A stretch of 64,000 nucleotides of DNA, taken from contig CAYHTW010000002.1 in the NCBI GenBank assembly GCA_964360065.1, forward strand, positions 2,251 to 66,250. The letters run 5' to 3'. The stretch is from an uncultured Candidatus Saccharibacteria bacterium. Lineage in GTDB: Bacteria > Patescibacteriota > Minisyncoccia > UBA6257 > Colwellbacteraceae. Positions 1 to 64,000 of the stretch are shown piece after piece. The position numbers and the translations under genes were made by a program. The notes below the pieces were generated by a model. It did no database searches. It had not been told where the DNA came from and was given only the letters and a program-made list of their open reading frames with translations. How positions within the stretch are numbered: position 1 is the stretch's first letter; the number at the start of each line of letters is the position of its first letter.

Positions 1-1
1 T

Positions 2-226
2 AAAAAGGCCCAGACACTTTTAGATGAAGCTGACAAATTTCAGCAAGAAGCCGCGACTATAATACTGGCTCCCGAGCCTACACCAAATGAAGATACGACT
101 CAAACCACAAAAGAACCTAAAGACTCGGGAGATTTAACTTCACAGAGCCTCAAAAACGTTAAAGACGCTTACGGCATTTTCTTGCAAATAGGAAAAGATT
201 TAAAGAAATATCTCGGCCTGAAATAA
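2..226 (+). CDS. 3' end of an upstream gene (partial, unknown function); translated tail ...DAYGIFLQIGKDLKKYLGLK*
   Basis: Open frame from the window edge to TAA at 224-226, followed by a terminator hairpin. Confidence 0.35.
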   Translation, partial: KKAQTLLDEADKFQQEAATIILAPEPTPNEDTTQTTKEPKDSGDLTSQSLKNVKDAYGIFLQIGKDLKKYLGLK

Positions 227-228
227 AT

Positions 229-258
229 AATCCCGCATTGCTGCGGGATTATTTATTG
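229..258. terminator. Rho-independent terminator hairpin aatcccgca-ttgc-tgcgggatt followed by a T-rich tract; shared by convergent genes
   Basis: Perfect 9 bp stem, 4 nt loop and a T-run, lying between the partial + strand CDS and the - strand HU gene. Confidence 0.5.
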
Positions 259-365
259 CGGCTAACGAGGAAGGAAAATGGTCCGCCGTTAAGGCAGACC
301 ATTTTCTCCGAGTGACGACGCAACACAGGGTTTTAATACCCTTTATTGCAAAGTATTCTAGATAT

Positions 366-641
366 TTATTGGACAGCCTCCTTGAGGAGTTTGCCAGCTC
401 TAAACTTAGGAGCGATCTTAGCGGCTATCTGAATCTTCTCGCCAGTCTTTGGGTTGATGCCAGCCCTGGCAGCCCTCTTCACCACCTTAAAGGTGCCGAA
501 GCCAGTTACAGCGACTTCCTCGCCTTTACTGAGGCTCTTTACGATAGCATCGAAAAGACCTTCTACCGCCAATTCAGCTTGCTTCTTGGTCTCCAAGCCA
601 GCAGCGCTCATTACAGCTTCGACTAAATCTTGTTTCTTCAT
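366..641 (-). CDS. hup: HU family DNA-binding protein (start taken at MKKQDL rather than the longer ORF start)
   Basis: MKKQDLVEAV...GFGTFKVVKRAARAGINPKTGEKIQIAAK is a typical HU/IHF fold; ATG at 641. Confidence 0.85.
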   Translation of the reverse strand: MKKQDLVEAVMSAAGLETKKQAELAVEGLFDAIVKSLSKGEEVAVTGFGTFKVVKRAARAGINPKTGEKIQIAAKIAPKFRAGKLLKEAVQ

Positions 642-722
642 AATATTATTGTCTATAAATGTCTTCTTCCTCGACCTTTTAACTATGGGTAGATTATAGC
701 AAACAAGCGGGTTCAGGAGCAA

Positions 723-2246
723 TTACCTGGCATATTCAACAGCCCTGATCTCTCGGATGACATTAACTTTGATTTCTCCAGGGTACTTGAGCTCTGATTC
801 AATCTTAATAGCAATATCGCGAGCTAGTTGAAGGGCTTTAAAGTCATCAATCTTCTCGGGAACCACGAAAACACGCAGTTCACGACCCGCCGAGACGGCA
901 TAACACTCTTTGACTCCAGGGAAACTTGTGGCAATTTTTTCCAAGTCTTCCAGGCGCTTAACATAATTTTCCATGGTTCCACGTCTCGCACCTGGTCTGC
1001 CAGCCGATAAAACGTCTGCTGCGGTGACAATAAAAGACTCTGGACTAGCAAAAGGATATTCCTCATGGTGGGACTGCATAGCGGCTATAATGGCGTCACT
1101 AATGCCATATTTCTTAAGAATTTTCCTACCTAAATCAACGTGGGTACCAGCAACTTCGTGGTCTATAGCCTTACCAATGTCATGTAAGAGTGCTCCGGCT
1201 TTGGAGACTTCAACGTCGGCGCCAAGCTCGGCCGCGATCATACCGGAAATGTGAGCCATCTCCAAGGAGTGGGTCAAGACATTCTGTCCAAAACTGGTTC
1301 TGAAATTAAGCCGACCAAGCAACTGAATAATTTCTTTAGGTAAATTGTAGATGCCTACCTCGTAAGCGGCCTCTTCCCCGATTTCTTCCATTCTTTTTTC
1401 CATCTCGGCTTTAGCCTCTTCAACCTTTTCTTCAATCTTAGCGGGTTGAATTCTGCCGTCTTTAATAAGCTTCTCCAGCGTGAGACGAGCTATCTCGCGG
1501 CGTAGGGGGTCGAAAGAAGAAATAATAAGAGTATTAGGGCTCTCGTCTATGATGAGTTCTGTGCCAGTCAGTCTTTCTAAGGTTCTGATATTCCTGCCCT
1601 CACGGCCTATAATCTTACCTTTCAGATCCTCCGAGGGCAGAGTGTAAGCTGAGGTAGTTAAATCTGAGACATGTGTACGGGCATAGCGCTGGATGGCTGT
1701 AGTAATTACATCTAACCCTTTCTTTTCTACCTCTTCCTTTCTTTCGCGGGAGAGTTTTTGAATCATACTGGTCAACTCCTCCTTATGCCTGTCCTGTATT
1801 TCCTCTATAAGCTTGTTTTTAGCTTGTTCCGGAGTCAGCCCGCTGATTTTAGACAGCTCACCTTTCACCTGATCTCTCAAAAGGTCAACTGCCACACCAG
1901 CTTCTTCAAGTCTTTTGGATTCTTCGGAAAGCTTACTGGTTCCAGCCCGAAGCTCTTTTTCCAGACTACTAAGCTCGTCTTCTTTATTAACAAGTCTTCC
2001 CTCAACCTTATCCAGAGAGGATTTGCGTTCTTTTTCTTCCTTCTTCACTTCGTCGAGAAGTGAGTTGGCTTTGTTTTTGGCATCAAGAACAATATCCTGA
2101 GCCTCATTCTTAGCTTGAGAAAGATTTTCTTTTATTTTGTTTTCTAAGGAATTAGCCCGTCGGCTCGCTATTTGCTCTCGAACGAAGTAACCTATCGCTG
2201 CTCCTAAAATCGCTAAACCTGCCAGCACTAATGGTTGGTATGTCAT
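723..2246 (-). CDS. rny: Ribonuclease Y (N-terminal TM anchor, KH domain, HD domain)
   Basis: N-terminal hydrophobic helix, coiled-coil region, KH motif GKIIGREGRNIRTLE, HD motif HSLEMAHISG...LLHDIGK. Confidence 0.85.
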   Translation of the reverse strand: MTYQPLVLAGLAILGAAIGYFVREQIASRRANSLENKIKENLSQAKNEAQDIVLDAKNKANSLLDEVKKEEKERKSSLDKVEGRLVNKEDELSSLEKELRAGTSKLSEESKRLEEAGVAVDLLRDQVKGELSKISGLTPEQAKNKLIEEIQDRHKEELTSMIQKLSRERKEEVEKKGLDVITTAIQRYARTHVSDLTTSAYTLPSEDLKGKIIGREGRNIRTLERLTGTELIIDESPNTLIISSFDPLRREIARLTLEKLIKDGRIQPAKIEEKVEEAKAEMEKRMEEIGEEAAYEVGIYNLPKEIIQLLGRLNFRTSFGQNVLTHSLEMAHISGMIAAELGADVEVSKAGALLHDIGKAIDHEVAGTHVDLGRKILKKYGISDAIIAAMQSHHEEYPFASPESFIVTAADVLSAGRPGARRGTMENYVKRLEDLEKIATSFPGVKECYAVSAGRELRVFVVPEKIDDFKALQLARDIAIKIESELKYPGEIKVNVIREIRAVEYAR

Positions 2247-2370
2247 AGTTAAAGTAAATGAATATATTTCTCATTGGACTTTTAACATGATAAGCCAGTG
2301 CCCCATGGCTTGTCAAAAAAGCCCAGATGAGGTTAGGGTAGCCAGCGTAACCAAGTGTCTTACAAAGGTT

Positions 2371-3117
2371 CTAAGAGAGGCTCCAACGGGAGAAAATGAG
2401 GATGATGAGAGATAGAATTATAGCGGTGGCTATCTCCCAGCGTAAAGTTTTATCGGCAATAGTGTCCAACTTATAAGCCATAAGGATGTCATTAACTATA
2501 AAAACACCAGTAGTGACTATAATTGAAGCTGAAGAGGAAGAAAGGGGTAGCAACTCCAAGCCCCAGGCCAGCTCCACCACAATAAGAGAGGAAACCACTG
2601 AAACTAGTATTTGTCCGTTACGCGACCCATCTGATAAAAGAATATAGAGTTCCTTGAAGAGGAATAAAGAGAAGAAAAACAGCCCCACTTGTGAAGCTAG
2701 AGAAGCACTAGAGAAGTAGAGATAAACTCCAATAAAGAAAATCATGGAGTAAAGAAGCTGAGTGGTTTCTTTTCTCCTTATAAAAAGCAGGTCTTTAACC
2801 CCCACTAGCAGATACATCAGCACTCCTAAAGAGAAAGCAAAAAGCGCCTCCAAAGACCCGAGATCAGGGAAAAGGAAACAGTAAGCGAGAAGTGTAAAAG
2901 AAACTATGAGAAATTTGAAGCTCTGCGATATAGGACGAAAATAGGCGTAAGCAAAGAATAGTACTACTGCTAGTCCTGCCCAAAAACCTCCAGCAGATCT
3001 AAGCCAGTAAGCGGAGATAGCGAAGAGAAAAGACTCAAGCGCTAATCTTAACGTCTGATTCCTCGAAACTGATGCGAATACGACTGCCATCTTTAATATT
3101 TCCTCTGATAATACCAT
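2371..3117 (-). CDS. Polytopic membrane protein of unknown function (start uncertain; the annotated start overlaps clpB 3' end by 83 nt)
   Basis: Multiple hydrophobic helices and no recognisable motif. An alternative non-ATG start is possible. Confidence 0.4.
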   Translation of the reverse strand: MVLSEEILKMAVVFASVSRNQTLRLALESFLFAISAYWLRSAGGFWAGLAVVLFFAYAYFRPISQSFKFLIVSFTLLAYCFLFPDLGSLEALFAFSLGVLMYLLVGVKDLLFIRRKETTQLLYSMIFFIGVYLYFSSASLASQVGLFFFSLFLFKELYILLSDGSRNGQILVSVVSSLIVVELAWGLELLPLSSSSASIIVTTGVFIVNDILMAYKLDTIADKTLRWEIATAIILSLIILIFSRWSLS

Positions 3118-5674
3118 CGGCCAGCTTGTCCAAAATTGCTTTCTGGACTAGGCGTTTAATGGGACGGGCCCCATATTCCGGACTAAAGCCATTCTCTACA
3201 ATGTACTTTTTGAGTGATGGTTCGATAGTTACGGCAATACCTTTTTCTTTAAGCTTTTCTTTAACATCATTAAACTGGATATCCACTATCTGACCGATAT
3301 CATGTTTATTAAGCGGATGAAAAATCACAATGTCATCAATTCTGTTTAAGAACTCCGGCCTGAATTGGGATTTTAGGGCGTTGTCTAATCTTAGTTTATA
3401 ACCCTTCTCTTCACTCTCCGCTTGAGCAACGGATGTAGTCACAAAGCCGAGTTTAGCCATTTCTTTGGAGATTTCACTGCCGACGTTGGAGGTCATAATT
3501 ATGATGACGTTCTTAAAATTGACAGTCTTCCCCTTACCATCGGTCAGACGGCCGTTGTCCAGCACTTGAAGTAAGATATTAAAAACTTCCTGGTGAGCTT
3601 TTTCTATTTCATCGAAAAGAATGAGACTGTATGGGCGGTGACGAACTATCTCGGTAAGCTGTCCCCCTTCTTCGTAACCAACATAGCCCGGAGGAGAACC
3701 GATAAGACGGGATACTGAGTGACGTTCCATATATTCAGACATATCTATACGAATAAGAGACTTTTCGTCGTCAAATATAAAGTGAGACAAGGCTTTGGCG
3801 AGCTCTGTCTTGCCCACTCCGGTAGGGCCAAGGAACATAAACGATCCCAAAGGGCGATCAACTGGAGCTAAGCCTGCCCTAGCACGCCTTAAGGAGTTGG
3901 CTACTGCTTTAATAGCCTCGTCCTGGCCTACCACTCTTTCTCGGAGAGCTTCTTCAATACGCACTAATTTCTCCGATTCGGATTCCATAATGTTAGATAC
4001 AGGGATGCCGGTCCAACGGGAGACGATACGAGCAATATCTTCTTTATTGACACCTTCTCTCACAAAATAGTTCTTAGTTTTCTTTTTATCGGAAGAAAAA
4101 TATTTTTTCTCGTAGAGTTCGTACTCCTTTTTGGCAGCAGGCATCTCGCCGTAAATAATCTGAGCTACCCGCTCCAAATTATTTTCTCTCTCGGCAATGT
4201 CTTTAGCGCGCCTTAAACCATCAACCTTTTCGCGAAGATTGTTCAGTTTCTCAAAAATCATTTTCTCAGCCTGCCATTCGGTAGTAAGTTCTTCGTTTCT
4301 GTCCTTGATTAATTTAAGGGTTTTATCTATTTCTTTAACACGCTTAGAAGTCTTGGTTTCTCCCCCTTCGTTTAGCAGAGATGTCTTTTCAACTTCCATA
4401 GAAGTGATTTCCTTACGCAGCTTATCAATCTCGGCAGGCAGGCTTTCCATTTCAATCTTCCTCATAGCAGCGGCTTCATCTATGACATCAACTGCCTTAT
4501 CAGGTAAGAATCTGTCAGTAATATAGCGAGCTGATAAATTGACTGAGGCAATGACGGCTTCGTCATTAATACGGAGGCCATGATGAATCTCGTATTTTTC
4601 TTTAAGACCCCTTAGGATAGTTACGCTGTCTTCTAGAGACGGCTCCTCTACCATAACCGGCTGGAATCTCCTTTCTAAGGCCGGATCTTTCTCAATATGT
4701 CTCTGATATTCACGGGTAGTGGTGGCACCAATAGCATGCAGCTCGCCTCTGGCAAGAGCAGGCTTCAAAAGATTAGAAGCATCCACGGCTCCCTCGGCGG
4801 CACCGGCGCCCACAATCATGTGAATCTCGTCTATAAAAAGAATGATGTTGCCTGAAGAATTTTGTATCTCCTTAATGAAGGCTTTGAGTCTGTCCTCAAA
4901 CTCACCCCTGAACTTAGTGCCCGCGATTAAAGCCCCTAAATCAAGCATGATAACTTCCTTACCCTTTAAAGACTCTGGCACATCACCACTCAACATTTTC
5001 TGAGCCAAACCCTCAACGATGGCAGTTTTACCAACACCAGGCTCACCGATAAGCACAGGATTATTTTTAGTTCTGCGGGAAAGAATTTGAATCAGCCTCT
5101 TTAGCTCTTCGTCGCGGCCGATAACTGGGTCTAATTTTCCGGCTGCGGCTCTGGTAGTAAGATTAATGGCGTATTTTTCCAGAACCTGGAATTTACTTTC
5201 TGGAGTTTCATCGGTAATCCTAGTACTACCCCTTAACTTGGAAAAAGCCCGCAAGGCGCTTTCTCTCTTTAAACCGGATTGCTCAAGAACAGCCCTGGCT
5301 TGAGAATCAACATCCAGAATAGAGAGAAATAAATGTTCGCAAGAGATAAACTCGTCACGATTGTCGGTAGCGACTTTCCCGGCCCGATCAATAACTTTCA
5401 TTACTTCTTGAGAAAGATAAAGCTGGCCTACGGAATTCGCGGAAAAAACTTTAGGAAGTTTTTTAAGTTCGTTATTAATGTCCTTATCCAGCTTCTCAAT
5501 ATTAACTCCCGTAATCTTGATCACTGGGCTCACTAGAGAACTGGAATCATTAATAAGAGCGGAAAGAAGATGTAATGCCTTGAACTCACCGTGACTCTGG
5601 GCTGTAGCCAAGTCCTGGGCGTTTTGGAGCGCCTCTTGAGATTTAATTGTAAAGTTTTTATCAAAAGATCTCAT
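3035..5674 (-). CDS. clpB: ATP-dependent chaperone ClpB (two AAA+ modules with a middle coiled-coil domain)
   Basis: Clp N-domain, Walker [10 protein letters not shown] and GPTGVGKTE, a long coiled-coil insert, and an 879 aa length. Confidence 0.9.
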
Positions 5675-5718
5675 TATGATTAATTATACCTTTACTCTCT
5701 CGTTACTACTTACCAAAC

Positions 5719-7026
5719 TTAGATCCTTTCTTCAAGGGTCACCTTGAAATTGAGTGTCTCTGGCCCCCGGAGTATCTTCACATTAATAACGTCCCCAATG
5801 TTGTAGTTTTGGATAATATCGCCCAACTGATGATCTGAATTAATTTTCGTGTCACCAAATTGAGTTATAATATCTCCGCTTTGAATGCCCGCCTTAGAGG
5901 CCGGAGAGTTTGGTACGATAGCTGTATTCGCACCATCGGAACTAATTAATGCGCCTTCAGCAACCGCAAGTTTTTTGGACTTAGCGAGATCTGCGTCAAT
6001 AGTGATATATCTCACCCCAAGATATGGAACTTTAATGGAGCCTGTGGAGCTGACAGACTTAATATCTTTCTTGGCCCGATTGATAGGAATTGCAAAGCCG
6101 ATACTTTGAGCACCTGAAGCAATCGCGGTATTAATCCCTATAACCTCACCTTTGAGGTTTAGTAGTGGTCCCCCGGAATTGCCCGGATTAATGGCCGCGT
6201 CAGTTTGAATCACTCCCTGTAGGGTCTCTGTGCCAAATTGACTGCCAGAGGCGGTGATGGTTCTTGATAGACCTGAAATAACGCCGACGGAAACCGTGTT
6301 GCTAAATTCTCCCAAAGAATAGCCGATAGCTATAGCCGTTTGACCAAGTTTAATAGAATCCGAGTTTCCTATCTTAGCGGCGGTTAATCCGATACCATCA
6401 ATTTTAATAATAGCCAAGTCCTGGAAGGGGTCTCTAGCTAAAACTTTAGCTGGGTATTTTTTGCCATTATAGGTAATCACTGTATATTCGGCGGCGGTGT
6501 CTGCTACCACGTGTTTATTGGTAAGAACCAAGCCGTCGCTAGAAACTATAAAGCCGCTACCGCCGCCAATCTTTTGAAGTTGAGTGCCTTTCTGACAAGG
6601 CTGATAGTATTGAATGCCTCCTCCACCAAAAAGATTCTGTAAATCTGGAGAAAGATTAGAGAATGGGTCGTAGGGACACTGCTCAATAATGGGTATATTT
6701 TTAGAGATAATTATAGAAACAACGCTTTTAGAAGAATCATCAACTGCTTTTATTATCGCCTGTTCATAATCAACCGTGGGTGCATAAATAGTAACTGGGG
6801 TGTTTGCAGGAACAGGGGAAGGGTCAGGGGCTGGTTTAGGTGTGGGGGCTGGAGTAGGGACGGGGACAGGGCTGGCGTTTGGTTTAGGAGTAAGAAAGCT
6901 GGGGATGTATTTATTAAATAAATCTTGGATAAAGTTAGCTGAAGCTTGGGGGGAATTCAAAACTGACCCCAAAACAGCACCGAGGATAAAAATCGCGAAA
7001 ATAAAACCTGAAATTCTTTTATTCAT
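5719..7026 (-). CDS. HtrA/DegP-family trypsin-like serine protease with C-terminal PDZ domain and a Pro/Thr-rich N-terminal linker
   Basis: Catalytic triad motifs TNKHVV, DLAIIKI and GNSGGPL; a PDZ-like C-terminus; a signal-anchor. Confidence 0.85.
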   Translation of the reverse strand: MNKRISGFIFAIFILGAVLGSVLNSPQASANFIQDLFNKYIPSFLTPKPNASPVPVPTPAPTPKPAPDPSPVPANTPVTIYAPTVDYEQAIIKAVDDSSKSVVSIIISKNIPIIEQCPYDPFSNLSPDLQNLFGGGGIQYYQPCQKGTQLQKIGGGSGFIVSSDGLVLTNKHVVADTAAEYTVITYNGKKYPAKVLARDPFQDLAIIKIDGIGLTAAKIGNSDSIKLGQTAIAIGYSLGEFSNTVSVGVISGLSRTITASGSQFGTETLQGVIQTDAAINPGNSGGPLLNLKGEVIGINTAIASGAQSIGFAIPINRAKKDIKSVSSTGSIKVPYLGVRYITIDADLAKSKKLAVAEGALISSDGANTAIVPNSPASKAGIQSGDIITQFGDTKINSDHQLGDIIQNYNIGDVINVKILRGPETLNFKVTLEERI

Positions 7027-8309
7027 TTGAATAAAATTATAATTCTTTTTATGGTTTGGTCAAGCTGATTATATGTCACTGGTCTGCCTAAAGAAATACG
7101 AATACTGGAGCGGGAACGATTCTCTTTGTGCCCTAGGGCCGCTACTACATAAGAGTCTTCAAAACTCTTAGTGGAGCAAGCCGAACCAGATGACACTGCC
7201 ACGCCCGCCAAATCCATCTTTATAACGAGTTCCTGCAAGTCTCCCATCTCGGGGAAATATACATTGAGGTTGTTGGGCAATCTATGAACGTCTGACGAAG
7301 AACCGTTTAGCTCCAGGCGTGGTAAACTTGCTTTTAGCTTTTCCCAGAAGTAGTCCCGAAGAGAGGCAATGCGCGAAGACTCTTTATCTTTGTTTTTTAA
7401 AATCAGCTCCACGGCCTTGCCTAAGCCAACAATGGCTGGGACGTTTTCCGTGCCGGCTCGCAGACCGTACTCATGAGCCCCGCCAGTTATGATTGGGATT
7501 ATGAATGATGAATTATGAATTATGGACATTGTTTTTGATTCTTTATTCCTTATCCCTAATTCATTACTCTGGCGCACATACAGCACTCCGACTCCCTTTG
7601 GACCGTATATTTTATGGCCTGAAATAGTCATCATATCTACTCCCAGATGATCCACGTTACAATCCAAATATTGGAAGGCTTGAACAGCATCGGTGTGAAG
7701 CAATGGATACCTCTTGCCGCCTCTAAATTTTTTAATCACTTCGGCAATCTCTTTGATTGGCTCAACCGTGCCAATAACATTAGAGGCGAAGATAATAGAA
7801 ACCAAAACCGTGTTTTCGGTCAAATTGTTCTTTAGTGACTCTATATTTATAAAGCCCTCTTTATCAACCGGCAGATAAATTACTTCTACGCCTTCCTTTT
7901 CTAAATCTTTTGCTGTGTCTAAAACCGACTCGTGTTCAATGGAAGAAACAATAATACGAGGAATTACGAATTGTGAATTACGAATTGTGCTTTTATTTTT
8001 AACTCTTAACTCATAATTCCTTATTCCTTTTATACTCCCGCGAATAGCCAGGTTGTTAGCTTCGCTCGCAGAACCCGTAAAGATTATTTCATTAAACTTG
8101 GCTCCCAAGCTCCCCGCAACTATTTCTCTAGCTACATCGATTCCAGCCTGGGCACGCTGGCCAAAAGAATGCAGAGAACCGGCATTGCCGAAATCCACCG
8201 AAAAGTAAGGCTTCATAGCCTCTAAGACGCGTTTATCCATCGGCGAAGAAGCCGAGTAATCCAGATAAATTTCTTTTCTCTTCTTAGAAGAGTGTGTTAA
8301 CTTCTTCAA
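7023..8309 (-). CDS. Cysteine desulfurase (class V aminotransferase, IscS/NifS-like) carrying two in-frame AT-rich insertions
   Basis: PLP-lysine motif SGHKIYGPKG and active-site SSGSACS. Compared with canonical IscS spacing there are two extra segments of about 13-16 aa. Confidence 0.8.
   Translation of the reverse strand: MKKLTHSSKKRKEIYLDYSASSPMDKRVLEAMKPYFSVDFGNAGSLHSFGQRAQAGIDVAREIVAGSLGAKFNEIIFTGSASEANNLAIRGSIKGIRNYELRVKNKSTIRNSQFVIPRIIVSSIEHESVLDTAKDLEKEGVEVIYLPVDKEGFINIESLKNNLTENTVLVSIIFASNVIGTVEPIKEIAEVIKKFRGGKRYPLLHTDAVQAFQYLDCNVDHLGVDMMTISGHKIYGPKGVGVLYVRQSNELGIRNKESKTMSIIHNSSFIIPIITGGAHEYGLRAGTENVPAIVGLGKAVELILKNKDKESSRIASLRDYFWEKLKASLPRLELNGSSSDVHRLPNNLNVYFPEMGDLQELVIKMDLAGVAVSSGSACSTKSFEDSYVVAALGHKENRSRSSIRISLGRPVTYNQLDQTIKRIIILFK
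7494..7568. repeat. AT-rich palindromic mini-insertion (copy 1) inside the cysteine desulfurase ORF, kept in frame
   Basis: gaattatgaattatg...ttattccttatccctaattcattac with inverted termini; related to the copy at 7959-8030. Confidence 0.5.
7959..8030. repeat. AT-rich palindromic mini-insertion (copy 2) inside the cysteine desulfurase ORF, kept in frame
   Basis: aggaattacgaattgtgaattacgaattgtg...ctcataattccttattcc; the termini are inverted repeats (aggaattac / ataattcct). Confidence 0.5.
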
Positions 8310-8853
8310 CTTCGTCTTTAAACGTTAAAACGACTTTATTTAATTTATCACTCCACTTTTCCGGAACCATCAAGTACCCTTGATGCTTGGCCAGTTCGTA
8401 TAAATCACGGGTTATAAGAACATCGTGGAGACAATACTTCTCTAATGATTCCCAGTCGCCCGCATTATAGAAACGAACGGCATCCAAACCATGGTTCGTT
8501 TTGCCGATCCCCAGGTTAGCCTTAGCTAAAAGGTCTAAACCAATACGCCTGCCATAAGATTTTTCTATTTCTTCCAGTAAATCCAAGGTCGGTAGAGCAG
8601 TGACCTTGAAATTAAAATACTTGTCTAAAATCGGCATATCAAAACGGTTAATGGCAAAACCTATAACGAGACCGGCCTCCTGCAACATAGGAGAGAGTTT
8701 TTTGATCTTATCTTCCCTGAAAGAGAAAAACTCTTGCTTGTCGTAAGAATAAACACAAACCAAAGAGGCCTCTAAGTCTTTGAGATTTTTTTTACCTCCG
8801 ACGTCCATGAAGGTATTTTTAGTTTCAATGTCTATAACTAACCTGTCTTTCAT
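8284..8853 (-). CDS. RNase H-like 3'-5' exonuclease (DEDDy-type, PolB-exonuclease-like)
   Basis: Exo motifs LVIDIET, GFAINRFDMPIL and YCLHDVLITRDLY. Confidence 0.55.
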   Translation of the reverse strand: MKDRLVIDIETKNTFMDVGGKKNLKDLEASLVCVYSYDKQEFFSFREDKIKKLSPMLQEAGLVIGFAINRFDMPILDKYFNFKVTALPTLDLLEEIEKSYGRRIGLDLLAKANLGIGKTNHGLDAVRFYNAGDWESLEKYCLHDVLITRDLYELAKHQGYLMVPEKWSDKLNKVVLTFKDEVEEVNTLF

Positions 8854-8858
8854 GTCTC

Positions 8859-9365
8859 TTAAATATGTTTATCCGCCACCGATGAGGCTGCATAGCTTTC
8901 GGGCTTGGTGCGAACATCAAAGTTATTAGCTCTAATCATCCCGACGAGTTCCTGAATCATAACTTTAGTTTCACCGTTCTGGCCTATATCAATGTGGATT
9001 TCGAAACTCCAACCCAAGGCTGGTCCGCCTTTGGCTGGAAATTGAGGATATTGTTTCAACATTGCTAATATTTCTTTAGCTACATCCAAAGACATTAAAG
9101 CTTCACGAATCATCCTGTCTCTTAAAGTGTGGAACCCTGTGAGCTCTTCTCTCCTCCAGAAATACCTGCCGCCATTACCTATGCGGTGCACTACCACAGC
9201 AGTGACAAAGTCGGCCTTGGTCATACCATAAAGCTGAGAGTCGGTACCTATCATTACTTTATAGGCATAATCGGGAGCCTGATTCATAAAATCTATGACT
9301 TCACCAACTACCTCATCGGCAGTGAGTTTAATTCCTCCATAGCTGTTGAACTTAAGATTATCCAT
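8859..9365 (-). CDS. DUF458/YkuK-like RNase H-fold protein
   Basis: MIGTDSQ motif and a length and pattern typical of the YkuK family. Confidence 0.45.
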   Translation of the reverse strand: MDNLKFNSYGGIKLTADEVVGEVIDFMNQAPDYAYKVMIGTDSQLYGMTKADFVTAVVVHRIGNGGRYFWRREELTGFHTLRDRMIREALMSLDVAKEILAMLKQYPQFPAKGGPALGWSFEIHIDIGQNGETKVMIQELVGMIRANNFDVRTKPESYAASSVADKHI

Positions 9366-9435
9366 AAAAGGAAACGATACCAGTCACTATAGATTAAATA
9401 TAAAAGTCGGGCAAATCACCTGAAGAAGTCAGCAG

Positions 9436-10753
9436 TTACCTGAGTCTATAAGCTTTTTTCAGACGAACAAGCTCACGCTTGACCCCTATTTCATTCGTAC
9501 CTTTTAAGTGGACTCTGACTGATGCTTCTGTGTTGGAGGCGCGGATATTAACCCAAACTTGGTTATTATAAAAACTAAAACCGTCTTGCCGTGAAACTTT
9601 GAACTTCGAAGCCGGGTAAAGTTTTCTGACTCTGGAAATAAGACCATCTGGATCACTGGTTTTCAGATTCAGACCAACGCCAGTGTAAACATATGGCAAG
9701 TTGTCCACCCACTCGGAGAGTGAAAGTTTTTGAGATTTCATTTTAGAAATTTGGTTAATAACAAAAATCGCTGTCATGATTCCAGAATCTGCGAAGAAAA
9801 AGTCTTTGAAGTAATAATGGCCGGACTGCTCGCCCGCAAACTCAGTTTTTCTGCGTCTCATTTCTTTTTTAATGAAATAATGGCCGGTACGAGTTTCGTT
9901 TACCTTTATACCAGGCTTTAACCATCGCAAAGGCACCGAGCCTAGCGCAGTGTCCACGAGATGCGGCTCCTTAAAAAGAGGTGAAAGTAGAATAAAGATG
10001 ATGCCCGCATCTAGGGCCCTGCCTTCATTATCAACAAAGAAAATTCTATCTCCGTCTGCATCAAAGACAGCTCCAAAATCTGCCTTGTTGTTCAATACTG
10101 TACGCTGCAGTTGTTCTTTGGCATCCGGTGCTATTGGATTCGGACCGTGGGCTGGGAAATTACCATCGGGCTTAGCATTGATAAATATGGCTTTGATTTT
10201 TTTATGCTTATTTTTCTTTTGGCCGAAAAGTTCTTTCAGAACCGGGCCAGTCGAACCATTAGAAGAATCGAAGACAACCATTAGGGGGTTTTTAACTTCC
10301 AGAAACTTACTCAAAAAACTAACGTAACTTTTTGTATATCGCATAGATTTCTTCTCCGTTAACAGGATCGCCTTTTTCTTTAACTAATTTCAGACCGTTG
10401 TATTGTTTCGGATTGTGAGAAGCTGTAACCATCATTCCTCCGTCTGATTTCAAGTGGTTAACTAAAAATGACATTTCTGGAGTAGTAATAAGCCCCGATA
10501 AATGTAGTTTACATTTAGGGCTAGCCTTTTTAATTGATCTTATTAAGGTCCGGTAAAGTGAAACAGAACTAAGACGTGGGTCGTGACCCACCACCAAGCT
10601 CCCCATCTTATTACGTTTTTTATTTCCATTGAGAAGAAGCTTGGTGGCAACTAGGCCTAGTTTACCAATGACTTCTTCGTTAATATTTTTGGGGTAGATC
10701 CCTCTCACGTCGTAAACTCCAAAAATGTTGGATTTATTAAATTTGTTTTTCAT
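9436..10753 (-). pseudogene. Phosphomannomutase/phosphoglucomutase split by a frameshift into 144 aa N-terminal (10319-10753) and 302 aa C-terminal (9436-10344) ORFs
   Basis: The N-terminal fragment carries the active-site TASHNP motif; the C-terminal fragment carries the metal-binding DADGDR motif and domains II-IV. The two frames overlap by 26 nt at an A5 run. Confidence 0.6.
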
Positions 10754-10844
10754 ATGTCACCTTCGGCTTGAATTTAGACAAAGCACTTAATTGAATTTTA
10801 ACCTAATTTGATGTGTAATTTAAAGGTATAGTAAAAACTCCTTT

Positions 10845-12923
10845 ATGGCTAAGAAAAAACACCAGAATAAAAGACGGGAAGAAACTTTTCACATCATCCA
10901 TCCAGAAGCTAAGTCCAGTATCGTAGCCGTTTTCTCACTGGGATTAGCCGTGGTCTTTGTTTTATCTGGATTCCACGGGGCCGGACCCGTTGGAGAAATG
11001 ATTTTTAATGGGCTCACAAAACTGATGGGCTTGGGTTATTACCTGTTGCCGGCGACTCTCATTGCTATTAGTATCTCTCTTTTCACAAAAGACGCCAAAA
11101 GAATTGTTACGGCCACATTATTTGGCGGATTATTTGTGCTACTTTCCAGCCTCGGCATAATAGACGTTCTTGACCCCGGCCAAGGCGGCTGGCTCGGAGA
11201 AATACTAGGCAGCCTCAATTCCCTCTTCGGTTACTGGGCGGCGCTCACTATTAACTTCACAATATTGCTGGCGGCTCTCATCGCTACCTTCAACACTCCG
11301 ATTAAATTAAGTAAGGGACTGCTCTTCGGTGGTGGCGAGAAAAACGAAAAAGACAGGAAACCAGCCGAAGAACCCAAGTTAAGTTTACCAGAAAGCCCGG
11401 GCATAACCCCTATAGTTGGAGAACATACGGAAGCTACGGAATACAAGGAGAATAAAGAGAAAGAAAATAGAAAGGAGGATAAAGAAACATTTAAGCCTCG
11501 GCACGCTATTAAAACTAATTATGTTTTTCCGCCGCTTAGCCTACTCAAATCAACGAGTGAGAAACCAACCGTAGGAGATCTGAAGGCTAATGCCAATATT
11601 ATCAAAAGAACTTTGGAGAGTTTCGGTATGCCTGTAGAAATGGGAGAAATAACGATTGGGCCCAAAGTAACACGATACACTTTAAAGCCAGCTGAAGGAG
11701 TGAAGTTGTCCAGAATTACGGCCCTGAACCAAGACTTGGCGCTGGCCCTTGCTACCCACCCTATCAGAATAGAAGCTCCTATTCCCGGCAAGTCACTGGT
11801 GGGCATTGAGGTGCCAAATAAAGTAGGCAGTATTGTGCGCTTGGGAGGCTTGCTGAATTATTCGGAGTTCGCCAATTCTCCGTCACTCTGTTTCCCTTTG
11901 GGGCGCGATGTCTCTGGCGACCCGATATTTACTAACCTCTCTAAAATGCCCCACTTGCTCATCGCTGGCTCCACTGGGAGCGGTAAATCAGTAGCGATAC
12001 ACTCTCTTTTAATTTCTCTGCTTTATAAGAACTCACCCGAAACTCTAAGACTAATATTGATAGACCCGAAGCGCGTTGAACTTTCGGTTTATGAAGGTTT
12101 GCCACATTTGGTTTCATCCGTTATTACTGATGGCAAAAAAGCCGTGGCAGCTCTGAGGTTCGGCGTAAACGAGATGGAAAGACGCTACGAGGTTTTACTA
12201 AAAGCTGGTTGCCGCGATATTACGAGTTACAACGACAAAAAGAAAGAAGACCTAATGCCATACCTTGTTATTGTAATTGATGAGCTAGCTGATTTAATGA
12301 TCTCACACGGAAGAGATGTAGAGGGGCTTTCTGTTAGGCTGGCTCAAATGGCTAGGGCCACGGGTATACACTTAATAGTGTCAACGCAGCGACCGTCGGT
12401 AGAAGTCATTACCGGATTGATTAAAGCCAACATCACTTCCAGAATCGCCCTGCAAGTCGCCAGTCAGATTGATTCCAGAACTATTTTAGATATGGCTGGG
12501 GCCGAGAAACTTTTGGGAGGCGGCGATATGCTTTTCATCTCCGGAGAAATCTCCAAACCCAGGAGAATCCAAGGAACTTACGTAACTGATGAAGAAATTA
12601 AAAAAGTAGCCGACTTTATAACTCAAAATAATCTAGAAAATCCGGAAAACCTAAGCGGAGATAGAGAAGAAGGAATCCCGGAAAATAACGGCAAAGAAAC
12701 TTTCAGTAATTATATGGGAAGCGATGACGATGACGATCTGTTTGATGAAGCCCTGGAGGTAGTTAAAGAGGCTCAAAAGGCTTCGGCCTCCCTCCTTCAA
12801 AGAAGGCTTAAAGTCGGTTATGCTAGGGCTGCTAGGCTTCTGGATATAATGGAGTCTAAAAACCTGATTGGCCCCGGCGAAGGAGCTAAGCCTAGAGAGG
12901 TATATATAACTAAAGATGAATAG
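10845..12923 (+). CDS. ftsK: DNA translocase FtsK/SpoIIIE
   Basis: N-terminal TM helices, Walker A AGSTGSGKS, and a C-terminal winged-helix gamma-like domain. Confidence 0.9.
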   Translation: MAKKKHQNKRREETFHIIHPEAKSSIVAVFSLGLAVVFVLSGFHGAGPVGEMIFNGLTKLMGLGYYLLPATLIAISISLFTKDAKRIVTATLFGGLFVLLSSLGIIDVLDPGQGGWLGEILGSLNSLFGYWAALTINFTILLAALIATFNTPIKLSKGLLFGGGEKNEKDRKPAEEPKLSLPESPGITPIVGEHTEATEYKENKEKENRKEDKETFKPRHAIKTNYVFPPLSLLKSTSEKPTVGDLKANANIIKRTLESFGMPVEMGEITIGPKVTRYTLKPAEGVKLSRITALNQDLALALATHPIRIEAPIPGKSLVGIEVPNKVGSIVRLGGLLNYSEFANSPSLCFPLGRDVSGDPIFTNLSKMPHLLIAGSTGSGKSVAIHSLLISLLYKNSPETLRLILIDPKRVELSVYEGLPHLVSSVITDGKKAVAALRFGVNEMERRYEVLLKAGCRDITSYNDKKKEDLMPYLVIVIDELADLMISHGRDVEGLSVRLAQMARATGIHLIVSTQRPSVEVITGLIKANITSRIALQVASQIDSRTILDMAGAEKLLGGGDMLFISGEISKPRRIQGTYVTDEEIKKVADFITQNNLENPENLSGDREEGIPENNGKETFSNYMGSDDDDDLFDEALEVVKEAQKASASLLQRRLKVGYARAARLLDIMESKNLIGPGEGAKPREVYITKDE

Positions 12924-13605
12924 AGAAGGACAAATGGGGATATCGAAATTACTCGGAGAACTTTTAGAAGAAAGAGGTATTAACCCTGAGAAATTAAGCT
13001 ACGCTACTAACGTTCCGACTCGTTTTGTTACCGCTCTCTTAGAGGGCAACTTTAAAGAACTACCAGCTAAACCGTATGTCAGGGGTTATCTTATTAAGAT
13101 TGCCGCCGCGCTGGGCGTGGAAGACGAAGTTATTATGGAAGCTTACCGGGAAAGCACAGAAATCAGAAGCTCTGGGGGCAATGATAAGCTCCCTATGAAC
13201 CGTTTTGCTATTCAAAAAATAAATAAGAACTTTATAATCGTGGCTGTTGTCATTTTGGGGCTACTAATTTTCTTGGGACTTAGAATAAACGATATTATGG
13301 GTACCCCAACCCTGCAGGTCAATCTCCCAGAAAATCCATTTTCCACAAACGACCAGACTTTGAAGATAATCGGCAAGATGAGCGCTAAGGACAAACTCAC
13401 CCTCAATCAGGAAATAGTTTATACTAATCGGGACGGAACGTTCCAAAAAGACGTAACTCTCTCCCCTGGTTTGAACACTTTTGAGTTTGATGCCACTAGA
13501 TTTCTGGGACGCGAGACTAAAATCGTGAGACAAGTTGTCTACGAAGAACCTCAACCGGTTACTCCAGATAATCAAGGTAGTAATCAACAAAATAAACCAC
13601 AATAA
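12916..13605 (+). CDS. HTH (XRE-like) domain membrane protein, RodZ-like architecture
   Basis: N-terminal HTH, a single TM helix IIVAVVILGLLIFLGL and a C-terminal extracytoplasmic domain. Confidence 0.5.
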   Translation: MNREGQMGISKLLGELLEERGINPEKLSYATNVPTRFVTALLEGNFKELPAKPYVRGYLIKIAAALGVEDEVIMEAYRESTEIRSSGGNDKLPMNRFAIQKINKNFIIVAVVILGLLIFLGLRINDIMGTPTLQVNLPENPFSTNDQTLKIIGKMSAKDKLTLNQEIVYTNRDGTFQKDVTLSPGLNTFEFDATRFLGRETKIVRQVVYEEPQPVTPDNQGSNQQNKPQ

Positions 13606-13612
13606 AAAATAA

Positions 13613-14644
13613 ATGAGTCCAAAACAAAGTAAAAAAGAAATAAAGACTGACGAGAATAAAGAACTGGATAATCTTCTACAAAGTCTCCGAGACAAGTTCG
13701 GAGACGGAGCTATTATGCGCTTGGGTGACGTAAATAAGACTGGTGTTGCCGTCATACCAACAGGCTCTTTCTCCCTTGACCTTGCACTCGGCGTAGGAGG
13801 ATTACCACGCGGCAGAGTGGTAGAGATATTCGGTCCAGAATCCAGCGGTAAAACAACCTTAGCCTTAAATGTTGTGGCCCAGGCCCAGAAACAGGGTGGG
13901 AAGGCAGCGTTTATAGATGCCGAGCATGCTATGGATCCTGAATACGCCAAGAAGCTCGGAGTAAACATTAATAACTTACTTATCTCCCAGCCAGACAGCG
14001 GTGAGGAAGCTTTGAATATACTGGAAAGTTTAGTTCGTTCTGGAATGATATCTGTTGTAGTGGTTGACTCGGTGGCCGCCTTAACCCCAAAAGCGGAACT
14101 TGAAGGCGAAATGGGAGACCAGCACGTAGGTCGCCAAGCGAGAATGATGGGTCAGGCCCTAAGGAAGCTCACGGCTATCGCTAACAACAGCCAAACTCTT
14201 ATTATTTTTATCAATCAGATTAGAATGAAAATAGGCATCATGTTCGGCAACCCCGAAACAACTCCTGGCGGCAGGGCACTTCCTTTTGCCTCTTCAGTTA
14301 GAATTGATATCCGTAAAATTGCCCAGATAAAAAAGGGTGAAGCGGTTGTTGGTAACCGCGTTAGAGCTAAAGTAGTTAAAAATAAAGTTTCGGCTCCTTT
14401 CAGGTCAGCCGAGTTTGATATACTTTTCGGCGAAGGAATTTCTTACGAAGGAGACGTCTTGAATACCGGAGTTAATTATGGAGTGGTGACTAAATCCGGC
14501 GCCAGTTACACTTTTGAAGAAGAAAAGCTGGGTGTCGGCTTTGATAACGTCAGAGATAAACTCAAAGAAGATAAAAAGCTAGCCGAGGCCATCAAGAAAA
14601 AAGTTATGGCCACTATTGATTCTCAGCCTAAAACTCAGGCCTAG
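13613..14644 (+). CDS. recA: Recombinase RecA
   Basis: [17 protein letters not shown] Walker A with a canonical RecA core. Confidence 0.95.
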
Positions 14645-14808
14645 CTATTCTTTATTAAGAAGAAAAAAATTCTCCAGTAGTTTAGCTATTAAGATAGGCC
14701 CCGTACCGCCTGGGGTTGGTGTATAGAAGGAAAGTTTATCCAGTTGCCCCTTGTCATTTCCAGTATCAAAATCTCCGGATAACCTCCCGTCTGGAAAGTA
14801 ATAGTGTT

Positions 14809-15243
14809 TTATTTTTTAAGGATGGCGTCGTGGATTTCTTGTGTTAGTTGATTATTCACTTTGACAAGTCTATTAATCTCGTCTTGAAGTTTTAAAATAG
14901 CTTCGACGTCTTTAAAAGACTGCTCCGCCTGCTTGTCGGAGGCGCGGCTTAAAACCTGCTGGCCCACGGCCAATATTGGCAGAGCTAGAAGCTGGACTAT
15001 ATTGCTCAAGAAAAGCAGGAAAATGAAAGGATAAGGATCTTGCTTAAAAAAACCGATACTCAACGTAGCGAGAACTATCCAGCCAGTCATCCACAGCGAA
15101 AGGACATAGAAAGCCCCCATACTCCCAAACTTGTTAGTTATAAAAAGAGCTAAACGTCCATTGAAGCCGATGTGCTCGTTCTTAGTAAGCCGAGGGCCGG
15201 CTTTTTCTCTTTCTTTGATCCAAGGATGAGGAATATGTTCCAT
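14809..15243 (-). CDS. Small two-TM membrane protein (possibly DUF1003-like)
   Basis: Hydrophobic helices and a C-terminal coiled-coil; start placed at MEHIPHPW. Confidence 0.45.
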   Translation of the reverse strand: MEHIPHPWIKEREKAGPRLTKNEHIGFNGRLALFITNKFGSMGAFYVLSLWMTGWIVLATLSIGFFKQDPYPFIFLLFLSNIVQLLALPILAVGQQVLSRASDKQAEQSFKDVEAILKLQDEINRLVKVNNQLTQEIHDAILKK

Positions 15244-15299
15244 TAGGTTTATTATACACCAATTAAAACAAAGCCCGCCCAAAGGACGGGTGGGCCAGC

Positions 15300-15422
15300 C
15301 TACTTGCGTCGCTTCTTTTTCCTTCCCTCCAACATAAGCCTCTTTATCTCCAGTCGCTTCTTTGTTTTGTGTGAATGTGATTTTTTACGTTTACTTGTTA
15401 GTCCTGAAGTTCTTTTTGCCAT
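15300..15422 (-). CDS. Candidate 40 aa highly basic small protein MAKRTSGLTSKRKKSHSHKTKKRLEIKRLMLEGRKKKRRK
   Basis: Found by manual translation; absent from the ORF track because it is under 60 aa. Lys/Arg-rich, like small ribosome- or nucleic-acid-associated proteins. Confidence 0.25.
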   Translation of the reverse strand: MAKRTSGLTSKRKKSHSHKTKKRLEIKRLMLEGRKKKRRK

Positions 15423-15511
15423 ATTATAAATATATTAGTTAATTATTCTTTAATTAGGCGAAGTATAACAGAATTTACCGGCAAAGGGAAATATTCTTAT
15501 TAGCTTGTTTG

Positions 15512-15588
15512 GGTGCCCAACGGGATTCGAACCCGTGATGAGAGTTCCACAAACTCTAGTGTTACCACTACACCATGGGCACCATAAT
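15512..15588 (-). tRNA. tRNA-His (anticodon GTG)
   Basis: Cloverleaf with an extra 5' G-1, anticodon loop ttGTGga, T-loop ggttcgaatcc. Confidence 0.8.
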
Positions 15589-15790
15589 TACGGTCAAATA
15601 TTAGCTGCTCTAAACCATAAGAGCAAGTTCAATTAAAGTTGAGATCGTTAAGGGCCTCTATGTTCATAATGTGTGACGATTTCATTAATGAAACCGATAT
15701 CGTATCAAGCCTGAAAGTCTCAGACTCAATGAGCTCTAACTTGGTGCCGCAATAGGGAATTAAACACCTTTAGTCTTTCTTAATTTTTTG

Positions 15791-15862
15791 TGCCGGACCC
15801 CAGAGTCGAACTGGGCACGCCTGCCTCTTCAGGGCAGCGCTCTACCGATGAGCTAGTCCGGC
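15791..15862 (-). tRNA. tRNA-Phe (anticodon GAA)
   Basis: Acceptor gccggac/gtccggc, anticodon loop ctGAAga, T-loop gttcgactc. Confidence 0.8.
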
Positions 15863-15951
15863 TTAACGGACAAAATTGTAGCATCGGCTTTCCGTAAATT
15901 GCAATCAGAAAAAATTTCATATACTCTTCGTTAGAAATAGCCGCCCCGTAA

Positions 15952-16023
15952 GCCCTCATAGTTCAATGGATAGAACAATTCCGTCCTAAGGAAAAAATGG
16001 GAGTTCGATTCTCTCTGAGGGCA
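15952..16023 (+). tRNA. tRNA-Arg (anticodon CCT)
   Basis: Acceptor gccctca/tgagggc, anticodon loop gtCCTaa, T-loop gttcgattc. Confidence 0.75.
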
Positions 16024-16030
16024 CAAAATA

Positions 16031-16064
16031 AAATCACCCAGCCTAGGCTGGGTGATTTTATTTT
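16031..16064. terminator. Bidirectional rho-independent terminator (aaaatcacccagcc-ta-ggctgggtgatttt) between tRNA-Arg (+) and cspA (-)
   Basis: Perfect 14 bp stem flanked by A-run and T-run. Confidence 0.7.
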
Positions 16065-16072
16065 ATAGTATC

Positions 16073-16270
16073 TTAGGCGCGTGAAACATTCGTAGCGCTG
16101 GGTCCCTTTTCGGTATCCACCACTTCAAATGAGACAACATCGCCAACCTTGAGTTCATCGTACATAACGCCCTGCAACTCCTTGGAGTGAAAGAAAATAT
16201 CTTTCTGTCCGTCTTCGCGGGCGATAAATCCGAAACCCTTCTGGGTCAAGGTCTTTATTGTTCCTGTCAT
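16073..16270 (-). CDS. cspA: Cold-shock protein CspA family
   Basis: GTIKTLTQKGFGFIARED...VSFEV is a canonical cold-shock domain, 65 aa. Confidence 0.9.
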   Translation of the reverse strand: MTGTIKTLTQKGFGFIAREDGQKDIFFHSKELQGVMYDELKVGDVVSFEVVDTEKGPSATNVSRA

Positions 16271-16471
16271 TTATTTTTTTGTATTTTGTGTAAGAAACTC
16301 GACTTGTTGCTTAACTTGAACTAAGTATAGCATAAACGCTAATAGTTTGCAATCAGGCTCGACCTTTAAGCTAGCCTGGGGTTATAAATCTATGGATAAG
16401 GGGGGTAGGCGAACCAGAATGGTCAAGGGCCTCTTCTCCAGTTATAATCAGATTAAACTCTTACTCTACTA

Positions 16472-17023
16472 ATGCACCCTTTAAAGTTTTTTATGCGATC
16501 TATGCGGAATTGGAAAACTATTGGTACGCCAATGCCCTCTTCACTTATCGCCTCTAAAAAAATGGCCGATCCAGTTGATTTCGGTTCCGCAAGATGTGTA
16601 GTGGAACTCGGAGCAGGCTCGGGACCGATAACTAAAGAATTATTAAAGAGGTTGCATCCAGAGGCCAAGCTTTTTGTTTTTGAGAGAGTAAAAGATTTTT
16701 CGGACTTGATTAGAGATTTCAACGACCCGCGACTCACTGTCGTAAATGACTCAGCAGAGAAACTCATCCCTATTTTGAAATCTTATGGAGTAGAGATGGT
16801 GGACGCCGTGGTTTCAACGCTCCCGCTCGCTCTGATGGACAAAGAGGTTAAAGAAAATATATACTCCTCTATTTCCAAAATTCTGCGTCCTGGGAGTCCT
16901 TACGTTCAGATACAGTATTCTCTGCTTTCCAAACGTGAACTCAAAAAGAATTTTTCTAAAGTTAGTTTAAGATTTACTATACTTAATTTCCCTCCTTCTT
17001 TTTTCTACACCTGCAGAGTTTAA
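16472..17023 (+). CDS. Class I SAM-dependent methyltransferase
   Basis: Motif I VELGAGSGPITKELL. Confidence 0.55.
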   Translation: MHPLKFFMRSMRNWKTIGTPMPSSLIASKKMADPVDFGSARCVVELGAGSGPITKELLKRLHPEAKLFVFERVKDFSDLIRDFNDPRLTVVNDSAEKLIPILKSYGVEMVDAVVSTLPLALMDKEVKENIYSSISKILRPGSPYVQIQYSLLSKRELKKNFSKVSLRFTILNFPPSFFYTCRV

Positions 17024-17389
17024 GAAGAAAGCTTGGGAACGGTTTTTGATAATCAACACTAAGGCAATGGTAGCTATGGATACGTCTCTGAAAATCACTT
17101 GAAAATCACCTAAATCAAAGAAGACTATGGCGAATAATAGGATGAAGGCAGCTAAGCTCGGCCAAAAGACTTTCCAGCCCGAAAGAATCCATAAAGCTAT
17201 TATAATTTCTACAACTCCGAAAGAGTGCAAGAGAACTGCGTCAGGCACAAATCCCCGCATAAAAGCAGGGAAGTAGCCGATCCAAGAGTAAGGATCAAAG
17301 AAGGCATTGATAGGAGGGAAAAGGAAGGAAAAAGCCAATCCTCCCCTCAAAACCCAGTCGATAAGTTTATCTAGATTCATTACCGACAT
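16967..17389 (-). CDS. DoxX-like small membrane protein (start trimmed to MSVMNL)
   Basis: Four hydrophobic helices; the long upstream extension in the ORF track is probably not translated. Confidence 0.4.
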   Translation of the reverse strand: MSVMNLDKLIDWVLRGGLAFSFLFPPINAFFDPYSWIGYFPAFMRGFVPDAVLLHSFGVVEIIIALWILSGWKVFWPSLAAFILLFAIVFFDLGDFQVIFRDVSIATIALVLIIKNRSQAFFLNSAGVEKRRREIKYSKS

Positions 17390-17537
17390 TAGCAGCGCTG
17401 TCGTTGGTGGTTGCGGGTTGATTAGTGGCAGTGTCTGGAGCTTGAGTTGATTGTGGCTGGGCGTAAAGGACGTAGACAATTCCTACTACAACCGCCACAA
17501 CAATCACGGCTGCTATAATTTTGTTATTACTGTTCAT
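17367..17537 (-). CDS. Candidate 56 aa membrane-anchored small protein MNSNNKIIAAVIVVAVVVGIVYVLYAQPQ...
   Basis: Manual translation. An N-terminal TM helix, then a Thr/Asn-rich tail. Overlaps the DoxX-like start region in another frame. Confidence 0.2.
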   Translation of the reverse strand: MNSNNKIIAAVIVVAVVVGIVYVLYAQPQSTQAPDTATNQPATTNDSAANVGNESR

Positions 17538-17675
17538 TCTGAATATATTTGTTTTTTTAATAGCGACTTATTAATCTTACAGACTATAATTATAGCATAG
17601 ATGTAACCGCGAATTATGGAAGTTGCTAAGGAAGCTCCGATAAATTAGAATCAATTTATTCGTAAATGAGGCTAT

Positions 17676-17747
17676 GCCCTTGTAGCTCAATGGATAGAGC
17701 AGTGCTCTTCTAAGGCATTGATGCGGGTTCGATTCCTGCCGGGGGCA
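17676..17747 (+). tRNA. tRNA-Arg (anticodon TCT)
   Basis: Anticodon loop ctTCTaa, T-loop gttcgattc. Confidence 0.75.
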
Positions 17748-17752
17748 CATTT

Positions 17753-17823
17753 CGGGCCGTCGTATACCGGTAGTACGCTTGCTTTGGGAGCAAGATGACC
17801 GAGTTCGATTCTCGGCGGCCCGA
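17753..17823 (+). tRNA. tRNA-Pro (anticodon TGG)
   Basis: Anticodon loop ttTGGga, T-loop gttcgattc; lies 6 nt after tRNA-Arg. Confidence 0.75.
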
Positions 17824-17854
17824 CTAGATAGAAAATAAAAGATGGGTCCGATGG

Positions 17855-18487
17855 TTATTTGGTGAGGTTATCAAATTGACTCATTAAATCCTTATATTTA
17901 TTGTTTAAGTCGTTAATTGCTTTAGCTTCGTCATTCATTGAAGAGATTAATTCTTTCACCTTCTCCTTAGCATTAGGTACGCTTCCAGAATTACTGAACC
18001 TGCTTAGTAAGACGTCCAAGAGTTGACGAACGTCAGCGTTGTAGTTTATAAGCCTTTGCACTATTTGAGATTCGTTCAAAACAGCCTCCAGACCAATACG
18101 GGCTGCATTTTCCGGTTTAACAGAATTAAGATTATTAGTCATTACTCCTAGTTGCGTAGAGAGATCGTAGGCTTTAACGAAAGCTGCTTCGTTGTCCTGA
18201 ATTTCTTTTGAAACCAAGTTCAAGCCATCTGTATAATTCCCTCTTTCGTCGGCCTGTCTAATATTCTCCAAATTAGCTATTGATGTTTCGGAAGAAGCGA
18301 CAATTTCTTCGGCAATAATAGCTCCCCTACCACGGGCGTCAGTAAAGTCTTGGGGTACAAATGTCTTTGGGAAACTGATAACCAGGACGACTTTAACTAG
18401 AAAGTAAATGGCTACCAAGCCCACCACCATTACAGAGGCTGTCCTAAACCAGTATTTCTTCATTATGTGCATTGTCGGCATATCCAT
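17855..18487 (-). CDS. Membrane-anchored hypothetical protein with coiled-coil ectodomain
   Basis: N-terminal TM helix VMVVGLVAIYFLVKVVLVI and no known motif. Confidence 0.45.
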   Translation of the reverse strand: MDMPTMHIMKKYWFRTASVMVVGLVAIYFLVKVVLVISFPKTFVPQDFTDARGRGAIIAEEIVASSETSIANLENIRQADERGNYTDGLNLVSKEIQDNEAAFVKAYDLSTQLGVMTNNLNSVKPENAARIGLEAVLNESQIVQRLINYNADVRQLLDVLLSRFSNSGSVPNAKEKVKELISSMNDEAKAINDLNNKYKDLMSQFDNLTK

Positions 18488-18547
18488 AAAATCTATTCAA
18501 TTTCTTTACAAGAATCAAGCATTCAATTAAAATGACGTAGATTTAAA

Positions 18548-18621
18548 GCGGGATTAGTATAGTGGCAGTACGCTACCTTGCCAAGGTAATGGCGCCGGTT
18601 CGATTCCGGTATCCCGCTCCA
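18548..18621 (+). tRNA. tRNA-Gly (anticodon GCC), CCA encoded
   Basis: gcgggat...ttGCCaa...ggttcgattcc...atcccgc-t-cca. Confidence 0.85.
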
Positions 18622-18690
18622 GTATCAAACAGAGTCAGTACGATTCAAGATCCGTATAGTCATTCATGCTAGTTAAAATTTATTGGAAAG

Positions 18691-19647
18691 TTATGCATCA
18701 CATCTGTTTCCGCTTTGTGAACTGTTTGGCGCGGTAACCTGCGAAGCTATTTGCGCGTAACCAGACGCGCTGGAATAATTGGCTCCGAGAATTTCCTGCG
18801 GGTTCACGTCTTTCCAATCAACTCCTTTACTTTTCATGTAAGTTGCTATGGTGAGGTAGGTATCCGGGAACCAATAGGAATTCACGGTCAGAGCTGTCTT
18901 CCATATGACTTGCTCGCCAACTCCCTGCGAAGCCATAAGCTCTAGAAGTCCGAGCATAGCCATACCATGATTGCAGTCTGGAAAATAGGTTGAGTTATTA
19001 CAACACGGCCTGTATATGCCCCTTGATACTTTATCCACAAGAGCCTGCTGTTCCGGCGTCAATGTGAAAAACATATGCCGGCTATAGTGATCCATAGAAT
19101 CTCCCCTAGATATCGTCCATCCTCCGGTTGAGGCAAAATTCTGCACTCCGCCGTAAGCCGGATTTACCATCTCGCCTGATTCTAGTATCGGGTTTTTACT
19201 GGCGAGACCGAGTGCCCAAAATAGATTTAACAAATAGCCTGCGTTATCCTTTGTCATTTTAAGATTGCCATCGCTTTGCCCTAGAAGTAGGTTTTTGTAT
19301 TCATCTGTAAAAGCTCTTCTTTCTTCGTATATGGCTTTAAATCTATCGGCATCGATTGCGCCCACACTGACAAGTTTTACACCAAGATCGCCCCAGGTGA
19401 CCGGCAGAACAACTCCTCCAGGCGGAAATACTTTTTCTTCCAGCATGGATACCTGTGTTTTTTCCGATTCCGCCACGCCAGTCGATTTTTGCTGGATATT
19501 CTCGGCTTTGAACCCAGTTGTGTATACCAACGCGCTTGCCAAAATTACTGCTGAAATAAGAGTGCTGACAGGAAACGTATGGTTTTCTTTAGCCTGTTCA
19601 ACTGGCTGAGAATTTTCAATTATCTGTTTTGGTGTCTTGTCTTCCAT
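18691..19647 (-). CDS. Signal-anchored Cys-motif protein of unknown function (motif RPCCNNSTYFPDCNHGMAM)
   Basis: N-terminal TM anchor and a clustered Cys/His motif. Last gene of the copper-locus strand block. Confidence 0.45.
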   Translation of the reverse strand: MEDKTPKQIIENSQPVEQAKENHTFPVSTLISAVILASALVYTTGFKAENIQQKSTGVAESEKTQVSMLEEKVFPPGGVVLPVTWGDLGVKLVSVGAIDADRFKAIYEERRAFTDEYKNLLLGQSDGNLKMTKDNAGYLLNLFWALGLASKNPILESGEMVNPAYGGVQNFASTGGWTISRGDSMDHYSRHMFFTLTPEQQALVDKVSRGIYRPCCNNSTYFPDCNHGMAMLGLLELMASQGVGEQVIWKTALTVNSYWFPDTYLTIATYMKSKGVDWKDVNPQEILGANYSSASGYAQIASQVTAPNSSQSGNRCDA

Positions 19648-19655
19648 AGTTCTAT

Positions 19656-20174
19656 CTATTCATCACAGCAATCGGCCAGTTTGTTCACTAACTCTTCCAG
19701 CTGAGAACTGTCTTTTGCTGTTGTTTTTATTTTATGACCGCTGATTAAGTTAAGTTTAAGCGCCCAAAAGATCGAATAAATCTTATAAGCCTTCTCAAAC
19801 ATACTCTTTGCTTCGTCTTTTTTGTTTTCGGATTGCAATTTGTTGCCGACCTCAGTGAGCCGCATGGCGGTAGCCAAGAGGTGCTTGGAAATACACCACG
19901 TTTCTCCTTCGTGATTTGGCATGAGTTTTGCTAAAAGTTCTTTCCGAATACTCCGAATTTCCTGTGATGTGTCGAAATACTCGTCTTTTTTGGTTTTCAC
20001 GCCTGTAAAGAAAAAATGCTCTTCAAGACTGATGAGATTCATCACCGCCAAACTCAAATCTTCTGCAATAGATAAATCTACTCCGGCTTTTTCTTTAAGA
20101 GAGTTTATTTTTGCTAGGAATTTATCCATTGTTAATGTTTTAGTGTTCACCCCGTTAGAAATTTTTGTAGTCAT
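19656..20174 (-). CDS. Hypothetical cytoplasmic protein (C-terminal CCDE)
   Basis: Plausible codon usage and no recognisable domain. Confidence 0.4.
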   Translation of the reverse strand: MTTKISNGVNTKTLTMDKFLAKINSLKEKAGVDLSIAEDLSLAVMNLISLEEHFFFTGVKTKKDEYFDTSQEIRSIRKELLAKLMPNHEGETWCISKHLLATAMRLTEVGNKLQSENKKDEAKSMFEKAYKIYSIFWALKLNLISGHKIKTTAKDSSQLEELVNKLADCCDE

Positions 20175-20283
20175 GTTTTTTAATTCTTTTATTGCGGCCC
20201 CGCTAGCGACAACTGAATTTCTAGCGGGGTTCGTAAGTTTATGCTTCGATATGGCTCAGCATAATCCTGAACTTACTGAAGGA

Positions 20284-21063
20284 CTAGATGAAGAAAATTA
20301 AAATGCCTAGAATGATCATGGCGAGCCCAGCCCAAAACCGCACTCTTTTCATGTTTGTCTTTTTCCATTCCTGCATTTTGTCCACAATCGTTTTGTCTGC
20401 CGCGATCCAAAGCACTACGGCAAGCGGCAACGCAAGGATTAGGTTATAGAGCGCGAGGTAACCGAAGCCCGTGAAGTATGTTACTTGGTCGCGAAGCAAA
20501 CCAATGACCATGAGGTATGGTCCGCCCATACAGGGGAACTGGCAGATACCAACCAAAAGCCCCAACCCGAATGCGGCCGGGAACGACGCTTTTTCCATCA
20601 GCCGACCCATTGCAGTATGGGAAACTGACGGAATTTTTAGCTTGATCGGGAATCTTGGGAAAAACTCGTTGATGAGGTTAATTACTCCAAAAACGATGAG
20701 AATTGTCGCTCCAAGTTTACCCATGAAGTGGGGTGTGTTGAACAGGTGCAACACCTTGAGAATGCCGAGCCCAATCAAGAAATACGCTGCAAAAATCCCA
20801 GCGATATACGTACCGCCGATCTGAAGGATTCTTTTCCTTGTCATCTGCATCCCAAAGAGGAATGCGATAGTGATGAGAAGAATGGAGAATGAACACGGAT
20901 GAACGCTGTCGAGAAGAGCGGCGAGCAAGACGAGTGGCAGAAGCCACGCACCCTTATTACTTAAATCCCAGATGAGTGAGGCAGTTATAGCGCTATTCTT
21001 GAGTACCACAAGCCCGACAATGACTGCAACGACTACGGAAAGAATTATTAGTATTCTTTTCAT
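20284..21063 (-). CDS. CcdA/DsbD-family thiol-disulfide transmembrane electron-transfer protein
   Basis: Polytopic, with paired membrane cysteines (DSVHPCSF and GICQFPCMGGP). Confidence 0.55.
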   Translation of the reverse strand: MKRILIILSVVVAVIVGLVVLKNSAITASLIWDLSNKGAWLLPLVLLAALLDSVHPCSFSILLITIAFLFGMQMTRKRILQIGGTYIAGIFAAYFLIGLGILKVLHLFNTPHFMGKLGATILIVFGVINLINEFFPRFPIKLKIPSVSHTAMGRLMEKASFPAAFGLGLLVGICQFPCMGGPYLMVIGLLRDQVTYFTGFGYLALYNLILALPLAVVLWIAADKTIVDKMQEWKKTNMKRVRFWAGLAMIILGILIFFI

Positions 21064-21068
21064 GGGAG

Positions 21069-21569
21069 TTATGGAGTTACTACCGCTTTTATCTCAAGCC
21101 GTGTCGTTCCTCCATTCGCTTCAGTGAGATCAACGAATCTGTCTACCGATCCCACGCCTGCTGGTCCGTGAGCGTTCGGATCGTAAACAACCCTTACGTC
21201 CAGCGATTCTCCGGTCTTGATAACTTCATTTGCCTTGGCGACCTGTCCGCCGTGTCCTGGCATTCCAAACGGCCCCTTTTCTCTACCAGCATTTTCAGTA
21301 TACGCGATAGTGCACATACAGGAAGTTACGACACTTGAGAGTGTCACATCTTTATCTGTCGGATTGGTTACCTTAAATACCTTTTCTACTTTTCCATTAG
21401 TCATTGAAATCGTTCCGAAATCGTACGGCGTTTCTAAAGCGACTAAAGAACCTTTTTCGCTATTCTCGGCCACCGAAGGTACGATTGTCTGATTACTCCG
21501 ACCATAGAACATAAGGCCTATCAGCCCGAGCACGATAATCGCACCTATAATTATTGTTTTTTTATTCAT
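21069..21569 (-). CDS. Secreted DUF1573-like beta-sandwich protein with SCMCT (CxC) motif
   Basis: Signal anchor; FGTISMTNG...SCMCT pattern resembling DUF1573. Confidence 0.45.
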   Translation of the reverse strand: MNKKTIIIGAIIVLGLIGLMFYGRSNQTIVPSVAENSEKGSLVALETPYDFGTISMTNGKVEKVFKVTNPTDKDVTLSSVVTSCMCTIAYTENAGREKGPFGMPGHGGQVAKANEVIKTGESLDVRVVYDPNAHGPAGVGSVDRFVDLTEANGGTTRLEIKAVVTP

Positions 21570-21654
21570 GTTGTTAGTAGAAATTACAAAACCAGTTCGA
21601 CTTACCCGTCCGTAGTTTTATATGGAGGAGGGCAAACGGTTTTACATCGGCGCC

Positions 21655-22068
21655 TTAGTAAGTAGCGGGACTATTTTCGTGCAGAGCTAGCCAGCGCGTT
21701 ATCTCTCTTTTGTATGAAGTGTCGGGCGGAAAATTATAAAGAATACCGACAAGAGCAAGCGGCCTAAGTAAGGATGGACTTATAAAAACTACGAATGTCA
21801 TCCACGGAACAAGAAGTAAAGAAATTATGAGCGCTACGGTACCGAAATTTACGGGTACGTTGATAAATGACTGATAGGCAGAAATATGATGGAGAACTAT
21901 AGCCACAGTATCCTGTGGGCAAAGTGATGCTCCAATTGCTGAAAATGGGCAATCCCCTGATATGCGTCCGTCTGGTCCGTGCATCATAGTGGCAAAGCTA
22001 AAAAGTACGATCGCCATGAACGATAACAGAATAAGTGATGTAATAATTTTATTAAGTAAAGATGGCAT
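21655..22068 (-). CDS. Membrane protein with paired Cys motifs (GDCPFS...LCPQD)
   Basis: Three TM segments and no known family recognised. Confidence 0.4.
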   Translation of the reverse strand: MPSLLNKIITSLILLSFMAIVLFSFATMMHGPDGRISGDCPFSAIGASLCPQDTVAIVLHHISAYQSFINVPVNFGTVALIISLLLVPWMTFVVFISPSLLRPLALVGILYNFPPDTSYKREITRWLALHENSPATY

Positions 22069-22074
22069 ACTTGA

Positions 22075-22296
22075 TTAAATGGTTTCTCCGCGCCTCTCAA
22101 GCATCATGTGATGAATTGTTCCAATCGCAAGCCAAATTGCGATAAGAATAAGAATTCCGGCACAGAGCAGGGCATCAACCTTTGTAACCCCGAATACCAA
22201 GTTATCGGCACCGCCGAGAATAGCGGCCGCGAATGTAATGACTCCGGCGAAGCCTACGGTAACGCTGGTAATATGCATTAATTTTGATAATTTCAT
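22075..22296 (-). CDS. Small two-TM membrane protein
   Basis: 73 aa and hydrophobic, lying immediately downstream of copA. Confidence 0.35.
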   Translation of the reverse strand: MKLSKLMHITSVTVGFAGVITFAAAILGGADNLVFGVTKVDALLCAGILILIAIWLAIGTIHHMMLERRGETI

Positions 22297-22331
22297 AATA
22301 TTTTTTTAATTAATCCAGTAATTTCGACCTT

Positions 22332-24632
22332 TTATAATTTTTTACTTTTAATGCGGAGTGAATTGCCGACTACAGATACACTGGACATTGCCATCGCGAA
22401 TCCAGCGAATACCGGTGACAAGAGCCATCCGAAGACCGGATAAAAAATTCCGGCTGCAAGCGGAATGCCGACAATATTATATATAAAAGCCCAAAAAAGG
22501 TTTTGTTTGATTCCGCGCATGGTCATTTTAGAGAGTGAAATTGCTTTGACCAACTTTGAAATATCTCCGTGGAGAAGAGTGATGCCTGCCGACTCAATCG
22601 CCACGTCCGTGCCTGTGGCCATAGCAATGCCGATATCGGCTTGCGCGAGCGCTGGCGCGTCATTAACGCCGTCTCCATCCATCGCCACAATTTTACTCTC
22701 CGCCTGCAATTCTTTTATTTTATTTAACTTATCTTCCGGCATTACTTCCGCGACTACATCGTCTATTCCTACCTGTTTTGCTATCGCCAGAGCCGTATTT
22801 TTATCGTCTCCGGTAAGCATTACTATTTTAATGCCAAGCTTGTGAAGATTTTTCACCGCCTCTATCGCTTCCGGTTTTATGGCGTCCGCAACCATAAATA
22901 CACCAAGTACGGATTCTTTGGTAGCAAGTACAACCGGTGTTTTCCCTTCGGCGGTTTCTTTTTGAAGTTCTTCTTTATTAAAAGCGAGGTTTAAGTCAGA
23001 AATGAGTTTGATGTTGCCGGCAAAATATTCCGCGCCGGAAACCGTTCCCTTTAATCCCTTGCCTTTTATAATTTCAAAGCCCGAAACAGACGCAAGCTCA
23101 ATACTATTCTGCTTCGCGTATTCCGTAACAGCGTGGGCAATTGGATGCTCGGATTTATTCTCAAGCGAAGCCAAAATTGAGATTATTTCTTTTTCGCTTT
23201 TTGATGAATGATTTTTAATGCTTACCAATTCCGGCCTCCCGCGGGTCAATGTGCCTGTCTTATCAACTACCACCACATTCACCTTATGAAGCTTCTCAAG
23301 TGTGGCCGCGTCTTTTACCAGTATTCCTTCACCTGCACCCTTGCCTACTCCAACGATAATCGCTGTCGGTGTGGCCAACCCTAAGGCACACGGGCAGGCA
23401 ATGACCAAGACCCCGACAAATGAAACCAGCCCGTACGAAAGCGCCTGCGCGAACCCAAGATACTGCGAGCCAATAAGAAACCAGAGGCCAAGAGAAAGAA
23501 AGGCAATAACTAACACAATCGGCACAAACACACCGGAAATTTTATCCGCCAACGCCTGAATCGGCGCCTTTGACCCCTGCGCTTCCTCAACCATCCTTAT
23601 GATGTTCGCGAGCATGGTTTCGGAACCAACCTTTGTCGCTTTGAAAATAAAAGCGCCGCTTGTATTAATAGTCCCGGCGACAACGGTATCCCCAGGCATT
23701 TTCTCAACCGGCATCGGCTCACCGGAAATCATTGATTCGTCAACAAAGGACTGCCCTTCGGTAATTACACCATCAACTGGAATTTTCCCTGCTGGTTTTA
23801 CAATAATCAAATCACCGTGTACGACCTCGGTAATAGGAATTTCAACTTCTTTCCCGTCTCTTGTTACGAGCGCTGTTTTGGCCTGCAAATTTAAAAGTTT
23901 TTCTATCGCGTCTCCAGTCTTCAATTTTGAACTAGCTTCAAGATATTTGCCAAGCGTAATGAAAGCAATGACTATAATCGTCACATCAAAGTAGGACTGA
24001 TTAACATTTATGTAGGGCTTTAGAGTTTCCCCGAACGCCATAATAGCAAAGCTATATACAAAAGCCGCACTTGTTCCAATACCTATAAGCGTATCCATAT
24101 TAGCCTTGCCATAGCGGAGAAACCTGTAAAATCCCAAAAGATACGGCTTACCGACAACAAGAAGCATGTAAGTCGCCATGATTGGGAGCAAATATCGAAA
24201 AGCTCCTTCCCAAACCGGCGTAGCAGCTGGAATAATTTTGAACTGCGCCAAAATGTCCCATGCCAATATAACGGCACTAATAAAAGCAAGCGGCAGAGCG
24301 GATAAAACTTTCGTTCTCATATCAGCAAGTTCGGCCAGCTTTTCATTTTTCGTCTGATTAAGTCCCAAGTGCGCTGCGTGCTCGCCCTCGGACATTCCCA
24401 TTTCCGCCGCGGACCGCTCTTCTGGAACAACTAAAGAATATCCAAGTGGCTCAATGTGTTTGGAAAGAGCCTGAGGACTTGTTTTTGAAGGATCAAAAGA
24501 AACTTTTGCTTTTTCCGTGCCATAATTGACCTCAACGGATTCCACTCCTTCAACTTTTTTGAAAGTCTTTTCAATCATTGATGAGCACGAAGCGCAATGC
24601 ATTCCGCGAATCTTATATGTTTCTTTTTTCAT
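22332..24632 (-). CDS. copA: Copper-translocating P1B-type ATPase CopA
   Basis: N-terminal HMA domain [12 protein letters not shown] in TM6, DKTGTLT phosphorylation motif, GDGVNDAP. Confidence 0.9.
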
Positions 24633-24681
24633 AATATTTATATGGTGACTTGCCTTGAGTTTGTCGAATGGGTTTACTAAA

Positions 24682-24957
24682 TTATTTTCTCTTAAGTTTA
24701 TAGACTTTGAGGACTTCCTCTTTCGCCTTGCTTGTTTGCCCGGACCTTACTTGGTTCAAGATACAACTGCCCAAATGGTTTTCAAGCAATAAATCTTCCA
24801 CATTTGAGAGACCTTGTTTGACTGCCGATGTTTGGGTTATCACGTTTATGCAATAAGTGTTTTTTTCGACCATTTCCTGCAATCCCCGGATTTGGCCCTC
24901 AAGAATCTTAAGTCGGCGGACGATCTTAAGTTTCGCTTTGTCTTCCATATATTTCAT
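24682..24957 (-). CDS. csoR: CsoR/RcnR-family metal-sensing transcriptional repressor
   Basis: [23 protein letters not shown]...YCINVITQ...HLGSCI, with the conserved Cys/His sensor residues. Confidence 0.7.
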
Positions 24958-25084
24958 ACAGAAACAGTATATACCCCCTAGGGGTATAGTCAAATTTAAA
25001 AATAGAAATGATTAGAAATATACTCAAGTAGTAAAGAGCTATTTCCTATATAATTAATATGGGCTTATAAGGCCGTTAATTGTT

Positions 25085-25708
25085 ATGGCTTCACCAACAG
25101 ATCCGACGGGGGCAATGGAACTCCTCATTAATTATCGTTATTGGCTCCTCGTCCCCCTCTCCTTTATTGAAGGACCGGTAGTATCTTTCATCGCGGGGGC
25201 GTTATCGCGCCTCGGTTATTTTAATCCTTATTTAGCTTTCGTTATATTTTTTCTGAAAGATATTATTGTAGACGGCGTCTTCTATGTTGTCGGCCGTTTC
25301 GGTGAGAAAGCTTCACTTGTCAGAAGACTTCTAGCCAAAATAGGGATTAAGGAGGGGCACATCGACGAAGTGAGGATCTTATGGGCCAAGCACGGTTTTA
25401 GGACTATGCTTCTAAGTAAATTGTCATATGGCCTATCTCCCGGATTCCTTATGGCTGCTGGGATGGTGGGTATGCCGGTGGGAGTATTTTTCAAGTACGC
25501 AGTTTTGGTCAGTCTGGCTCAATATGGGGTATTATTTATGTTGGGATACTACTTCGGGAATGCTTTTGGAAACGCGACTAATGTGTTAGAGAATATACAG
25601 TATGTGATTGGGGCGGTACTCTTGGTGGCCACTGTCTACTATATACTTACCAGATATGTAAGCCGAAAACTGATAGAAGAAGAGAAAGAGGTTAAGAAAG
25701 AACTATAA
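25085..25708 (+). CDS. DedA/VTT-domain membrane protein
   Basis: DedA-like TM topology and motifs. Confidence 0.7.
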   Translation: MASPTDPTGAMELLINYRYWLLVPLSFIEGPVVSFIAGALSRLGYFNPYLAFVIFFLKDIIVDGVFYVVGRFGEKASLVRRLLAKIGIKEGHIDEVRILWAKHGFRTMLLSKLSYGLSPGFLMAAGMVGMPVGVFFKYAVLVSLAQYGVLFMLGYYFGNAFGNATNVLENIQYVIGAVLLVATVYYILTRYVSRKLIEEEKEVKKEL

Positions 25709-25712
25709 ACAT

Positions 25713-26840
25713 ATGAAAATAGCTTTTTGCACCGACATTTATCTCCCACAACTTAGCGGTGTAGCTGACTCAGTCAAGTTAATAACCGGCAACCTTAAGC
25801 ATGGGGGCCATAAGGTGAGAATCTACGCTCCGGATAGACCGGAGGCCAAGCCAGATCCGGAGATAATGAGATTAAGTTCTTGGGAAATTCCACAATCTCA
25901 CGGAGATTTGGCGTTTGTTGTGCCCGTAGGCATGACAAAAGACATGAGAGAATTTGCCCCAGACTTAATCCACGTTCACACTTTTTCAACTATAGGCGTG
26001 GCTACTCTTTACGCTAGACACGCCCTAGGAGTTCCATTAGTCGGAACTGACCACACCTTCCCAGCCGACTATATGCATTATTTTAAATTGGACTACGAAC
26101 CATTTAAAGATGGTGCCCGTAAATTCGCCGCCTGGTTTTATAACCACTGCGATCAGGTAACGGCGCCTAGCAAAAGCATGATTGAAGAACTTAAAAAGTA
26201 TGGACTGAAAGTTCCGACTAATGTTATTTCTAACATCATACCCACGGATATTTTTAAGCCATTAGGAGGGAAAGATTCCTTGAAAAAGAAATTTGGCGTT
26301 AATGGCAAGGGAGTGCTTATCTTCGGCAGGGTGGCTAAAGAAAAGAATCTGGATTTTGCTTTGGAGGTTTTCGCGGAAGCAGCTAAAGAGGAAGAAATGA
26401 CTTTTGTTGTTTTGGGGCATGGTCCTCACGCAGAAGAGCTGCAGCAGAAAGCGGAAAGTATGGGAGTGAATTCCAAGTTTCTGGGAGCCTTACGTGGTAA
26501 GGCTCTGGTAGAAGCTATCAACGCCTGCGATCTCTATTTAATTACGAGCACTTCGGACACCCAATCAATGACTACCCTGCAGTCTATGGCCTGTGAACTG
26601 CCGGTAGTTGGAGCTAAAGCCGGTGGACTCCCGGAGTATATTCTTGATGGTTTAACCGGCTTTGTGGTGGAACCGACCGACAAAAAGACTTATGTAGAGA
26701 GGGTTTTAAAATTGCTTAGGGACGATGAGATGTCTAAGGCTTTCGGAGAAGCAGGCAGAAAAAAGTCTATGGAGTTTTCTCCTGAATCTATCACTGATAA
26801 ATTTGAGGAGGTTTACAAGAAAGCTTTAGCGACCCAATAA
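25713..26840 (+). CDS. Glycosyltransferase family 4
   Basis: GT-B fold; C-terminal EX7E-type motif GGLPEYILDGLTGFVVEP. Confidence 0.8.
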   Translation: MKIAFCTDIYLPQLSGVADSVKLITGNLKHGGHKVRIYAPDRPEAKPDPEIMRLSSWEIPQSHGDLAFVVPVGMTKDMREFAPDLIHVHTFSTIGVATLYARHALGVPLVGTDHTFPADYMHYFKLDYEPFKDGARKFAAWFYNHCDQVTAPSKSMIEELKKYGLKVPTNVISNIIPTDIFKPLGGKDSLKKKFGVNGKGVLIFGRVAKEKNLDFALEVFAEAAKEEEMTFVVLGHGPHAEELQQKAESMGVNSKFLGALRGKALVEAINACDLYLITSTSDTQSMTTLQSMACELPVVGAKAGGLPEYILDGLTGFVVEPTDKKTYVERVLKLLRDDEMSKAFGEAGRKKSMEFSPESITDKFEEVYKKALATQ

Positions 26841-26846
26841 TAAAAT

Positions 26847-27566
26847 ATGAATGAAATGAAAATAAGCTTAGTTGTTCCCGCCTACAACGAAGAAAAATAC
26901 ATTAGTAGCTGCCTGGAAAGCGTTATCAAAAACGGCGGAGAATTATACGAAATTGTAGTTGTTGACAACGCAAGTACAGACAAGACTGCTGGAGTTGCCG
27001 CTCGCTTTAGGAGAGTGAGAGTTGTCACCGAACCCAAGAAGGGTGTCACCATAGCAAGACAGCGTGGCGTTCGGGAAAGTTCGGGAGACATCATTGCCTT
27101 TATTGACGCCGATACCAGGATGCCTGAACATTGGGTTAAGGAAGTAGTTAAGAATTTTAAGGTTGACGAGAAACTAGTTTGTCTAAGCGGACCTTATATT
27201 TTTTACGATGTCTCTCGGCTGGCTAAAGTCGGTGTTTGGCTTTACTGGAAAGTGCTCGCAAGACTGGCCTATTTATTTACCGGCTATATGGCGGTTGGAG
27301 GGAACTTCGCAGTACGGCGTGAAGCTTTAGAGAAAATAGGCGGGTTTAATCCGAATATTAGTTTCTACGGCGATGATACGGATACAGCAAGACGTTTATA
27401 TAAAGTTGGGAGAGTAAAATTCAACCAGAAGTTAGTCATGTATACTTCAGCCAGAAGACTCAGGGGGGAAGGATTCCTTCTGACTGCGTACCGGTATGCC
27501 ATTAATTTCCTCTCCGAAGTATTTACAAGTAAGCCCTTTACGAATGAGTATAAAGATGTACGTTAA
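26847..27566 (+). CDS. Glycosyltransferase family 2
   Basis: ISLVVPAYNEE...VVDNASTD...DAD motifs. Confidence 0.8.
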   Translation: MNEMKISLVVPAYNEEKYISSCLESVIKNGGELYEIVVVDNASTDKTAGVAARFRRVRVVTEPKKGVTIARQRGVRESSGDIIAFIDADTRMPEHWVKEVVKNFKVDEKLVCLSGPYIFYDVSRLAKVGVWLYWKVLARLAYLFTGYMAVGGNFAVRREALEKIGGFNPNISFYGDDTDTARRLYKVGRVKFNQKLVMYTSARRLRGEGFLLTAYRYAINFLSEVFTSKPFTNEYKDVR

Positions 27567-28225
27567 TGACTAAAAACTATCTTAAAATCCTATTGCTTCG
27601 TTATAAAGAGTGCTTTAACAGCACTTCTTACATAACAACTTTTACTTCTGGTGTCATACTTTTTATTGTCTCTTCCGTCGCTTACTTTTATTCAGCCATC
27701 TACGCCACCGAGAAGGCCAGTAACTATGTCACGGACATTATACTAAGCAACACCAGGGTTTTTGACGTGGACTTAGCCTTTATCTACGGGCCGGTAGTAC
27801 TTTGGGCCTTCGTACTTACTTTGCTTCTTAATGACCCGAAAAAGATCCCATTCACTCTTAAAGCCGTTTCTCTATTTATATTAATACGGTCTGTGTTCGT
27901 TAGCATCACTCACCTAGGCCCCTTCCCTACCCAGGTAGATATAGGACCTTCAAATTTCTTAGCAACCATTATGGCTGGCGGAGACTACTTCTTCTCTGGA
28001 CACACCGGACTTCCATATCTGCTCACCCTCCTTTTCTGGAACAATCTTTTCTTAAAAGTGTTTTTCTTTGCTTCCGCAATTTTCTTTGGGGCAGTGGTAC
28101 TCCTGGGACATCTACACTACTCCATAGACGTACTTGCGGCCTTCTTTATCACCTACAGCATTTACCGTCTCTCCGAGCTATTCTTCCCTAATGATAAGAA
28201 GATCTTTGGGGAGGGCTTCGTATAA
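27566..28225 (+). CDS. PAP2-superfamily membrane protein
   Basis: FSGHTG and HLHYSIDV motifs (PSGH / SRx5Hx3D-like). Confidence 0.5.
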   Translation: MTKNYLKILLLRYKECFNSTSYITTFTSGVILFIVSSVAYFYSAIYATEKASNYVTDIILSNTRVFDVDLAFIYGPVVLWAFVLTLLLNDPKKIPFTLKAVSLFILIRSVFVSITHLGPFPTQVDIGPSNFLATIMAGGDYFFSGHTGLPYLLTLLFWNNLFLKVFFFASAIFFGAVVLLGHLHYSIDVLAAFFITYSIYRLSELFFPNDKKIFGEGFV

Positions 28226-28330
28226 TTTTATCCTGCCCTAACCTGGCTTAATCTGTCCAAAAAACACTATTTCGGATAGAATGGACACGAACCTTTGGGG
28301 GCTTAGTTTAATGATAAAACTATCGTTTAT

Positions 28331-28401
28331 GGGTCTATAGTTCAATGGCAGAATGTCGGTCTCCAAAACCGATGATCGAGGTTCGAATCCTCGTGGACCC
28401 G
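28331..28401 (+). tRNA. tRNA-Trp (anticodon CCA)
   Basis: Anticodon loop ctCCAaa, T-loop gttcgaatc. Confidence 0.8.
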
Positions 28402-28408
28402 CATATAT

Positions 28409-29605
28409 TTATTTCTTATAAGAAACTTTGACAAAGTGGCGCTTTCCTACTTGAAGGATAGAACCATTTAAAATTTGATGCTTCGGATCTTTTACAACTT
28501 CGCTGTCTACTTTAACCGCACCCTGCCTAACTAAACGCCACGCATCGCTTTTACTGGATGCTAGTCTCACCTCCATTAAAATAGTGGCCAAATCTCGGCT
28601 TTTCGTCTTAGCTGTTTTTATATCTTGCGGCAATTCTTTTTTACCGAAAACCTTTGTAAACTCTTCCTCTGCTTTTTTCGCCGCGGCTTCTCCGTAAATT
28701 TTTTTGACTATCTCGAAAGCGACTCGCATCTTGGCCTCTTTTGGCCCTTTCTTTAAAATAGACTTGACTTCCGGCAGCGGCACGCGCGTGCAATTCACGA
28801 AAAAGATTTCTGTCATTTCATCTGGCTGAGCCATCACCGATCCGTACATTTCGTTCGGCGGAGAAGAAAGGAATACTCCTGTCCCACTGCTTTTTGACAT
28901 AAGTTCCCCGGTCTTCGGGTTTTCCATAAGATTGACGACGATGACGAATTTGTTCTTGTTCTTGAGACGCTTAACCAGCGTCCGACCCGCAAGAGCGTTG
29001 AAAGTCTGGTCGGTCCCACAAAGCTCGGCGTCGACATCCATCGCCACGCTGTCATAACCCTGCATAAGTGGGTAAAGGAACTCGTGGAGATGAATCGGCA
29101 GCTGGTCTTTCAGGCGCTTCTGGAACATATCCCTTTCGAGCATTTGCTGAACAGTAAAATTGGATGCGAGAGAAATAATATCTTTCAGGGACAACTTTGA
29201 AAGCCACTTACCATTATATAAAACTTTCGGCGGGTTTTTTTTGTCGTTAAAATCCAGAAGTGGTTTTATCTGTTTTAGCCAGTCTTTAACGTTTTCTTTT
29301 ACCCCATTTTCTGTAAGTTGTTTTCTGGCTTCTGTCCTGCCGCTGGGGTCTCCGATTCTCGCAGTGAAATCACCGAACAAAACAACCACTTCGTGCCCAA
29401 GCTGGCGCATCTCCTCGAGAAACATATAGTTTTTGGCATGACTAAGATGCAGTGCCGATGAAGTTGGGTCGGCGCCTATGTAAATTCTCAACGTGTCACC
29501 GGCAATCAACCTCTCAAGCAGGGCTTCTTTCGACGGCAGTATCTGGACAACAACTCCTCTGTCTAAAATTTCGTTTATACGTTTCTTGTCGGTAATCATC
29601 TTCAT
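28409..29605 (-). CDS. tyrS: Tyrosine--tRNA ligase (class I, C-terminal S4-like domain)
   Basis: HIGH-like ALHLSHA, KMSKS-like LMSKSSG, C-terminal S4 fold WRLVRQGAVKVD. Confidence 0.8.
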   Translation of the reverse strand: MKMITDKKRINEILDRGVVVQILPSKEALLERLIAGDTLRIYIGADPTSSALHLSHAKNYMFLEEMRQLGHEVVVLFGDFTARIGDPSGRTEARKQLTENGVKENVKDWLKQIKPLLDFNDKKNPPKVLYNGKWLSKLSLKDIISLASNFTVQQMLERDMFQKRLKDQLPIHLHEFLYPLMQGYDSVAMDVDAELCGTDQTFNALAGRTLVKRLKNKNKFVIVVNLMENPKTGELMSKSSGTGVFLSSPPNEMYGSVMAQPDEMTEIFFVNCTRVPLPEVKSILKKGPKEAKMRVAFEIVKKIYGEAAAKKAEEEFTKVFGKKELPQDIKTAKTKSRDLATILMEVRLASSKSDAWRLVRQGAVKVDSEVVKDPKHQILNGSILQVGKRHFVKVSYKK

Positions 29606-29679
29606 ATTAGATAAATTCTAACACAAAAGCCGCTTTTCGGCGGCCTTTGTCTTGATTCTTCATTTCTGCTTACGGCTTT

Positions 29680-30303
29680 TTACTGTTTGGCTTTCTTAAT
29701 AACTTCATCAATTAAACCGTATTGTTTAGCTTCTTCGGCGCTGAACCAGTAGTCTCTATCTATGTCTTTCTCAATCTTGGTTATAGGTTGACCGGTGGCT
29801 TTGGACATAATTTGAATTAACTTCTCCTTTGATTTCAAAATGTGTTTGGCTGTTATGGCAATATCTGTGGCCTGCCCCTCCACTCCGCCTAAGGGCTGGT
29901 GCAGCAAAACTTCTGCATTGGGCAATATATGTCTCTTCCCTTTGGCGCCGGAAGCCAAAACCCAGGCCCCGCCAGAAGCAGCCATGCCAACGCAGACAGT
30001 AGAAACATCGGGTTTAATGTGGTTCATAGTGTCTATAATGGCGAGAGTGCTGGAAACCGAACCTCCTGGAGAATTGATGTAAAGCTTAATATCTTCTTTG
30101 GAGTTTTCACCTTCCAGGAAAAATAGTTGTGCGATAACTAAGTTGCCGGACTGGTCGTCAATCGGACCGCTTAAGAAAACTACTCGGTCTTTTAGAAGAC
30201 GGGAATAGATATCGTAAGCTCTCTCGCCGTAACTGGATTTTTCTATAACTGTCGGAATTAAGTATTGTGCTCTGCTATCTCGGCTGTTTTTGGTATTTTC
30301 CAT
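29680..30303 (-). CDS. clpP: ATP-dependent Clp protease proteolytic subunit ClpP
   Basis: Catalytic Ser context GMAASGGAW and the ClpP fold. Confidence 0.9.
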
Positions 30304-30308
30304 ATGTT

Positions 30309-30779
30309 TTATTTGTTGAAAGAAGAGCTGACTATTTCTTCCGCTTCTTTAACATCTCCCCAGCCACGTACCTCCACGTATTTGCCTTTTTCGAGATTTT
30401 TGTAGGTCTTGAAGAACTCTTCTATTTCATCTCTCAAAGACTCTGGGATATCGTTGATATCTTTCCAGTGTCTATAGTGCGGGTCTTTTTCCGGAACGGC
30501 GATTATCTTTTCGTCATTGTCTCCCGAATCCACCATTCTAAAAACGGCGATAGGTCGCGATGGGACAATACAGCCTGGGACTACAGAAAAACGATTTAAG
30601 ATAAGAACATCCAACGGATCTCCGTCGGAATACAAAGTGTCTGGTATGTAACCGTAGTCGGCTGGATAGTGGACCGAACTGTGGATAACGCGATCCAGCA
30701 TAATACGGCCGCTATCTTTGTCCATTTCGTATTTATTTCTTGAGCCCCTTGGAGTTTCAACGATAACGTTAATGGTCAT
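30309..30779 (-). CDS. ppa: Inorganic pyrophosphatase (family I)
   Basis: [10 protein letters not shown] and YGYIP motifs. Confidence 0.9.
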
Positions 30780-30798
30780 ATATGTGATTTTAATTGAA

Positions 30799-32037
30799 TT
30801 ATTCTTCGCCTACCTTATGATAGACCGGCTTATCGCCATCTTCAACAATATCTTCAGCTTTGGGTTTTACGGCAGCAATGCCCTCGGCGGAGGCGATGCC
30901 TCCCTCTAAGGCCACATCCGGCTTGGATTGAGAACGAACATCTATCTTCCAACCAGTAAGCTTAGCTGCTAGCCTAACATTCTGCCCACCTTTGCCGATA
31001 GCTAAAGATTGCTGATCATCTGGTACAAAGGCTTTGGCTTCTCTTTCTCCAGAAAGCTCAACTGACCTTACTTTAGCGGGAGACAACGAGTACGCAATAA
31101 ACTTAGCGGGGTCTTCGGACCATTCAATGATATCAAGTTTCTCCTGACCTAATTCGCTATTAACCGCCATAACGCGAGTACCACGCTGACCCACACAGCT
31201 TCCTACCGGATCAACTCCGTCTACATTAGAGGCCACGGCAATTTTAGTGCGGCTGCCCGGTTCTCTGGCGATAGCTTTTATCTCTACAACTTTATCGGCA
31301 ATTTCTGGGACTTCCATTTCAAAAAGCTTGCTGACAAATTTCGGGTGAGCCCTGGACAGCACTATGCCCGCATTTCTGCTTTCGGTCTGGACAGAAAGAA
31401 CGTAAAACTTCATTCTCTCCATGGCTTTATAGTACTCACCGGGGATAGCTTCATTTGGGAACATAATACCTATAGTTCGGCCAAGGTCTATGAAAACATT
31501 ACCTCTTTCAAAGCGCTGAATAATACCGGAAACAACTTGCCCTTCTTTATTTTTAAACTCCGCTGTAATCGATTCCCTTTCAGCTTCCCTTATTTTCTGG
31601 ATGATGACTTGTTTAGCGGTCTGAGCGGCAATACGGCCGAAGTCAGTCTTGGCCTCCAAGGGGAACTCAAATTCATCACCCACTTTAACATCTTTTTTCA
31701 TTTTTTTAGCTTCACCAACCAATAAGTGTCTCTCGGAATTGTAGCGGGGTAAAGGAGCTTCTTCTCCTTCAATCCTTTCTGTCACTTCTTCTACATCAAC
31801 GCTCTCGGGATCAACTATTTTAACAGTAGTCTCGTCTACTACCTCTTTGACCTGTGTAAACTTGATGTCACCTTGGTCCATATCCAACTTGGCTTTAACG
31901 ACGACGCCACGGGTCATATACTCCTTTTTGTAGGCAGCAGCGAGGGCGCCTTCAATAGCCTCGAAAACTTTTGCGGCTTCTATTTTTTTATCTTCAGTGA
32001 TTTGGGCCACGCCCTGTATTAATGCTTTTAAGTCCAT
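30799..32037 (-). CDS. nusA: Transcription termination/antitermination factor NusA (start at MDLKALIQ)
   Basis: N-terminal domain, S1 and tandem KH domains (GQRGTRV). Confidence 0.8.
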   Translation of the reverse strand: MDLKALIQGVAQITEDKKIEAAKVFEAIEGALAAAYKKEYMTRGVVVKAKLDMDQGDIKFTQVKEVVDETTVKIVDPESVDVEEVTERIEGEEAPLPRYNSERHLLVGEAKKMKKDVKVGDEFEFPLEAKTDFGRIAAQTAKQVIIQKIREAERESITAEFKNKEGQVVSGIIQRFERGNVFIDLGRTIGIMFPNEAIPGEYYKAMERMKFYVLSVQTESRNAGIVLSRAHPKFVSKLFEMEVPEIADKVVEIKAIAREPGSRTKIAVASNVDGVDPVGSCVGQRGTRVMAVNSELGQEKLDIIEWSEDPAKFIAYSLSPAKVRSVELSGEREAKAFVPDDQQSLAIGKGGQNVRLAAKLTGWKIDVRSQSKPDVALEGGIASAEGIAAVKPKAEDIVEDGDKPVYHKVGEE

Positions 32038-32118
32038 ACTAATTAATCTAAAGACCCGAATAACTTCGGGTCTTTCATTGCAAGAGATTGTACTTCTTCC
32101 CTGTTGAGCCGTCAAATC

Positions 32119-33354
32119 TTATAATGGCAACCCGAGGAGCTTCATTGCTTCTTTAAGACCGTTGAAAGAAGTGCTAACGACAAGATAATTATTGAACCGG
32201 GCGTAATTAAAAGAGGCTCCTATGGTGGAATAATTAATATATCTGGCCTTAGCGTCGCCAATGGTTATACCGTCCTTGAAAACTCCTATAGCTGCTCCAG
32301 GAGAAGTTAAGAATAAATTAGGCAAGTTGTCGGAAGACTCTATACTTTTTATGTCGGCAGAGACGGTAGCGGGGTTTGCCGAATCGTTTAGTTTAAAGAT
32401 ATAACCCGGCCTAGAACCATTAGCATCTTTGTAAACGAAAGCGGTCATGTCTCTATCGAAGGCGGTCAAAATTGTCGTTGGGTTCAGTTCCGGGAAGGCA
32501 ATAGCCATAAAAGCTGTGGCATCAACCGGAGAATTATTTACATTAAGGTTGATTTCGGTGAGAGTCTTGGGTTGAGCACCGAAAACAGCCGCAGTAAAAG
32601 CCGTTTGGATTTCGCCGAGAGTTAAAGTGGTCAGATTAACTGTGGAAGTAGAGGTCGGGGCAGTAATGAAAAAGGTTTGATGAGTTAACTGGGTGACTAC
32701 GGGGGGGGTGTTAGTGGTTGCTGAGGTTTGATCTCCGGTAGTATCAGTTGTGACGGAAACGGGGGTATTATTTCCCACTGGGAAAATAAGAGGCATGATA
32801 AAGAAGTAAATAACGAGTCCTGCTATAACAACAAGCGCGGCTGAAGCAGCTACTATAAGTAACGAACTTGGGCTATGTGCTGGTAGAACTACTTTAGTAG
32901 TGGCTCCTGGTGCCGAAGTGACCGCAGAAGGGTTGAAAACTGGCGCCTTAGAAAAATCAGCAGGCTGGAAAGTAGTTGGTTTAGTCTCAAGTCCTCCAGT
33001 TGATTTCAGAGAGGAAAGGTCGCTGGCCATAGTTCTGATGCCAATATCTGGAGCTGGAGGTGGAGGAACCGGAGAAGAGGTCCTGGCGGAAAAATTAGGA
33101 GGCGTAGTAAAAGAAACGGGGGGAGCCATAGGTGGACCCTGTTGGATCGGGGTAGTAGGTGTTACCGGAGAAATTGGTTTTGGCGCTATTGGAGATATTG
33201 GTGGGGCTACCGGCGGAGGTGGCGGTGGCGGTGGAGGAGGAGGCGGCGGTACTGGAGAACTATCAGGTATTCCAGCTGGCGGAACCGGCGGTTTATATTC
33301 GTTGTTGTCCGGCAAAGGAGCCGGACCTTGTAAGTTGTCTTGGTTACCGTTCAT
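32119..33354 (-). CDS. Proline-rich membrane-anchored protein (13-residue polyPro tract, single TM)
   Basis: Low-complexity Pro/Thr-rich N-terminal half, a TM helix, and a folded C-terminal domain. Confidence 0.5.
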   Translation of the reverse strand: MNGNQDNLQGPAPLPDNNEYKPPVPPAGIPDSSPVPPPPPPPPPPPPPVAPPISPIAPKPISPVTPTTPIQQGPPMAPPVSFTTPPNFSARTSSPVPPPPAPDIGIRTMASDLSSLKSTGGLETKPTTFQPADFSKAPVFNPSAVTSAPGATTKVVLPAHSPSSLLIVAASAALVVIAGLVIYFFIMPLIFPVGNNTPVSVTTDTTGDQTSATTNTPPVVTQLTHQTFFITAPTSTSTVNLTTLTLGEIQTAFTAAVFGAQPKTLTEINLNVNNSPVDATAFMAIAFPELNPTTILTAFDRDMTAFVYKDANGSRPGYIFKLNDSANPATVSADIKSIESSDNLPNLFLTSPGAAIGVFKDGITIGDAKARYINYSTIGASFNYARFNNYLVVSTSFNGLKEAMKLLGLPL

Positions 33355-33417
33355 ATGAGCTAATTATACACCCTTAACCCTACAACAGCACGTGTGGATA
33401 AGTAGGCTTGTCGCTTG

Positions 33418-35514
33418 CTATTTATTAAGCTGCTTTAAAGAAAGGCCTATCTTACCTTTTTCGGTTTTAATGACTTTGGCCCTAACTATTTCGCCGAGTT
33501 TCACTACATCAGACACTTTTTCCACGAAACCGTCTTTGAGTTCAGAAACATGAATCATTCCGTCCCGGCCTCCTCCTAAATCAACAATGGCTCCAAAATC
33601 CAACATTTTTATAATCGCCCCCTCTACAATTTCTCCAATCTCAAACTCTTTAACGATGTTTTTAACTTCTGCCATGGCCGCCTCCGCTGATTCTTTGGAA
33701 CCGGCAACATAAACCAAGCCGGCCTGCTCTATATCAATACTAATGGCTCCGGTACGTGCAATAATACCGTTGATCATTTTCCCTCCAGGACCGATGACTT
33801 CTCCGATCTTTTCCGGATCAATGGTAATAGTAAGAACACGCGGGGCATATTCTGAAAGTTCCGATTTGGGAGTTTTAATAACGCCGTCAATAAAATCCAA
33901 AATATGGAGCCTGGCTTGTTTAGCCTGTTGAAGCGATTTCTCCAAAATTTCAAAACTCACTCCGTCAATCTTTACGTCCATTTGAATAGCGTTAACACCA
34001 TCCCGTGTGCCAGCTACTTTAAGATCCATATCTCCATAATGATCTTCCGGTCCTTGAATGTCGGTTAAAACTTTATATTTACCGGCTTCGCCTGTCATCA
34101 AGCCCATAGCGATACCAGCCGCAGACTTTTTGACCGGGACTCCTGCATCCATCAAGGCCATAACAGAGGCGCAGACGGTAGCCATAGAAGAGGAGCCGTT
34201 AGAAGAAAGGACTTCCGAAACAACTCTAATGGTGTAGGGGAAATCTTCTTTACTTGGGATTAAGGGGCGGACAGCTTTTTCGGCTAAGGCGCCATGACCA
34301 ATTTCACGCCTGCCCGGAGCTCCAACTCGGCCAGTTTCCCCTACAGAGTAAGGCGGGAAGTTGTAGTGAAGCATAAATCTTTTCTTGCCGGACTGCTCTA
34401 TGGTTTCAATAAGTTGCTCCGAGCCAGGAGCGGCAAGCGTCACAACTCCCAAAGCCTGCGTGTTTCCTCTTATAAACAGCGCCGAGCCATGAGCACGTGG
34501 AAGAAAGCTTATTTCTCCATAAAGCTCCCTGACCTCATCTAACTTCCTGCTATCGGGTCTCTTGTCTTCTTTTAATATTTTCTCGTGCACCATAGCGTCA
34601 ACCGCTTCTTCAAAAAGGTGATTAATGGCTGCTGAATCGGCTTCAACGACTCTGGATTCATTAAGATAAGCTTCCAAAGTTTCTTTAACTTCTGCAAGAT
34701 TAACTTCTCTTTCGGTTTTGTCTTTGACATAGATAGCTTTATCCAGTTTACCGGATAGAAAATCGCTAACAGTTTTTTTCAAATCCGCTGAAGGTTCTTT
34801 TAAATGGAAATCTGATTTTTTGCTGCCAACTTCTTTTTGGAACTTTTCCTGGAAATCAAGAATTTTATTTATTTCTTTTGAAGCGAGCTTGAAGGCTTCC
34901 ATAATATCGCCTTCTTTAGCGTCATCACCGCTAAGTTCAATCATATTGATTTTATCTCTGGATCCGGCTACGAAAGTTTCAAACTCAACTTTGCCTTTGG
35001 AGAGTTCGCTAAGCTTGGGATTAATAATAATTTTGCCGTCAATTTTAGCCACTTTAACTCCCCCCACCGGCCCTTTCCAGGGAATGTTAGAGCTCAAGAT
35101 GGCGGCTGAAGCAGTATTAAGAGCCACCAAATCTGGGTCGTGTTCTTCGTCAAATGACATGATGGTGACTACTATCTGTATATCTTTCCTTATTCTATTA
35201 TTAAATAAAGGGCGAATGGCGCGGTCCACGAGACGTCCCGAGAGAATCGCTTCATCTGATGGCCTACCCTCTCTTCTTAAGAAACGGCTGCCCAATATCT
35301 TACCAACAGCATAGAATCTCTCTTCGTAATCAACGCTTAGTGGCATGTAATCTATATCCCTGTCCTCTCCCCCCACTACAACGGTAGCTAGGACAGTTGT
35401 ATCTCCATACCTGCCGATAACGGCAGCATTGGCCTGCTCGGCAATTTTTGATACTTCCAGTTTTAGAATCTTGCCACCTACTTCAGTTTCAAAAGATTTT
35501 CTATGCAATTCCAT
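33418..35514 (-). CDS. pnp: Polyribonucleotide nucleotidyltransferase (PNPase)
   Basis: Two RNase PH domains, KH and S1 domains. Confidence 0.9.
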   Translation of the reverse strand: MELHRKSFETEVGGKILKLEVSKIAEQANAAVIGRYGDTTVLATVVVGGEDRDIDYMPLSVDYEERFYAVGKILGSRFLRREGRPSDEAILSGRLVDRAIRPLFNNRIRKDIQIVVTIMSFDEEHDPDLVALNTASAAILSSNIPWKGPVGGVKVAKIDGKIIINPKLSELSKGKVEFETFVAGSRDKINMIELSGDDAKEGDIMEAFKLASKEINKILDFQEKFQKEVGSKKSDFHLKEPSADLKKTVSDFLSGKLDKAIYVKDKTEREVNLAEVKETLEAYLNESRVVEADSAAINHLFEEAVDAMVHEKILKEDKRPDSRKLDEVRELYGEISFLPRAHGSALFIRGNTQALGVVTLAAPGSEQLIETIEQSGKKRFMLHYNFPPYSVGETGRVGAPGRREIGHGALAEKAVRPLIPSKEDFPYTIRVVSEVLSSNGSSSMATVCASVMALMDAGVPVKKSAAGIAMGLMTGEAGKYKVLTDIQGPEDHYGDMDLKVAGTRDGVNAIQMDVKIDGVSFEILEKSLQQAKQARLHILDFIDGVIKTPKSELSEYAPRVLTITIDPEKIGEVIGPGGKMINGIIARTGAISIDIEQAGLVYVAGSKESAEAAMAEVKNIVKEFEIGEIVEGAIIKMLDFGAIVDLGGGRDGMIHVSELKDGFVEKVSDVVKLGEIVRAKVIKTEKGKIGLSLKQLNK

Positions 35515-35524
35515 CTATTTAAAT

Positions 35525-36058
35525 TTATTGCTTCTTCGCTTTCTTAAAAACTTTAAAAACAACTCCCGGGGTTTTACCTAAATCTATAAAAGAATCCGCA
35601 GTGTCTTCCAACTTGGAGGAAGCGGTCCTATCAAAAGCGGCTACTTCCACGGTCCTGCCCAGCCCCCACTTTAAATATTCGACTAAAGGGATAAAATCCC
35701 CGTCACCGCTTACTATAATAACTACATCTACTAAGCTCGCCATTCTGATAGCGTCAACGGCGAGCCCCACATCCCAATCGGCTTTTTTCATGCCATCCGG
35801 GAAAATCTGGATGTCTTTAATACGAAGTTCTATACCGGCCTTGTTTAGAGCATCAAAAAAAGCGCCCTCACCTGTAGCGGGATCGCTTTTAACAACATAA
35901 CCAAGAGCCCGAACAAGACGTCTGCCGTTAACGAGACGTTTTAAGAGATTATCAAAATTGACACGTCCGCCATATAAATTCTTGGCGGAATGATAAAGGT
36001 TCTGGATATCAATGAAGACTCCAACTCGCTGTTCCTTATTGGCTTGCACTACAGACAT
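35525..36058 (-). CDS. NYN/LabA-like (PIN-fold) putative RNase, translationally coupled to rpsO
   Basis: VGVFIDIQNLYH ... VVIIVSGDGDF acidic-residue pattern of NYN domains; the ATG overlaps the rpsO stop (TAATG). Confidence 0.65.
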   Translation of the reverse strand: MSVVQANKEQRVGVFIDIQNLYHSAKNLYGGRVNFDNLLKRLVNGRRLVRALGYVVKSDPATGEGAFFDALNKAGIELRIKDIQIFPDGMKKADWDVGLAVDAIRMASLVDVVIIVSGDGDFIPLVEYLKWGLGRTVEVAAFDRTASSKLEDTADSFIDLGKTPGVVFKVFKKAKKQ

Positions 36059-36324
36059 TATCTCTTAAGGCCAAGCTTTTTGATAAGCTTAGCGTAACCC
36101 TCCAAAGAATTAATAGAGAGGTACTGCAAAAGCTTCCTTCTCTTGGCAACCATACCTAGTAAACCTTTTCTAGAGTGATTATCCTTGGGGTTTTTCTTTA
36201 AATGAGAGGCTAACTTTTCCATTTCCTTACTGATAACGGCTACCTGTACTTCCGCGGATCCAGTGTCTTTATCGTGAGCTTGATGCTCGTCAATTACCTT
36301 TTTCTTTTGTTTAGTAGTTAACAT
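36058..36324 (-). CDS. rpsO: 30S ribosomal protein S15
   Basis: Canonical bS15 sequence, 88 aa. Confidence 0.9.
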   Translation of the reverse strand: MLTTKQKKKVIDEHQAHDKDTGSAEVQVAVISKEMEKLASHLKKNPKDNHSRKGLLGMVAKRRKLLQYLSINSLEGYAKLIKKLGLKR

Positions 36325-36458
36325 ATTTCACCCAATTTAGCAGGTTTGGCTTGATTTGTAAAGGCTGACCGGCTCGTTTTTAGTGTCGCAAAATATTCCT
36401 TGTTACAACTTGAATAGATTCAAATCGTAAAAGGACAAAATATTATGCAACAGTATAT

Positions 36459-37382
36459 GTGTCGCATAATATTTTGATGTATAATCTAAGCATGGATTTA
36501 CAAAAAACCGTAAAGGACTATCTAGACTATCTGGAGGTGGAGAAAAACCGCTCTCCTCTGACGCGTAAGTCCTACGAAAGATGTCTTAGAAAGTTCCTCC
36601 TTATTACGGGAGCCAAAAAGATTAGCGACGTGACCGAAGAAAGCATCAGAGAGTTCAGAGTTAAGCTTGCCGACATGCCCGGCATTAAGAAAGGAACGCA
36701 GGCCTACCACATAATAGTCATAAGAAACTTCCTGAAATATTTGGCTAAGCGCGGGATTGCCTCTGTTTCCGCCGACAAGATTGAGTTGCCTAAGGTACCG
36801 CAACGGCAGATAAGTGTTCTGGAATATGCTGATTTAGAAAGACTCCTTGCAGCACCTAAGGGCAATGATTTAAAGAGTTTGAGAGATAGGGCAATACTGG
36901 AGACATTTTTTTCCACGGGCCTCCGTATTTCCGAGCTATGTTCTATGGACCGATTTACTAATTTTGACAGAGGTGAGCTCACTATAAGAGGCAAGGGTGA
37001 AAAATTACGTACAGTATTCCTATCCGAACGAGCTAAAAAGACAATTAAAGAATATTTAGACAAGCGAACTGACACAGACCAGGCGCTTTTCATCAGCATT
37101 TCTAAAGGGAAAAGCCCTAAAGTTCTGGGGCGTATTATCCCCCGCACTATTCAAAGAATGGTGGATTATTACGGCCGGGCAGCCGGCATTCCAAATAGGA
37201 TTACCCCACATAAGTTGCGCCACCAATTCGCAACCGACTTATTAATGAATGGAGCGGACTTAAGAAGTGTGCAGGAACTTTTAGGCCACGCCAATATCAC
37301 CACTACCCAGATTTATACCCACGTTACAAACAAAGAACTCCACGAAGTCCACGACGCCTTCCACGGACGGAGGAGGAAGTAA
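36459..37382 (+). CDS. Tyrosine site-specific recombinase XerC/XerD family
   Basis: R...HKLRHQFAT...LGHANITTTQIYTHV catalytic motifs. Confidence 0.85.
   Translation: MSHNILMYNLSMDLQKTVKDYLDYLEVEKNRSPLTRKSYERCLRKFLLITGAKKISDVTEESIREFRVKLADMPGIKKGTQAYHIIVIRNFLKYLAKRGIASVSADKIELPKVPQRQISVLEYADLERLLAAPKGNDLKSLRDRAILETFFSTGLRISELCSMDRFTNFDRGELTIRGKGEKLRTVFLSERAKKTIKEYLDKRTDTDQALFISISKGKSPKVLGRIIPRTIQRMVDYYGRAAGIPNRITPHKLRHQFATDLLMNGADLRSVQELLGHANITTTQIYTHVTNKELHEVHDAFHGRRRK
37308..37382. repeat. Direct repeat copy 1 (3' terminal 75 nt of the recombinase gene)
   Basis: 50/50 identical and then 19/25 identical to 38137-38211; every difference is synonymous in the recombinase frame. Confidence 0.8.
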
Positions 37383-37438
37383 CTATCCACAAGCCTTTGA
37401 CATGATATGACTTCTGTCTTAAACTAACACAGAAGTCA

Positions 37439-37473
37439 CCTGCGCCCGCCGAAAGGCTGTGTGCAGGTTTTTT
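37439..37473 (+). terminator. Probable rho-independent terminator after the recombinase gene (GC stem plus T6)
   Basis: cctgc...gcagg stem followed by tttttt. Confidence 0.4.
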
Positions 37474-37511
37474 ATTTACAAACGAATAAATAGGCCATAG
37501 AATCTCCATAT

Positions 37512-38357
37512 ATGGAGACCGAACGCGTTTGTATATTTATAGATGGCGGGAATTTTTATCATCTTGCGTTACAAAGACTTGGATTGCATGAAGTAGATTT
37601 TGATTTTGATAAATTCGCCACGTTTCTAGCTAATGGGAGGACTATAGCTAAAGAAGGAAAAAGATTTTATATAGGGACTGTAAGAGAGATACATGATGGG
37701 CACGAAAATAAACAGGCGATGATGCACCAAACAGCTCTTTTCCGTGAATTAATAGAGAAGGGTAATTGGGGAATTAAAACGAGTAAGCTAAGAACTAGAT
37801 TAGAGAGAATTAAAATTGATGATAGGTTTATAGATTATCAAAAACTACTTAAGGCTGGCTTTAAGGAAGTTGCTTATACTAGATCTAGAGAAAAAGGCAT
37901 TGATGTCAAAATGGCTACTGATATAATTGTTGGCGCAATAGATAAGAAATATGACACAGCTATCGTAGTTAGTTCAGATACAGATATTATACCAGCAATA
38001 GATTGGGTACGGATGAGGCTACATAAAAAAGTAGAATACGTTGGATTCTCTATGCCAGAAACCAAAACAAAAGAGGCTATTAAGCCTACAAAGACCATGA
38101 TTTATAAAACCGATGTACAGAGGGTTCTAATTGACTCAGATTTATACCCACGTTACAAACAAAGAACTCCACGAAGTCCACGACGCTTTCCACGGCAGAA
38201 GGAGAAAGTAATTTATTTTCTAGAAAGTTTGGCGCGCGCCAGCTCCATAGCTACCAACCGGGGATTCTTTTTCTCGGCAACTGATTTTCGAAGCACTGCC
38301 TGGGTGGTTTTCTTGATTTTTTTCTCCACTAAATCAAGCATCCGTTTCGGATTGTAA
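37512..38357 (+). CDS. NYN-domain (PIN-like) protein; the ORF reads through the downstream repeat copy, so the last ~70 aa are probably non-native
   Basis: CIFIDGGNFYH, KGIDVKMATD and VSSDTDIIPA motifs. The C-terminal tail is encoded by the duplicated recombinase 3' end and by gdh antisense sequence. Confidence 0.6.
   Translation: METERVCIFIDGGNFYHLALQRLGLHEVDFDFDKFATFLANGRTIAKEGKRFYIGTVREIHDGHENKQAMMHQTALFRELIEKGNWGIKTSKLRTRLERIKIDDRFIDYQKLLKAGFKEVAYTRSREKGIDVKMATDIIVGAIDKKYDTAIVVSSDTDIIPAIDWVRMRLHKKVEYVGFSMPETKTKEAIKPTKTMIYKTDVQRVLIDSDLYPRYKQRTPRSPRRFPRQKEKVIYFLESLARASSIATNRGFFFSATDFRSTAWVVFLIFFSTKSSIRFGL
38137..38211. repeat. Direct repeat copy 2 (displaced duplicate of recombinase 3' end, still ending in TAA)
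   Basis: See copy 1. Confidence 0.8.
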
Positions 38358-39358
38358 CCGCGGTGTTCGGCATAGGATGAGATGACTCCACCGGCGTTAG
38401 CTATCATGTCCGGCACTATCATAATTCCTTTCTGCCAGAGCCAATGCTCCACGTTTTCCCGCATAGGGATATTGGCTCCCTCAACTATGATTTTCGCTTT
38501 AATACTGCTTTTGTTTTTGTCGTTAATGACATCTGTAACAGAAGCTGGAATCAAAATATCAACCTTCAGACCGAAAATAGCATCACGGCTTATTTTTTTG
38601 CCAGGCTTGTAGTCAGCTACAGACTTTCTCTCTTTTTTGAGTCCCATCAGTTTTTTGTAATCCAAACCGTCGGCGTTATAGACACCGCCACGGCTGTCAG
38701 CCACTGCCACAATTTTCGCTCCAATCTCTGCCAAATACTTGAAAGCAAAAGTTCCCACATTACCAAAGCCCTCTATGGCCACCGTAGCTCCTTTAATATT
38801 GAGCCCGTAAACTTCGGCGGCTACTGCCGTAGCTTGGGCTACGCCAAAACCCGTGCTGCCAAACTCATGCGGGATGCCGCATCGTTCCCCCTTTTTGCCG
38901 AAAATTTTCATACATAGGTCTGCCGGCTTGCCAGTAGCGGAATGCCAATTGCCGGTTGCCTCCACAAACCATTTCATTTCTCGCTCTCCTGTATTAACAT
39001 CGGGACCCGCGATATACATTTTAGGAGTCAGAGGTTTTATGGCCCGGGCAAAGCTTTGTATGTATTCTTTCTTTAACTCTTCCGAGCCGCCTGACCAAAC
39101 TATTCCAGCTTTAGCCCCGCCGAAAGGAATGTCGGCTAAAGCATTTTTAAAAGTCATGGTTCTCGCTAAACGAGCCACTTCGGTTTCTGTAACATCGGGT
39201 GTCATGCGAATACCGCCCTTACCTACACCCAAAGTCGTGTTATCAATAACCAAAAATCCACGCATACCGAGCAAAGGATCATAAACCTTAACGACTACTT
39301 CGGGACCAATTTTATCTTCGCCAGTTTTATTTTTTGTTTTAATTTGCTCCTGTTTCAT
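38213..39358 (-). CDS. Glu/Leu/Phe/Val dehydrogenase family (short form)
   Basis: KGGIRMTPD...GGAKAGI and GFGNVG Rossmann motifs. Confidence 0.8.
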   Translation of the reverse strand: MKQEQIKTKNKTGEDKIGPEVVVKVYDPLLGMRGFLVIDNTTLGVGKGGIRMTPDVTETEVARLARTMTFKNALADIPFGGAKAGIVWSGGSEELKKEYIQSFARAIKPLTPKMYIAGPDVNTGEREMKWFVEATGNWHSATGKPADLCMKIFGKKGERCGIPHEFGSTGFGVAQATAVAAEVYGLNIKGATVAIEGFGNVGTFAFKYLAEIGAKIVAVADSRGGVYNADGLDYKKLMGLKKERKSVADYKPGKKISRDAIFGLKVDILIPASVTDVINDKNKSSIKAKIIVEGANIPMRENVEHWLWQKGIMIVPDMIANAGGVISSYAEHRGYNPKRMLDLVEKKIKKTTQAVLRKSVAEKKNPRLVAMELARAKLSRK

Positions 39359-39365
39359 TTTTTTG

Positions 39366-39447
39366 TGCCCCCGAGAGGATTTGAACCTCTAACCCTTGCA
39401 GGACGTGCTCCTAAGGCACGCGCGTATGCCAATTCCGCCACGGGGGC
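39366..39447 (-). tRNA. tRNA-Leu (anticodon TAG), long variable arm
   Basis: 82 nt, anticodon loop ctTAGga, T-loop ggttcaaatcc. Confidence 0.8.
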
Positions 39448-39629
39448 AGTTATATAGATAAATACTAGTATAACTTGACTATTTATTCAAAATATGGTAT
39501 TAATTAAGGAATGGAGAGGGAGTGAAAATAACCCGCCAGCTGGCGAACTATTCCCCTTCTTCTTCGCTAGCCACAATAAAAACCCGTCTTACAAAAAACG
39601 GGTTTTTAAATTGCGCATTAAAGCACTTA

Positions 39630-39983
39630 CTACGCTCCTGGGAAAAGCCCTTTAACTACTATAGGTATGGCCTTAGCGATAAGAGCCACAAAGATGGCAA
39701 TAATAGCGTAGAGCATGTAGTGCTTGGCTTTAGTCAAGTTGTCTTCTATGGCGCCGGCAGTCAGGTACATATAGGCCGCCCAAAGGATAAAGATGGCAGC
39801 TAGCGCAACTAAAAGGGCGACTCCGAAGTTCATGATATTCTCAATTATCCTGGGAATATCTATGCTATTGGTGGTGTTGACTGGTGGAAGATTGCCTGGC
39901 AGTGCCTGAGCATAAACGGTGGCTGCCTGTGAAGCAAAGAGTAGGGCAGTGGAAACTATTTTTGAATTAAATTTATTTATCAT
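39630..39983 (-). CDS. VirB2/TrbC-like mini-pilin (signal peptide plus two hydrophobic helices), paralog 1
   Basis: Signal peptide ending AQA, then two TM helices separated by a short charged loop. Confidence 0.45.
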   Translation of the reverse strand: MINKFNSKIVSTALLFASQAATVYAQALPGNLPPVNTTNSIDIPRIIENIMNFGVALLVALAAIFILWAAYMYLTAGAIEDNLTKAKHYMLYAIIAIFVALIAKAIPIVVKGLFPGA

Positions 39984-40044
39984 ATTTTAGTGCTAAACTT
40001 CGACCTTTTTGTTTTTAATAAGATACCATAAAGGCCATTATTTG

Positions 40045-40431
40045 TTAAGTGAGGGGGGCGGGACAGAAACCGATATCACCAGCTCCCAATAGTCCGGTGA
40101 TAAGAACGACTAATCCTTTAGCGAGCAGAATTATCGCTAATCCTATTACAGTGTAAAGAATGGTGTTCTTCCCGGCTTCAAATCTTTGAGGACTCTCGGC
40201 GGCTGTCAGTATCAGGAAAGCGCCATAGAGTATCATTAAGCCTGCTATAGGAATAGAAACGGCTATTATGAAGTCTGTAACACTATAGATAATAGGGCAG
40301 ATGTCCTGGGGCAATAGCGTCCCGTCGGGTAATCTAGGAGGTTGGATGCTTAAACCACCACCGGAAGAATTTGAGCCGCTATCTCCCGGAAAAACAGTAT
40401 CGGCTAAAACTTTTTGTATTAAAAAATTCAT
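40045..40431 (-). CDS. VirB2/TrbC-like mini-pilin paralog 2
   Basis: Shared motif ILYGAFLILTAAESPQRFEAGKNTILYTVIGLAI with the neighbouring genes. Confidence 0.4.
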   Translation of the reverse strand: MNFLIQKVLADTVFPGDSGSNSSGGGLSIQPPRLPDGTLLPQDICPIIYSVTDFIIAVSIPIAGLMILYGAFLILTAAESPQRFEAGKNTILYTVIGLAIILLAKGLVVLITGLLGAGDIGFCPAPLT

Positions 40432-40434
40432 AAT

Positions 40435-40761
40435 TTATCCCGATAAAGCCCTGGTCACCAATGTTACTAGAATGTATGACCCGAAGACTATAAATAAACC
40501 TATCACAGCTCCTATAATAGCATCTTTACCTTTTTCGTACCTACTTTCTGAACCGCCTGAAGTGAGTATGGTGAAACCTCCGTAGAGAATAACGAGAACC
40601 GCTAAGGGAATGGCGCCATAAAGCAATAAAGTCATTAAATTAGTAATCGTCTGAGACAATTCGGGCCAGCCGTAACCGCCGCTTGGGGATTGCGGCACTA
40701 TAGGAAAAATCGTTAACAAAATCCCTTTAAACTTATCTCTACTTGTGTCTACTTTTATCAT
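40435..40761 (-). CDS. VirB2/TrbC-like mini-pilin paralog 3
   Basis: ILYGGFTILTSGGSESRYEKGKDAIIGAVIGLFI, the same architecture. Confidence 0.4.
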   Translation of the reverse strand: MIKVDTSRDKFKGILLTIFPIVPQSPSGGYGWPELSQTITNLMTLLLYGAIPLAVLVILYGGFTILTSGGSESRYEKGKDAIIGAVIGLFIVFGSYILVTLVTRALSG

Positions 40762-42029
40762 TGAATAGAGTTCAGCGCATTTTGGGCTCCACGCAAAGCT
40801 TTATCTGGAGTCAATCTACCTGATAATACTGATTCTATCATATCATCAAAAGCTTTTTTTACTTCCACGTCATCCGGTTGAAGCCAGCTTTTGGCGGTTA
40901 GCGCCTGACCAGCAAAAACTCCAAGGGTAGGGCTGTTAAGATATTGGCCGATAAGACTTCTTAGTGCAGGCGGCTTAGCTCCGGCGGTAGCATAGGCGGA
41001 AGCAGTAGTCGGATCGGTAGTAGCGAATAAAACGAAGTTCCAGGCCGCATCTTTAGCCGCAGTCTTAGAAGAAACGGCTAGCCCCCAATAGTTAGGGAAA
41101 TTCACGGATTCTTTTTTATTCATTTGTGGAGCCGAGGTAATGGCAAAGTTTAAAGAAGGGTTTTTGGCTTTGATTTCCGGAATTTGAGAAGCGTAACCCA
41201 ACATCATAGCCAATTGTTTCGTTGCAAAAGAGTCTATGTCGGGCCCAGAAGTGCTTGCCCAGGTGTAATAAAGATTTCCGTACTTGGCAAACTGCGTATA
41301 AAAGTTAAGAGCTTTAAGGCCCTCGTTGTTAGAAATAGATACATCACCAATACTATTTCTCATGGCCGTTCCGAATTGTAGAAAAAGCAAATTAAGAATG
41401 TCTGTGGCGTTAGTAACCGACTTGGAAGTCGCTCCGATGCCAAGCCCCGATTTAACAATGGCGCCCTTACTCCCGAATTCGCGGGTACGCAAAATATCGG
41501 CTTTAAGTTCATCCCAAGTAACCGGGGGCACGGCGATTTTCTTATTATCAAAAATGTCTCTGTTGTAGAAAAGAGCGAGTGTGTCAATTGACAAGGGGAG
41601 GGAATAAATCTTGCCCTGATAGACAAAATCTTCTTCAGCTACTTCGGGGAAGAGCTTTTTGAAAGCAGAAAGAGTGATAGCTGTATCTGTAGTTGGAACA
41701 ATTTTGTTGCCGTGCTTTAAAAGCCAGGAGTTTTTGAAAAAGAAAATATCTGGGCCTTTGTCGGCGGCGAGACTATTCAAAAGCTGCTTCTCATAGCTGG
41801 CTTCCGGTAGTTGCGTGTATTTAACAGCGTTGCCTGGGTATTTATTCTCAAAAGAACTAATGGTGTTGCTCCAAAGCTTGGAGTCATCAATCCCCCAAAC
41901 CTGCAGAGTCGCCCGGCCTCCTATGTCTTCGCGTAATCCAGGGACGACACCAAAGAAAACAAGCAGGAAGAAAAGGATTATGAATCCTGCCGTACTTAAT
42001 ATAACTAGTTGTGGTCGGGTGAATTGCAT
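40758..42029 (-). CDS. ABC-transporter extracellular solute-binding protein (family 1, sugar-type)
   Basis: Signal anchor and SBP_bac_1-like pattern. No cognate permease or ATPase genes are adjacent. Confidence 0.7.
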   Translation of the reverse strand: MQFTRPQLVILSTAGFIILFFLLVFFGVVPGLREDIGGRATLQVWGIDDSKLWSNTISSFENKYPGNAVKYTQLPEASYEKQLLNSLAADKGPDIFFFKNSWLLKHGNKIVPTTDTAITLSAFKKLFPEVAEEDFVYQGKIYSLPLSIDTLALFYNRDIFDNKKIAVPPVTWDELKADILRTREFGSKGAIVKSGLGIGATSKSVTNATDILNLLFLQFGTAMRNSIGDVSISNNEGLKALNFYTQFAKYGNLYYTWASTSGPDIDSFATKQLAMMLGYASQIPEIKAKNPSLNFAITSAPQMNKKESVNFPNYWGLAVSSKTAAKDAAWNFVLFATTDPTTASAYATAGAKPPALRSLIGQYLNSPTLGVFAGQALTAKSWLQPDDVEVKKAFDDMIESVLSGRLTPDKALRGAQNALNSIQ

Positions 42030-42043
42030 ATGACTAATCTTAC

Positions 42044-44467
42044 CTAGAAACAGACCGTTCCAGCAATCTTGTCGCCGGCTTTCAGTCTCATAATGCGAAC
42101 TCCTTGGGCCGCCCTGCCGGTTAATCTCACGCTCGACAATTCAGTACGCAACATCTGGCCTTTAACGGAAATTGCCAATATTTCTTTCTCTTCGGAGATC
42201 ATATGAGAAGAAACTAGTTCGCCAGTTTTCGGAGTAACCTTGGCAGTCAAGATTCCCTTGCCTCCCCTTTTCTGAACTTTATATTCTTTGAGTTCGGTGA
42301 GTTTAGCAAAGCCGTTATCCATTACTACCAGAACTTTATAACCCAGCTTATCGGGAGAAATAACATCAAAGGCGCCCACAAAATCTCCTTTTCTCAAAGA
42401 AATACCCCTGACTCCTGCGGCCGTTCTCCCCATCGGACGAACTTCGCTTTCTTTAAATCTAATGGCTTGCCCTTTAATTGTGGTGAGAATTAATTCTTCT
42501 TTTCCAGTGGAAAGTTTCACCCAGCCTAAACTGTCTCCTTTCTTAAGACTCACGGCGATGATGCCCGTACGTCTCACGTTTTCAAATTCGGAGATAGCCG
42601 TCTTCTTAACCACGCCTTGTTCGGTCATCATAACGATATACCCTGGAGCTTTACCGCGCACAGTGGAGTAAGTGATGATAGCGCTGATTTTTTCAGCCGG
42701 AGGGATTTCCAGGAAGTTGTGGATGGCCTTTCCCTTACTGACACGGCTGCCAACCGGAAGTTCGTAAACTTTTGTTTGGTAAGCCTTGCCGCTAGCGGTA
42801 AAGAATAGAATATTGTCATGTGTGTTGGCGGCCAAGAAATGACCTACCACGTCTTCTTCTCCGACTTCACTGCCCATAAGACCCTTGCCACCTCTTTTTT
42901 GCTTCTTAAAGGTGTCTGGCGAAAGACGTTTAATGTAACCGTCACCGGACATAGTAACAATGGCGTCTTCGGACAGAATCAAATCTTCAACGTTCAGTTC
43001 TTTAAGGCCGCTTACGTGTAGCTTTGTTTTTCTCTCGTCTCCAAACCTTTTTCTAATGTCAGCGAGTTCTTCTCCCACTACTTTAAGCATTTTGGCCGGA
43101 CTTTTTAAAAGGATTATCAGTTCCTCAATAAGTTTTTGTTTTCCCTTAAGCTCGTCTTCTATCCTCTGGGTCTCCAGAGCAGCTAGGGTCTGCAACTTCA
43201 TTTCTAAAATAGCTGTGGCTTGTAAATCGCTGAGCTTGAAGCCAGACATCAACTTCTTATGGGCGTCTTCTTTATTTTCCGACTTCTTGATGGTGGAGAT
43301 TATCTTATCAATAACAGAGAGGGCCTTAACCAACCCTTCTAATATATGGGCTCTCTCGCGGGCCTTATTTAAATCAAACTCGGCCCTCCGCCTGATTACT
43401 TCCTGCCTGTGGGCTACGAAGTTCTCCAAGACGTCTTTAATAGACATAATCTTTGGCTTCAAACCACCGCTTAAGGCCAGCATGTTTAAATGGAAATCTT
43501 TCTGAAGGTCGGTCCAGTTGTAAAGTTGGTTCAAAACCTTCTGCGGCACAGCGTCGGACTTCAAGTCTATAACTACTCTTAAGCCGTCCTTGTCGGACTC
43601 GTCTCTTAAGTCTCTGATGCCCTCAATTCTTTTTTCCGTTACCAGCTCGGCAATTTTAATAATCATTTCGGCCTTGTTAACCTGGTAAGGAATTTCTGTG
43701 ATGACTATTTTCTTTTCTTCTATTTCAGCTACACCGCGAACTGTAATCCTGCCTCGGCCGGTGGCATAAGCTTCGTTGATTTCTTTTTTGTTATAAATAA
43801 TTCCTCCGGTCGGGAAATCCGGTCCTTGGATAAATTTCATCAAATCTTCCGAGGAGGCCTTGGGATTGTCTATTAATTTGTAAGTTGCATCAATAATCTC
43901 AGTCAGATTGTGTGGAGGAATCTTAGTAGCCATACCGACAGCGATACCATCAGAACCGTTTATCAAAAGTTGTGGGATTTTAGCCGGCAGAACCTTAGGC
44001 TCGGACCTCGTAGTGTCATAGTTCGGCATAAAATCCACAGTTTCTTTCTCAATATCAACGAGAAGCTCTTCGGCTAAAGCCGATAAACGACACTCTGTGT
44101 AACGCATGGCCGCGGGTGAGTCTCCATCAACACTGCCCCAGTTCCCTTGCCCCTCAATAAGCGGATATCTCAAGGAGAAGTTCTGTGCCATACGAGCTAA
44201 GGCATCATAAACAGATTGGTCGCCGTGAGGGTGGTAACGGCCCAAGACTTCTCCGACTACATTAGCTGACTTTCTTAATTTAGCGGAATGTGTGATACCC
44301 GACTCCCACATAGCCCAAAGGATTCTGCGGTGTACCGGTTTTAAACCATCGCGGACATCGGGCAAGGCGCGGCCGACGATAACCGACATAGCATAGTCCA
44401 GATAAGACTGCTTAAGTTCCTCGGTTATTTCCTTTTTCTCTATTTTTTCTATTTCTCCTTGAGCCAT
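42044..44467 (-). CDS. gyrA: DNA gyrase subunit A
   Basis: [29 protein letters not shown], active-site Tyr region, C-terminal beta-pinwheel repeats. Confidence 0.95.
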
Positions 44468-45048
44468 ATTAATTTAGTACCTTCCCCTTCAATGTCTTTT
44501 CTTTTGAAAGAAACCTTATCCACCGGCTCTACCGACTGACCCAGTTCCCCGGATAAAACTTTGGTGTTTTTATCCGAACCGCAAATCACAATTTTCGGTT
44601 CTATGTTTTTAATTAAAGTTAGCGCTTCTTTAGGGTCAGCCTCGCCGGAAACAAAAAATAAATCTATCTCGCCAATATCTTCTAGAAAATCTTCGCCCAA
44701 ATCTGCCTTAACGTCTCCAGGGAAAAAGAGACTCATATCGTCCATAGTCACTATATAAGCAGTGCGGAGACTTTTAGTGTCTGATTCTTTATTTAAGGGG
44801 ATGCCCAAAATTTTAATTTCCGAAACTTCGTAGTCGCCCGCTCCCTGAATTAAATTCAGGGGAGTGTAAGATGGAAATGGTAACTTAGTCGCAGTCTTTA
44901 AAGTTAAGCTAATTTTGTCGTTATTTTTCTCATTGTTCTTATCATTATTTTCGTCGGGGTCAACGGCCAATTTAAATTCGCCGGCCTCAAGGGCAGACGA
45001 ACGAGCTTCGCAAATGAAGCCGAGTGATTTAGAAGCTTTTATAACCAT
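44449..45048 (-). CDS. Hypothetical protein (degenerate MBL-fold-like C-terminal region)
   Basis: No catalytic His motif and an Asn/Lys-rich low-complexity segment. Confidence 0.35.
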
Positions 45049-45105
45049 AGGATTAAACGTTTGGAGCTTTTAATAAGTATTAAGTTCATTTTAGCAGAGA
45101 AAAGG

Positions 45106-45135
45106 TTGATTTTCAATCCGTGTTTGCCCTATAAT
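45106..45135 (+). promoter_or_regulatory. Sigma70-like promoter TTGATT-18-TATAAT upstream of rpsA
   Basis: Hexamers with 18 bp spacing; the ATG lies 10 nt after the -10 element. Confidence 0.4.
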
Positions 45136-45144
45136 GCGGCTCAT

Positions 45145-46239
45145 ATGCAGTTAGCTACTATCAAGGCACAGGAGTCAATTGAGCTCCAGATGTTAAAGTC
45201 CGAGCCTGGTTTAATGCCCATTTTAAAGCCGGGCGATTTAATCCAGGTAAAACTATTAGAGAAAGCCCCAAGAGCGGTCTATTTTGAGGTGCCCAGAGTC
45301 GGTACTGGAATAATTTATGGCTCTGAACTGACCAACGCTAGAGAGGCTATAAAGAAAATGGAGATAGGAGATGAAGTGGCCGCCAAGGTAGTAGTGTCCG
45401 AAAACGACGAGGGTTTAATAGAATTATCGCTCACCGAGGCCGGCAGACAGAAGGTCTGGCAGGAATTGAATTATCTTAAAGAAAAGGACGAGCCCTTTAA
45501 GGTTAAGATTGTTGACGCCAACGCCGGAGGTTTAATCGCTCAGCTTAATGGAATTTCCGCTTTCCTACCCGGTTCTCAACTCGCTAATGACAAATATCCG
45601 AAGAATGCTGAAGGAGACAGGGCCAAAATGATAGAGGCTTTTCAGAAATTCGTAGGCGAAGAGATAACGGTCAAAATCCTTAACCTTAACCCAAGAACAA
45701 ACAAGCTCATCATTTCTGAAAGAGAAGCTTCCAGTGTCAACATTAAAGAACTATTAAATAAATATAAGGCAGGGGATATAATCTCCGGCATCATTTCCGG
45801 CGTAGCCAACTTCGGCGCCTTCTTCAGGTTTGCCGATACCCCGGAAGTAGAAGGCTTAATACACATCTCTGAATTGGACCACCGCTTGATAGATAACCCA
45901 AAAGAAGTGGTTAATGTAGGGGATATGGTGAACGCCAAGGTCTTGGAGATTAAAGACGGTCGCGTGACACTATCCTTAAAGGCTCTTAAAGCCGATCCTT
46001 GGGATGGTATAGATGAGAAATTCAAGGCTGGGATGACGATCAGCGGCAGGGTTTATAAACTTAGTCCTTTCGGCGCTTTCATTAAATTAACCGAAGACAT
46101 TATCGGACTAATCCATGTTTCAGAATTCGGATCTCTGGAAGAACTGAAGAAGAACTTGGAGAAAGACTCTATCCATGATTTTGTGATAGACTCTATAAAG
46201 TTGGAGGACAAAAGAATTGTCCTTAAATTCAAAGCTTAA
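45145..46239 (+). CDS. rpsA: 30S ribosomal protein S1 (four S1 domains)
   Basis: Repeated S1 OB-fold motifs; start placed at MQLATIK after the promoter. Confidence 0.7.
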   Translation: MQLATIKAQESIELQMLKSEPGLMPILKPGDLIQVKLLEKAPRAVYFEVPRVGTGIIYGSELTNAREAIKKMEIGDEVAAKVVVSENDEGLIELSLTEAGRQKVWQELNYLKEKDEPFKVKIVDANAGGLIAQLNGISAFLPGSQLANDKYPKNAEGDRAKMIEAFQKFVGEEITVKILNLNPRTNKLIISEREASSVNIKELLNKYKAGDIISGIISGVANFGAFFRFADTPEVEGLIHISELDHRLIDNPKEVVNVGDMVNAKVLEIKDGRVTLSLKALKADPWDGIDEKFKAGMTISGRVYKLSPFGAFIKLTEDIIGLIHVSEFGSLEELKKNLEKDSIHDFVIDSIKLEDKRIVLKFKA

Positions 46240-46242
46240 GAC

Positions 46243-48078
46243 TTGAAAAACCAAATATATAAAAATTTCTTTTGGGTGGTCTCCATCCTCCTAACTTTTA
46301 CTTTACTTCTCTCGTTAGCCTACGAATTGCAGCAACCGATAAAGGAGGTTAATTTAAGCGACTTAGCTAACAAGATAAACGCCGGTGAGGTGCAGGGTAT
46401 TGTAGTATCGGGTAACGATTTAAGTATCTCCCTAAAAGACGGCGAGAAACTGACTTCTAAGAAAGAGGATGGAGTAGGTATTACCGAAACTTTGAAGAAC
46501 TACAGCATTGCCTCCGATAAAATGTCTGCGATTTCGCTGGAGATCCGCGAACAATCTGGTTTAAGTTTTTGGCTGTCCATTATCATTCCCGCCGTCTTGC
46601 CGCTTCTCATTATTGGAGTTTTATTCTGGCTCTTTACCAGACAAGCTAAGGGCGGCATTAACCAGGCCTTCAGTTTCGGCAAGGCCAATTTGAAACCTTT
46701 TGCAGGATTCAGGGATAAAATAACTTTTGCAGATGTAGCAGGCTTGAAAGAGGCCAAAGAAGAACTCCGGGAAATAGTAGATTTCCTAAAAACCCCCAAA
46801 AAATATATAGACATGGGGGCCAAGATCCCGAGAGGTGTTCTTCTAATGGGGTCTCCGGGAACCGGCAAGACATTGCTGGCGAGAGCCGTTGCCGGAGAGG
46901 CTGGTGTGCCTTTCTTCCACATTTCAGCCTCGGAGTTCGTGGAAATGTTTGTCGGTGTAGGAGCATCGCGTACCAGAGACGCTTTTGCGACAGCTAAGCG
47001 AGCCGCTCCATCAATACTATTTATAGACGAGATTGACGCAGTTGGCCGAGAAAGAGGTACCGGTATGGGCGGGGGGCACGACGAAAGAGAGCAGACCTTA
47101 AACCAGATTCTCGTTGAAATGGACGGTTTTGAAAAAGAGACCAGACTAATAGTATTAGCGGCTACCAACAGACCCGATGTTTTAGACCCGGCTCTCTTAC
47201 GACCAGGAAGATTTGATAGACGAGTAACTCTAGACCTACCAGACATCATTGAAAGAGAAGAAATTGTAAAGATTCACTCCAAGGGAAAACCTTTAGACAA
47301 AAATGTTGATTTAAAAAGGTTTGCCGCGAGAACCCCGGGATTTTCCGGAGCAGACTTGGCTAATGTCATGAACGAAGCGGCCATCTTAGCAGCTAAAGAA
47401 GGCAGGAAAACAATTTTGCAGGACGATTTTTACAAGTCTATAGAAAAAGTGATGATGGGACCCGAAAGAAGAAGCCGTGTTATCTCCGATAAAGAAAAAG
47501 AAAAAGTAGCCTACCACGAGGCTGGCCACGCTGTTACGGCTGCAGCGCTTAAAGATTCTGACCCGGTCCATAAGATTTCTATAGTGAGTCGCGGCAGAAT
47601 GGGAGGCTATACCCTTAAACTTCCTTTAGACGAAGACAGACTTAAGACTAAATCTCAATTTATGGCCGACTTAGCGGTTATGATGGGTGGCTATGCTTCG
47701 GAGAAAATTTTCTTTGGTGATATTTCGACAGGCGCTTCTAATGACTTGAAAGAAGCGACATCATTAGCCCGCGCCTTAGTAACTCGTTTTGGTATGAGTG
47801 ATCTTGGCCCAATAACTTTCGGGAGAGGGGAAGAAATGGTCTTCTTAGGCAGAGAAATGACAACTGAAAGAAACTATTCCGAAAACGTTGCCTCTAAAAT
47901 AGACGATGAAGTTAAGAAATTTATAGATACCGGTTATAAGAGAGCTATTAAGATACTTACTACATACAAGGCAGCCGTTAAAAAGGTGTCCGAAGAACTT
48001 ATTAAGAAGGAGGCCTTGGAACAAGAAGAGTTCTACGCGCTTATCAAAGAATTCAATTTGAAACCTATTAGCGCCTGA
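46243..48078 (+). CDS. ftsH: ATP-dependent zinc metalloprotease FtsH
   Basis: Two TM helices, AAA with Walker A GSPGTGKT, zinc motif HEAGHAV. Confidence 0.9.
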   Translation: MKNQIYKNFFWVVSILLTFTLLLSLAYELQQPIKEVNLSDLANKINAGEVQGIVVSGNDLSISLKDGEKLTSKKEDGVGITETLKNYSIASDKMSAISLEIREQSGLSFWLSIIIPAVLPLLIIGVLFWLFTRQAKGGINQAFSFGKANLKPFAGFRDKITFADVAGLKEAKEELREIVDFLKTPKKYIDMGAKIPRGVLLMGSPGTGKTLLARAVAGEAGVPFFHISASEFVEMFVGVGASRTRDAFATAKRAAPSILFIDEIDAVGRERGTGMGGGHDEREQTLNQILVEMDGFEKETRLIVLAATNRPDVLDPALLRPGRFDRRVTLDLPDIIEREEIVKIHSKGKPLDKNVDLKRFAARTPGFSGADLANVMNEAAILAAKEGRKTILQDDFYKSIEKVMMGPERRSRVISDKEKEKVAYHEAGHAVTAAALKDSDPVHKISIVSRGRMGGYTLKLPLDEDRLKTKSQFMADLAVMMGGYASEKIFFGDISTGASNDLKEATSLARALVTRFGMSDLGPITFGRGEEMVFLGREMTTERNYSENVASKIDDEVKKFIDTGYKRAIKILTTYKAAVKKVSEELIKKEALEQEEFYALIKEFNLKPISA

Positions 48079-48098
48079 TATAGAATCTCGGCAGGCAG

Positions 48099-48174
48099 GC
48101 GCCCATAGCTCAGCTGGTTAGAGCACAGTCCTTATAAGGCTGGGGTCCTTGGTTCGAGTCCAAGTGGGCGCACC
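48099..48174 (+). tRNA. tRNA-Ile with anticodon TAT (UAU), CCA encoded
   Basis: Anticodon stem-loop cagtc-ctTATaa-ggctg, T-loop ggttcgagtcc. Confidence 0.7.
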
Positions 48175-48180
48175 AGATAA

Positions 48181-48207
48181 AAACAGACCTGCCTCGGTCT
48201 GTTTGTT
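48181..48207 (+). terminator. Rho-independent terminator (aaacagacc-tgcctc-ggtctgttt)
   Basis: 9 bp stem followed by a T-rich tail after tRNA-Ile. Confidence 0.55.
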
Positions 48208-48248
48208 ACTCATGTAATTAAGAATACTTATACTTGGCTTATCAAGCT

Positions 48249-49049
48249 CTAGTTTTTGCGATTCTTCATGAATAAGACGAGGAAAACAGCTAACATAACG
48301 AGAACGATGGTTCCTCCAGTAGAGAGATTGAAGTAGAAAGAAGTAATAATGCCGGCAATGACAGATAAAACAGAAATTAATTCTGCATAAAATATAGTTT
48401 CAGAAAAACTTTTTTTGAGCTGCAAAGAAGCCACAACGGGAACGACTATTAAGGCAGCTATAAGAAGAACGCCGACAACTGGAATAGAGAGTGAAACGGT
48501 AAAGGCGGCTAAAATAATGAGAACGGCGTTTATGAGTTTAGTGGGAAGACCGCTCACTCTCGCGGCTTCCTCATCAAAAGTTATGTAGACCAGTTCTTTA
48601 TAGAAAAGTAAAAGAGTAACGCTAACAATAATCGCCAAAACTCCCATAGTATAGACGTCCGTTGTGGTAACTGTAACAATACTGCCAAAAAGATAGCTGA
48701 AAAGATTAGTATTAAAACCCTTAGCTAAACTAAGCAGAACGATTGCTAAGGCTAAGCTTCCGGAAAGAAAAAGCGCCAAAGCAGATTCCCCATATATTCT
48801 TTTAGTATCTCTTAAGCGCTCTATGCCTAAAGAAGAAACAACCGTAACTCCCAAGGCCGTGAGAATCGGATTTAAACCGAAAAGCAACCCAATGGCTATG
48901 CCAGCTAAAGAGACGTGAGCCAAGGTATCGGCTATCAAAGAGTATCTCCGCAGGACAAGGAAGATGCCGATTAGTGGAGCGACGAAAGCCACTATTAAAC
49001 CTGCCTCCAGCCCCCTTAAAACAAAACTATACTGGAATAGGTTAAGCAT
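48249..49049 (-). CDS. Metal (Zn/Mn) ABC transporter permease
   Basis: ABC-3 family polytopic membrane protein. Confidence 0.75.
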   Translation of the reverse strand: MLNLFQYSFVLRGLEAGLIVAFVAPLIGIFLVLRRYSLIADTLAHVSLAGIAIGLLFGLNPILTALGVTVVSSLGIERLRDTKRIYGESALALFLSGSLALAIVLLSLAKGFNTNLFSYLFGSIVTVTTTDVYTMGVLAIIVSVTLLLFYKELVYITFDEEAARVSGLPTKLINAVLIILAAFTVSLSIPVVGVLLIAALIVVPVVASLQLKKSFSETIFYAELISVLSVIAGIITSFYFNLSTGGTIVLVMLAVFLVLFMKNRKN

Positions 49050-49800
49050 TATGGTGATGATTTGCTACTCTCCCGTCTTTGGCAGAATGTAATTTTTCTT
49101 TAAGAAAATCTTCTAATGTGCCGTAGAAAAAAAGTGTGCGATCAAGGCAAGCAACGTGCATGGCCTCATAAGCGATGTCCTCAATGTCGTGAGTGATCAA
49201 AACTACAGTGAGATCTAAGTCCTGGTTAAGTTTTTTAAGTAAAACATAAAAGTCGTCTCTCGCGGCCTTGTCCACTCCTGTAGTCGGTTCGTCCAAAAAG
49301 ATTATCTCCGGTTCCGCCGCTAGTGCCCTCGCTATAAAAACTCTCTGTTGCTCTCCGCCGGAAAGTTCTCCAATAAGCCTATCTTCGTATTTTCCCATCT
49401 CCACTCGTTCTAAAGCGTGACGAGCCGCCAATCTATCTCGGCTAATTAATTTCCTAAATAGGCCGCGCTTGGCATAACGACCCATCAAGACTACTTCCAT
49501 AACGGTGGCAGGAAAATTAGCGTCAAAATTAGTGACTTTCTGAGGTACGTAGCCTATCTTGGAACGACTTTTAAAGTCGTTGTCCTCTACGCCGAATAAC
49601 TTGATTGATCCCGAGGAAGGTTTAAGCAGGCCTAAAATTATTTTTAGAAGTGTTGTTTTGCCGGAACCATTAGAACCGACAATTCCCAAATAATCCCCGC
49701 GATGAATATTGAAATTTATGTTTTTTAAAATTTCGTTCTCGCCGTAAGAGAAAGAAACATTTTTAACCTCAACTATATTTTCTTTATGGTTTACTCGCAC
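49042..49800 (-). CDS. Metal ABC transporter ATP-binding protein
   Basis: Walker A GSNGSGKTT, signature LSGGEQQR, Walker B IIFLDEP. Confidence 0.8.
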   Translation of the reverse strand: MRVNHKENIVEVKNVSFSYGENEILKNINFNIHRGDYLGIVGSNGSGKTTLLKIILGLLKPSSGSIKLFGVEDNDFKSRSKIGYVPQKVTNFDANFPATVMEVVLMGRYAKRGLFRKLISRDRLAARHALERVEMGKYEDRLIGELSGGEQQRVFIARALAAEPEIIFLDEPTTGVDKAARDDFYVLLKKLNQDLDLTVVLITHDIEDIAYEAMHVACLDRTLFFYGTLEDFLKEKLHSAKDGRVANHHHNA

Positions 49801-50714
49801 TCTAATGCAACTTTAAGATTATTTAGATTATCTCTCATCTCTGTAAAATAGTTTTTACCGGCGTTGGTCTCGGCTCTCGTAAGTCCTTCCAATGGATTAA
49901 GCACTAAGGTTTTAGCTTCTATCTCTGTAGCTATGGTTTCTGATAACTTGGGATTCACCAAGCTCTCAAAGAAAATATACTTTACCTTGTTTTCTTTGGC
50001 GAATTTTACTATTACTCCGATTTCTTTAGAGGAGGGCTCGGCATCGGGAGAAAGACCGGCGATGGATATTTGCCGTAAACTATAAGTCGCAGCCAGATAA
50101 CCAAAGAAGGCGTGGGATGTAATAATGTCTTTAAGGGCGCAGTTTTTAAGCCCGGCTGAATAGTCGGCGTTAAGATTTTTAAGATCATTACTTAAAGCCT
50201 CCGCGTTAGTAGCGTAGTAAGAAGTGTTAACTGGATCGGACGCTTGAAAACCGCTCAATATCTTGTTGGCCATCTCTTCAGCCAAAAGAGGAGAAAGCCA
50301 AACGTGTGGGTCAACTACGTTTTCACCTTCCTCAACCAATCGCTGGTTAAAAAGACCCCCTCCGGCCACAACTAAGACAGTCCGCTTATGGTTTAAATTA
50401 CTCTTTATGTTATCTCCCCAAACTTCCAGGTTGCCTCCGTTAAGGACTAGTAAATTACTTGATTCAATGAGCGCCATATCCTGGGCAGTTGGTTCGTAAT
50501 CGTGTGGTTCAACCCCGGCTGGGGTGATGTTGTAAACATCTGCCTTATCTCCGCCTATTCGTTCCGAGAAGTAATAAAGAGGGTAGAAACTGGCTACCAC
50601 AGTGATCTTTGCTCCATTATTTTCTGGAGAACTCACCCGATTGTTAAGCAGGGCAAGTCCGCCCAGTAAACTGAATAGGAAAATTATCGCTATTAAATAT
50701 TTGGTTTTTGTCAT
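49791..50714 (-). CDS. Metal ABC transporter substrate-binding protein (ZnuA/TroA-like)
   Basis: Signal anchor and the cluster-9 SBP pattern. Confidence 0.75.
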   Translation of the reverse strand: MTKTKYLIAIIFLFSLLGGLALLNNRVSSPENNGAKITVVASFYPLYYFSERIGGDKADVYNITPAGVEPHDYEPTAQDMALIESSNLLVLNGGNLEVWGDNIKSNLNHKRTVLVVAGGGLFNQRLVEEGENVVDPHVWLSPLLAEEMANKILSGFQASDPVNTSYYATNAEALSNDLKNLNADYSAGLKNCALKDIITSHAFFGYLAATYSLRQISIAGLSPDAEPSSKEIGVIVKFAKENKVKYIFFESLVNPKLSETIATEIEAKTLVLNPLEGLTRAETNAGKNYFTEMRDNLNNLKVALECE

Positions 50715-50854
50715 TACTTAAGAGTTTAAACTAACCGCAACTTATTTGCCTAGTTAAGTGCCACTTCCTAAGAGCGGGGTGTTTCGGATAAAATAGAGGA
50801 TATATCTGATATTCAAGAAAAGATGTTTCCTATAGAATGCGCCAGAGTAGTATA

Positions 50855-50874
50855 GCGCGCTTAGCTCAGTGGTA
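50855..50874 (+). repeat. Duplicated 5' end of tRNA-Val (20 nt, gcgcgcttagctcagtggta), immediately followed by a GC-rich hairpin (50875-50912)
   Basis: Identical to 51158-51177 at the start of the intact tRNA-Val. Confidence 0.8.
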
Positions 50875-50927
50875 CCCGCCCGAACGACTGAGCGTCGTTC
50901 AGTCGGGCGGGGAACGATATAACTACG

Positions 50928-51167
50928 ATGTTTACGGTTTATGTTTTAAAAGATGGTGTTGGTAAATTTTACAAAGGGTTGACCAATAACATAGAGAGAA
51001 GATTGAAAGAGCATAAAAACGGTCATACAATTACTACATCAAGAATGCCAAATCTTGAAGTGGTGTACACAGAGACTTTTGAAGACTTCAAAACTGCCAG
51101 AAAACGAGAGCTATATCTAAAGTCAGCGGCTGGCAGAAGATTTCTTAAAAGGGTATTGCGCGCTTAG
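50928..51167 (+). CDS. GIY-YIG nuclease, YhbQ/UPF0213-like (79 aa); the ORF ends inside the tRNA-Val gene
   Basis: VYVLKDGVGKFYKGLTNNIERRLKEH GIY-YIG motif; last codons VLRA* are encoded by the tRNA acceptor stem. Confidence 0.75.
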   Translation: MFTVYVLKDGVGKFYKGLTNNIERRLKEHKNGHTITTSRMPNLEVVYTETFEDFKTARKRELYLKSAAGRRFLKRVLRA

Positions 51168-51232
51168 CTCAGTGGTAGAGCGACTCGTTTACACCGAGTA
51201 GGCCGGGGGTTCAATCCCCTCAGCGCGCACCA
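51158..51232 (+). tRNA. tRNA-Val (anticodon TAC), CCA encoded
   Basis: Anticodon loop ttTACac, T-loop ggttcaatccc. Confidence 0.85.
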
Positions 51233-51351
51233 AGAGAGTAGGCGTAGGCTTCTTTTATACTTTGGAGTGTAAATCTGGAGACAAAATGTATAGTAAATTT
51301 GTTGAAGTAGATGTTGAGTAAACAAAGATTATCCTGCTATCATTTATACAC

Positions 51352-51954
51352 ATGCCACAAACTCTAAAGCGTATATGGAGAATAGCCCGTATTCCATTGG
51401 GCGTTGTTTTGCTTCTTTATGTCGGGCTTGTCATATATCGCGTTCCTGCCGCATTTGAAAGGCAAAAGACACAAGATGTCGTTGCGCAAATTCACGCGCA
51501 AAAGCTGACGCTTGCCGACGTGAACGGCGAGAATCTTCCGCCCGTGCCCGACCCCGCTTTGGTAGATACAACGATTGAGGGTGTGGATGCGAACAAGAAC
51601 GGAATTCGCGACGATGTTGAGCTGGCGATTTTCAAAAAGTATCCCGACTCCGCAAGAATCCGCGCGGCGGAGTTGCAGTACGCGATGGCGTTACAGAACG
51701 AGATGACAAGCAATGTGTTCAATTCGGAGACACTTATAGCAGTTATGCAACAGGAGGATAGAGCATATTTTTGTATCGGCGATGCCGTCCCCAATCAATC
51801 GCCAGACATTCTTTCTAAGAAAACTGATGATTTAGCTTTTAATATCACTACTCGAAAACAGAGACATCAAGATATTTTCAGTAGCTACATGTCCTCGTTT
51901 AAGAGTGTGGGGGGGCTTCACTGTGATATTGATTTAACATCTCTACCTAACTAA
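51352..51954 (+). CDS. Membrane-anchored hypothetical protein in a compositionally distinct (GC-richer) segment
   Basis: N-terminal TM helix. Local GC looks about 50%, against roughly 42% in the flanking sequence (estimated by eye). Confidence 0.45.
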   Translation: MPQTLKRIWRIARIPLGVVLLLYVGLVIYRVPAAFERQKTQDVVAQIHAQKLTLADVNGENLPPVPDPALVDTTIEGVDANKNGIRDDVELAIFKKYPDSARIRAAELQYAMALQNEMTSNVFNSETLIAVMQQEDRAYFCIGDAVPNQSPDILSKKTDDLAFNITTRKQRHQDIFSSYMSSFKSVGGLHCDIDLTSLPN

Positions 51955-52163
51955 GCTCAAAAAATCTTCCGCTTTCTCCGCTATCACTCTCCCGCCATTC
52001 CCGAAAACCTCAAACGAAGCAGAAAAAGATACTGTTTTGCGAGGAGGCAGGGGCATAAACGCCAGCATTGAAGCCAGAAATGGAGAGACGTACCCCTACA
52101 AACGGGGCATGCCGGATTGAAGGGGTGATTGAAGGGGTAAACGTCAGCAATTTCTGCTAAAAT

Positions 52164-52751
52164 ATGTTCGAACAGAGACACGGATACACACCAACACAGA
52201 GGATAGGTCAGAATTTCCACCTAACTATAAAAATGATAAGAACTTTTTCGGAAAATATTGTTTTCTTTGATACCGAGTTTTCGGATCTGGATTCGGAGAC
52301 CGGCAAGTTGTTATCCATAGGTATGGTCAGACCGGACGGTGAGGAACTCTATTTAGAAATAGAGTACGAAGTGGAACCCAACGACTGGGTTAAAGAAAAT
52401 GTAGTCCCCTTCCTTAAGGGCAAGAAAGTAAGCGAAGAAGAAGCCAGAGACAAGATAAGAAGTTTCCTTGGAGACACCTCTCCATACCTGCTTTCTTACG
52501 TTAACCAGTTTGATGCGATTTATTGGTACAAACTATTTGGAGCCAGAACCCATCCAGCCGCTAAGATTCCATTAGATTTTTCTTCAATGCTATTTACCTT
52601 GGGGTTCAATCCAGGAAGCTTGTCTAACGACGATTTTCTTGATGACTTAGGCATAGACGCCAGCAAATACCAAAAACACAACGCCTTGGATGACGCGAAG
52701 CTTCTTAAAGAAGTTTATGTAAAATTTTTTAAGAGATACGGTAACTATTGA
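52164..52751 (+). CDS. DEDDh 3'-5' exonuclease (DnaQ-like); the true start may be M at 52233
   Basis: Exo I FFDTEFSDLD, Exo II YVNQFDAIYW, Exo III HNALDDAKLL. Confidence 0.65.
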   Translation: MFEQRHGYTPTQRIGQNFHLTIKMIRTFSENIVFFDTEFSDLDSETGKLLSIGMVRPDGEELYLEIEYEVEPNDWVKENVVPFLKGKKVSEEEARDKIRSFLGDTSPYLLSYVNQFDAIYWYKLFGARTHPAAKIPLDFSSMLFTLGFNPGSLSNDDFLDDLGIDASKYQKHNALDDAKLLKEVYVKFFKRYGNY

Positions 52752-52998
52752 GCGCCCTTGACCTGCTGAGGGTAAGCTTGGAACCGTTTTCGTATTAACA
52801 CATATGGAGCTCCCAACTCATTCGGCAAAATCAATCGGCAATTTTTTAGAATTGCCGATTGAGGTTTTAAGCGGTTTCCTGGTAAGCCCATGAATACTAC
52901 ATCTGTGCATAAAGTGTGAAACATTTGACAAAAAGCGTAAAACATCGTGAACATCAAAACGCCAGATAACCGCATGAATACTACACTTCGTAAAAGTG

Positions 52999-53016
52999 AA
53001 GTTTCACGTGAAACTT
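52999..53016. promoter_or_regulatory. 18 bp perfect palindrome aagtttcacgtgaaactt, just 3' of the LAGLIDADG gene
   Basis: Perfect dyad centred on CACGTG; one of three related sites within 600 bp. Confidence 0.6.
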
Positions 53017-53034
53017 TTAGATTAAAATGGCTAA

Positions 53035-53472
53035 CTAAAATTTTGGATTCTTATCGTAATATCCCGATTTATAAAGGCGCCATATAACCTTATAATTTTT
53101 AGGCACGTTCGTGTCTCTTCCAATATTTTCTAACCATTCCTCAAACTGTATGCCCTTATGTCCATAAAGCCTTTTATAGAAGAACGGTACAATTGTATTT
53201 TTAAGCGTTCCAAGGTCCCTAACCATCAACCTAACTATTGCGCCTCTATTATGACCGTCTTTCCTATACGGGCCGAGCCTATACATTCTAGTCTTTATAT
53301 TAAGATGATTTCTTACGGCTTCTACGAGATCACCATCTCTCTCATTCATGGTGATAGTGAACATAGGAAGTCTTGGTTTCATTGATTGGCCATTCTTCAA
53401 TGGTACATTACAAAAACTAAAACATCCCTCTCCTTCTATAAGTCCCCTAATGTAATCGTTAGTTAAAATCAT
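53035..53472 (-). CDS. Free-standing single-motif LAGLIDADG homing-endonuclease-like protein (145 aa)
   Basis: YIRGLIEGEGCFSF is a LAGLIDADG-type motif; its size matches homodimeric single-motif enzymes. Confidence 0.7.
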   Translation of the reverse strand: MILTNDYIRGLIEGEGCFSFCNVPLKNGQSMKPRLPMFTITMNERDGDLVEAVRNHLNIKTRMYRLGPYRKDGHNRGAIVRLMVRDLGTLKNTIVPFFYKRLYGHKGIQFEEWLENIGRDTNVPKNYKVIWRLYKSGYYDKNPKF

Positions 53473-53494
53473 AGCTTATCACTGTTCCTTATTT

Positions 53495-53518
53495 GCAAAG
53501 TTTCACGTGAAACTTTGC
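53495..53518. promoter_or_regulatory. 24 bp perfect palindrome gcaaagtttcacgtgaaactttgc, 23 bp upstream of the LAGLIDADG start codon
   Basis: Perfect dyad in the divergent intergenic region shared with yraN. Confidence 0.65.
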
Positions 53519-53567
53519 AAGATAGGCTCTGGATGTATGCCGGGTAAACACTTATAATCTTATTATA

Positions 53568-53582
53568 AAGTTTTTCGTGAAA
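53568..53582. promoter_or_regulatory. Degenerate third copy agtttttcgtgaaac, between a TATAAT-like box and the yraN start codon
   Basis: Right half-site CGTGAAAC conserved; left half altered. Confidence 0.45.
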
Positions 53583-53584
53583 CA

Positions 53585-53962
53585 ATGCCTTCAAAATCGG
53601 AAACTGGTAAATTAGGAGAAGATCTAGCCTCTCGGTATCTCAAGGGTAAGGGATATAAGATTATTGAAAGAAACTACCGGAAGCCCTGGGGAGAGCTGGA
53701 TATGGTGGCTTATTCTGAAACTGGGGTGTTGGTTTTTGTAGAGGTTAAAACCGTTACGTCGCATAATGTGGATAAGATGTTGATAACTGCCGAGGATCAG
53801 ATGACTCGTCAGAAGATAGAAAAGCTAAAAAGAGTATCTGCCATGTATGCCCAAAGCTTCCCCGAAAAAATAAACGAAGCTCTTGGATGGAGGATAGATG
53901 TTTTAGCCTTGACAATAAACGGAAAAGATTGTGTTGTGAAACATTACGAAAATATAAGTTAA
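53585..53962 (+). CDS. yraN: YraN/UPF0102 family endonuclease
   Basis: GELDMVAYSETGVLVFVEVKT pattern. Confidence 0.75.
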   Translation: MPSKSETGKLGEDLASRYLKGKGYKIIERNYRKPWGELDMVAYSETGVLVFVEVKTVTSHNVDKMLITAEDQMTRQKIEKLKRVSAMYAQSFPEKINEALGWRIDVLALTINGKDCVVKHYENIS

Positions 53963-54004
53963 GGTTTTTTGACATAAAGATTATTTTGTAAGAGAATAGA
54001 GCTT

Positions 54005-54283
54005 ATGCCTAGAACAAAATCAGCCAAGAAAGCTTTAAGACAGAGTGCAAGAAGGAGAGTCAGAAACATAGAAGGCGCCGATAATTTGAAGGCTACTGTT
54101 AAAAATTATAAAAAACTACTTCTGGAGGGTAAGTTGAAAGAGGCCGAACAGTCTCTCTCTTCTGTTTATAAACTCTTAGATAAGTCAGCTAATAAGAATC
54201 TTATTAAAAAGAATAAAGCTTCCAGAATGAAGTCGCGTTTTTCTCGTCAGCTTAAGACGAAATCAAGCAAGACCTCTTCGTAA
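54005..54283 (+). CDS. rpsT: 30S ribosomal protein S20
   Basis: MPRTKSAKKALRQSARRR is the canonical bS20 N-terminus. Confidence 0.9.
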   Translation: MPRTKSAKKALRQSARRRVRNIEGADNLKATVKNYKKLLLEGKLKEAEQSLSSVYKLLDKSANKNLIKKNKASRMKSRFSRQLKTKSSKTSS

Positions 54284-55020
54284 TCCAGCTTGCCCGATTT
54301 AACCGCTACGTCATAGTTGGCAAAAACTTCGGCTTCTTTTTTGTTTGATAAACGATAACTCAAACTATTAAAGACTCTCGCTGGGTCATCTCTTCTGTCG
54401 CTAAGTATTATCTCTAGGGCTGAGAGCTTTCTTTTGAAATCGCCATAACCTTTTAACGCGTTAATCAAAGAGAAGTAATCATCATTGCGTTTTTTCTGGA
54501 TATCCCGGCTGCTACTCAAGGAAAGTTTTTCCAGTTCAGTTACGATCCCCCATGTGTCTCCGCTAAATAGTTCTCTAATGGATTTAACTGTCTCCGCAGA
54601 CAATTTCAGGCCCAGCCTTTCGGCTTCTTTGCTTATAAAGCTGTTCAGCTGTGAATCGGAGAGAGCCGCGAACTCTTGGGCTTGGACCGGCACATCTACC
54701 AGAAACTTAAACTTAACGGGGGGGGTTTTATCGGCGATTATGAGAAGAACTGATTCTTTCCCGTCCACCTCATTTTTTAGATATTCTTTAAGGTCTTTAT
54801 TACCTTCGGCTTCATAGAGATTATTAATGACCGCTAACTTCTTATCCTCAAACATAGAACGATTAACCAAGAAGTTTCTTAATCTTACTACTTCATTCGG
54901 GTCCGATAAATCAAAGCGTTCTTTAGATAGATTACCCCTCTTGGCCTCGTAAGCTGTCTCTATCGCCAGTTGTTTTTTAAGCCTCCTATAAGAGTCTTCG
55001 CCGTATAAAAATATAATCAT
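54247..55020 (-). CDS. DNA polymerase III delta subunit-like (HolA-like)
   Basis: MIIFLYGEDSY N-terminus typical of HolA; weak overall. Confidence 0.5.
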   Translation of the reverse strand: MIIFLYGEDSYRRLKKQLAIETAYEAKRGNLSKERFDLSDPNEVVRLRNFLVNRSMFEDKKLAVINNLYEAEGNKDLKEYLKNEVDGKESVLLIIADKTPPVKFKFLVDVPVQAQEFAALSDSQLNSFISKEAERLGLKLSAETVKSIRELFSGDTWGIVTELEKLSLSSSRDIQKKRNDDYFSLINALKGYGDFKRKLSALEIILSDRRDDPARVFNSLSYRLSNKKEAEVFANYDVAVKSGKLDYEEVLLDFVLS

Positions 55021-56363
55021 TATTGGGACTCGTCGTAGAATACTTCTTTGGGGGGGACAAGAGTTGGATCGGTTGGCAAGGTAATATAAACCTTAGTACC
55101 TCGGCCCACTTCAGACTCCAACCAAATATTGCCACCGTGTCTATTAATAATATTTTTGGCGATATAAAGCCCCAAACCAGTTCCTTCAGTCCTGATTCTC
55201 GTGGCGTTTTCGGCCCTAAAGAACTTTTTAAAGAGCTTTTTTACGTCACTAGCCGGGATGCCCATGCCTGTATCAGCAACGCTAATCTGGGCGTAGGACT
55301 TATCTTGCAGTTTCTCCAGCTTCACCGTTACGCTACCGTTTTTAATGTTATACTTGATGGCGTTATCGATAATATTAGATAAGGCCATACCCAACTTGGC
55401 TGGGTCTATTCTAACTACTATTGAGGGGTCTGCTCCTTTATCAAAATACAGATTCACGCCGTACTCTTTAGCCATCAAATTGGCATTGGTTAAGAGATCG
55501 GACAGGAAAGAGACCAAATCCGCATTCCCAATATTGTAACCAAAGCGTCCTTCCTCAATCATAGAAACGTCAAGAAGGTCATTAACAATCTTGAGCGTTT
55601 TCCCTGCCGCCAGAGCTCCATTTTGTACTAATTCTTTATCGCTAGGTTCTAGAGAAGTTATTTTACTCAAAGCTTCAAATGTCCAATTGATACCGGTTAG
55701 AGGAGTTCTCAGTTGGTGGGCCGCCACGGCAATGAACTCTGACTTTGATTTATAAAGCTCAACTTCCCTAGTTCTGTCATGAATAATTTTTACGAAGCCG
55801 CTTACCTCGCCATTAGACAGTATCATCTTAATGGTAGTGACGGTTAAATTCATTTCCGGATTATCAAAGGTGACATCAAAGACCTGTGGATAGCCATCTC
55901 CTTCGCTTCTTTTAATAACCATGGGGGCGAGAGATGGGAAGAGGATTTGAGCCAGCATCCTAAACTTTTCTTCTTTAGCTCTTTCCGGTCCGAAATATTG
56001 TCCAATAATACCCTCTCTTTTGAGACCCAAGAGTTTCTCGGCGGCAATATTTATTATTGTTATCTTGAAATTATTATCGTAGGAGACAACCGCATCGGAT
56101 AAGCCAGAGACTATATCATTAAGCCTTAAGGCGCTGGATTTCATCTCTTTGTTAGACTTAGCAGTCCGTAAGTTATTCCAGAAGATGAGGAGAATTATGA
56201 CTAAAACAATGGAGCTCTTAACGGCCCAGTTAAGTGAAGTAAAGAAATAATCTGAAGCGAAGAGTAGAACAACGAGAACCAGAAATACCCATAAAGACCT
56301 CATTTCGGGAAGTTTTAAGTCGGCTACCCTGAAATTCACATTTTCTTTGAGTTTTTGGGACAT
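55020..56363 (-). CDS. Sensor histidine kinase (TM, PAS-like, HisKA, HATPase_c); no adjacent response regulator
   Basis: H-box AHQLRTPLTGI and G-boxes DTGMGIP / GTGLGLYIAK. Confidence 0.8.
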   Translation of the reverse strand: MSQKLKENVNFRVADLKLPEMRSLWVFLVLVVLLFASDYFFTSLNWAVKSSIVLVIILLIFWNNLRTAKSNKEMKSSALRLNDIVSGLSDAVVSYDNNFKITIINIAAEKLLGLKREGIIGQYFGPERAKEEKFRMLAQILFPSLAPMVIKRSEGDGYPQVFDVTFDNPEMNLTVTTIKMILSNGEVSGFVKIIHDRTREVELYKSKSEFIAVAAHQLRTPLTGINWTFEALSKITSLEPSDKELVQNGALAAGKTLKIVNDLLDVSMIEEGRFGYNIGNADLVSFLSDLLTNANLMAKEYGVNLYFDKGADPSIVVRIDPAKLGMALSNIIDNAIKYNIKNGSVTVKLEKLQDKSYAQISVADTGMGIPASDVKKLFKKFFRAENATRIRTEGTGLGLYIAKNIINRHGGNIWLESEVGRGTKVYITLPTDPTLVPPKEVFYDESQ

Positions 56364-56372
56364 TAGGTTTAA

Positions 56373-57299
56373 TTATAGCCCGCTTACGCGTTCAATTAAA
56401 CTATTGAAGCCAAGCTCTTTAAACTCTTTAGAGATTTTCTTCGTATTCAACTCACCACGATCTAAGTCCCGAAGCGAAACAACAAGAGGTAAATCAAAGC
56501 GTAAAGTGGCTAGTTTTTTGGACAGAACGCCCTTGTCCCGTCCCAATGAGAGCTTGTCCTGAACTTTAAGTTCAGGGAGCCCCACTTCATCTATCTCCTT
56601 GTAGATATTTTCCAATGAGCCAAACTTATTGAGTAGGGCCACGGCGGTCTTGGGCCCAATACCCTGAACGCCTGGGATGTTGTCGGACTTATCTCCAACT
56701 AATCCTTTGTAGTCGGCCAAAAGAGATGAAGGGAGGCCAAATCTGGCCTGGACCGCCGCTTCGTCGTAAATGACGGTGCTGCTAATTCCTTTTTGAGGAG
56801 ACATTACTACTACCTTATCGCCTCTAACAGCCTGAAGCATATCTAAGTCTCCAGATAGAATGCAGATTTTCCCTAAAGATTCTTCGGTTATGAATTTTTG
56901 AGAAAAAGTAGCTACAACATCATCCGCTTCCCAGCCTGCGAATCCAAAAGACTTAATACCAAACAGAGTCAATAAGTTTTTAGCTTCTATAAGTTGGGAG
57001 ACAAGTTCTGGGTCGGCGGGACCCCTGGTGCCTTTATATTCTTTGTATTCCTGTTTTCTGAAGGTTGGCTCGGGGGTGTCAAAGGCGGCGGCAATATAAC
57101 GGGGGGCGCCATTGCCAACTATTCCTTCCCTCAAGACTTTAATAAGGATACTGGAAACACCGTAAAGAGCACCAGTGGGCTCGCCAGTAGGGGAAGTAAA
57201 GGGGGGTAGGGCGTGATAAGCCCGATGAATAAGGGAGTTAGCGTCTATTAAAAGTAAGGTGTCTTTCATTCTGATGATTGCTGTCTCGGCTATGGGCAA
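56373..57299 (-). CDS. Stand-alone 5'-3' exonuclease (Pol I N-terminal / FEN-like domain only)
   Basis: LLLIDANSLIHRAYHALPP...GEPTGALYG, H3TH region; 308 aa with no polymerase domain. Confidence 0.8.
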   Translation of the reverse strand: MPIAETAIIRMKDTLLLIDANSLIHRAYHALPPFTSPTGEPTGALYGVSSILIKVLREGIVGNGAPRYIAAAFDTPEPTFRKQEYKEYKGTRGPADPELVSQLIEAKNLLTLFGIKSFGFAGWEADDVVATFSQKFITEESLGKICILSGDLDMLQAVRGDKVVVMSPQKGISSTVIYDEAAVQARFGLPSSLLADYKGLVGDKSDNIPGVQGIGPKTAVALLNKFGSLENIYKEIDEVGLPELKVQDKLSLGRDKGVLSKKLATLRFDLPLVVSLRDLDRGELNTKKISKEFKELGFNSLIERVSGL

Positions 57300-57675
57300 A
57301 TTTTATCCAGATAGTGCCTTTAGGAAGAATATGCCTAACTTTATCGGCCCACTCTATTACTACTATATTAGGGGATTTAAAAATCTCTTTAGCTCCCAGA
57401 TGCACGAGGTCGTAAGCCGCTACCCGGTAAGCGTCAATATGGTACACGTTCCTCTTACTTTTTAAAACGAACCTCCGCATAACGAGAAACGTCGGACTAG
57501 TGACTTTTTTCTTACTGCCCAAGGCTTTAATCAAACTCTTAGTGAAAGTAGTTTTGCCTGCGCCCAGATCGCCGACCAACCCGAGGACAACGAGAGATTC
57601 AGTTTTTATAATCTCGCTCCCTAAAACTTCGGCTAGATAGGAAGTTTCCTTGGGGTTTAAAGATTTGATTCTCAT
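57238..57675 (-). CDS. tsaE: tRNA t6A37 biosynthesis ATPase TsaE
   Basis: GDLGAGKTTFTK P-loop, about 145 aa. Confidence 0.8.
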   Translation of the reverse strand: MRIKSLNPKETSYLAEVLGSEIIKTESLVVLGLVGDLGAGKTTFTKSLIKALGSKKKVTSPTFLVMRRFVLKSKRNVYHIDAYRVAAYDLVHLGAKEIFKSPNIVVIEWADKVRHILPKGTIWIKFAHSRDSNHQNERHLTFNRR

Positions 57676-58175
57676 TATTTATCCGCCGGCTGGCGGAACA
57701 ATTTAAATATATGGACACTCGCGAGACCAGAGAGAACTGCTAGAAAAAGTCCAAGGACGATGGGCCAGAAATCATAAGTTTCTTTGAAATTGAATCCCAC
57801 AGCCGGGGCGCTTTGAGTAACTGTAGAAACGATGGACGCCTCGGCGCGTGCGGTTCGAAACCTAGCAGCTATTACAATCTGCCCCTCGGTAATTCCATTG
57901 TAGCCTAACTTATCAACTTCCTTGCCAGAGACATCGGAGATGTAAACAGAGTCGGAGTCATTGTTTAAAGTTATTCTTGTTTCATTGTAAGACAGCTTTA
58001 AATCCCCAGAAGGGGGAATAGTTTGCCCATCTAATTTAAAAACTTTCCCACCCGCATCTCTAAGTGCCCAGCCATTTAAAACAACTGGAGAAGAGCTGTC
58101 GTTAAAAAGTTTTATCCATTCACCGTCTGCGTCTTTACCAGCCGGATTGGGCAAAAGCTCTTTAAAGTAAATCAT
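57675..58175 (-). CDS. Lamin-tail-domain (LTD) protein with C-terminal TM anchor
   Basis: ELLPNPAGKDADGEWIKLFN is a typical LTD start. Confidence 0.55.
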   Translation of the reverse strand: MIYFKELLPNPAGKDADGEWIKLFNDSSSPVVLNGWALRDAGGKVFKLDGQTIPPSGDLKLSYNETRITLNNDSDSVYISDVSGKEVDKLGYNGITEGQIVIAARFRTARAEASIVSTVTQSAPAVGFNFKETYDFWPIVLGLFLAVLSGLASVHIFKLFRQPADK

Positions 58176-59206
58176 AAAAGTCTGTCGGGCTGTTTTTTGC
58201 CTAAGTGAGAATAAGCCAGAGGCTCGGCAGTACGACCGGCCGCGGTTCTCCTAATGAGGCCTAGTTTTAGCAGATATGGCTCGTAAACGTTCTCTACTAT
58301 GGCCCTGTCTTCGTTAATGGAGGCTGCAATAGTGCCGACGCCTACAGGGCCACCATTAAATTTCTCTATAATTGCCGAGAGTAAAAGCCTGTCGTGAGCC
58401 TCTAACCCAAGTTTGTCCACCTGTAAAATATCCAGAATCTTTTCGGCCACCTCTTCATCTACGCTGGGTTTGCCGTGAACCTCCATAAAGTCTCGGGCCC
58501 GTTTTAATAAACGGTTCGCCACCCTGGGGGTGAAACGAGAAGCCTTGGCCAAGATTTTCACCGCGCCGTCCGTTATTCTCAACCTCAGAATAGAAGCAGA
58601 TCTTTTGATAATAGCCTCTATGTCTTTCTCTTCGTAGTAATCGAGCCTGAAGGTGGCGCCGAAGCGAGACCTTAAGGGTTCCGAAAGTAAATCCATTCTA
58701 GTTGTGGCTGCCACAAGAGTGAAGGGAGGAATATCTAAAGAAATAGTTCTGGCTCCCGCACCTTTACCTATAATGATATGTAACTTACGCGACTCCATGG
58801 CGGGGTAGAGAACTTCTTCCACCATTCTATTTAAGCGATGGGCTTCATCTATAAAGAGGACGTCGCCTGATTCCAGGTTGCTTAAAATAGAAGCTAGGTC
58901 CCCCATTTTTTCTATAGCCGGGCCAGATGTAATTTTCATTACGGAATTCATTTCTCTGGAGACTAGTTTGGCTAAAGTGGTTTTACCTAAACCTGCCTGG
59001 CCGTAGAAAAGAAGATGGTCTGACACCTCACCGCGAGATTTGGCGGCGTCAATAATAATTTTAAGACTTATTTTTATTTTCTCCTGACCAATATATTCAT
59101 CCCACTTACTGGGGCGGAGAATAGTATCAACGGTTTCGTCCATCTCCTCGGGATGGAGGGAGGTTTTAGTTATCTCTTTATCTTTGTTGTTGGTTCTTTT
59201 GGGCAT
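58172..59206 (-). CDS. ruvB: Holliday junction branch-migration ATPase RuvB
   Basis: GQAGLGKTTLA Walker A, an AAA+ core and a winged-helix C-terminus. Confidence 0.9.
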   Translation of the reverse strand: MPKRTNNKDKEITKTSLHPEEMDETVDTILRPSKWDEYIGQEKIKISLKIIIDAAKSRGEVSDHLLFYGQAGLGKTTLAKLVSREMNSVMKITSGPAIEKMGDLASILSNLESGDVLFIDEAHRLNRMVEEVLYPAMESRKLHIIIGKGAGARTISLDIPPFTLVAATTRMDLLSEPLRSRFGATFRLDYYEEKDIEAIIKRSASILRLRITDGAVKILAKASRFTPRVANRLLKRARDFMEVHGKPSVDEEVAEKILDILQVDKLGLEAHDRLLLSAIIEKFNGGPVGVGTIAASINEDRAIVENVYEPYLLKLGLIRRTAAGRTAEPLAYSHLGKKQPDRLL

Positions 59207-59255
59207 ATTGACAAAGCTTATTCATTATGTTATGCTTAATCTAAGTTAGAAAGCG

Positions 59256-59398
59256 TAGGCCTGCGGGCAGAGAATCTATTGAGGCAGGACAATCTGGTTT
59301 CGGCTGGGTTACTCCCCACAACAGATTCTAAGCTTTTTTAGATTTAATTTAAAAGAGCATCATCCCTCCAAGGAATTGCCCGCAGACCTACTTTTTTT
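59256..59398. other. Nested long-range inverted repeats (15 bp gtaggcctgcgggca / tgcccgcagacctac and 7 bp agaatct / agattct) followed by T7; candidate structured RNA or terminator
   Basis: Outer stem with one mismatch spanning about 105 nt, an inner helix, and a terminal ttttttt. Confidence 0.35.
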
Positions 59399-61067
59399 AG
59401 CCCATCCAATCTATGGGGCCAGTGATACGTTCCACCTCTTTAAGCGTCGTGAGTCCCGAAACAGCTTTTAAGACGCCGTCTCCCTGCATTTCCACCATGC
59501 CCTGGGACCTGCCCAGTTTTTTAATAGCTTCTTCGGTGGCTTCATGAGCAATAAGAGCCTCCATCTCGTCGCCGCACTTCAGGAACTCAAATATACCTAT
59601 CCTTCCTTTAAACCCTTCGTGACATTTAGGACATCCCTTGGCTTCGTAGAACTTTGGAGTCAGATTGGCGTAAAGCAACTTGGTTCTCTCTGGGAGTCCG
59701 TCTATAAAACCTTTTATTTTATTAAAAGCTACTTCATCTGGGGCAACTTCCACCTTACAGTAGTCGCAAAGTTTCCTAATTAATCTTTGGGCGATAATAA
59801 TATTTATAGCTGGGCCTATAATTGAAGTCTTGGCCCCTAGGTCCACTAGTCTCGGCACGGCGCCAGCAGCATCGTTGGTGTGTAGGGTTGAAAAAACCAA
59901 GTGACCGGTTAGAGCCGCGTTCATACCTATTTCGGCAGTTTCCAAATCTCTGATTTCTCCGACTAAAATAATATCCGGGTCTTGTCTTAAAATAGAACGA
60001 AGTCCGGACGCGAAGGTGTAGCCACTGCCTGGATCAACTTGGGTTTGCTCAATTCCATCCAAATGGTATTCAATCGGGTCTTCTATGGTGATTATTTTAA
60101 GCTCCGAGCTTTTAACAGCTTTCAAAAAAGCATAAAGGGAGGTGGTCTTGCCGCTTCCCGTTGGGCCGGTCACAAGAATAGTTCCGTTGGGACGTTTTAG
60201 TTCTCTATCAATAGTTTCTCTGTCGTCTTGTCGTAATCCCAAGTCAGTAAGACTCAATAAAATAGTTTTGGGGTCCAAAACGCGCATAACTACAGTTTCT
60301 CCGTACTCGGAAGGAATGACGGAAGTTCTTATTTCTATATTTTCTTGTTTGATGGTGGTAGTGAACCTGCCATCTTGAGCTGCATCAGAAACATTAATCT
60401 TAAGACCTGAAACTAGTTTCAAACGATTTAGAACAAAAGTATAAGATGGCTTTTCTAGGCGGCAAATGTCGTAAAGTAAGCCATCTATTCTAAATCTAAC
60501 CAGTGAGTTTTCTTTAGTTGGCTCAAGGTGAATGTCGGAGGCGCCGGTTGTGATAGCCGAGCCCAGTATGAAGTCCAGTAGGCCGGTGGTCTCTGTGGAT
60601 GATTTCTCCAGTTGTTTTATCTGACTACCAATGTGGGCTAAGTCTAAGCCGACAAAAGACTCGGTTTCTTTAATATTAACTCCCTCCAAGGCTCCCTCAC
60701 GCGGAGCCTCTTTGACTTCCCGATATCGGCCCCAAGTGTGTTGTAGTCCCCTTATAGAGGAAATAAATAAGGAGACTGATATTCCCGCTTGATTAAGTTC
60801 TTCCACCAACTTCTTTAGTTCGGGATTATTTTCGTCAAAGATAGCGATAGCCAGCCTGTTATGCTTGGAGTCTACGACAGCAGCTTCGGCAAGTCTGGCT
60901 CGTTCTTCGGGTATTTTTTTAAGAAAATCTAGATTAACCGAGGTGGAAAAGAGATTAATATGGGGGAGTTTGGCCTCCACTGCGCGACGCTCGGCGTCTC
61001 TCTCTTCAGCTTCGTGGTTAAGGCGCTCTAAGTCTTCACTGATGTTTTTCTTCCCGAATAAATCCAT
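59397..61067 (-). CDS. Type II/IV secretion ATPase GspE/PilB family
   Basis: Walker A GPTGSGKTT, Asp and His boxes, a C-terminal tetracysteine motif. Confidence 0.85.
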   Translation of the reverse strand: MDLFGKKNISEDLERLNHEAEERDAERRAVEAKLPHINLFSTSVNLDFLKKIPEERARLAEAAVVDSKHNRLAIAIFDENNPELKKLVEELNQAGISVSLFISSIRGLQHTWGRYREVKEAPREGALEGVNIKETESFVGLDLAHIGSQIKQLEKSSTETTGLLDFILGSAITTGASDIHLEPTKENSLVRFRIDGLLYDICRLEKPSYTFVLNRLKLVSGLKINVSDAAQDGRFTTTIKQENIEIRTSVIPSEYGETVVMRVLDPKTILLSLTDLGLRQDDRETIDRELKRPNGTILVTGPTGSGKTTSLYAFLKAVKSSELKIITIEDPIEYHLDGIEQTQVDPGSGYTFASGLRSILRQDPDIILVGEIRDLETAEIGMNAALTGHLVFSTLHTNDAAGAVPRLVDLGAKTSIIGPAINIIIAQRLIRKLCDYCKVEVAPDEVAFNKIKGFIDGLPERTKLLYANLTPKFYEAKGCPKCHEGFKGRIGIFEFLKCGDEMEALIAHEATEEAIKKLGRSQGMVEMQGDGVLKAVSGLTTLKEVERITGPIDWMG

Positions 61068-61123
61068 AATTACTTATAATAATACTACATAAAAAGGGGC
61101 CTTTATACTACACTAATGGCACT

Positions 61124-61648
61124 ATGTCAGGACACAGTAAGTGGAAACAAATAAAACACAAAAAGGAGATAACCGATAAAAAACGGAGTCAAAATTTCAG
61201 TAAACTTCTGAAGGCTATTAAGGTGGCGGCCAAGGGTAACCCCAACCCTGAATTTAACCCCAAGCTCCGCTCGGCTATTGATAAGGCTAAAGAATTTCAG
61301 GTTCCACAAGACAATATTGAACGTGCTGTAGAACAAATTGGAGAAAAAGATTTAGAAGATGTTACTATTGAGGCTTATGGCCCCAGTGGATCGGCCTTAA
61401 TTATCGAAGCCGTAACTGATAATACCAACAGAACTATCAACGAAATTAAGAATATATTAAAGAATATGGGCGCCAAATTTGCCGAACCTGGAAGCGTACG
61501 TTGGTCTTTTAATCTACCCGCGGGGGAAGTCGGCTGGACTCCTAAGTTTGAACAGGAACTAAATGAAATTGATTTGAAAAAATTAAATGAACTCGTAGAA
61601 ACGCTTGAAGAACATGATGATGTACAAGAAGTCTTTAAGAACGCCTAG
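61124..61648 (+). CDS. YebC/PmpR-family protein (short form, 174 aa)
   Basis: MSGHSKWKQIKHKK N-terminus is characteristic of the family. Confidence 0.7.
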   Translation: MSGHSKWKQIKHKKEITDKKRSQNFSKLLKAIKVAAKGNPNPEFNPKLRSAIDKAKEFQVPQDNIERAVEQIGEKDLEDVTIEAYGPSGSALIIEAVTDNTNRTINEIKNILKNMGAKFAEPGSVRWSFNLPAGEVGWTPKFEQELNEIDLKKLNELVETLEEHDDVQEVFKNA

Positions 61649-62123
61649 TATAACCATCCTCGGAGTAGATCCCGGGACGATGAGAATAGGCTACGGGGTT
61701 ATAAGCAAGAGTGGTAGCCACTTTGAAGCTCTCACTTATGGAGTCATTGAGCCTGTTAGTGGGAACGGCCGCTTTAAAGATATAGGTCAAGGGCTTAATA
61801 AACTCATTAAAAAATATAAGCCGAATGTAGCGGCAGTAGAGAAAATATTTTTCTCCAAGAACAAGAAGACAGCCATGGCAGTGGCAGAAGCTAGGGGAGT
61901 AATTCTATTTATTTTAGAGCAACACAGCATTAAAACGCTGGAATTTTCACCCAACGAGATTAAGGCAGCCGTGACCGGCTCTGGAATGAGTGATAAGAAA
62001 ACAGTGTCTCAGTTCACAGCCTCTGCCTTAGGACTGAAAAAGATTTCTGGATACGACGATGCGGCTGATGCTTTGGCCGTAGCCGTCCGGGCAGCTTTCG
62101 AAAGGGGGGTTGACACAATATGA
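61605..62123 (+). CDS. ruvC: Crossover junction endodeoxyribonuclease RuvC (start uncertain, overlaps yebC-like 3' end)
   Basis: ILGVDPGTMRIGYGVI catalytic Asp context and the RNase H-like fold. Confidence 0.8.
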   Translation: MKNMMMYKKSLRTPSITILGVDPGTMRIGYGVISKSGSHFEALTYGVIEPVSGNGRFKDIGQGLNKLIKKYKPNVAAVEKIFFSKNKKTAMAVAEARGVILFILEQHSIKTLEFSPNEIKAAVTGSGMSDKKTVSQFTASALGLKKISGYDDAADALAVAVRAAFERGVDTI

Positions 62124-62207
62124 TGTTCGTATATACTGGGCGTGTAATAAAAAGTGTTCAAACGTTTTTAGCCAGAAAATTAAAAGGTCGTTAACTTAAA
62201 ATAGGAA

Positions 62208-62399
62208 ATGATCGCAAAGATAAAAGAAATTCTTCTTAGCCCAGACGAGGAACCGGGCAGCGAAGGGGAAGTATTAGGAGACGATGAAGAGGATATTAAG
62301 AAAAAGAAGAAGAGTGGAGACGAAGACGGTCTCTTGGACGACGAAGAAGAGAAATTGGACTTCGGCACAGACGACATAGAGGACGAAGAGGAGTCTTAG
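62208..62399 (+). CDS. Small highly acidic protein (63 aa, Asp/Glu-rich)
   Basis: Low-complexity acidic sequence followed by a strong terminator. Confidence 0.35.
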   Translation: MIAKIKEILLSPDEEPGSEGEVLGDDEEDIKKKKKSGDEDGLLDDEEEKLDFGTDDIEDEEES

Positions 62400-62424
62400 T
62401 TGATAGGTATTATTAACTTTTACG

Positions 62425-62470
62425 AACCCAGCGCCACTTTTAACATATTGCTTAAAAGTGGCGCTGGGTT
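62425..62470 (+). terminator. Rho-independent terminator (17 bp stem aacccagcgccactttt / aaaagtggcgctgggtt, 12 nt loop)
   Basis: Perfect long stem followed by tttat. Confidence 0.6.
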
Positions 62471-62491
62471 TATAAATGAATCGTACTTTCT

Positions 62492-64000
62492 ATGAGGCTT
62501 ATAGGTAAATTCGTTCTGGTTTCAATAACTTTTCTCATCTTCGGGGTGGGTTTCTTTTTTTATATTATCAAAACCCTGCCCACTACTGACGAAATAACCC
62601 AAAGACAAGTAATAGAATCTACCAAAATATATGACCGAACCGGGGAAAATTTGCTTTACGAAATCCACGGTGAAGAAAAAAGGACTGTAATTCCTTTTGA
62701 CCAAATCCCCGACATGATGAAAGAGGCCACTATCAGTATTGAGGACAGCTCTTTTTATAGTCATCCGGCCTTTGATTGGAGGGCTATATTGCGGGCTGTT
62801 TTCGTTGATATTACTACCGGCACTAGGGCCCAAGGAGCCTCAACTATAACCCAGCAACTCGCCAAGAAAGCCTTTTTGAGTTCCGAAAAAACTATTACCA
62901 GAAAAATAAAAGAGCTGGCTCTCGCTCGGAGGTTAGAAAACACTTACACCAAAGACCAAATACTTAGTCTCTATTTAAACCAGGTGCCTTACGGAGGAAA
63001 TGCTTACGGAGTAGAGGCTGCTTCACAAGCTTATTTTAACCACGACGCCGAGAAGCTAAGCCTGGGCGAGTCCGCAATGCTCGCCGCCCTTACACAGGCT
63101 CCGAGTTATTACTCTCCTTGGGGCAGCCACGCCGATGAACTGGAGGATAGAAGGAAGTTGGTTTTAAAAAGAATGTTGGATTTGGGTTATATAGACCAAG
63201 CTCAGCTTGACTTTGCTTCGGCCAATAAGCCGGAGGTGGTTTCCCAACCTACTTCAAGTATCAGGGCTCCCCATTTTGTTTTTTACGTCCAGGATTATCT
63301 AAGGGAAAAATACGGTGAGGACGCCCTGGAGGCTGGCGGGTTAAAAGTTATAACCACTTTGGATTGGAACTTACAGCAGGCGGCTGAATTGGCGATAGAA
63401 AACGGTGTTAAGAGAAATAGCGAGCTTTACGGAGGAGAAAATGCGGCCATGGTGGTAGAGGATCCTACCACCGGGCAGATACTGGCCATGGTCGGTTCTA
63501 AAGATTATTTTGCCGATCCGGTGCCTAGGGGCTGTACCCCGGGGAAGAACTGTAGGTTTGAGGGTAATTTTAACGTTGCCACTCAGGGCCAGAGACAACC
63601 AGGCTCGGCTTTAAAGCCCTTTGTCTACATGACACTGCTGCAGCAGGGATTCTTGCCGGAAACTATTCTCTGGGACGTACCTACTGAATTTGCGACCGGC
63701 CGATCAGACTGTCCCGCCGATGTTAGTTTCGCCAACGAAAACACAAAATGTTACCATCCCAAAAATTTTGATGGTAAGTTCAGGGGGCCAGTAATGGTTC
63801 GGGAGGCTCTGGCCCAATCCATTAACGTCCCGGCCGTGAAGGCGCTTTATTTAGCTGGCCTCAAGAATGTATTGGATAATCTTTCGGCTTTCGGGATAAC
63901 AACCTTAAGCGACTCAAGTCGTTTCGGCTTATCACTGACCCTTGGAGGAGGGGAAGTTAAACTCACCGAACTAGTTGGAGCTTATTCGGTTTTAGCTAAC
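62492..64000 (+). CDS. Penicillin-binding protein 1A-type bifunctional transglycosylase/transpeptidase (partial, continues past the window end)
   Basis: N-terminal TM helix and GT51 motifs EDSSFYSHPAFDW, GASTITQQLAK, QVPYGGNAYGVEAAS. It is not in the ORF track because it has no stop within the window. Confidence 0.8.
   Translation, partial: MRLIGKFVLVSITFLIFGVGFFFYIIKTLPTTDEITQRQVIESTKIYDRTGENLLYEIHGEEKRTVIPFDQIPDMMKEATISIEDSSFYSHPAFDWRAILRAVFVDITTGTRAQGASTITQQLAKKAFLSSEKTITRKIKELALARRLENTYTKDQILSLYLNQVPYGGNAYGVEAASQAYFNHDAEKLSLGESAMLAALTQAPSYYSPWGSHADELEDRRKLVLKRMLDLGYIDQAQLDFASANKPEVVSQPTSSIRAPHFVFYVQDYLREKYGEDALEAGGLKVITTLDWNLQQAAELAIENGVKRNSELYGGENAAMVVEDPTTGQILAMVGSKDYFADPVPRGCTPGKNCRFEGNFNVATQGQRQPGSALKPFVYMTLLQQGFLPETILWDVPTEFATGRSDCPADVSFANENTKCYHPKNFDGKFRGPVMVREALAQSINVPAVKALYLAGLKNVLDNLSAFGITTLSDSSRFGLSLTLGGGEVKLTELVGAYSVLAN

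Follow-up and report, generated by a model that had tools for sequence, protein, structure and literature searches.

The inserts and their host gene

The 64-kb stretch of Patescibacteria DNA analyzed here (the window) contains a cysteine desulfurase gene with two short extra segments in frame, termed elements A and B, and with a tract of different ancestry (Table 1). The product matches Pfam Aminotran_5 (PF00266; E 3.6e-66) as well as solved cysteine desulfurases (PDB sequences; E 1e-70 to 1e-76), and both K233, the PLP lysine, and Cys378, the catalytic residue, fall in invariant columns in the alignment of desulfurase homologues. Its AF2 model has a pLDDT of 87.8 and, in Foldseek, a TM of 0.79-0.84 (normalized to the query) to NFS1 and IscS. 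When the protein is aligned to solved structures, gaps open exactly at query residues ~103-117 and ~255-270, with the ORF remaining open, in agreement with the two extra in-frame segments claimed in the initial annotation. A public fragment of the same gene ends exactly at element A.

Table 1. Positions in the 64-kb window of the desulfurase gene and of the features found within it (L253, sister genome).
Feature	Positions	Strand	Description or basis
Cysteine desulfurase gene, type I (IscS/NifS-like)	7023-8309	minus	Intact ORF, 428 aa
Element A	7959-8027	minus	Inverted repeat, RNA fold, 48-nt gap in L253
Element B	7494-7569	minus	Inverted repeats, RNA fold, gaps in L253
Recombination (mosaic) tract, ~160 nt	7797-7958	minus	Residues 118-171, adjoining the 3' side of element A in coding orientation

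Elements A and B are imperfect hairpins. Their arms are tandem arrays of 7-nt units, one arm of the form (GAATTNN)n and the opposite one of the form (NNAATTC)n, each unit having five paired and two free bases. This tandem construction had been missed in the initial annotation. Element A codes for G95-P117 (GIRNYELRVKNKSTIRNSQFVIP) and has a 5' arm reading GGAATAA-GGAATTA-TGAGTTA-AGAGTTA, then an A-rich loop and a 3' arm reading ACAATTC-GTAATTC-ACAATTC-GTAATTC; as an inverted repeat, its 27-nt arms (7959-7985 and 7995-8021) are 74% complementary. In element B, coding for approximately N249-P272 (NELGIRNKESKTMSIIHNSSFIIP), the 5' arm is (TGAATTA)-GGGATAA-GGAATAA-AGAATCA and the 3' arm ATAATTC-ATAATTC-ATCATTC-ATAATCC, with inverted-repeat arms of 18 nt (7503-7520 and 7552-7569) that are 78% complementary. 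Both elements fold as RNA hairpins, A at -18.8 kcal/mol on the sense strand (z -5.9) and B with a z of -2.7 (sense) or -3.3 (antisense); as single-stranded DNA they fold weakly (z -0.5 to -3.2). An inverted-repeat scan found A and B to be the only long intragenic inverted repeats within the 64 kb.

The two elements are related at the DNA level, as had been proposed from the sequence, sharing 34 nt at 74% identity and another 23 nt at 78%. The repeated motif on which that proposal was partly based, AATTCRTAATTC with at most one mismatch, occurs seven times in the window against 1.53 expected, a count reached in 0 of 100 shuffles, and six of the seven matches lie inside A and B. Regarding the finer details, the inverted-repeat termini aggaattac...ataattcct are indeed present in A (7959-7967 and 8013-8021), while the motif ttattcctta, said to occur in both elements, is exact in B but reads ttattccttt in A.

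The pattern of units is also imprinted on codon usage. In the arms, Phe is encoded by TTC in 17/17 cases (36% elsewhere; p 7.5e-8), Gly by GGA in 14/14 (28% elsewhere; p 4e-8) and Ser by TCA in 76% (20% elsewhere; p 2e-9), a fixation from which it follows that the nucleotide pattern is conserved and not the peptide. Over 25 inserts, autocorrelation amounts to 0.455 at lag 7 and 0.382 at lag 14, versus 0.243 and 0.246 in the remainder of the same genes. The two free bases of each unit sit at would-be TGA (5' arm) or TAA (3' arm) codons, where A and B have sense codons, and the same replacement is found in every coding copy of the A/B family, always in frame. Among 124 metagenome copies, most of them on contigs without an established taxonomic origin, 61 are not open in any of the six reading frames, and only nine lie in ORFs of at least 150 aa. 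Taken together, the in-frame coding copies with their sense codons and the closed metagenome copies indicate translation, and the A/B segments are thus probably translated as protein loops. An intron or a translational bypass element was considered and rejected, given the in-frame constraint, the sense codons of the coding copies and the absence of an Rfam match.

Both insertion sites are surface loops, an expectation of the initial annotation that was checked using gaps in the structure alignments, pLDDT and equivalence with Escherichia coli IscS. Low pLDDT is confined to the inserts, with values <50 at residues 107-113 in A and at residues 251-255 and 260-265 in B, and the remainder of the model is confident. 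The two loops correspond to residues 85-96 and 220-230 of E. coli IscS, where F89, R220, R223 and R225/E227 belong to the partner-binding surface (PMC2854127). A and B replace the counterparts of the loops used by E. coli IscS for binding ThiI, CyaY and IscX. In all likelihood, the extra peptides are passengers and play no part in catalysis.

Relatives, recombination and the wider family

The sister genome L253 is 85-90% identical to the window over 9 kb at the nucleotide level, has a ClpB that is 94% identical and, in alignments at both sites, carries neither A nor B. Relative to L253, the net gain is 48 nt (7977-8024), i.e., 16 residues, for A and 42 nt (7498-7522 plus 7561-7577), i.e., 14 residues, for B, the full length of the elements being 62-75 nt and the core of the family ~60-70 nt. 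The comparison reveals no clean insertion boundary, native loop codons having been replaced and not merely interrupted, and no target-site duplication could be found at A or B versus the empty sites of L253 or versus homologues P0001 and P0004. The desulfurase gene of L253 bears a different palindromic insert of its own. In the nearest clade, all seven homologues have an intact gene without an insert at any loop. Judging from these alignments, A and B appear to have been gained in the lineage of the window after its split from L253.

Next to element A lies the mosaic tract, which is 90.1% identical to homologue P0007 and 63.0% to P0001 at the nucleotide level, while the desulfurase gene outside the tract shows the reverse, 61.9% to P0007 versus 83.8% to P0001. 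The tract is also seen in the codon-level alignment and the protein profile, and within it the identity to L253 drops to 0.64-0.70, versus 0.82-0.95 on either side. The tract stems from a lineage related to P0007, and it possibly reaches across element A as far as ~8033. Since A adjoins imported DNA, at least this element probably arrived by allelic recombination and not by transposition in place.

The copy count that the initial annotation had envisaged for the whole genome was made at the scale of the 64-kb window, where BLAST, motif scans and the inverted-repeat scan found no further copy of A or B. Neither the window elements nor 12 intergenic heptamer hairpins of other phyla have a match in Rfam. 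No transposase, RAYT or other mobilizing gene was noticed beside any copy, the ORFs of the window having been compared in part with family libraries.

Among homologues, the desulfurase gene stands out as a host. The A/B family and other 7-nt-periodic hairpin families fill four loops of the enzyme in most of 120 Patescibacteria homologues, and hairpins are formed by all 25 inserts examined at these loops, across several distinct sequence families (GAATTNN, GGGTATN, ACGAATN, AATTGGT and GTTCTAG types). At one and the same loop, inserts from different lineages can be wholly unlike in sequence, yet all are palindromic. The 3' arm of element B includes 28 nt identical to an element in another loop of the same gene in genome L001, and L249 has a heptamer-hairpin family of its own both in its desulfurase gene and in intergenic DNA. 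The element peptide motif was found in 26/120 desulfurase homologues versus 0/120 for the neighboring ClpB gene, the sole control, and the length CV is 6.3% for the desulfurase versus 0.6% for ClpB (120 homologues each). Similarly, in ~170 kb of flanking DNA nearly all coding hairpins fall in the desulfurase gene. Such a bias is not predicted for a selfish element that inserts purely at random. The gene seems to attract "selfish" palindromes of the Rickettsia style.

Outside the desulfurase, the A/B family can be found in frame, on other contigs, in RecG, TsaD (two copies), an IMS/DinB-like polymerase, a Mur ligase, a PMT_2 glycosyltransferase, MnmA and PGM. Searched with tblastn, the window has no homologues of RecG, TsaD and the other host proteins, and hence these hosts provide no lineage tie. 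A profile of the element peptide gave 25 weak, mostly short matches in a collection of 5.8 billion proteins and missed its own source desulfurases; it can serve for leads only, such as the MnmA fragment P0122, and is unfit for counting host families. When the genome collection was scanned with the 3'-arm pattern, the matches listed comprised perfect (AATTCRT)n arrays and hairpins from many unrelated phyla, e.g., on Nostoc, Calothrix and Microcystis contigs, and included no Patescibacteria copies. Carriage by phages was rejected after a single match in 2.9 million viral contigs.

These distributions bear on the alternative named in the initial annotation, according to which a lack of additional copies, together with the same extra loops in orthologues of unrelated lineages, would mean ancient lineage-specific insertions instead of mobile elements. 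The 64 kb hold no further copy. Half of this picture was found, in that orthologues of other Patescibacteria lineages have inserts of the same kind at the corresponding loops. The nearest relatives lack them, however, and a single ancient lineage-specific loop thus does not fit.

Origin and retention of the inserts

The interpretation favored here, with a probability of roughly 0.62, is that both elements represent old copies, decayed in part, of a short, non-autonomous family of hairpin-forming repeats, carried as passenger loops and gained after the split from the sister genome. Such a family would be STRR-like in structure, with heptamer hairpins, and RPE-like in behavior, residing in a gene with the frame kept and being translated. 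Its survival within the gene would be explained by fixation of the free bases of the units as sense codons, giving peptides of the ...NYELGI... and ...IIHNSxFII... type, the effect of which is presumably neutral. Element A would lie beside, or possibly inside, a ~160-nt patch imported by homologous recombination from another lineage, and the family could spread via recombination between alleles or via some mobilizing enzyme.

It can alternatively be hypothesized that the hairpins are selected cis-acting elements held at fixed sites of the desulfurase gene, where they would cause ribosome pausing or mRNA decay, or promote a DNA recombination that diversifies the partner-binding surface, with the sequence families turning over. 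The hairpin-forming capacity of every insert examined at the four loops would be expected on this hypothesis, as would the strong enrichment of the desulfurase gene over its neighbors and ClpB, the codon-level conservation of the arms, the stable sense-strand RNA fold of element A, the start of the recombination tract at that element and the presence of another palindromic insert in the desulfurase gene of L253. Against it, the antisense strand folds better in 17/25 inserts with no consistent strand preference, which speaks against mRNA selection, and selection acting on the sense-strand mRNA was rejected. Furthermore, the gene remains intact in the insert-free nearest clade, members of the A/B family are also present in unrelated genes and for the most part lie outside coding DNA, and A and B fold weakly as single-stranded DNA. 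Selected cis-acting elements are therefore considered an unlikely explanation. The same low standing is given to a broader version, in which heptamer hairpins are made or spread by an undescribed cross-phylum mechanism and are retained at four or five desulfurase loops because nucleic-acid structure acts there; recombination hotspots reshuffling the partner-binding surface, or signals in translation or on the mRNA, would be possibilities for such an action.

A local and repeated origin, with AT-rich loop-coding DNA undergoing replication slippage or template switching and no element being transferred, appears quite improbable. Arms made of tandem repeats could be extended by slippage, no target-site duplication was found, and the perfect (AATTCRT)n arrays and hairpins of many unrelated phyla, among the matches listed, suggest a recurrent mutational process. 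Such a process does not readily account for near-identical arms, the 28-nt identity included, shared between distinct loops and distinct genomes, or for the same unit sequence in unrelated host genes. Moreover, growth within a gene is constrained because a change by one unit shifts the frame, and element A adjoins imported DNA.

Even more doubtful is an adaptive role of A and B as lineage-specific loops under selection for their peptides, which would for example give the desulfurase a new interaction surface in organisms whose Fe-S machinery is reduced, with the palindromy being incidental. While the replacement of ThiI/CyaY/IscX-binding loops, the recurrence of similar peptides at these loops across many Patescibacteria and the open, stop-free frame would suit an adaptive loop, the arm codons are fixed far beyond the needs of a peptide, and insert sequences at one loop differ wholly between lineages although all are palindromic. 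The inserts are also patchy on the tree, with the closest relatives lacking them, they are modeled at low confidence with no defined fold, and the same peptide is found in unrelated enzymes.

Finally, a chance resemblance between A and B, such as low complexity could produce in short, AT-rich segments of a genome with 42-45% GC, is refuted by the motif statistics, the inverted-repeat scan and the recurrence of the family in relatives, and is hardly credible.

Significance and comparison with known systems

A passenger family of hairpin repeats, as favored here, would extend to the Patescibacteria, which likewise have reduced genomes and a host-dependent lifestyle, a kind of in-frame palindromic repeat best known from Rickettsia. 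That one essential gene gathers inserts in most of 120 homologues, and ClpB none, is not explained by random selfish insertion. In practical terms, the inserts inflate and fragment protein alignments and probably break assemblies too (compare the public gene fragment mentioned above), and they may explain part of the "extra loops" of candidate-phyla proteins. The claim that such elements had not been described in this kind of genome still stands, since literature searches found none in Patescibacteria; searches for the repeat sequences, or for Patescibacteria together with palindromic in-frame insertions, returned nothing relevant.

Bacterial MITEs and REPs are small, non-autonomous inverted-repeat elements that are sometimes intragenic, and in-frame fusions are formed by ERIC, BOX and QMITE1 (PMC10969869, PMC3733652, PMC3184786). 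The A/B elements are similarly small, non-autonomous and built as inverted repeats. They differ from MITEs in having no target-site duplication. In REP/RAYT systems, palindromes of 20-40 nt are headed by GTAG or CGTC and the genome encodes a RAYT (PMC3733652), whereas the A/B arms start with GGAAT or GGGAT, finish with ATTCC or ATCCC and have neither head. Heptamer-periodic arms with five paired and two free bases per unit are undescribed for either group.

Resemblance to Rickettsia palindromic elements (RPEs), suggested in the initial annotation, holds in part. In the summary that PMC10969869 gives of Ogata et al. (2000), RPEs measure ~100-150 bp, form ten Rickettsia-specific families and are on record with many dispersed copies per genome. 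Like RPEs, the A/B family is palindromic, lies in frame within unrelated housekeeping genes at positions compatible with the fold, keeps the ORF, encodes a conserved peptide and has copies in non-coding DNA too. The parallel is weaker for dispersal, the 64-kb window having A and B as its sole copies as opposed to many per genome in RPEs, and transposition of A and B would be putative. The family is further set apart by its Patescibacteria host and by its far shorter length (42-48 nt net), and also by its 7-nt tandem units and by the strong over-representation of one gene as host.

With STRRs, the A/B family shares the tandem 7-bp units and the formation of hairpins via complementary arrays, and the function of STRRs is obscure as well. 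STRRs are also known from within a functional gene, that for RNase P RNA in heterocystous cyanobacteria, and the matches listed for AATTCRT heptamer arrays include non-coding DNA from cyanobacteria as well as many other phyla. In contrast to STRRs, which are intergenic or located in an RNA gene of filamentous cyanobacteria, A and B reside in a protein gene of Patescibacteria with their stops purged. Classical STRR units, e.g., CCCCAGT, are unlike the A/B units in sequence. The A/B family raises the question of what creates and moves heptamer hairpins. The combination of RPE-like behavior with an STRR-like build in a single element joins two phenomena that have so far been treated apart.

Architecture of the two desulfurase inserts

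The cysteine desulfurase of the window is closest, among solved structures, to the type-I enzymes IscS, NifS and NFS1 (E 1e-70 to 1e-76), and its invariant alignment columns include the PLP lysine K233 and the catalytic cysteine C378. Alignments to these structures show gaps exactly at residues ~103-117 and ~255-270, which bears out the initial annotation in its claim of two segments (A and B) in excess of the canonical spacing. In an AlphaFold2 model (121 sequences in input, mean pLDDT 87.8, TM 0.79-0.84 to NFS1 and IscS when normalised to the query), the inserts have a pLDDT of ~50 or lower vs >90 for the core. The segments replaced by A and B correspond by alignment to residues 85-96 and 220-230 of E. 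coli IscS, i.e., to surface loops, as had been anticipated. Since the substitutions F89E, R220E, R223E, and R225E/E227R in E. coli IscS weaken the binding of ThiI, CyaY or IscX (PMC2854127), both sites are surface, partner-binding loops.

At the DNA level, A and B are related to each other as initially described (34 nt at 74% identity and 23 nt at 78%), and each is an imperfect inverted repeat. Their repeated motif AATTCRTAATTC (at most one mismatch) is found seven times in the window vs 1.53 expected, a number equalled in 0 of 100 shuffles, and six of these seven matches are inside A and B. As RNA, A folds at -18.8 kcal/mol (z -5.9) in the sense and -13.8 (z -3.8) in the antisense orientation, and B (7495-7569) reaches z -2.7 and -3.3, respectively; as single-stranded DNA, both fold weakly. 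Further copies, which the initial annotation had proposed to count, were not detected by BLAST, motif or heptamer scans within the 64 kb. The whole window contains five inverted repeats of at least 18 nt within 60 nt, and the three beyond A and B are all intergenic. Six of the ten tRNA genes of the window lie between 15.5 and 18.6 kb.

The coding strand of the elements is built from 7-nt units, (GAATTNN)n in the 5' arm and (NNAATTC)n in the 3' arm, each unit contributing five paired bases (GAATT against AATTC) and two free ones. Whatever the frame, a perfect array of such units brings TGA into the 5' arm and TAA into the 3' arm; coding copies carry, at the free positions, GGA, AGA or TCA where TGA is expected and AAA, CAA or TCA where TAA is expected. 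Since the 7-nt unit is not divisible by 3, the same cyclic peptide arises in every frame, and A and B are therefore alike as peptides, with ...(I)RN(Y/Q/K)E(L/S)G(I)... and ...IIHNS-x-FII... (x, variable residue) being encoded. The 7-nt period shows in the same-base autocorrelation of 25 inserts (nine genes), with values of 0.455 (lag 7) and 0.382 (lag 14) vs 0.243 and 0.246 in the rest of these genes. The unit dictates the codons used in the arms: Phe is TTC in 17/17 cases (36% elsewhere, p 7.5e-8), Gly is GGA in 14/14 (28% elsewhere, p 4e-8), Ser is TCA in 76% (20% elsewhere, p 2e-9), His is CAT in 14/14 and Asn is AAT in 32/33. Given this periodicity and these unit-fixed codons, the conserved entity is the nucleotide pattern, the peptide being a by-product.

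Coordinates of the desulfurase gene, its inserts and other features
Feature	Position	Strand	Description
Cysteine desulfurase ORF	7023-8309	minus	428 aa, class-V aminotransferase fold, Pfam PF00266 (E 3.6e-66)
Insert A	7959-8027		In frame, hairpin-forming
Insert B	7494-7569		In frame, hairpin-forming
Mosaic tract	7797-7958 (possibly to 8033)		Residues 118-171; DNA identity switches from P0001 to P0007
Palindromic insert of sister contig L253	L253:1135-1248		Fifth position of desulfurase gene
ACGAAT-type heptamer hairpins	L249: 9375-9444, 12778-12847, 10262-10333		Intergenic and in frame in desulfurase
CGATCG-core palindromic repeat (TTACTGTCCGATGTAACGATCGTTACGTTGGACAGTA)	L002:9195-9291, 9920-9959		Intergenic, twice, beside desulfurase of another genome
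Phosphoglucomutase	9436-10753		Two overlapping ORFs, 10319-10753 (domain I) and 9436-10344 (domains II-IV)
Perfect 40-nt palindrome	16025-16064		Directly 3' of tRNA-Arg(CCT); probably a terminator
Inverted repeat, 25-nt arms, 92% complementary	62419-62476		Between two ORFs; probably a terminator

Inserts in desulfurase homologues and in other hosts

The names of homologues and of the 90% cluster of the protein itself put the window within Patescibacteria, close to Parcubacteria/Colwellbacteria. The 120 best homologues, from Patescibacteria wherever named, have lengths of 382 to 495 aa, and their length variation lies in four loops, after AIRG91, FR198, YVR246, and ELNG336 (positions of the window protein). 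Inserts of the AATT type, recognized by their peptide motif, are found in 26 of the 120, at times at three or four loops (homologue P0018), and many further homologues carry long inserts of unlike sequence. When insert DNA was retrieved for the window gene and seven homologues, 25/25 inserts combined a hairpin fold with 7-nt periodicity. The unit itself differs by genome (GGGTATN and a GTTCTAG type in L247, ACGAATN in L249, AATTGGT in L248), and the ACGAAT-type hairpin of L249 (ATCAACGAATAACGAAT...ATTCGTTATTCGCTGAT) occurs twice in the desulfurase and twice in nearby intergenic DNA. Heptamer hairpin families appear to be genome-specific. On a simple neighbour-joining tree of conserved columns, empty, AATT-type and other insert states are interleaved; the seven genes that share a clade with the window gene are all empty at the four loops.

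Across ~170 kb of DNA flanking nine desulfurase genes in Patescibacteria, AATT-type hairpins are found in the desulfurase only, with the exception of one hairpin in a phosphoglucomutase gene and one arm in a Wzy-like gene. These loci had been picked for their desulfurase, and a single adjacent gene, ClpB, was therefore used as a control through its 120 best homologues, which come from the same kinds of organisms. Either arm motif is absent from all 120 ClpB homologues (105,617 residues, length CV 0.6%) vs 55 motif arms in 51,170 residues of the desulfurase homologues (length CV 6.3%). The enrichment over ClpB is real. As for phosphoglucomutase, its two-ORF state is also found in L003, L245, and L246, L249 having a single 485-aa gene, and represents either a conserved split or a frameshift site.

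Outside these loci, a metagenome scan for the hairpin pattern (GAATYAGGAATT, 8-38 nt, TAATTCRTAATTC) matched at least 120 loci. Among the matches listed, 61 of 124 distinct elements are closed in all six frames, and ORFs of <80, 80-149, and ≥150 aa hold 49, 5, and 9 elements, respectively; the long-ORF hosts include RecG, TsaD (two copies), an IMS/DinB-type polymerase, a Mur ligase, a PMT_2 glycosyltransferase and another cysteine desulfurase. Copies are also present in an MnmA fragment and in the phosphoglucomutase gene adjoining the desulfurase in L246. A 3'-arm scan of a genome collection gave more than 120 loci, mostly perfect (AATTCRT)n arrays and hairpins, with Bacteroidota, Cyanobacteria, Ignavibacteria, Acidobacteriota, Chloroflexota, Lentisphaerota and others as sources among the matches listed (L005-L124). 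Perfect (AATTCGT)n and (AATTCAT)n arrays are widespread in the sampled contigs of the six phyla named, apparently mostly as non-coding DNA, and frequently form hairpins with complementary (GAATTAC)n arrays. Just one match was obtained in 2.9 million viral contigs, no Rfam family was found for the window elements or for the intergenic heptamer hairpins of other phyla, and no paper on perfect (AATTCGT)n/(AATTCAT)n arrays was found.

Probable acquisition in the lineage of the window

Over window 349-9429, the sister contig L253 is collinear, with 85-90% nucleotide identity (94% for the ClpB protein), and lacks both elements, with a 48-nt gap at 7977-8024 for A and gaps of 17 and 25 nt at 7561-7577 and 7498-7522 for B. 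Near the N-terminus, its desulfurase carries a separate palindromic insert of 93 nt, also in frame (ATCCACCCACCTTTC...GGAAAGGTGGGAGGAT; -27.1 kcal/mol); this insert, A and B are the three largest coding indels across 9 kb. Most parsimoniously, A and B would have been gained in the lineage of the window. No target-site duplication is visible in alignments to the genes of relatives, and the elements stand in place of native loop codons and do not just interrupt them. The block of desulfurase and HtrA-like protease (5689-9429) is 78.9% identical to L253 at the DNA level, and ClpB with its downstream genes (349-5692) 86.4%; the desulfurase region evolves or recombines more rapidly than the neighbouring genes.

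A mosaic tract begins directly 3' of A. At the DNA level, the window gene is 83.8% identical to homologue P0001 outside residues 118-171 and 63.0% inside, vs 61.9% outside and 90.1% inside for P0007, which is from a different clade; the two codons immediately 5' of A likewise match P0007. The P0001-type tract is common to three sister lineages (L253, L251, and L003), which makes the window lineage the recipient, and since P0007 has a different insert at the loop of A, the actual donor is an unsampled lineage rather than P0007 itself. At least A probably arrived on imported allelic DNA or originated at the junction of the recombination, which would explain why the 64 kb contain no other copy. 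Regarding assembly, the public contig of P0150, a 90-aa fragment from another assembly with an N-terminus identical to the window desulfurase, stops exactly at ...ANNLAIR, one codon ahead of the insert region, which suggests that assemblies break at the element.

Origin of the inserts and relation to known repeats

A and B are best explained as decayed copies from a family of hairpin repeats built of heptamers. They would have been gained recently, at least partly via allelic recombination, and, judging from their purged stop codons, copies would be translated as surface loops. The main rival, a role at the nucleic-acid level specific to the desulfurase gene, is kept alive by the strong enrichment in this gene and by the retention of hairpin structure across sequence families; against it, the 25 inserts show no strand bias in folding, the nearest relatives are empty, and most copies among the metagenome matches listed are non-coding.

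On this reading, A and B are similar in behaviour to the Rickettsia palindromic elements (PMC10969869), and the resemblance put forward in the initial annotation holds for behaviour and fails for size, sequence or host. In construction, they are similar to the cyanobacterial STRR sequences (PMC2670836), while size, sequence or host places them outside both families.

Follow-up and report, generated by a model that had tools for sequence, protein, structure and literature searches.

The window, a 64,000-nt stretch of DNA, carries eight co-directional open reading frames on the - strand between positions 18691 and 24993 (window ORF listing), as the first-pass annotation had described. The genes (g1 to g8) and the features beside them are as follows.

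24993..24966: sigma-70-like promoter, TTGACT-16-TATACT, overlapping the CsoR operator palindrome
24970..24988, - strand: CsoR operator, palindrome TATACCCC-TA-GGGGGTATA, read in the sequence and found as a stem
24682..24957, - strand: g1 (csoR), repressor of the CsoR family that senses Cu(I); 91 aa, counted from the ATG at 24957
22332..24632, - strand: g2 (copA), Cu(I)-exporting ATPase of the P1B-1 type, with a single HMA domain at the N-terminus
22075..22296, - strand: g3, two-TM protein of 73 aa, accessory gene with poor conservation
21655..22068, - strand: g4, 137-aa two-TM protein, first gene of the conserved module
21069..21569, - strand: g5, signal-anchored DUF1573 Ig-like protein
20284..21063, - strand: g6, 259-aa polytopic membrane protein of the DsbD/LysE clan, CcdA-like
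19656..20174, - strand: g7, 172-aa cytoplasmic all-helical protein, optional module member, new family
18691..19647, - strand: g8, extracytoplasmic protein of 318 aa with an N-terminal anchor; signature gene of the module, new family
18548-18621, + strand: tRNA-Gly(GCC), 69 nt from the g8 stop

The product of g1 was assigned to the CsoR family, as first proposed, based on a Pfam profile match to PF02583 (3e-21) and the presence of the sensor residues Cys36-His61-Cys65 (C-H-C); the RicR/CsoR NCBIfam model matched at 3.6e-17, under the family cutoff. Translation of csoR probably starts at the ATG at 24957 and not at the TTG ORF start at 24993, from which the reading frame crosses both operator and promoter. 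The identity of g2 as CopA was confirmed by matches to TIGR01511 (7.7e-179), E1-E2_ATPase and HMA, and by the motifs GMHCASC, CPC413, DKTGT, N(x6)YN(x4)P and P(x6)M(x2)SS, which make up the full Cu+ P1B-1 signature. These two genes are ordinary and the operator palindrome is a textbook one.

The operator pattern TACCCC-N3-5-GGGGTA lies about 25 nt 5' of csoR in 30 related loci, and its chance rate is 1.2% per 171-nt window. Further copies were located about 30 nt 5' of g4 in loci L036, L079 and L023 (3/46 loci, against the 1.2% background), of g8 in L012 and of g5 in L076. An operator directly before the module is seen in few loci, most having no separate one, and no second CsoR operator was found in the window. 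The eight genes of the block are presumably co-transcribed; the gaps ahead of g5 and g7 (85 and 109 nt) could accommodate internal promoters.

Cysteine proteins encoded downstream of copA

No family was found for g3 in Pfam and NCBIfam profile searches. Its description as a 73-aa membrane protein was correct, with two TM segments; homologues occur in just 5-7 of 80 loci, and in L003 a YgaP-like_TM protein fills the same slot. The next gene, g4, was found in 60 of the 80 loci. It had been described as a 3-TM protein with DCPFS and LCPQD motifs; the DCPF and LCPQ motifs were recovered in the 137-aa product, but the hydropathy scan gave two TM segments (8-26 and 78-96) and not three. The outward loop carries Cys40, Cys50 and His61, and the C-terminus the motif RWLxLxENSP. 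In alignment A5 residues C40 and H61 are invariant, while C50, W126, L127, E131 and P134 are conserved at 90% or more. No match to g4 was obtained in Pfam, NCBIfam or PHROG. Judged from these comparisons g4 represents a new family. The g7 and g8 proteins represent new families too, and among the components only the DUF1573 and DsbD-clan proteins are known to have experimentally studied relatives.

The g5 product, secreted or anchored, matched PF07610 at 8e-12, above the gathering score, which bears out its recognition as a DUF1573-like protein with an SCMCT motif. The motifs T-S-C84-M-C86-T and P-x-A-H134-G-P are invariant among 57 orthologues. DUF1573 includes selenoprotein members with UGC at the CxC motif (PMC9312934).

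Gene g6, which is missing from about one third of loci, had been called a CcdA/DsbD-family oxidoreductase. At the level of the superfamily this stands, since 23 of 31 orthologues matched SfLAP and 10 of 31 matched DsbD_TM (best 1.4e-7); the window protein itself gave no Pfam match at threshold. Its NCBIfam matches, to ArsG (7.5e-7) and DsbD (0.019), both fell under the cutoffs, and no sequence match was found in the PDB. The protein carries P-C57 in TM1, C174-x-F-P-C178-x-GGPY in TM4 and His106/His112 in a loop. The P-C motifs of TM1 and TM4 are invariant among orthologues and C174 is a third conserved membrane cysteine; C174 and the loop histidines would be as compatible with metal binding as with electron transfer.

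Both remaining proteins were confirmed as described: g7 as a soluble protein of 172 aa ending in CCDE, and g8 as a signal-anchored protein of 318 aa with RPCCNNSTYFPDCNHGMAM. Invariant residues of g7 are His53, Cys94, His98 and the C-terminal Cys169-Cys170. Those of g8, which is encoded in at least 591 genomes, are W144, R213, C215, C216, D224, C225, N226, H227, G228 and the tail Cys316; occasional members of the family are fused to rhodanese, HMA or cupredoxin/CopI domains. All 14 cysteines of g4-g8 occupy invariant or near-invariant positions.

The helical subdomain of g8 is CcmH-like and superposes on CcmH, and its cysteines lie in the loop that follows helix 1. Together with the CcdA-like membrane protein, and with the anchored thioredoxin or redoxin of some module loci, this resembles the CcdA-ResA/CcmG-CcmH pathway, which is the reducing branch of cytochrome c maturation. 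The first-pass annotation had itself named cytochrome c maturation genes in a cytochrome-bearing genome as a case against its proposal; here these would be CcdA and a CcmH-like reductase. We regard this reading as exceedingly improbable. Among the families listed, PF03918 matched 0 of 112 g8-family members at E<=1, the hhalign score was not significant (16 of 300 shuffles were at least as good) and Foldseek gave no match. The LRCxxC motif, heme lyase and cytochromes c are absent from the module, and g8 differs from CcmH in its extra N-terminal domain and Cys-bearing tail. Neither the window nor 1.24 Mb of related loci contained a WWD heme-handling protein, and the window holds a single incidental CxxCH. 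Electron-transport complexes I-IV are missing in almost all groundwater Patescibacteria MAGs (PMC8672522).

Conservation, neighbours and origin of the module

The order g4-g5-g6-(g7)-g8, on a single strand, recurs in most of 80 species-level, independent Patescibacteria genomes, and the arrangement is therefore far beyond chance. The module is lineage-wide in Patescibacteria, and the block is not an island specific to one genome. A search for the neighbourhood placed g4-g8 beside copper ATPases across Patescibacteria: a P1B ATPase lies within 10 kb of the module in 25 of the 26 loci for which 18 kb or more of context was available, in genomes whose other flanks differ. The median gap between module and ATPase is 432 nt (<=500 nt in 32/54). 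The full Cu+ signature is present in 31 of the 57 linked full-length ATPases, and about 14 belong to the CPH (CopB) type.

Several other genes accompany the module. A Trx-fold AhpC/TSA-Redoxin protein with CxxxC was found in 14 loci, all of which lack g5 and g6, and in 0 of 44 loci with g6 (Fisher p = 8e-10). Based on clustering and Pfam assignment, a TM-anchored WCPHC thioredoxin is encoded directly 5' of g8 in 14 loci. HMA::DsbD_2 fusions lie immediately 3' of g8 in 29 loci, and cupredoxin genes, present in 28 of 80 loci, encode a CupA-like C...CxMxM chaperone motif (CupA is described in PMC5646241) and not a blue-copper site. YHS, DUF302 and HMA genes are further neighbours. C-terminal CC/CCH tails occur on three unrelated proteins of these loci, namely g7, a 147-aa TM protein and a 93-aa His/Met protein.

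CcdA-like, thioredoxin and redoxin proteins are generic thiol-redox parts. They would also serve a role that has nothing to do with copper, in oxidative folding or the general upkeep of envelope disulfides, and copA would then be a neighbour by chance or simply by shared inheritance; the scarcity of separate operators before the module agrees with this. We consider it quite unlikely, given the close and recurrent linkage to P1B ATPases, the operators directly 5' of g4 or g8 in some genomes, and the abundance of HMA, YHS, cupredoxin and DUF302 genes in the loci.

The block had been judged by eye to be richer in GC than its surroundings, in keeping with horizontal acquisition. The windowed GC test did not support the former: the block has a GC content of 0.440 versus 0.430 +/- 0.009 for same-size windows (z = 1.15), and 11% of windows equal or exceed it. 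Acquisition is plausible on other grounds. Tetranucleotide usage is atypical (leave-one-out L1 distance 0.224 versus 0.134 +/- 0.013, z about 7), the anomaly maps to about 18.5-25 kb, exactly over the block, and CGCG, GCGC and TGCA are enriched 2-2.5 times relative to the rest. The flanking genes of the window stand beside the module in just 0-3 of 80 genomes, so cassette-like mobility is plausible, and g6, g7 and g8 share 70-90% identity with distinct lineages. Against this stand the normal GC, the lack of any integrase, att repeat or transposase in the window, and the possible contribution of membrane-protein coding bias to the k-mer shift; the nearest relatives differ gene by gene, which argues against a single recent donor. 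The tRNA-Gly gene does adjoin the block, as first noted, but without a targeting signature: no repeat of its 3' end was found around the block, and the adjacency is not kept in 30 other module loci. It is incidental. That the block is a mobile cassette from another Patescibacterium is a tentative possibility, compatible with any functional reading.

A proposed copper-responsive envelope relay

The presumed operon joins a standard csoR-copA pair to a Patescibacteria-wide envelope module, g4-g5-g6-(g7)-g8. We suggest with moderate confidence that it is a CsoR-controlled copper-stress operon encoding an envelope relay for thiol redox and Cu(I) handling, analogous to Scs. The earlier proposal of an uncharacterised periplasmic copper pathway of Cys-motif proteins is strengthened by the synteny with copper ATPases and CsoR, the operators before the module in some genomes, and the Trx-fold proteins that replace or join its parts. 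A rise in cytoplasmic Cu(I) would release CsoR from its palindromic operator and allow transcription, and CopA would export Cu(I). Using its cysteines in TM1 and TM4, the g6 protein would pass reducing equivalents to the outer side of the membrane, with cytoplasmic thioredoxin or the CC-tailed g7 as donor; since g7 occurs without g6 in 6 loci, g7 is not simply a donor to g6. The recipients would be the outward Cys proteins g5 (CxC), g8 (CC...CxH) and g4 (loop C...C...H), which may bind exported Cu(I), keep envelope thiols reduced against copper-catalysed oxidation, or both. We infer the direction of electron flow, and copper binding by g4, g5 and g8 is likewise presumed.

The closest functional analogue is Scs (suppressor of copper sensitivity, ScsABCD), present in Salmonella, Proteus and Caulobacter. 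This envelope system is induced by copper and centres on a membrane protein of the DsbD superfamily, which feeds outward Cys proteins; the soluble Scs members combine Cu+ binding with thiol oxidoreductase activity (PMC10907172, PMC3322552, PMC8900818). ScsB, however, is a large DsbD that has additional domains in the periplasm, whereas g6 is of minimal CcdA size. ScsC and ScsD have the thioredoxin fold, whereas the module pairs g6 with a CxC protein of the Ig-like DUF1573 type and with g4 and g8, which have no known relatives. Control is by CueR/CpxR there and by CsoR here, and the module hosts are monoderm-like Patescibacteria. Compared with the csoR-copA(-copZ) operons of Firmicutes and Actinobacteria, csoR, copA and the layout of operator and promoter are standard, but copZ is missing, and five to six envelope genes that are conserved across Patescibacteria follow instead.

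Alternatively, g6 could be a Cys-lined permease for a thiophilic metal and not an electron conduit. Cu(I) would then pass as a thiolate among the CC tail of g7 (or the alternative TM protein ending in CC), Cys57, Cys174 and Cys178 of g6, the CxC of g5 and the CC...CxH and Cys tail of g8, which would add to CopA a second path for exporting or sequestering the metal. The three intramembrane cysteines and two loop histidines of g6 fit such a hand-off, as do its best NCBIfam match, the thiophilic-substrate permease ArsG, the CC/CCH tails, the HMA::DsbD_2 genes following g8, and the HMA and cupredoxin fusions within the g8 family. The Mer relay (MerP-MerT-MerA) likewise has successive Cys pairs on an outer protein, a membrane protein and a flexible cytoplasmic C-terminal CC tail. 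MerA, MerR and MerP are nevertheless absent from the module, the MerT similarity is a single weak match of one g6 orthologue (0.037), and regulator and pump are of the copper type. The single redoxin that replaces g5 and g6, the anchored thioredoxins, and the DsbD_TM/SfLAP similarity with paired P-C motifs, which is the CcdA pattern, point to redox chemistry, and the hand-off is a minority possibility.

A role in cuproprotein maturation is unlikely. On this reading the module would supply copper to an extracytoplasmic protein, for instance the cupredoxins encoded nearby, in the way that TlpA-Sco-PCuAC does for CuA centres. That system also couples thiol reduction to copper binding outside the membrane, and the substituting CxxxC redoxin shows weak SCO1/SenC similarity in 9 of 15 members (best 3.5e-5), with B. 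japonicum ScoI (Blr1131) among its PDB matches (1e-3). Its best matches, however, are AhpC/TSA and Bcp, not Sco. The cupredoxins, frequent as they are, lack the blue-copper site, and the block in the window holds no cupredoxin or other cuproenzyme gene. CuA assembly serves cytochrome oxidase at copper need, whereas CsoR control implies expression at copper excess, and module hosts are reported to be without respiratory chains (PMC8672522).

On the preferred reading of a thiol-redox and Cu(I)-handling relay, the module is probably a new way to protect or use surface thiols under high copper. Four or five uncharacterised Cys proteins of the membrane and cell surface accompany copper pumps in hundreds of ultra-small groundwater Patescibacteria.

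Sensor, pump and operator of the copper block

Open reading frame calling gave eight minus-strand ORFs, arranged as described in the first-pass annotation. The features discussed here are as follows.

18691-24993, minus strand: the block, with csoR (g1), copA (g2), a 73-aa two-TM protein (g3), a 137-aa two-TM protein (g4), a DUF1573 protein with a CxC motif (g5), a 259-aa membrane protein (g6), a 172-aa soluble protein ending in a Cys pair (g7) and a 318-aa anchored extracytoplasmic protein (g8)
24970-24988: CsoR operator palindrome TATACCCCTAGGGGGTATA, upstream of the csoR ATG, identified by reading the sequence and by a stem search
18548-18621, plus strand: tRNA-Gly(GCC), 69 nt past the last stop codon of the block

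The gaps between successive genes from g1 to g8 were 49, 35, 6, 85, 5, 109 and 8 nt. Based on searches of all eight products against Pfam, NCBIfam and PHROGs, a family could be assigned to only three (CsoR, CopA and the DUF1573 protein); the remaining five had no assignment above threshold in these collections. The product of g1 carries the CsoR fold (PF02583, Trns_repr_metal, 3e-21, 76 bits against a cutoff of 22.8) and contains Cys36, His61 and Cys65, the x-Cys-His-Cys ligand set for Cu(I) sensing, with C36 and H61 conserved at 90% or more among 41 orthologues. The product of g2 matched TIGR01511 (7.7e-179, 596 bits against a cutoff of 397) and has one HMA domain together with the motifs GMHCASC, CPC (TM4), DKTGT, N(x6)YN(x4)P (TM7) and P(x6)M(x2)SS (TM8), which among the P1B-ATPase subgroups is the Cu(I) P1B-1 signature. 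This csoR-copA portion of the block is ordinary. A role of the whole operon in the maturation of cuproproteins is unlikely, as its regulator is a sensor of copper excess and the block contains no cuproenzyme.

The half-sites of the operator, TATACCCC-TA-GGGGGTATA, lie immediately 5' of the csoR ATG (24957), and a -35/-10-like pair (TTGACT-16-TATACT) overlaps the palindrome. The called TTG start at 24993 probably over-extends csoR (24958-24993), because it runs through the gene's own promoter/operator; the start is probably the ATG at 24957, which would give a protein of 91 aa (orthologues, 87-91 aa). The pattern TACCCC-N3-5-GGGGTA occurred 43 times in the window and 1.2 Mb of related Patescibacteria loci fetched for comparison (numbered with the prefix L), and 30 of these occurrences sit approximately 25 nt upstream of csoR.

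The module g4-g5-g6-(g7)-g8 showed sites of its own in some of these loci. With two mismatches allowed, operator-like sequences were identified approximately 30 nt upstream of g4 (L036, L079 and L023), upstream of g5 (L076) and upstream of g8 (L012, where g8 is the first gene of the cluster), the background rate being 1.2% per 171-nt window. In L036 the module precedes csoR-copA, and each of the two units has a separate operator. These sites are direct, if sparse, evidence that would place the module in the CsoR regulon. The window has one operator alone, and copper control of g3-g8 would therefore rely on read-through from the csoR promoter, which is plausible given the short gaps.

Module proteins and the resemblance of g8 to CcmH

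All 14 cysteines of the window's g4-g8 occupy invariant or near-invariant positions. In g4, hydrophobic segments (8-26 and 78-96) enclose a loop in which Cys40 and His61 are invariant and Cys50 is conserved at 90% or more, followed by a C-terminal tail with RWLxLxENSP; no family match was obtained when 31 members were scanned. The product of g5 belongs to DUF1573 (PF07610, 8e-12, 45.5 bits against a gathering score of 26.1) and consists of an N-terminal anchor followed by the invariant motifs T-S-C-M-C-T and P-x-A-H-G-P-x-G, C84-M-C86 being invariant across 57 orthologues. DUF1573 has selenoprotein members with UGC at the CxC motif (PMC9312934), which marks the motif as a redox or metal centre.

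The product of g6 is composed of a leading helix and a CcdA-sized core. Its invariant P56-C57 and P177-C178 are both covered by TM-like segments (TM1 and TM4), giving the Pro-Cys pair in two pseudo-symmetric helices that characterizes CcdA/DsbD, while C174, H106 and H112 are conserved at 90% or more. The window protein had no Pfam match at E <=1 and did not reach the gathering score of DsbD_TM (PF02683) or DsbD_2; its best NCBIfam matches, ArsG (7.5e-7) and DsbD (0.019), were both under cutoff. Among 31 orthologues, SfLAP was matched by 23 and DsbD_TM by 10 (best 1.4e-7), these being two families of one clan. The earlier description of g6 as a CcdA-like oxidoreductase thus holds for the paired Pro-Cys and for the clan-level similarity found through orthologues, and lacks a Pfam match of the window protein itself; g6 would belong to CcdA/DsbD at the superfamily (clan) level only. 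Its third membrane cysteine and loop histidines, and its ArsG and MerT echoes, speak for the main rival explanation of the operon, a Mer-like hand-off of Cu(I) between thiolates with g6 as the permease, which we consider doubtful.

The product of g7 lacks a hydrophobic segment and is predicted to be all-helical (pLDDT 70, a model of moderate confidence); His53, Cys94, His98 and the C-terminal Cys169-Cys170 are invariant. No fold was assigned to it because the fold search gave only generic helical bundles (rubrerythrin, Dps, HEPN), none of them discriminating. By sequence, nothing significant was retrieved from the PDB with the g8, g6 and g7 profiles or with the single g5 sequence, and matches to All4940 (E 0.21) and Rif2 (0.1) were dismissed as non-significant.

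The signature gene of the module, g8, encodes an N-terminal anchor (24-42), a core (70-306, pLDDT approximately 80) and a tail rich in Gly and Gln that bears one or two G-C-G motifs; the model is of moderate confidence, and its motif loop (218-222) is poorly modelled. Residues W144, R213, C215, C216, D224, C225, N226, H227, G228 and C316 were invariant in 112 representatives of 29-51% identity, and the family motif is YRPCC(G/N)N...PDCNHG. Occasional fusions of the family are to rhodanese (3 representatives), HMA and CopI-like cupredoxin domains. Two beta-propeller proteins were also observed: a 603-aa g8-family member (P0309, L087:820-2631) has a C-terminal BNR/sialidase-like propeller, and in L001, where g6 is missing, a YNCE propeller fused to DUF1573 (521 aa) lies directly upstream of g8.

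When the g8 profile was aligned with E. coli CcmH, the first helices of the two were paired, YRPCC was matched with LRCPKC, and D224-C-N226 with the conserved D-S-N of CcmH. The reference was checked (PF03918, 1.7e-50; 100% identity to 80 metagenomic copies), and a metagenome scan for diverse CcmH sequences returned identical E. coli copies only, so that no profile could be made. The hhalign E value was 0.12, and 16 of 300 shuffled CcmH sequences scored equally well or better. PF03918 gave no match at E <=10 to g8 or its C-terminal half (against 1.7e-50 for the E. coli control) and was not among the families listed for the 112 members; the LRCxxC active-site motif is missing from the family, and Foldseek returned no match. 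Membership of g8 in the CcmH/NrfF/CycL family was rejected, with PF03918, LRCxxC and the shuffle statistics all against it.

Cytochrome c maturation genes, named in the first-pass annotation as an example of what would speak against its proposal, were looked for. Neither the window nor 1.24 Mb of related loci contained a WWD heme-handling protein, and the single CxxCH of the window is incidental. Groundwater Patescibacteria MAGs from the same aquifer as the contig are almost without exception devoid of respiratory complexes (PMC8672522). Since the CcmH statistics fail and these sequences gave no WWD protein, cytochrome c maturation was rejected as highly improbable. The CcmH likeness of g8 is treated as a possible resemblance of fold, to a three-helix bundle whose cysteines lie in the loop following helix 1, and would point to thiol chemistry.

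Distribution, gene substitution and possible mobility

More than 6,900 relatives of g8 were found in a protein collection clustered at 90%, the best 120 being 64-79% identical; the named ones among these were recorded as 'hypothetical protein' from Patescibacteria (Liptonbacteria, Wolfebacteria, Yonathbacteria, Sungbacteria, Parcubacteria). An exhaustive search of 50%-identity representatives gave 591 clusters, and a pattern scan in which each species was represented by one genome placed g8 in at least 591 genomes. Nearly all of the best 80 genomes were labelled as Patescibacteria lineages or 'bacterium', with the exception of one Ignavibacteriaceae bin, the taxonomy being that of MAG record titles, some of which are evidently mislabelled (e.g. 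'Saccharibacteria' and 'Ignavibacteriaceae' bins). Relatives of g7 numbered more than 4,200, at 75-89% identity.

A divergent g8 relative of 36% identity, P0343, lies on a contig that looks non-Patescibacterial (locus coordinates 1-1068), where it is preceded by two DUF2085 membrane proteins and followed by a YkuD L,D-transpeptidase; two-component systems and Lgt are encoded on the same contig, and a PCYCGC (PF13798)-DUF1573-DUF2933 trio is located approximately 7 kb away. This contig suggests that the g8 family reaches beyond Patescibacteria. In other phyla the place of g8 might be taken by PCYCGC; there were no PCYCGC sequences in the fetched loci, and the literature gave only a mention that was uninformative.

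For 80 species-level loci, ORFs were called and compared with the window proteins, and all ORFs were then clustered.

Occurrence of block genes in the 80 loci
g8 homologue: 79/80
g5/g6 cluster: 74/80
g4-like: 60/80
P1B ATPase: 56-57/80
CsoR: 40/80
g7: 28/80

Module homologues were always on the same strand as g8 and in the order g4-g5-g6-(g7)-g8, with the ATPase either upstream (csoR-copA-g4...g8, as in the window) or directly after g8. The search for the neighbourhood in other genomes, as proposed earlier, found it beside copper pumps: the ATPase was present in 25 of the 26 loci having at least 18 kb of context. Its median distance from the module was 432 nt (500 nt or less in 32 of 54 gaps), and of 57 full-length linked ATPases, 31 had the complete Cu+ signature and about 14 had CPH (CopB-type). 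Such close linkage to copper pumps contradicts a copper-independent function in disulfide maintenance, which appears very unlikely. Three separately fetched long contigs agreed, based on precomputed Pfam labels, and carried as extra neighbours cupredoxin, HMA::DsbD_2, YHS, SHOCT, DUF302 and DUF5676. The HMA::DsbD_2 neighbours are a further point for the Mer-like hand-off.

Gene substitution was determined in the 64 loci that extend 3 kb or more upstream of g8. The gene for g6 (with g5) was present in 44 and missing from 20; a membrane-anchored protein of thioredoxin fold (AhpC/TSA-Redoxin) was found in 14 of the latter 20 and in none of the 44 (Fisher p = 8e-10). This redoxin has an invariant M-C-Y-P-x-C-W (CxxxC), a P-G-H motif and a His/Met-rich linker, and it replaces g5 and g6 in L013, L015, L023, L029, L049, L061 (7318-7989), L069, L075, L077, L085 and others, often accompanied by three proteins without a family assignment: a 147-aa secreted protein (GGHHREG), a 4-TM protein with SCCAHY and an ICMT-like methyltransferase. 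Among proteins of known structure, the redoxin is closest in sequence to Bcp-type peroxiredoxins, pneumococcal surface thioredoxins and ResA. It was not named Sco because similarity to SCO1/SenC was only weak (9 of 15 members, best 3.5e-5), the best matches being AhpC/TSA and Bcp.

The slot between g6 and g8 holds g7 or an unrelated 147-aa membrane protein (CPxC, C-terminal CC), or either of these plus an anchored thioredoxin with WCPHC. A 93-aa His/Met-rich membrane protein ending in CCH is also recurrent in the loci. A C-terminal Cys pair is therefore borne by three unrelated proteins, namely g7 (CCDE), the 147-aa TM protein (..NCC) and the 93-aa protein (..CCH). Examples of proteins ending in the pair are:

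L003:7517-7972
L052:1320-1760
L058:11005-11283

From its recurrence in these sequences, the terminal CC looks like a shared functional device, and such tails also favour the Mer-like hand-off. In the same L003, a Hainich Patescibacterium, the neighbours of the copper locus include a fusion of a LexA/S24 peptidase with an N6/N4 DNA methyltransferase, an MvaI/BcnI-type restriction enzyme beside the fusion, and bAvd, the accessory protein of diversity-generating retroelements (together at 10589-13230 and 16671-16951).

The anchored thioredoxin adjoining g8 has YGAxWCPHCQNEK and three more conserved cysteines (L071:9566-9970 and nine other loci). We take it to resemble the thioredoxin-like domain fused to bacterial VKOR homologues; if this is true, it would be an oxidant and not a reductant. 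A recurrent cupredoxin neighbour bears C...C-x-M-x-M, a motif like that of CupA, a Cu(I) chaperone of pneumococci. CupA has been described (PMC5646241). The replacement of the g6 and g5 pair by the redoxin, and the thioredoxins beside g8, argue most strongly for a module that would perform thiol-redox chemistry; copper, judging from the surrounding genes, is its context.

The block had been thought a GC-rich island next to a tRNA gene. The GC enrichment was not borne out: its GC content was 0.440 against 0.430 +/- 0.009 in windows of the same size (z = 1.15), 11% of which were at least equal to it, and GC3 in the eight genes varies about the level of other long ORFs. A role of tRNA-Gly as a targeting site was rejected: no repeat of the tRNA 3' end was found within 18400-25300 and no integrase or transposase ORF in the block or its immediate flanks; the window has ten tRNA genes scattered over 64 kb, and tRNA adjacency was absent beside the module in 30 other loci. 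One of the ten is a tRNA-Ile with anticodon TAT (UAU) at 48099-48175 (plus strand); in bacteria AUA is mostly read by a lysidine-modified CAU tRNA, and a UAU tRNA-Ile is uncommon.

In tetranucleotide usage no stretch of the window deviates more than the block (L1 0.224 against 0.134 +/- 0.013, z approximately 7, leave-one-out), the anomaly being located to approximately 18.5-25 kb with 2.5-kb windows. In the block, CGCG, GCGC and TGCA, all palindromes, occur 2-2.5 times as often as elsewhere in the window, and TTAA, AGCT and CTAA are rarer (TTAA and AGCT about half as frequent). Skewed tetranucleotides at normal GC may reflect a differing history of restriction-site avoidance. Genes flanking the block accompany the module in just 0-3 of 80 other genomes. 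A single recent donor was rejected because the nearest relatives differ gene by gene (g6 90% to L025, csoR 79% to L013, copA 74% to L020, g8 70% to L016). Our reading is that the block behaves as a cassette relocating within Patescibacteria, neither a tRNA-targeted island nor the gift of a single recent donor.

Proposed function and significance

The operon is given an even chance of being a copper-stress envelope relay, a functional reading based on sequence, models and context. Relief of CsoR repression would allow CopA and g4-g8 to be expressed together; g6 would pass reducing power outward, and the conserved Cys and His residues of g5, g8 and g4 would bind exported Cu(I), keep surface thiols reduced, or both. 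Scs proteins combine Cu+ binding with thiol oxidoreductase activity (PMC10907172; PMC3322552, PMC8900818). The parallel is one of function only: Scs itself has a ScsB-type DsbD with periplasmic domains and the Trx-fold ScsC and ScsD, whereas g6 is CcdA-sized, g5 an Ig-like DUF1573 protein and g8 helical.

No published description of the module was found in a literature search; one groundwater study merely records copA in Patescibacteria. The concept has precedents in copper-induced envelope thiol systems, CcdA-fed relays and thiolate hand-off. What appears new, as judged from the searches, is three protein families that have no Pfam or NCBIfam model, two of them unusually conserved. We tentatively propose, at less than even confidence, that g4, g7 and g8 with the minimal DsbD-clan g6 and the CxC DUF1573 g5 may form an undescribed, Patescibacteria-specific surface copper/thiol system, near-universal in a large part of the phylum, in which a CcmH-like helical scaffold (CC...CxH centre, Cys-tipped flexible tail) was recruited to capture Cu(I) or to carry out copper-coupled thiol redox chemistry in hosts without cytochromes c, or else that g6-g7 may be a new cysteine-relay Cu(I) permease.

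Patescibacteria account for a large part of bacterial diversity and are for the most part uncultured; in their tiny genomes, conserved modules of several genes are rarely seen. Two families without models are here held at 60-89% identity across lineages, above the accompanying copper pump (median identity to the window in the 80 loci, 61-66% for g6, g7 and g8 against 44% for CopA), and hundreds of species-level genomes link them to copper sensing and export. If the functional reading is true, the module would add new folds to the copper-binding and thiol-redox proteins and offer a testable case of a DsbD-clan protein with non-thioredoxin partners. A copper-coupled surface thiol system would also explain how surface-dependent epibionts shield cysteines exposed on structures such as pili and adhesins against copper.

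Follow-up and report, generated by a model that had tools for sequence, protein, structure and literature searches.

The gene for a 177-residue NYN-domain protein, here called NYN1, lies between rpsO and pnp, the genes for ribosomal protein S15 and polynucleotide phosphorylase (PNPase), and this three-gene order is evidently a conserved ancestral state that occurs in hundreds of Paceibacteria-type species. Based on sequence comparison, we regard it as moderately probable that NYN1 belongs to the vertically inherited core genes of the Paceibacteria, was captured once, and encodes a co-expressed endoribonuclease feeding PNPase.

In the window, i.e., the whole 64-kb stretch of DNA that was analyzed, the unit is encoded on the minus strand and begins with rpsO (36058..36324; 88 residues; PF00312, 5.4e-29; TIGR00952, 2.5e-32). 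NYN1 follows on the same strand at 35525..36058 as a stand-alone protein of the NYN/LabA type (PF01936, COG1432-like) with a Lys-rich C-terminal tail, and pnp (33418..35514, minus strand) encodes a PNPase of 698 residues (NF008805, 9e-259) with the complete domain set, for which a Pfam profile search returned two RNase_PH domains and the PNPase, KH, and S1 domains. The TAA stop codon of rpsO and the ATG start codon of NYN1 have one A in common in the sequence TAATG (36056..36060, minus strand), which reads CATTA on the plus strand of the window, and the ORF boundaries leave a minus-strand spacer of 10 nt (35515..35524) between the stop codon of NYN1 and the ATG of pnp. The original prediction had placed a NYN gene into exactly this slot, with overlapping stop and start codons and 10 nt to pnp, and the ORF list and the sequence itself both agree with it. 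As an identical NYN1 protein in the same context was found on eight contigs from independent groundwater metagenome assemblies, the rpsO-NYN1-pnp order is not an assembly artifact.

Downstream of pnp are the gene of a Pro-rich membrane protein of 411 residues, a conserved neighbor that has no Pfam match (32119..33354, minus strand), and nusA on the same strand (30799..32115; NusA_N and KH_5 domains), which is syntenic in the closest relatives. On the other side, the gene of a XerC/D-type tyrosine recombinase (36459..37382, plus strand; PF00589, 2.6e-41) is divergent from rpsO; the source annotation has this gene start at 36477 (301 residues). A complete RNase Y, comprising RNase_Y_N, KH, and HD domains, is also encoded in the window at positions 723-2246.

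Close homologs of NYN1 number in the thousands, and the best 120 of them, which are 66-100% identical, are from MAGs named as Colwell-, Taylor-, Wolfe-, or Paceibacterota-type. When one genome per species was scanned, at least 584 stretches were found to encode a NYN1 relative, and the best 80 of these were analyzed using tblastn and ORF boundaries. In this set of the best 80, 77 loci extended at least 600 nt upstream, and in 76 of these, rpsO was located on the same strand and immediately 5' of the NYN1 ortholog. At least 3 kb of sequence was available on the downstream side for 59 loci, of which 52 had pnp 3' of NYN1, and in 43 of these, it was no more than 450 nt away. With rpsO at 76/77 and pnp at 52/59, the anticipated link of a putative RNase to the S15 and PNPase genes is supported by conserved synteny. 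The gap between rpsO and NYN1 had a median of 46 nt and ranged from -11 to 465 nt; it was at most 4 nt in 20 of 78 related loci, including 1-nt overlaps in six and 4-nt overlaps in three. The organisms of the analyzed loci were Colwell-, Wolfe-, Jorgensen-, Lipton-, Sungi-, Taylor-, Nealson-, and Nomurabacteria as well as Paceibacter, and all rpsO-linked loci that were analyzed belong to the Parcubacteria/Paceibacteria (CPR) radiation. Independent metagenome loci of the Paceibacteria type again had rpsO upstream and pnp downstream, and a close relative, L090, whose NYN1 is 95% identical, has the same rpsO-NYN1-pnp layout.

Across 41 loci, the mean identity to the proteins of the window was 61% for NYN1, 55% for S15, and 54% for PNPase, with a bias towards NYN1, as these loci were picked by NYN similarity; with the choice of loci in its favor, NYN1 is conserved at least as well as S15 and PNPase. 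Homologs of the 411-residue membrane protein were detected downstream in 21 related loci by tblastn. In the seven of 59 loci in which pnp was not located downstream, NYN1 nevertheless stayed behind rpsO, and in at least five of these seven, the gene of the membrane protein directly followed NYN1. NYN1 is tied more tightly to rpsO than to pnp.

A promoter-like site upstream of rpsO (36334..36362, minus strand), which was found by a consensus scan only, consists of TTTACA, a 17-nt spacer, and a TG-extended TAAATT. Its candidate -10 element ends 9 nt 5' of the rpsO ATG, and the promoter-like sequence is kept in L090. A scan of the window found no terminator-like hairpin or site between rpsO, NYN1, and pnp. 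At the gathering threshold, Rfam models matched tRNAs only and no S15 or pnp leader across the whole window, and there was no match at all in the region 35400-36600 at E-values of up to 1. The 10-nt spacer between NYN1 and pnp is too short for a leader, a promoter, or a terminator, and NYN1 is packed into the rpsO-pnp unit in such a way that there is no room for internal transcription signals. As for translation, the one-base overlap in TAATG suggests that NYN1 is coupled to rpsO.

In the rpsO-pnp operon of Escherichia coli, the two flanking genes are the same as here, and so are their order and orientation. Its intergenic space contains a terminator, a promoter, and a regulatory hairpin, and the leader is processed by RNase III and autoregulated by PNPase. 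Where E. coli has regulatory signals, the window has the gene of a putative nuclease; the spacers measure 0 and 10 nt, and no leader RNA is detectable. Because of these spacers and the lack of any Rfam match, an autoregulatory leader of the E. coli type is impossible here, and the leader that the original prediction had named for the region between rpsO and pnp is absent from this operon.

The assignment of NYN1 to the NYN domain was confirmed by profile search, in which PF01936, the LabA/DUF88 type, matched over its full length (E-value 1.7e-31; 110.1 bits at a cut-off of 24.2; profile positions 1-144 of 145). A profile made from 24 NYN1 orthologs and compared to solved structures matched VPA0982 (PDB 2QIP) with 6.7e-29. 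The AlphaFold2 model of NYN1 is of moderate confidence (pLDDT 71.8), and its best Foldseek match was again 2QIP (E-value 9.9e-11, TM 0.67-0.72), with the MARF1 NYN domain coming next. The modeled fold is PIN-like alpha/beta and resembles the solved NYN structure. D17, N20, D94, D96, D102, D119, and D121 remain unchanged in all 81 CPR orthologs and in all 40 homologs from Woesearchaeota, and the acidic residues among them (D17, D94, D96, D102, D119, and D121) are predicted to hold the catalytic metal. As these metal-site residues are invariant, NYN1 can be argued to be an active enzyme, and we predict that it is a metal-dependent endoribonuclease.

Several more specific assignments were examined and discarded. 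Membership in the NYN_YacP/Rae1 family was ruled out, as there was no match to PF05991 (Pfam, E-values of up to 0.01) and no GYN after the first Asp, where NYN1 reads FIDIQNLYH (D-I-Q-N). With TIGR00288, an archaeal NYN family, NYN1 scored 20.8 bits at a cut-off of 178.45. A VapC-type PIN toxin was rejected, since NYN1 has no PF01850 match and is flanked by rpsO upstream and pnp downstream. PADLOC gave a partial match to its generic NYN model (2.9e-12, positions 150-297 of 310), and as this match is at the domain level only and the neighbors are housekeeping genes, NYN1 was not considered part of an anti-phage system. Ten longer NYN1-like proteins of 350-550 residues contained no informative domain fusions; their extensions were coiled-coil or unannotated only. 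By every sequence and fold-model criterion applied, NYN1 classifies as an ordinary member of PF01936.

An exhaustive search of cluster representatives yielded 145 representatives at E-values of up to 1e-30. The nearest group outside the rpsO-linked set was a highly conserved family named as Woesearchaeota (DPANN archaea), which is 47-51% identical to NYN1; the members listed for it share 64-92% identity with the query P0283. On long archaeal contigs, these homologs have no rpsO or pnp neighbor; their genes were accompanied by thioredoxin and a ZIP transporter in one case and by glycogen synthase in another. A further homolog group contains a protein named as Dojkabacteria, and a metagenome scan seeded with this group returned 80 loci. 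The metagenome loci nearest to the Dojkabacteria and Woesearchaeota types are without rpsO and pnp and have varied neighbors. As homologs without rpsO and pnp exist in Woesearchaeota and in Dojkabacteria-type genomes, the protein does not depend on PNPase as a physical partner.

When the metagenome loci were sorted by their best match to three references, some rpsO-linked loci favored the archaeal or the Dojkabacteria reference. This sorting was too crude, and neighbor-joining trees were used instead, in which rpsO-linked and unlinked sequences separated with four exceptions (L061, L133, L142, and L174). From this separation, we infer a single capture, or a single release, of NYN1 at rpsO. The root of the trees was unstable, with the unlinked groups basal in one analysis and the rpsO-linked group basal in another.

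A mobile or newly gained module, for instance a selfish PIN-like toxin or a cassette, that landed by chance between rpsO and pnp is a very improbable reading of NYN1. A tyrosine recombinase gene next door, a second NYN gene (NYN2) that sits in a repeat-bounded insertion 1.5 kb away, and the domain-level PADLOC matches of the NYN domain could point in this direction. However, NYN1 has the same position in 76 of 77 species-level genomes, directly 3' of rpsO and without presence/absence polymorphism among these related loci, and the close relative L090 has an identical layout. The recombinase gene is itself syntenic, being found in the same divergent position in 42 of the 64 loci with enough upstream sequence, and is therefore a housekeeping Xer-type gene and not the integrase of an element. 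A repeat scan found no direct or inverted repeats bracketing NYN1 (35525-36058), its GC content of 0.43 equals that of its flanks (0.43-0.45), and the upstream gene is rpsO, hence there is no antitoxin-like partner. NYN1 and NYN2, moreover, are only 27% identical; as distant paralogs from two separate families, both widely conserved in Patescibacteria, they are not copies of one spreading cassette. The view in the original prediction that NYN genes are mobile or recruited modules in this lineage consequently has to be divided: synteny, the lack of repeats, and the normal GC content speak against it for NYN1, for which the rpsO-pnp synteny check gave the clade-wide layout that had been set beforehand as disproof of mobility, whereas NYN2 does carry an insertion signature.

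The remaining alternatives concern the function of NYN1. We give little credence to a non-catalytic, RNA-binding or regulatory LabA-like protein. The cyanobacterial LabA is known genetically as a regulator, and we know of no demonstration that it has nuclease activity. Likewise, no COG1432-type NYN protein of bacteria has a demonstrated nuclease activity (PMC5499597), and NYN1 has a Lys-rich C-terminal tail, but the predicted metal-binding Asp residues are all invariant in 81 CPR and 40 archaeal sequences, which would be unexpected for a pseudo-enzyme. Another unlikely function is that of the main endonuclease initiating mRNA decay, which would take the place of an absent RNase E or RNase Y and supply PNPase in a degradosome-like manner. 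The exposed active site of NYN proteins suits single-stranded RNA (PMC5499597), and NYN1 adjoins pnp in most genomes; yet the linkage to pnp is looser than that to rpsO, the close archaeal homologs have neither neighbor, RNase J is encoded on a related Patescibacteria contig, and a complete RNase Y is encoded in the same 64-kb window, which is why we dropped the idea of NYN1 as a stand-in for a missing decay-initiating endonuclease. Finally, NYN1 could be an operon-specific regulator that cleaves the rpsO-NYN1-pnp transcript and thereby replaces the RNase III-processed pnp leader of E. coli. It occupies the exact place of that cis-regulatory leader, which is impossible here given the 10-nt spacer and the empty Rfam search. 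We nevertheless consider this improbable, as no conserved cleavage structure was identified, as 7 of 59 loci have no pnp 3' of NYN1, and as the very high conservation, together with the unlinked orthologue-like genes of Dojkabacteria-type genomes and Woesearchaeota, argues for a more general substrate.

In the reading that we prefer, in which NYN1 is a co-expressed endoribonuclease of the S15/PNPase operon, the gene would have been captured once into this operon and retained since. One nearly leaderless transcript starting just upstream of rpsO would carry rpsO, NYN1, and pnp, and the translation of NYN1 would be coupled to that of rpsO. The protein would act as a Mg2+/Mn2+-dependent single-strand endoribonuclease, whose internal cuts would most likely fall in precursors of rRNA, in defective ribosomal RNA, or in further structured RNAs, and the resulting 3' ends would be trimmed by PNPase, the co-expressed 3'-5' exonuclease. 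The output of this pair of an endo- and an exonuclease would thereby be tied to S15 and ribosome synthesis.

As to the substrates, we lean towards stable-RNA or ribosome-linked processing more than towards bulk mRNA decay. The reasons are that NYN1 is tied more tightly to rpsO than to pnp, that the archaeal homologs occur without an rpsO or pnp neighbor, and that RNase Y is encoded in the window and RNase J in a relative, so that the initiation of general decay is already covered. An additional reason is that earlier gene-neighborhood work links bacterial NYN genes, none of which has been characterized, to tRNA and rRNA processing (PMC5499597). A single-strand nuclease activity of NYN1 is plausible because it has been observed with a CRISPR-associated bacterial NYN protein: the enzyme of Bacteroides fragilis cleaves single-stranded RNA in a Mn2+-dependent, sequence-nonspecific manner and has been proposed to trim RNA intermediates (bioRxiv 10.1101/2024.04.08.588522). 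This is the kind of activity that we infer for NYN1, and the two proteins are likened by activity and not by sequence. The B. fragilis protein, which acts on crRNA, comes from a type III CRISPR locus, whereas NYN1 has no CRISPR context.

A more far-reaching and rather doubtful possibility is that the NYN1 family is a dedicated endonuclease for rRNA or ribosome maturation and for quality control, which has been exchanged between CPR and DPANN and which in Paceibacteria has become part of a three-gene module with S15 and PNPase for small-subunit RNA processing. In this reading, the NYN1 family would be almost confined to the ultra-small CPR bacteria (Paceibacteria and Dojkabacteria) and Woesearchaeota, with about 50% identity across domains. 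The rRNA genes of CPR bacteria often contain insertions, and the ribosome-maturation reading, if true, would explain how atypical rRNA precursors are processed in these lineages.

Among characterized or structurally solved proteins, the LabA/DUF88 protein VPA0982 of Vibrio parahaemolyticus (2QIP) has the same stand-alone architecture of about 170 residues, is 30% identical to NYN1, and has the acidic motifs FIDxxN, DWD, and GDGDF in common with it. The contexts of the LabA/DUF88 family are varied, whereas the NYN1 subfamily has a fixed place in the rpsO-pnp operon within a single bacterial class and is, in comparison, unusually conserved, with 51-80% identity across candidate phyla. A fold like that of the NYN1 model (Foldseek probability 1.0, TM about 0.5) is also seen in the NYN domain of MARF1 (5YAA, 6FDL), an experimentally proven single-strand RNA endonuclease (PMC6217404). 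MARF1, a eukaryotic protein, is large and has several domains, among them RRM and LOTUS; NYN1 consists of the bare domain, and the identity is only 17-19%.

With respect to possible partnerships, the endonucleases of the RNase E-PNPase degradosome and of the RNase Y-PNPase pair in Firmicutes make entry sites for PNPase, as we propose for NYN1. These partnerships are physical complexes of proteins encoded by unlinked genes, whereas the link between NYN1 and PNPase is a genetic one within a single operon, with RNase Y also present. YacP/Rae1 (PF05991) of Bacillus subtilis is a ribosome-associated endoribonuclease. It has a functional link to the ribosome and is, like NYN1, one of the NYN-like group among the PIN-like nucleases (PMC5499597), but its family has G-Y-N after the first Asp in place of the D-I-Q-N of NYN1.

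We found no description of an rpsO-NYN-pnp arrangement in the literature on NYN, PF01936, or COG1432 proteins in Patescibacteria, CPR, and DPANN or in RNase inventories, and the main text of a Paceibacteria metatranscriptome paper contains neither NYN nor PNPase. As far as our searches show, a class-wide three-gene variant of rpsO-pnp without an E. coli-like cis-regulatory leader is new to the literature searched. The rpsO-pnp pair, which is often held to be invariant, has in this sense a lineage-wide variant with three genes. The Woesearchaeota sister family of NYN1 also appears to be undescribed and may be a further instance of genes shared by CPR and DPANN. In a classification of PIN-like nucleases from 2017, the LabA/COG1432 NYN proteins of bacteria are a large family without any biochemically characterized member (PMC5499597). 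The long-standing position of NYN1, locked between the genes of S15 and PNPase, provides strong guilt-by-association for a role in RNA processing, and with 177 residues and its high conservation, the protein is a small and suitable test candidate for this uncharacterized nuclease family. We regard NYN1 as a useful functional lead and not as a new type of system.

The second NYN gene, which had been noted about 1.5 kb away, is a real ORF (37512-38357, plus strand; PF01936, 8e-15) and belongs to a separate, widespread Patescibacteria family of about 220 residues, the neighbors of which differed in all four other genomes examined. It is carried by an insertion of 829 bp (37383..38211, plus strand) that is bounded by direct repeats of the 3' end of xerC. 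These repeats of 78 nt (37305-37382 and 38134-38211) share 92% identity, and the six positions at which the two copies differ are all synonymous in the xerC frame. The NYN2 segment has a GC content of 0.35-0.36 as compared to 0.43-0.45 in the flanks, and in L090, gdh and xerC are directly convergent and NYN2 is absent, so that the relative has an empty site. The right junction of the insertion lies at a 6-nt microhomology, TCAGAT, where the last approximately 12 codons of NYN2 are gone. As the junction cuts off the end of NYN2, the 281-residue ORF reads on through a remnant of the xerC tail and through gdh in antisense. The simplest reading of this sequence pattern would be an import of NYN2 from a related lineage by homology-facilitated illegitimate recombination. 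In one MAG, both NYN families were present, on different contigs (L041 and L089).

Four loci depart from the usual linkage: in three of them (L061, L133 and L142), a Paceibacteria-type orthologue of NYN1, the NYN gene between rpsO and pnp, was found without a detectable rpsO upstream, and in the fourth (L174) the gene order is rpsO-NYN-pnp, yet the NYN protein falls with the archaeal type in the neighbor-joining tree. Downstream, pnp is followed in the window by the gene of a 411-aa proline-rich membrane protein (32119-33354, minus strand), which belongs to the conserved neighborhood and had no Pfam match. In the pnp-less loci L040, L042, L048, L050 and L059, NYN1 is directly followed by this membrane protein, after which come, as judged by eye from the translations, a zinc-finger protein resembling DksA/TraR and an ATPase resembling YifB/ComM.

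Outside the rpsO-linked clade, the family nearest to NYN1 is a highly conserved NYN protein of about 170-200 aa from Woesearchaeota (DPANN archaea; contigs L092 and L094, proteins P0283 and P0391-P0508), which shares 47-51% identity with NYN1. On these two contigs, the gene showed no linkage to S15 or exosome genes. Gene exchange between CPR and DPANN may be the source of this likeness, and as the rooting of the neighbor-joining tree was unstable, the exchange could have gone in either direction.

In the region 37305-38357, NYN2, the second NYN gene of the window, is carried by an 829-bp insertion (GC 0.35-0.36) that is bounded by two copies, in direct orientation, of a 78-nt stretch from the 3' end of xerC (37305-37382 and 38134-38211). 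The two repeat copies are 92% identical, with all six differences being synonymous. The right junction falls at a 6-nt microhomology and costs NYN2 its last ~12 codons, and because the end of the gene is cut off in this way, a 281-aa read-through ORF arises that lies on the strand opposite to gdh and overlaps the gdh 3' end. In L090, the corresponding locus of a close relative, the site is empty. This relative has also kept an AT-rich palindrome (36436-36476; 17-bp arms with 94% complementarity, 7-nt loop) that is situated in the divergent xerC-rpsO promoter region and could serve as an operator or as a terminator. A tRNA gene (39366-39447) directly adjoins the start of gdh, and 7 of the 10 tRNA genes of the window are clustered at 15512-18618 on both strands.

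With regard to other nucleases, the window contains a complete RNase Y gene (723-2246, minus strand; domains RNase_Y_N, KH and HD), and the organism therefore already possesses an endonuclease of the Firmicute type that initiates decay. At 8284-8853 and 8859-9365 there are two ORFs that resemble RNase H. A LAGLIDADG homing endonuclease (53035-53472, minus strand; PF00961, 5e-09) is encoded by a free-standing ORF, and the Rfam search of the window revealed neither an rRNA gene nor an intron as a possible host. Two genes are apparently broken into overlapping ORFs, which may reflect frameshifts, pseudogenes or assembly errors: a phosphoglucomutase gene (9436-10753, minus strand; domain I at 10319-10753, domains II-III at 9436-10344) and a YebC/TACO1-like gene (61124-62123, plus strand), which is split into ORFs 61124-61648, the only one of the two that was scanned, and 61605-62123.

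Follow-up and report, generated by a model that had tools for sequence, protein, structure and literature searches.

Phage 21, e14 and the tRNA-targeting islands each carry their own integrase and have a fixed attP, a constant target and precise ends. Integron cassettes are recognised by a 3' attC site (R''/L''/L'/R') and by IntI with attI and Pc. In type III toxin-antitoxin systems, the antitoxin is a tandem array of 34-36-nt repeats that is processed by the toxin, and the toxins have ToxN/AbiEii-type folds. The genomes of the Patescibacteria (CPR) are tiny, mobile elements have seldom been recognised in them, and experimental genetics hardly exists for these bacteria.

Gene gain that requires no element-encoded recombinase, and that can build arrays by repeated events, is known from HFIR and from T6SS/Rhs displacement. 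In HFIR and insertion-duplication (de Vries & Wackernagel 2002; Prudhomme et al. 2002, via PMC3240628), one joint is formed by homology and the other by microhomology, which PMC3240628 gives as 3-10 bp. The same paper describes how a single crossover of a re-circularised molecule produces a duplicated homologous segment. For T6SS and Rhs arrays, a model has been put forward in which insertion with one-sided homology pushes resident gene ends aside (PMC5361080).

Here, we analysed a window of 64,000 nucleotides, this being the whole stretch of DNA under study, in which an insertion of 829 bp (754 bp of foreign DNA plus a 75-bp target duplication) was located at the 3' end of a tyrosine recombinase gene. 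The locus comprises the following features:

36477..37382, + strand: xerC-like tyrosine recombinase gene, 301 aa, intact, the insertion target (Pfam Phage_integrase and SAM-like N domain)
37308..37382, + strand: DR1, the proximal repeat copy, the last 24 codons and stop of xerC; functional gene end
37384..37391, + strand: DnaA-box-like TATCCACA, 1 nt in from the left boundary of the insert and 5 nt 5' of the -35
37397..37425, + strand: putative sigma-70-type promoter of the hairpin RNA, TTGACA-17-TAAACT; most family loci have TTGAC[AT] in the corresponding place
37421..37477, + strand: conserved hairpin RNA AAGUCACCUGCGCC-stem-loop-GUGUGCAGG, then a U-run; the hairpin lies at 37438-37468
37475..37503, + strand: second promoter-like site TTTACA-17-TAGAAT, with 8 nt between its end and the NYN start codon
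37512..38357, + strand: NYN-domain ORF (Pfam NYN), 281 aa as now read, NYN-derived only from 37512 to ~38144
38137..38144, + strand: CAGAT(TTA) microhomology at the junction where the NYN 3' end meets the duplicated stretch of xerC
38137..38211, + strand: DR2, the displaced distal copy of the xerC 3' end, which continues directly into the ancestral xerC/gdh junction
38213..39358, - strand: glutamate dehydrogenase gene gdh, convergent with xerC; right flank of the ancestral empty site

As with phage 21 and e14 in icd and with tRNA-targeting islands, the window contains a duplicated 3' end, an intact gene and differences that are mainly silent. Unlike these elements, the insert encodes no integrase and holds only a hairpin RNA and the NYN gene, members of its family are found at unrelated sites, and one of its ends truncates the cargo gene. 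No terminal inverted repeats, or inverted repeat at the cassette end, were detected by repeat search, and Pfam revealed no transposase domain in the insert; in these respects, and in having no fixed short duplication (75 nt here, variable elsewhere), it differs from insertion sequences and transposons. Integron cassettes, IMEX elements and Acinetobacter pdif modules are likewise single-gene units of 0.5-1 kb, and, as in Xer-dependent modules, a recombinase of the Xer family is adjacent. The window has neither the attC-like imperfect palindrome nor the IntI-type integrase of an integron cassette, with the NYN ORF running straight into DR2, and in place of the promoterless state of integron cassettes it carries two promoter-like sites with family-wide conservation.

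The original prediction had described a 75-nt direct repeat at the xerC 3' end, and repeat search and alignment recovered it: 37308-37382 recurs at 38137-38211 with a spacing of 829 nt. No second repeat of such size was found within 35000-40500. The predicted identity of the first 50 nt was reproduced by alignment. The last 25 nt contained five differences (37358, 37367, 37368, 37370 and 37376) and not the six that had been counted; the sixth mismatch, 37307 C / 38136 T, falls one codon 5' of the repeat, and the T at 38136 is more likely to be NYN-derived (GAC TCA GAT). Careful alignment upheld the synonymous-only pattern: none of the five differences alters the peptide in the xerC frame, which is QIYTHVTNKELHEVHDAFHGRRRK* for either copy. 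Two of the changes were placed on DR2 and three on DR1, which is marked by the codons GGA CGG AGG AGG. The probability that five random substitutions would all be synonymous is ~5-9 x 10^-4, and the clustering of the differences (0/50 vs 5/25) has a Fisher p of 0.003. The silent and clustered pattern favours the view that each copy once served as a functional xerC end. The prediction that both copies had been selected as coding ends is supported to that extent, although only the two changes on the displaced copy are independently informative (p ~0.08).

Comparison with related genomes lacking the insert, which had been proposed as a check, showed that the cassette is a genuine insertion, because the close relative DASRUQ010000012.1 has the empty site. 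In this relative, xerC abuts gdh directly and the flank is the same as that 3' of DR2; its xerC tail matches that of the window at 100% aa and its gdh at 92% aa. Repeats can yield chimeric joins in metagenome assemblies, and one contig (L008) begins inside DR2. The arrangement is nevertheless no assembly artefact, since contigs from four or more independent assemblies of Hainich H52 groundwater all show it with 0 mismatches, and these span DR1-cassette-DR2-gdh across at least four samples and assemblers. A repeat arising by chance is opposed by 93% identity over 75 nt (E ~5e-28 in the search space used), and the probability that we assign to an artefact or a chance repeat, an account already refuted, is close to nil. 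Exact look-ups of xerC, NYN and gdh returned no empty-site or circular-junction contigs from the same population, all of which carry the insert; a hypothetical circular form would have the junction order NYN 3' end-DR-CTATCCACA.

The GC content of the insert is 36%, compared with 44-46% for xerC and gdh; the insert is foreign by composition. The module was acquired horizontally. Through DR1, xerC has been kept intact. At the right joint, a microhomology of 5-8 nt, from CAGAT up to CAGATTTA, is shared between xerC at the left edge of DR2 and the 3' ends of the family's NYN genes. The family reads ..TCAGAT[AT]T.. at the junction codon pair, and xerC reads CCCAGATTTAT. In comparison with more than 100 homologues, this joint costs the NYN gene ~12 codons. 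Of the integrative element with a replacement gene end that had been predicted, the insertion, its foreign GC and the duplicated end that preserves xerC all stand, but precise site-specific integration does not, because the right junction cuts into NYN codons and sits in microhomology.

The NYN homologues are 215-225 aa long, cover 75% of the window ORF and stop 8-15 codons past ..SD[IL]xPF. The window ORF retains SDLYP only because xerC CAGATTTATACCCA reads so in the NYN frame; from there it crosses DR2 out of frame and enters antisense gdh, ending at 38357, as had been foreseen. The domain assignment is well above threshold (PF01936, 56 bits vs a 24.2-bit cut-off), and D11, D131, D137, D156 and D158 are invariant in the family. 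The AlphaFold model has a pLDDT of 89.6, and its best PDB matches in Foldseek are 2qip (VPA0982/LabA-like) and the MARF1 NYN domain. The protein is predicted to have a PIN-like nuclease fold, and the window copy, being C-terminally truncated, may be inactive. PADLOC gave only weak partial matches, and the matches from PADLOC, NCBIfam and PHROGs were confined to generic NYN or unknown-function entries.

The region between the repeats had been described as a terminator plus a single cargo gene. A hairpin is indeed present at 37438-37473, but it is an RNA hairpin conserved across the whole family and an integral part of a two-component module. The hairpin RNA is ~45 nt long and consists of a single hairpin without tandem repeats, for which RNAalifold predicted 12 pairs, 6 of them with compensatory changes. 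A covariance model matched once and only once at every locus, each time immediately 5' of the NYN gene, and its match in the window scored 59 bits. No Rfam family matched this RNA, and the RNA alignment contained no variable segment able to act as a guide. The module is strictly conserved across the Patescibacteria, in diverse genomic contexts, with the hairpin RNA paired to the NYN gene in hundreds of CPR genomes; this pairing is undescribed and strictly conserved. In 20 of 69 non-redundant family loci, the motif T[AT]TCCACA was observed, always in one orientation, 2-10 nt 5' of the -35, compared with 0.3 expected. The start-proximal promoter of the NYN gene begins 15-30 nt after the hairpin, and in 43/56 loci its -10 box is separated from the start codon by 6-8 nt, which indicates that the NYN mRNA is probably leaderless. 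An SD-like sequence precedes the NYN start in only 3/65 loci.

To the type III toxin-antitoxin systems ToxIN, CptIN and TenpIN, the module is similar in its order of promoter, structured non-coding RNA, terminator (Rho-independent) and endoribonuclease gene (a likeness of architecture and predicted fold only). These systems are likewise small, mobile and self-contained and are often located among addiction or defence genes. The module differs from them in having a single hairpin, an NYN fold and a nuclease gene that seemingly has its own leaderless promoter. Because it travels as a unit, sits among toxin-antitoxin/Fic cassettes and has a promoter-structured RNA-terminator-nuclease layout, we infer that it may be a ribonuclease under RNA control that serves addiction or defence, in a type III toxin-antitoxin-like layout.

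Family members adjoin unrelated housekeeping genes, and no viral, plasmid or phage carriage of the module was found. Flanking direct repeats of local sequence were present at 14 of 61 NYN loci (23%) and at 9 of 241 control ORFs (3.7%; p = 9e-6), the positives among the controls being other accessory cassettes that adjoin NYN modules. Neighbouring cassettes with Fic, NUDIX, EamA and methyltransferase cargo carry repeats of the same kind. The flanking repeats are 24-87 nt or longer, differ in sequence from site to site over ~14 independent sites, and have no common core among the other loci. Their distance to the module also varies among loci, and the window end falls within the NYN CDS. At one locus (L057), a mirror image was observed at a gene 5' end, with a truncated, in-frame-diverged copy beside the intact gene. 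The L037-group repeats, considered as a 5' gene-end duplication, may instead be two paralogous zinc-ribbon genes and were excluded from the evidence. In several loci, the flanking repeat stops at the DnaA-box-like site or at most 2 nt from it. Repeats that end at or near this site could mean a defined left terminus and a mechanism more specific than random joining.

Variable-length local duplications at many unrelated sites are what a target-duplicating mechanism predicts, and insertion at a staggered break would have left a 75-nt duplication identical at birth, as the first 50 nt of the repeat still are. The silent differences would then have arisen later, by drift with selection or through an allelic tract ending in DR2; a tract from an empty-site strain entering via gdh would bring in a block that was once functional xerC sequence, and would account for the clustering as well as for the exclusively silent differences. 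Against such an event, no transposase or integrase is encoded by the module, and we know of no prokaryotic mechanism that yields variable duplications of 24-115 nt. Under drift alone, DR2 should hold most of the changes and these should be mostly non-silent, but two vs three were observed, all silent (joint probability ~0.01). In addition, the in-frame diverged patch in the truncated L057 copy is orthologue-like and does not resemble decay. Taken together, we regard a staggered break as unlikely.

The predicted nuclease fold of the sole protein of the module, and the enrichment of flanking repeats around its gene, also bring to mind a homing-endonuclease-like mobility nuclease, which would break cassette-free alleles, with repair copying the module and donor flank. 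Free-standing homing endonuclease genes of fungal mitochondria act in this way at gene 3' ends, and the replacement of a gene end by a foreign copy, the displacement of the original and an illegitimate far joint would all fit. The insertion sites are unrelated in sequence, so that a conserved target is lacking, and the same repeats around cassettes with other cargo indicate that the duplication process is not NYN-specific. Moreover, the NYN fold is not a known homing family, the hairpin RNA offers no guide-like variable segment, and, of the best structural matches, the one that has been characterised, the MARF1 NYN domain, is an RNase. We give this account very little credence, less than any other except artefact.

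The original prediction had also proposed that the xerC 3' end is an att site, with a replacement end carried by the cassette, and that the adjacent tyrosine recombinase mobilises the cassette or is exploited by it. Flanking direct repeats, a proximal copy that completes the gene, silent differences, an empty site in a relative and a recombinase immediately next to the insert are all in line with such a site-specific cassette. The recombinase fitted NCBIfam models of the XerC/XerD/XerA type, and its score with the integron-integrase model was 115 bits vs a cut-off of 265 bits. The synteny pnp-NYN2-rpsO/xerC was conserved in 9/9 usable relatives, and the cassette was present in 0/9; because the gene is syntenic in relatives that have no cassette, the recombinase is a conserved core chromosomal Xer gene. 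GC skew was uninformative on a replication terminus near xerC. No tyrosine recombinase was within reach at any of the 87 other loci of the NYN family (0/87). This absence, the core status of the gene, repeats elsewhere that are unrelated in sequence and have no core, and a right end that cuts NYN coding sequence at microhomology, so that the ends are not fixed, all speak against the proposal.

Some genomes have NYN modules in arrays with HigBA-like, Fic/DOC and methyltransferase units. In some Patescibacteria (loci L089, L093 and L062), same-strand arrays rich in toxin-antitoxin-type cargo are punctuated by a conserved ~29-nt motif, and the array cassettes carry their own promoters and terminators. 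The motif has weak dyad symmetry, and all its copies are in direct orientation, whereas pdif sites alternate in orientation. No Rfam family matched it. It was rejected as a coding remnant (the tail of a recombinase or other gene) because its reading frames are interrupted, as a tRNA 3' end because it does not fit the T-arm, and as a dif-like site because its dyad symmetry is weak. The xerC tail has an 11-nt core, GTCCACGAYGC, in common with some variants of the motif, which could be counted in favour of an att site; a profile search with the motif gave no match in the window at E <= 10, so the resemblance is not significant and possibly due to chance. Altogether, a site-specific cassette using the xerC end appears decidedly improbable, more so than a staggered break.

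Judging from the joints, homology-assisted illegitimate recombination accounts for the anatomy of the insertion better than a precise att recombination would: this route is favoured because the NYN/DR2 joint removes ~12 codons and lies in the CAGAT(TTA) microhomology. Such recombination would have brought the module into the last 25 codons of the chromosomal xerC-like gene in a groundwater Patescibacterium of the Paceibacteria type. On one side, the joint would have formed by homology with the xerC 3' end, and on the other side within the 3' end of the NYN gene itself, in the microhomology described above. This could have occurred through a single crossover of a re-circularised DNA fragment bearing the xerC tail of a related strain, or through an HFIR-type event during DNA uptake. 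The proximal copy completes xerC, and the distal copy is the displaced original gene end. We infer this recombination route and its homology arm, the latter because a donor with xerC-cassette adjacency was found in 0/10 xerC relatives and 0/87 NYN loci.

The window resembles HFIR and insertion-duplication (PMC3240628) in its microhomology joint, which would be paired with a putative homology joint; the silent, clustered differences fit two alleles. It would resemble both HFIR and the T6SS/Rhs 'sequential displacement' arrays (PMC5361080) in having an incoming copy of a gene end and a resident end orphaned downstream. Classical HFIR is an insertion with a deletion, unlike the duplication in the window; the duplication variant, by single crossover of a re-circularised fragment, is recorded with plasmids in E. 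coli. The homology in the window would be short, comprising 75 nt plus whatever lies upstream in xerC, and no donor was identified.

Two further observations count against this route. Donor and recipient alleles alone leave 50 identical nt next to a 20% difference in the last 25, and an extra gene conversion or a later recombination endpoint would be needed. At 23%, repeat-flanked copies are far more frequent than would be expected of a rare accident such as HFIR, and the process is described as rare in the literature (PMC3240628, PMC5361080).

Our best explanation in full, a two-part mobile module with homology-assisted illegitimate insertion and the function of an RNA-controlled ribonuclease, is one that we hold with modest confidence, as somewhat better than an even chance. 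A bolder reading, which we think doubtful, is that the hairpin-RNA/NYN unit is a novel sort of mobile cassette of Patescibacteria without a recombinase, an RNA-controlled RNase module for addiction or defence that would form a new type of toxin-antitoxin system. It would spread by systematic target duplication of 25-100 nt, which lets the genes it interrupts survive, and in certain lineages it would accumulate with other cassettes into integron-like arrays with ~29-nt sites, possibly serviced by the single Xer of the host or by DnaA-box-linked ends.

These results correct the attractive but unsupported idea of a Xer-type recombinase using its own gene end as an attachment site. Accessory gene gain in Patescibacteria is poorly understood, and the locus supplies a clean filled/empty pair. 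It shows gain without an element-encoded recombinase, in which the end of an essential-type gene is duplicated and so preserved. The DnaA-box-like site, the hairpin RNA and the leaderless nuclease gene form a testable candidate for an RNA-protein toxin-antitoxin or defence system, and the family survey suggests that accessory cassettes of an entire class have taken this route repeatedly.

The 75-nt direct repeat with identical first 50 nt that had been described at the end of the XerC-like tyrosine recombinase gene (xerC, 36477-37382, plus strand) was recovered by repeat search and alignment, with one copy completing xerC (37308-37382, DR1) and a distal copy (38137-38211, DR2) at a spacing of 829 nt. 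The last 25 nt contain five mismatches (37358, 37367, 37368, 37370 and 37376), not six as originally noted, the sixth (37307/38136) lying one codon 5' of the repeat. On re-alignment every mismatch was still silent in the xerC frame, with either copy encoding QIYTHVTNKELHEVHDAFHGRRRK*, and the probability of five random substitutions all being silent was ~5-9 x 10^-4. Contigs of at least four independent assemblies from Hainich H52 groundwater samples carried the order DR1, insert, DR2 and gdh (the convergent glutamate dehydrogenase gene, 38213-39358, minus strand) with 0 mismatches, which ruled out an assembly artefact.

A relative with a recombinase gene lacking the insert, which the original prediction had proposed to seek, was found. 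The window genome belongs to the Patescibacteria and is of the Paceibacteria type, and in its close relative DASRUQ01 (isolate SMAG_U8181; amino acid identity 86% for PNPase, 92% for gdh, 93% for S15 and 100% for the xerC tail) xerC leads directly into gdh, the xerC stop abutting the gdh 3' end, followed by TTTATTTT.TAGAAAGTTTG, the same flank as that 3' of DR2 in the window. This empty site with DR2's own flank shows DR2 to be the ancestral xerC end in its ancestral context, and 754 bp (37383-38136) plus one repeat copy to be the gained DNA. The G+C content was 36% in the inserted DNA and 44-46% in xerC and gdh. The earlier reading of a replacement gene end was borne out in part: the true insertion stands, with DR2 as the ancestral end, and precise site-specific integration is argued against by a microhomology joint that truncates the NYN gene. 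Directly 5' of the gdh start lies a tRNA-Leu(UAG) (39365-39447, minus strand), next to three small ORFs with T4SS-pilin/TrbC-like Pfam matches (39630-40761, minus strand). Elsewhere in the window, 32119-33354 (minus strand) encodes a 411-aa protein without a Pfam match, whose N-terminal half is extremely proline-rich, with a run of 14 prolines.

The inserted module, a hairpin RNA and a NYN nuclease gene, is laid out as follows.
37384-37391: DnaA-box-like site (motif match), beginning 1 nt inside the insert
37421-37477: hairpin RNA, conserved and with covariation support (AAGUCACCUGCGCC-stem-loop-GUGUGCAGG-U-run); each of the family loci L020-L106 has one copy
37512-38357, plus strand: NYN ORF, 281 aa, of which almost all homologues cover just 75%

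Essentially all family members share the layout 5' of the NYN gene, a TTGAC[AT] promoter and then GAAAGUCACCUGCGCC-[variable stem-loop]-GUGUGCAGG-U-run. What had been taken for a terminator is instead a conserved RNA hairpin strictly coupled to the NYN gene family: RNAalifold on 49 non-redundant copies gave 12 bp with compensatory changes at six pairs, and a covariance model found exactly one copy per locus, each directly 5' of the NYN gene, and gave no hit in the rest of the window or in relatives without the NYN gene. No Rfam family matched this RNA. The hairpin 3' arm occupies the expected -35 position of a leaderless NYN promoter. The -10 box, which reads TGnTATAAT at about half of the loci, is in most cases located 15-16 nt 3' of the hairpin; in 43 of 56 loci it lies 6-8 nt 5' of the NYN start codon. 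A Shine-Dalgarno-like sequence was present at the NYN start in only 3/65 loci. Given this spacing and this scarcity, the nuclease mRNA is probably leaderless and the hairpin RNA a separate short transcript. Of 69 loci, 20 (0.3 expected) have the DnaA-box-like T[AT]TCCACA, in constant orientation, 2-10 nt 5' of the first -35. Its position relative to the NYN start is -102 to -131, and at several loci the end of the flanking direct repeat falls at or within this box.

Hundreds of Patescibacteria homologues, almost all of 215-225 aa, match the window NYN at 56-77% identity. Family homology stops at ..QRVLIESD[IL]xPF plus 8-15 residues; in the window it ends at VLIDSDLYP, the final codons of the motif being supplied by the first bases of DR2, where CAGATTTATACCCA encodes (S)DLYP in the NYN frame and, read in that of xerC, gives the catalytic-tyrosine motif QIYTH. 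TCAGAT[AT]T is common at this position among family members, which places the NYN/DR2 joint within a 5-8-nt microhomology. The natural NYN 3' end is lost at the joint and the ORF continues out of frame via DR2 into antisense gdh, confirming the read-through noticed before. The AlphaFold model of the window NYN is confident (pLDDT 89.6), with matches to VPA0982, a LabA-like NYN protein, and to the NYN endoribonuclease domain of MARF1, and five acidic residues are invariant across the family. The window copy, being truncated, may be in decay. In L021 (4001-5240; protein P0030) and L023 (1180-2412; P0024), the NYN ORF runs in frame into a HAD-family hydrolase to give a ~410-aa fusion, which could be natural or reflect a further insertion into the 5' end of a gene.

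The 301-aa recombinase fits XerC/XerD/XerA models and falls far under integron-integrase cut-offs. The pnp-NYN2-rpsO/xerC arrangement was kept in 9/9 usable relatives, all of which lacked the inserted NYN gene 3' of xerC. Searches by tblastn with the recombinase as query found no homologue in any of 87 loci carrying homologues of the inserted NYN gene, fetched from metagenomes and genomes. With xerC syntenic in relatives without the insert and no recombinase at these loci, the recombinase-centred mechanism suggested earlier is not supported, and the Xer recombinase appears to be a bystander to the insertion. NYN2 (35525-36058, minus strand; 177 aa) is a shorter NYN gene, 27% identical to the inserted one, and a core gene whose synteny with rpsO and pnp held in every Paceibacteria-type relative examined.

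The genomic contexts mark the module as mobile. Long contigs carry it as a solitary gene amid housekeeping genes, with neighbours that vary by genome (TyrRS/RNase J, S20/RuvA and others), and searches of viral, phage and plasmid collections yielded no copy. It is flanked on both sides by direct repeats of 24-87 nt in 14/61 testable loci versus 9/241 similar-size control ORFs (p = 9 x 10^-6). These repeats have no sequence relation from site to site, lie at variable distance from the module, and contain non-coding DNA, a reverse-strand gene 3' end, tRNA-adjacent DNA, or the promoter of a hydrolase gene with its first 26 codons. All nine control positives were accessory genes adjoining NYN modules (Fic/DOC, NUDIX, EamA, methyltransferase and membrane proteins), so the process that makes the duplications is not NYN-specific. 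Accessory neighbours of NYN modules (NUDIX, EamA transporter, methyltransferase, membrane protein and Fic/DOC genes) are bracketed by direct repeats of 28-92 nt in L022 (4255-5227), L035 (430-1580), L021, L060 and L093 (895-2072). In L022 and L035 the repeat comprises the promoter of a reverse-strand gene with its first codons (MAxxKEK..). Small single-gene cassettes form same-strand arrays at:
L089, 449-8013
L093, 64-3685
L062, 3851-6815

Array cargo includes the NYN module, a methyltransferase, a HigBA-like pair, Fic/DOC and many small membrane proteins. Each unit closes with a ~29-nt motif, AGGTTCTAAC.TCGTCC...CGGAGC (aAaAGGTTCTAAcaTCGTCCA....CgGAGCc), and then a terminator hairpin; L089 has 13 motif copies in 8.6 kb. 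This motif, absent from the window and without an Rfam match, may be a recombination site, a 3'-UTR element or REP-like; no recombinase was within reach of the three arrays. In L100 (18153-20675) and L101 (18239-20675), gyrA of another Patescibacterium contains an intein bearing a LAGLIDADG homing endonuclease, and was called as split genes in L100.

The window combines a duplicated gene end, a cargo-truncating microhomology joint and an insert without a recombinase, and neither conserved ends nor a conserved target was seen across the family. These features argue against precise site-specific integration and favour homology-assisted illegitimate recombination. The mismatches between DR1 and DR2 are clustered non-randomly (0/50 versus 5/25, Fisher p = 0.003), and with DASRUQ01 as outgroup three changes were assigned to DR1 and two to the displaced DR2, both silent (p ~0.08 alone). 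Jointly, the silent DR2 changes, the DR1:DR2 ratio of changes and the clustering speak against a duplication identical at birth that later drifted, at about the 1% level; this model keeps some probability, especially if an allelic recombination tract came to an end within DR2 at a later time. Under the favoured route, an identical 50-nt block beside a 25-nt block with 20% divergence calls for an extra gene-conversion or recombination endpoint. For the favoured homology-assisted illegitimate recombination there are precedents: joints of homology-facilitated illegitimate recombination show 3-10 bp of microhomology, and homologous segments are duplicated when a degraded, re-circularised molecule integrates via a single crossover (PMC3240628); the same event class has been invoked for T6SS and Rhs arrays, with resident gene ends pushed downstream (PMC5361080). 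From these precedents and the window anatomy, we propose that a related-strain DNA fragment with an xerC tail joined to the module would have used the CAGAT microhomology to close or join, and would have recombined with the tail of the resident xerC. None of 10 xerC relatives and 87 NYN loci proved to be such a donor. That repeat ends often coincide with the DnaA-box-like site hints at a more specific process.

Judged by layout and company, the module may have a toxin-antitoxin-like function. It is self-contained and mobile, with a structured RNA with a terminator end and an RNase-fold protein, and is accompanied by toxin-antitoxin and Fic cassettes. This architecture is like that of type III toxin-antitoxin systems, but the module fails their defining features, as it has no tandem-repeat antitoxin and its NYN protein differs in fold from their toxin. 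We regard the locus as a clean case of a CPR bacterium gaining a gene independently of a recombinase. Its analysis further brought to light a hairpin-RNA/NYN module that is widespread and undescribed, as well as cassette arrays punctuated by repeats.
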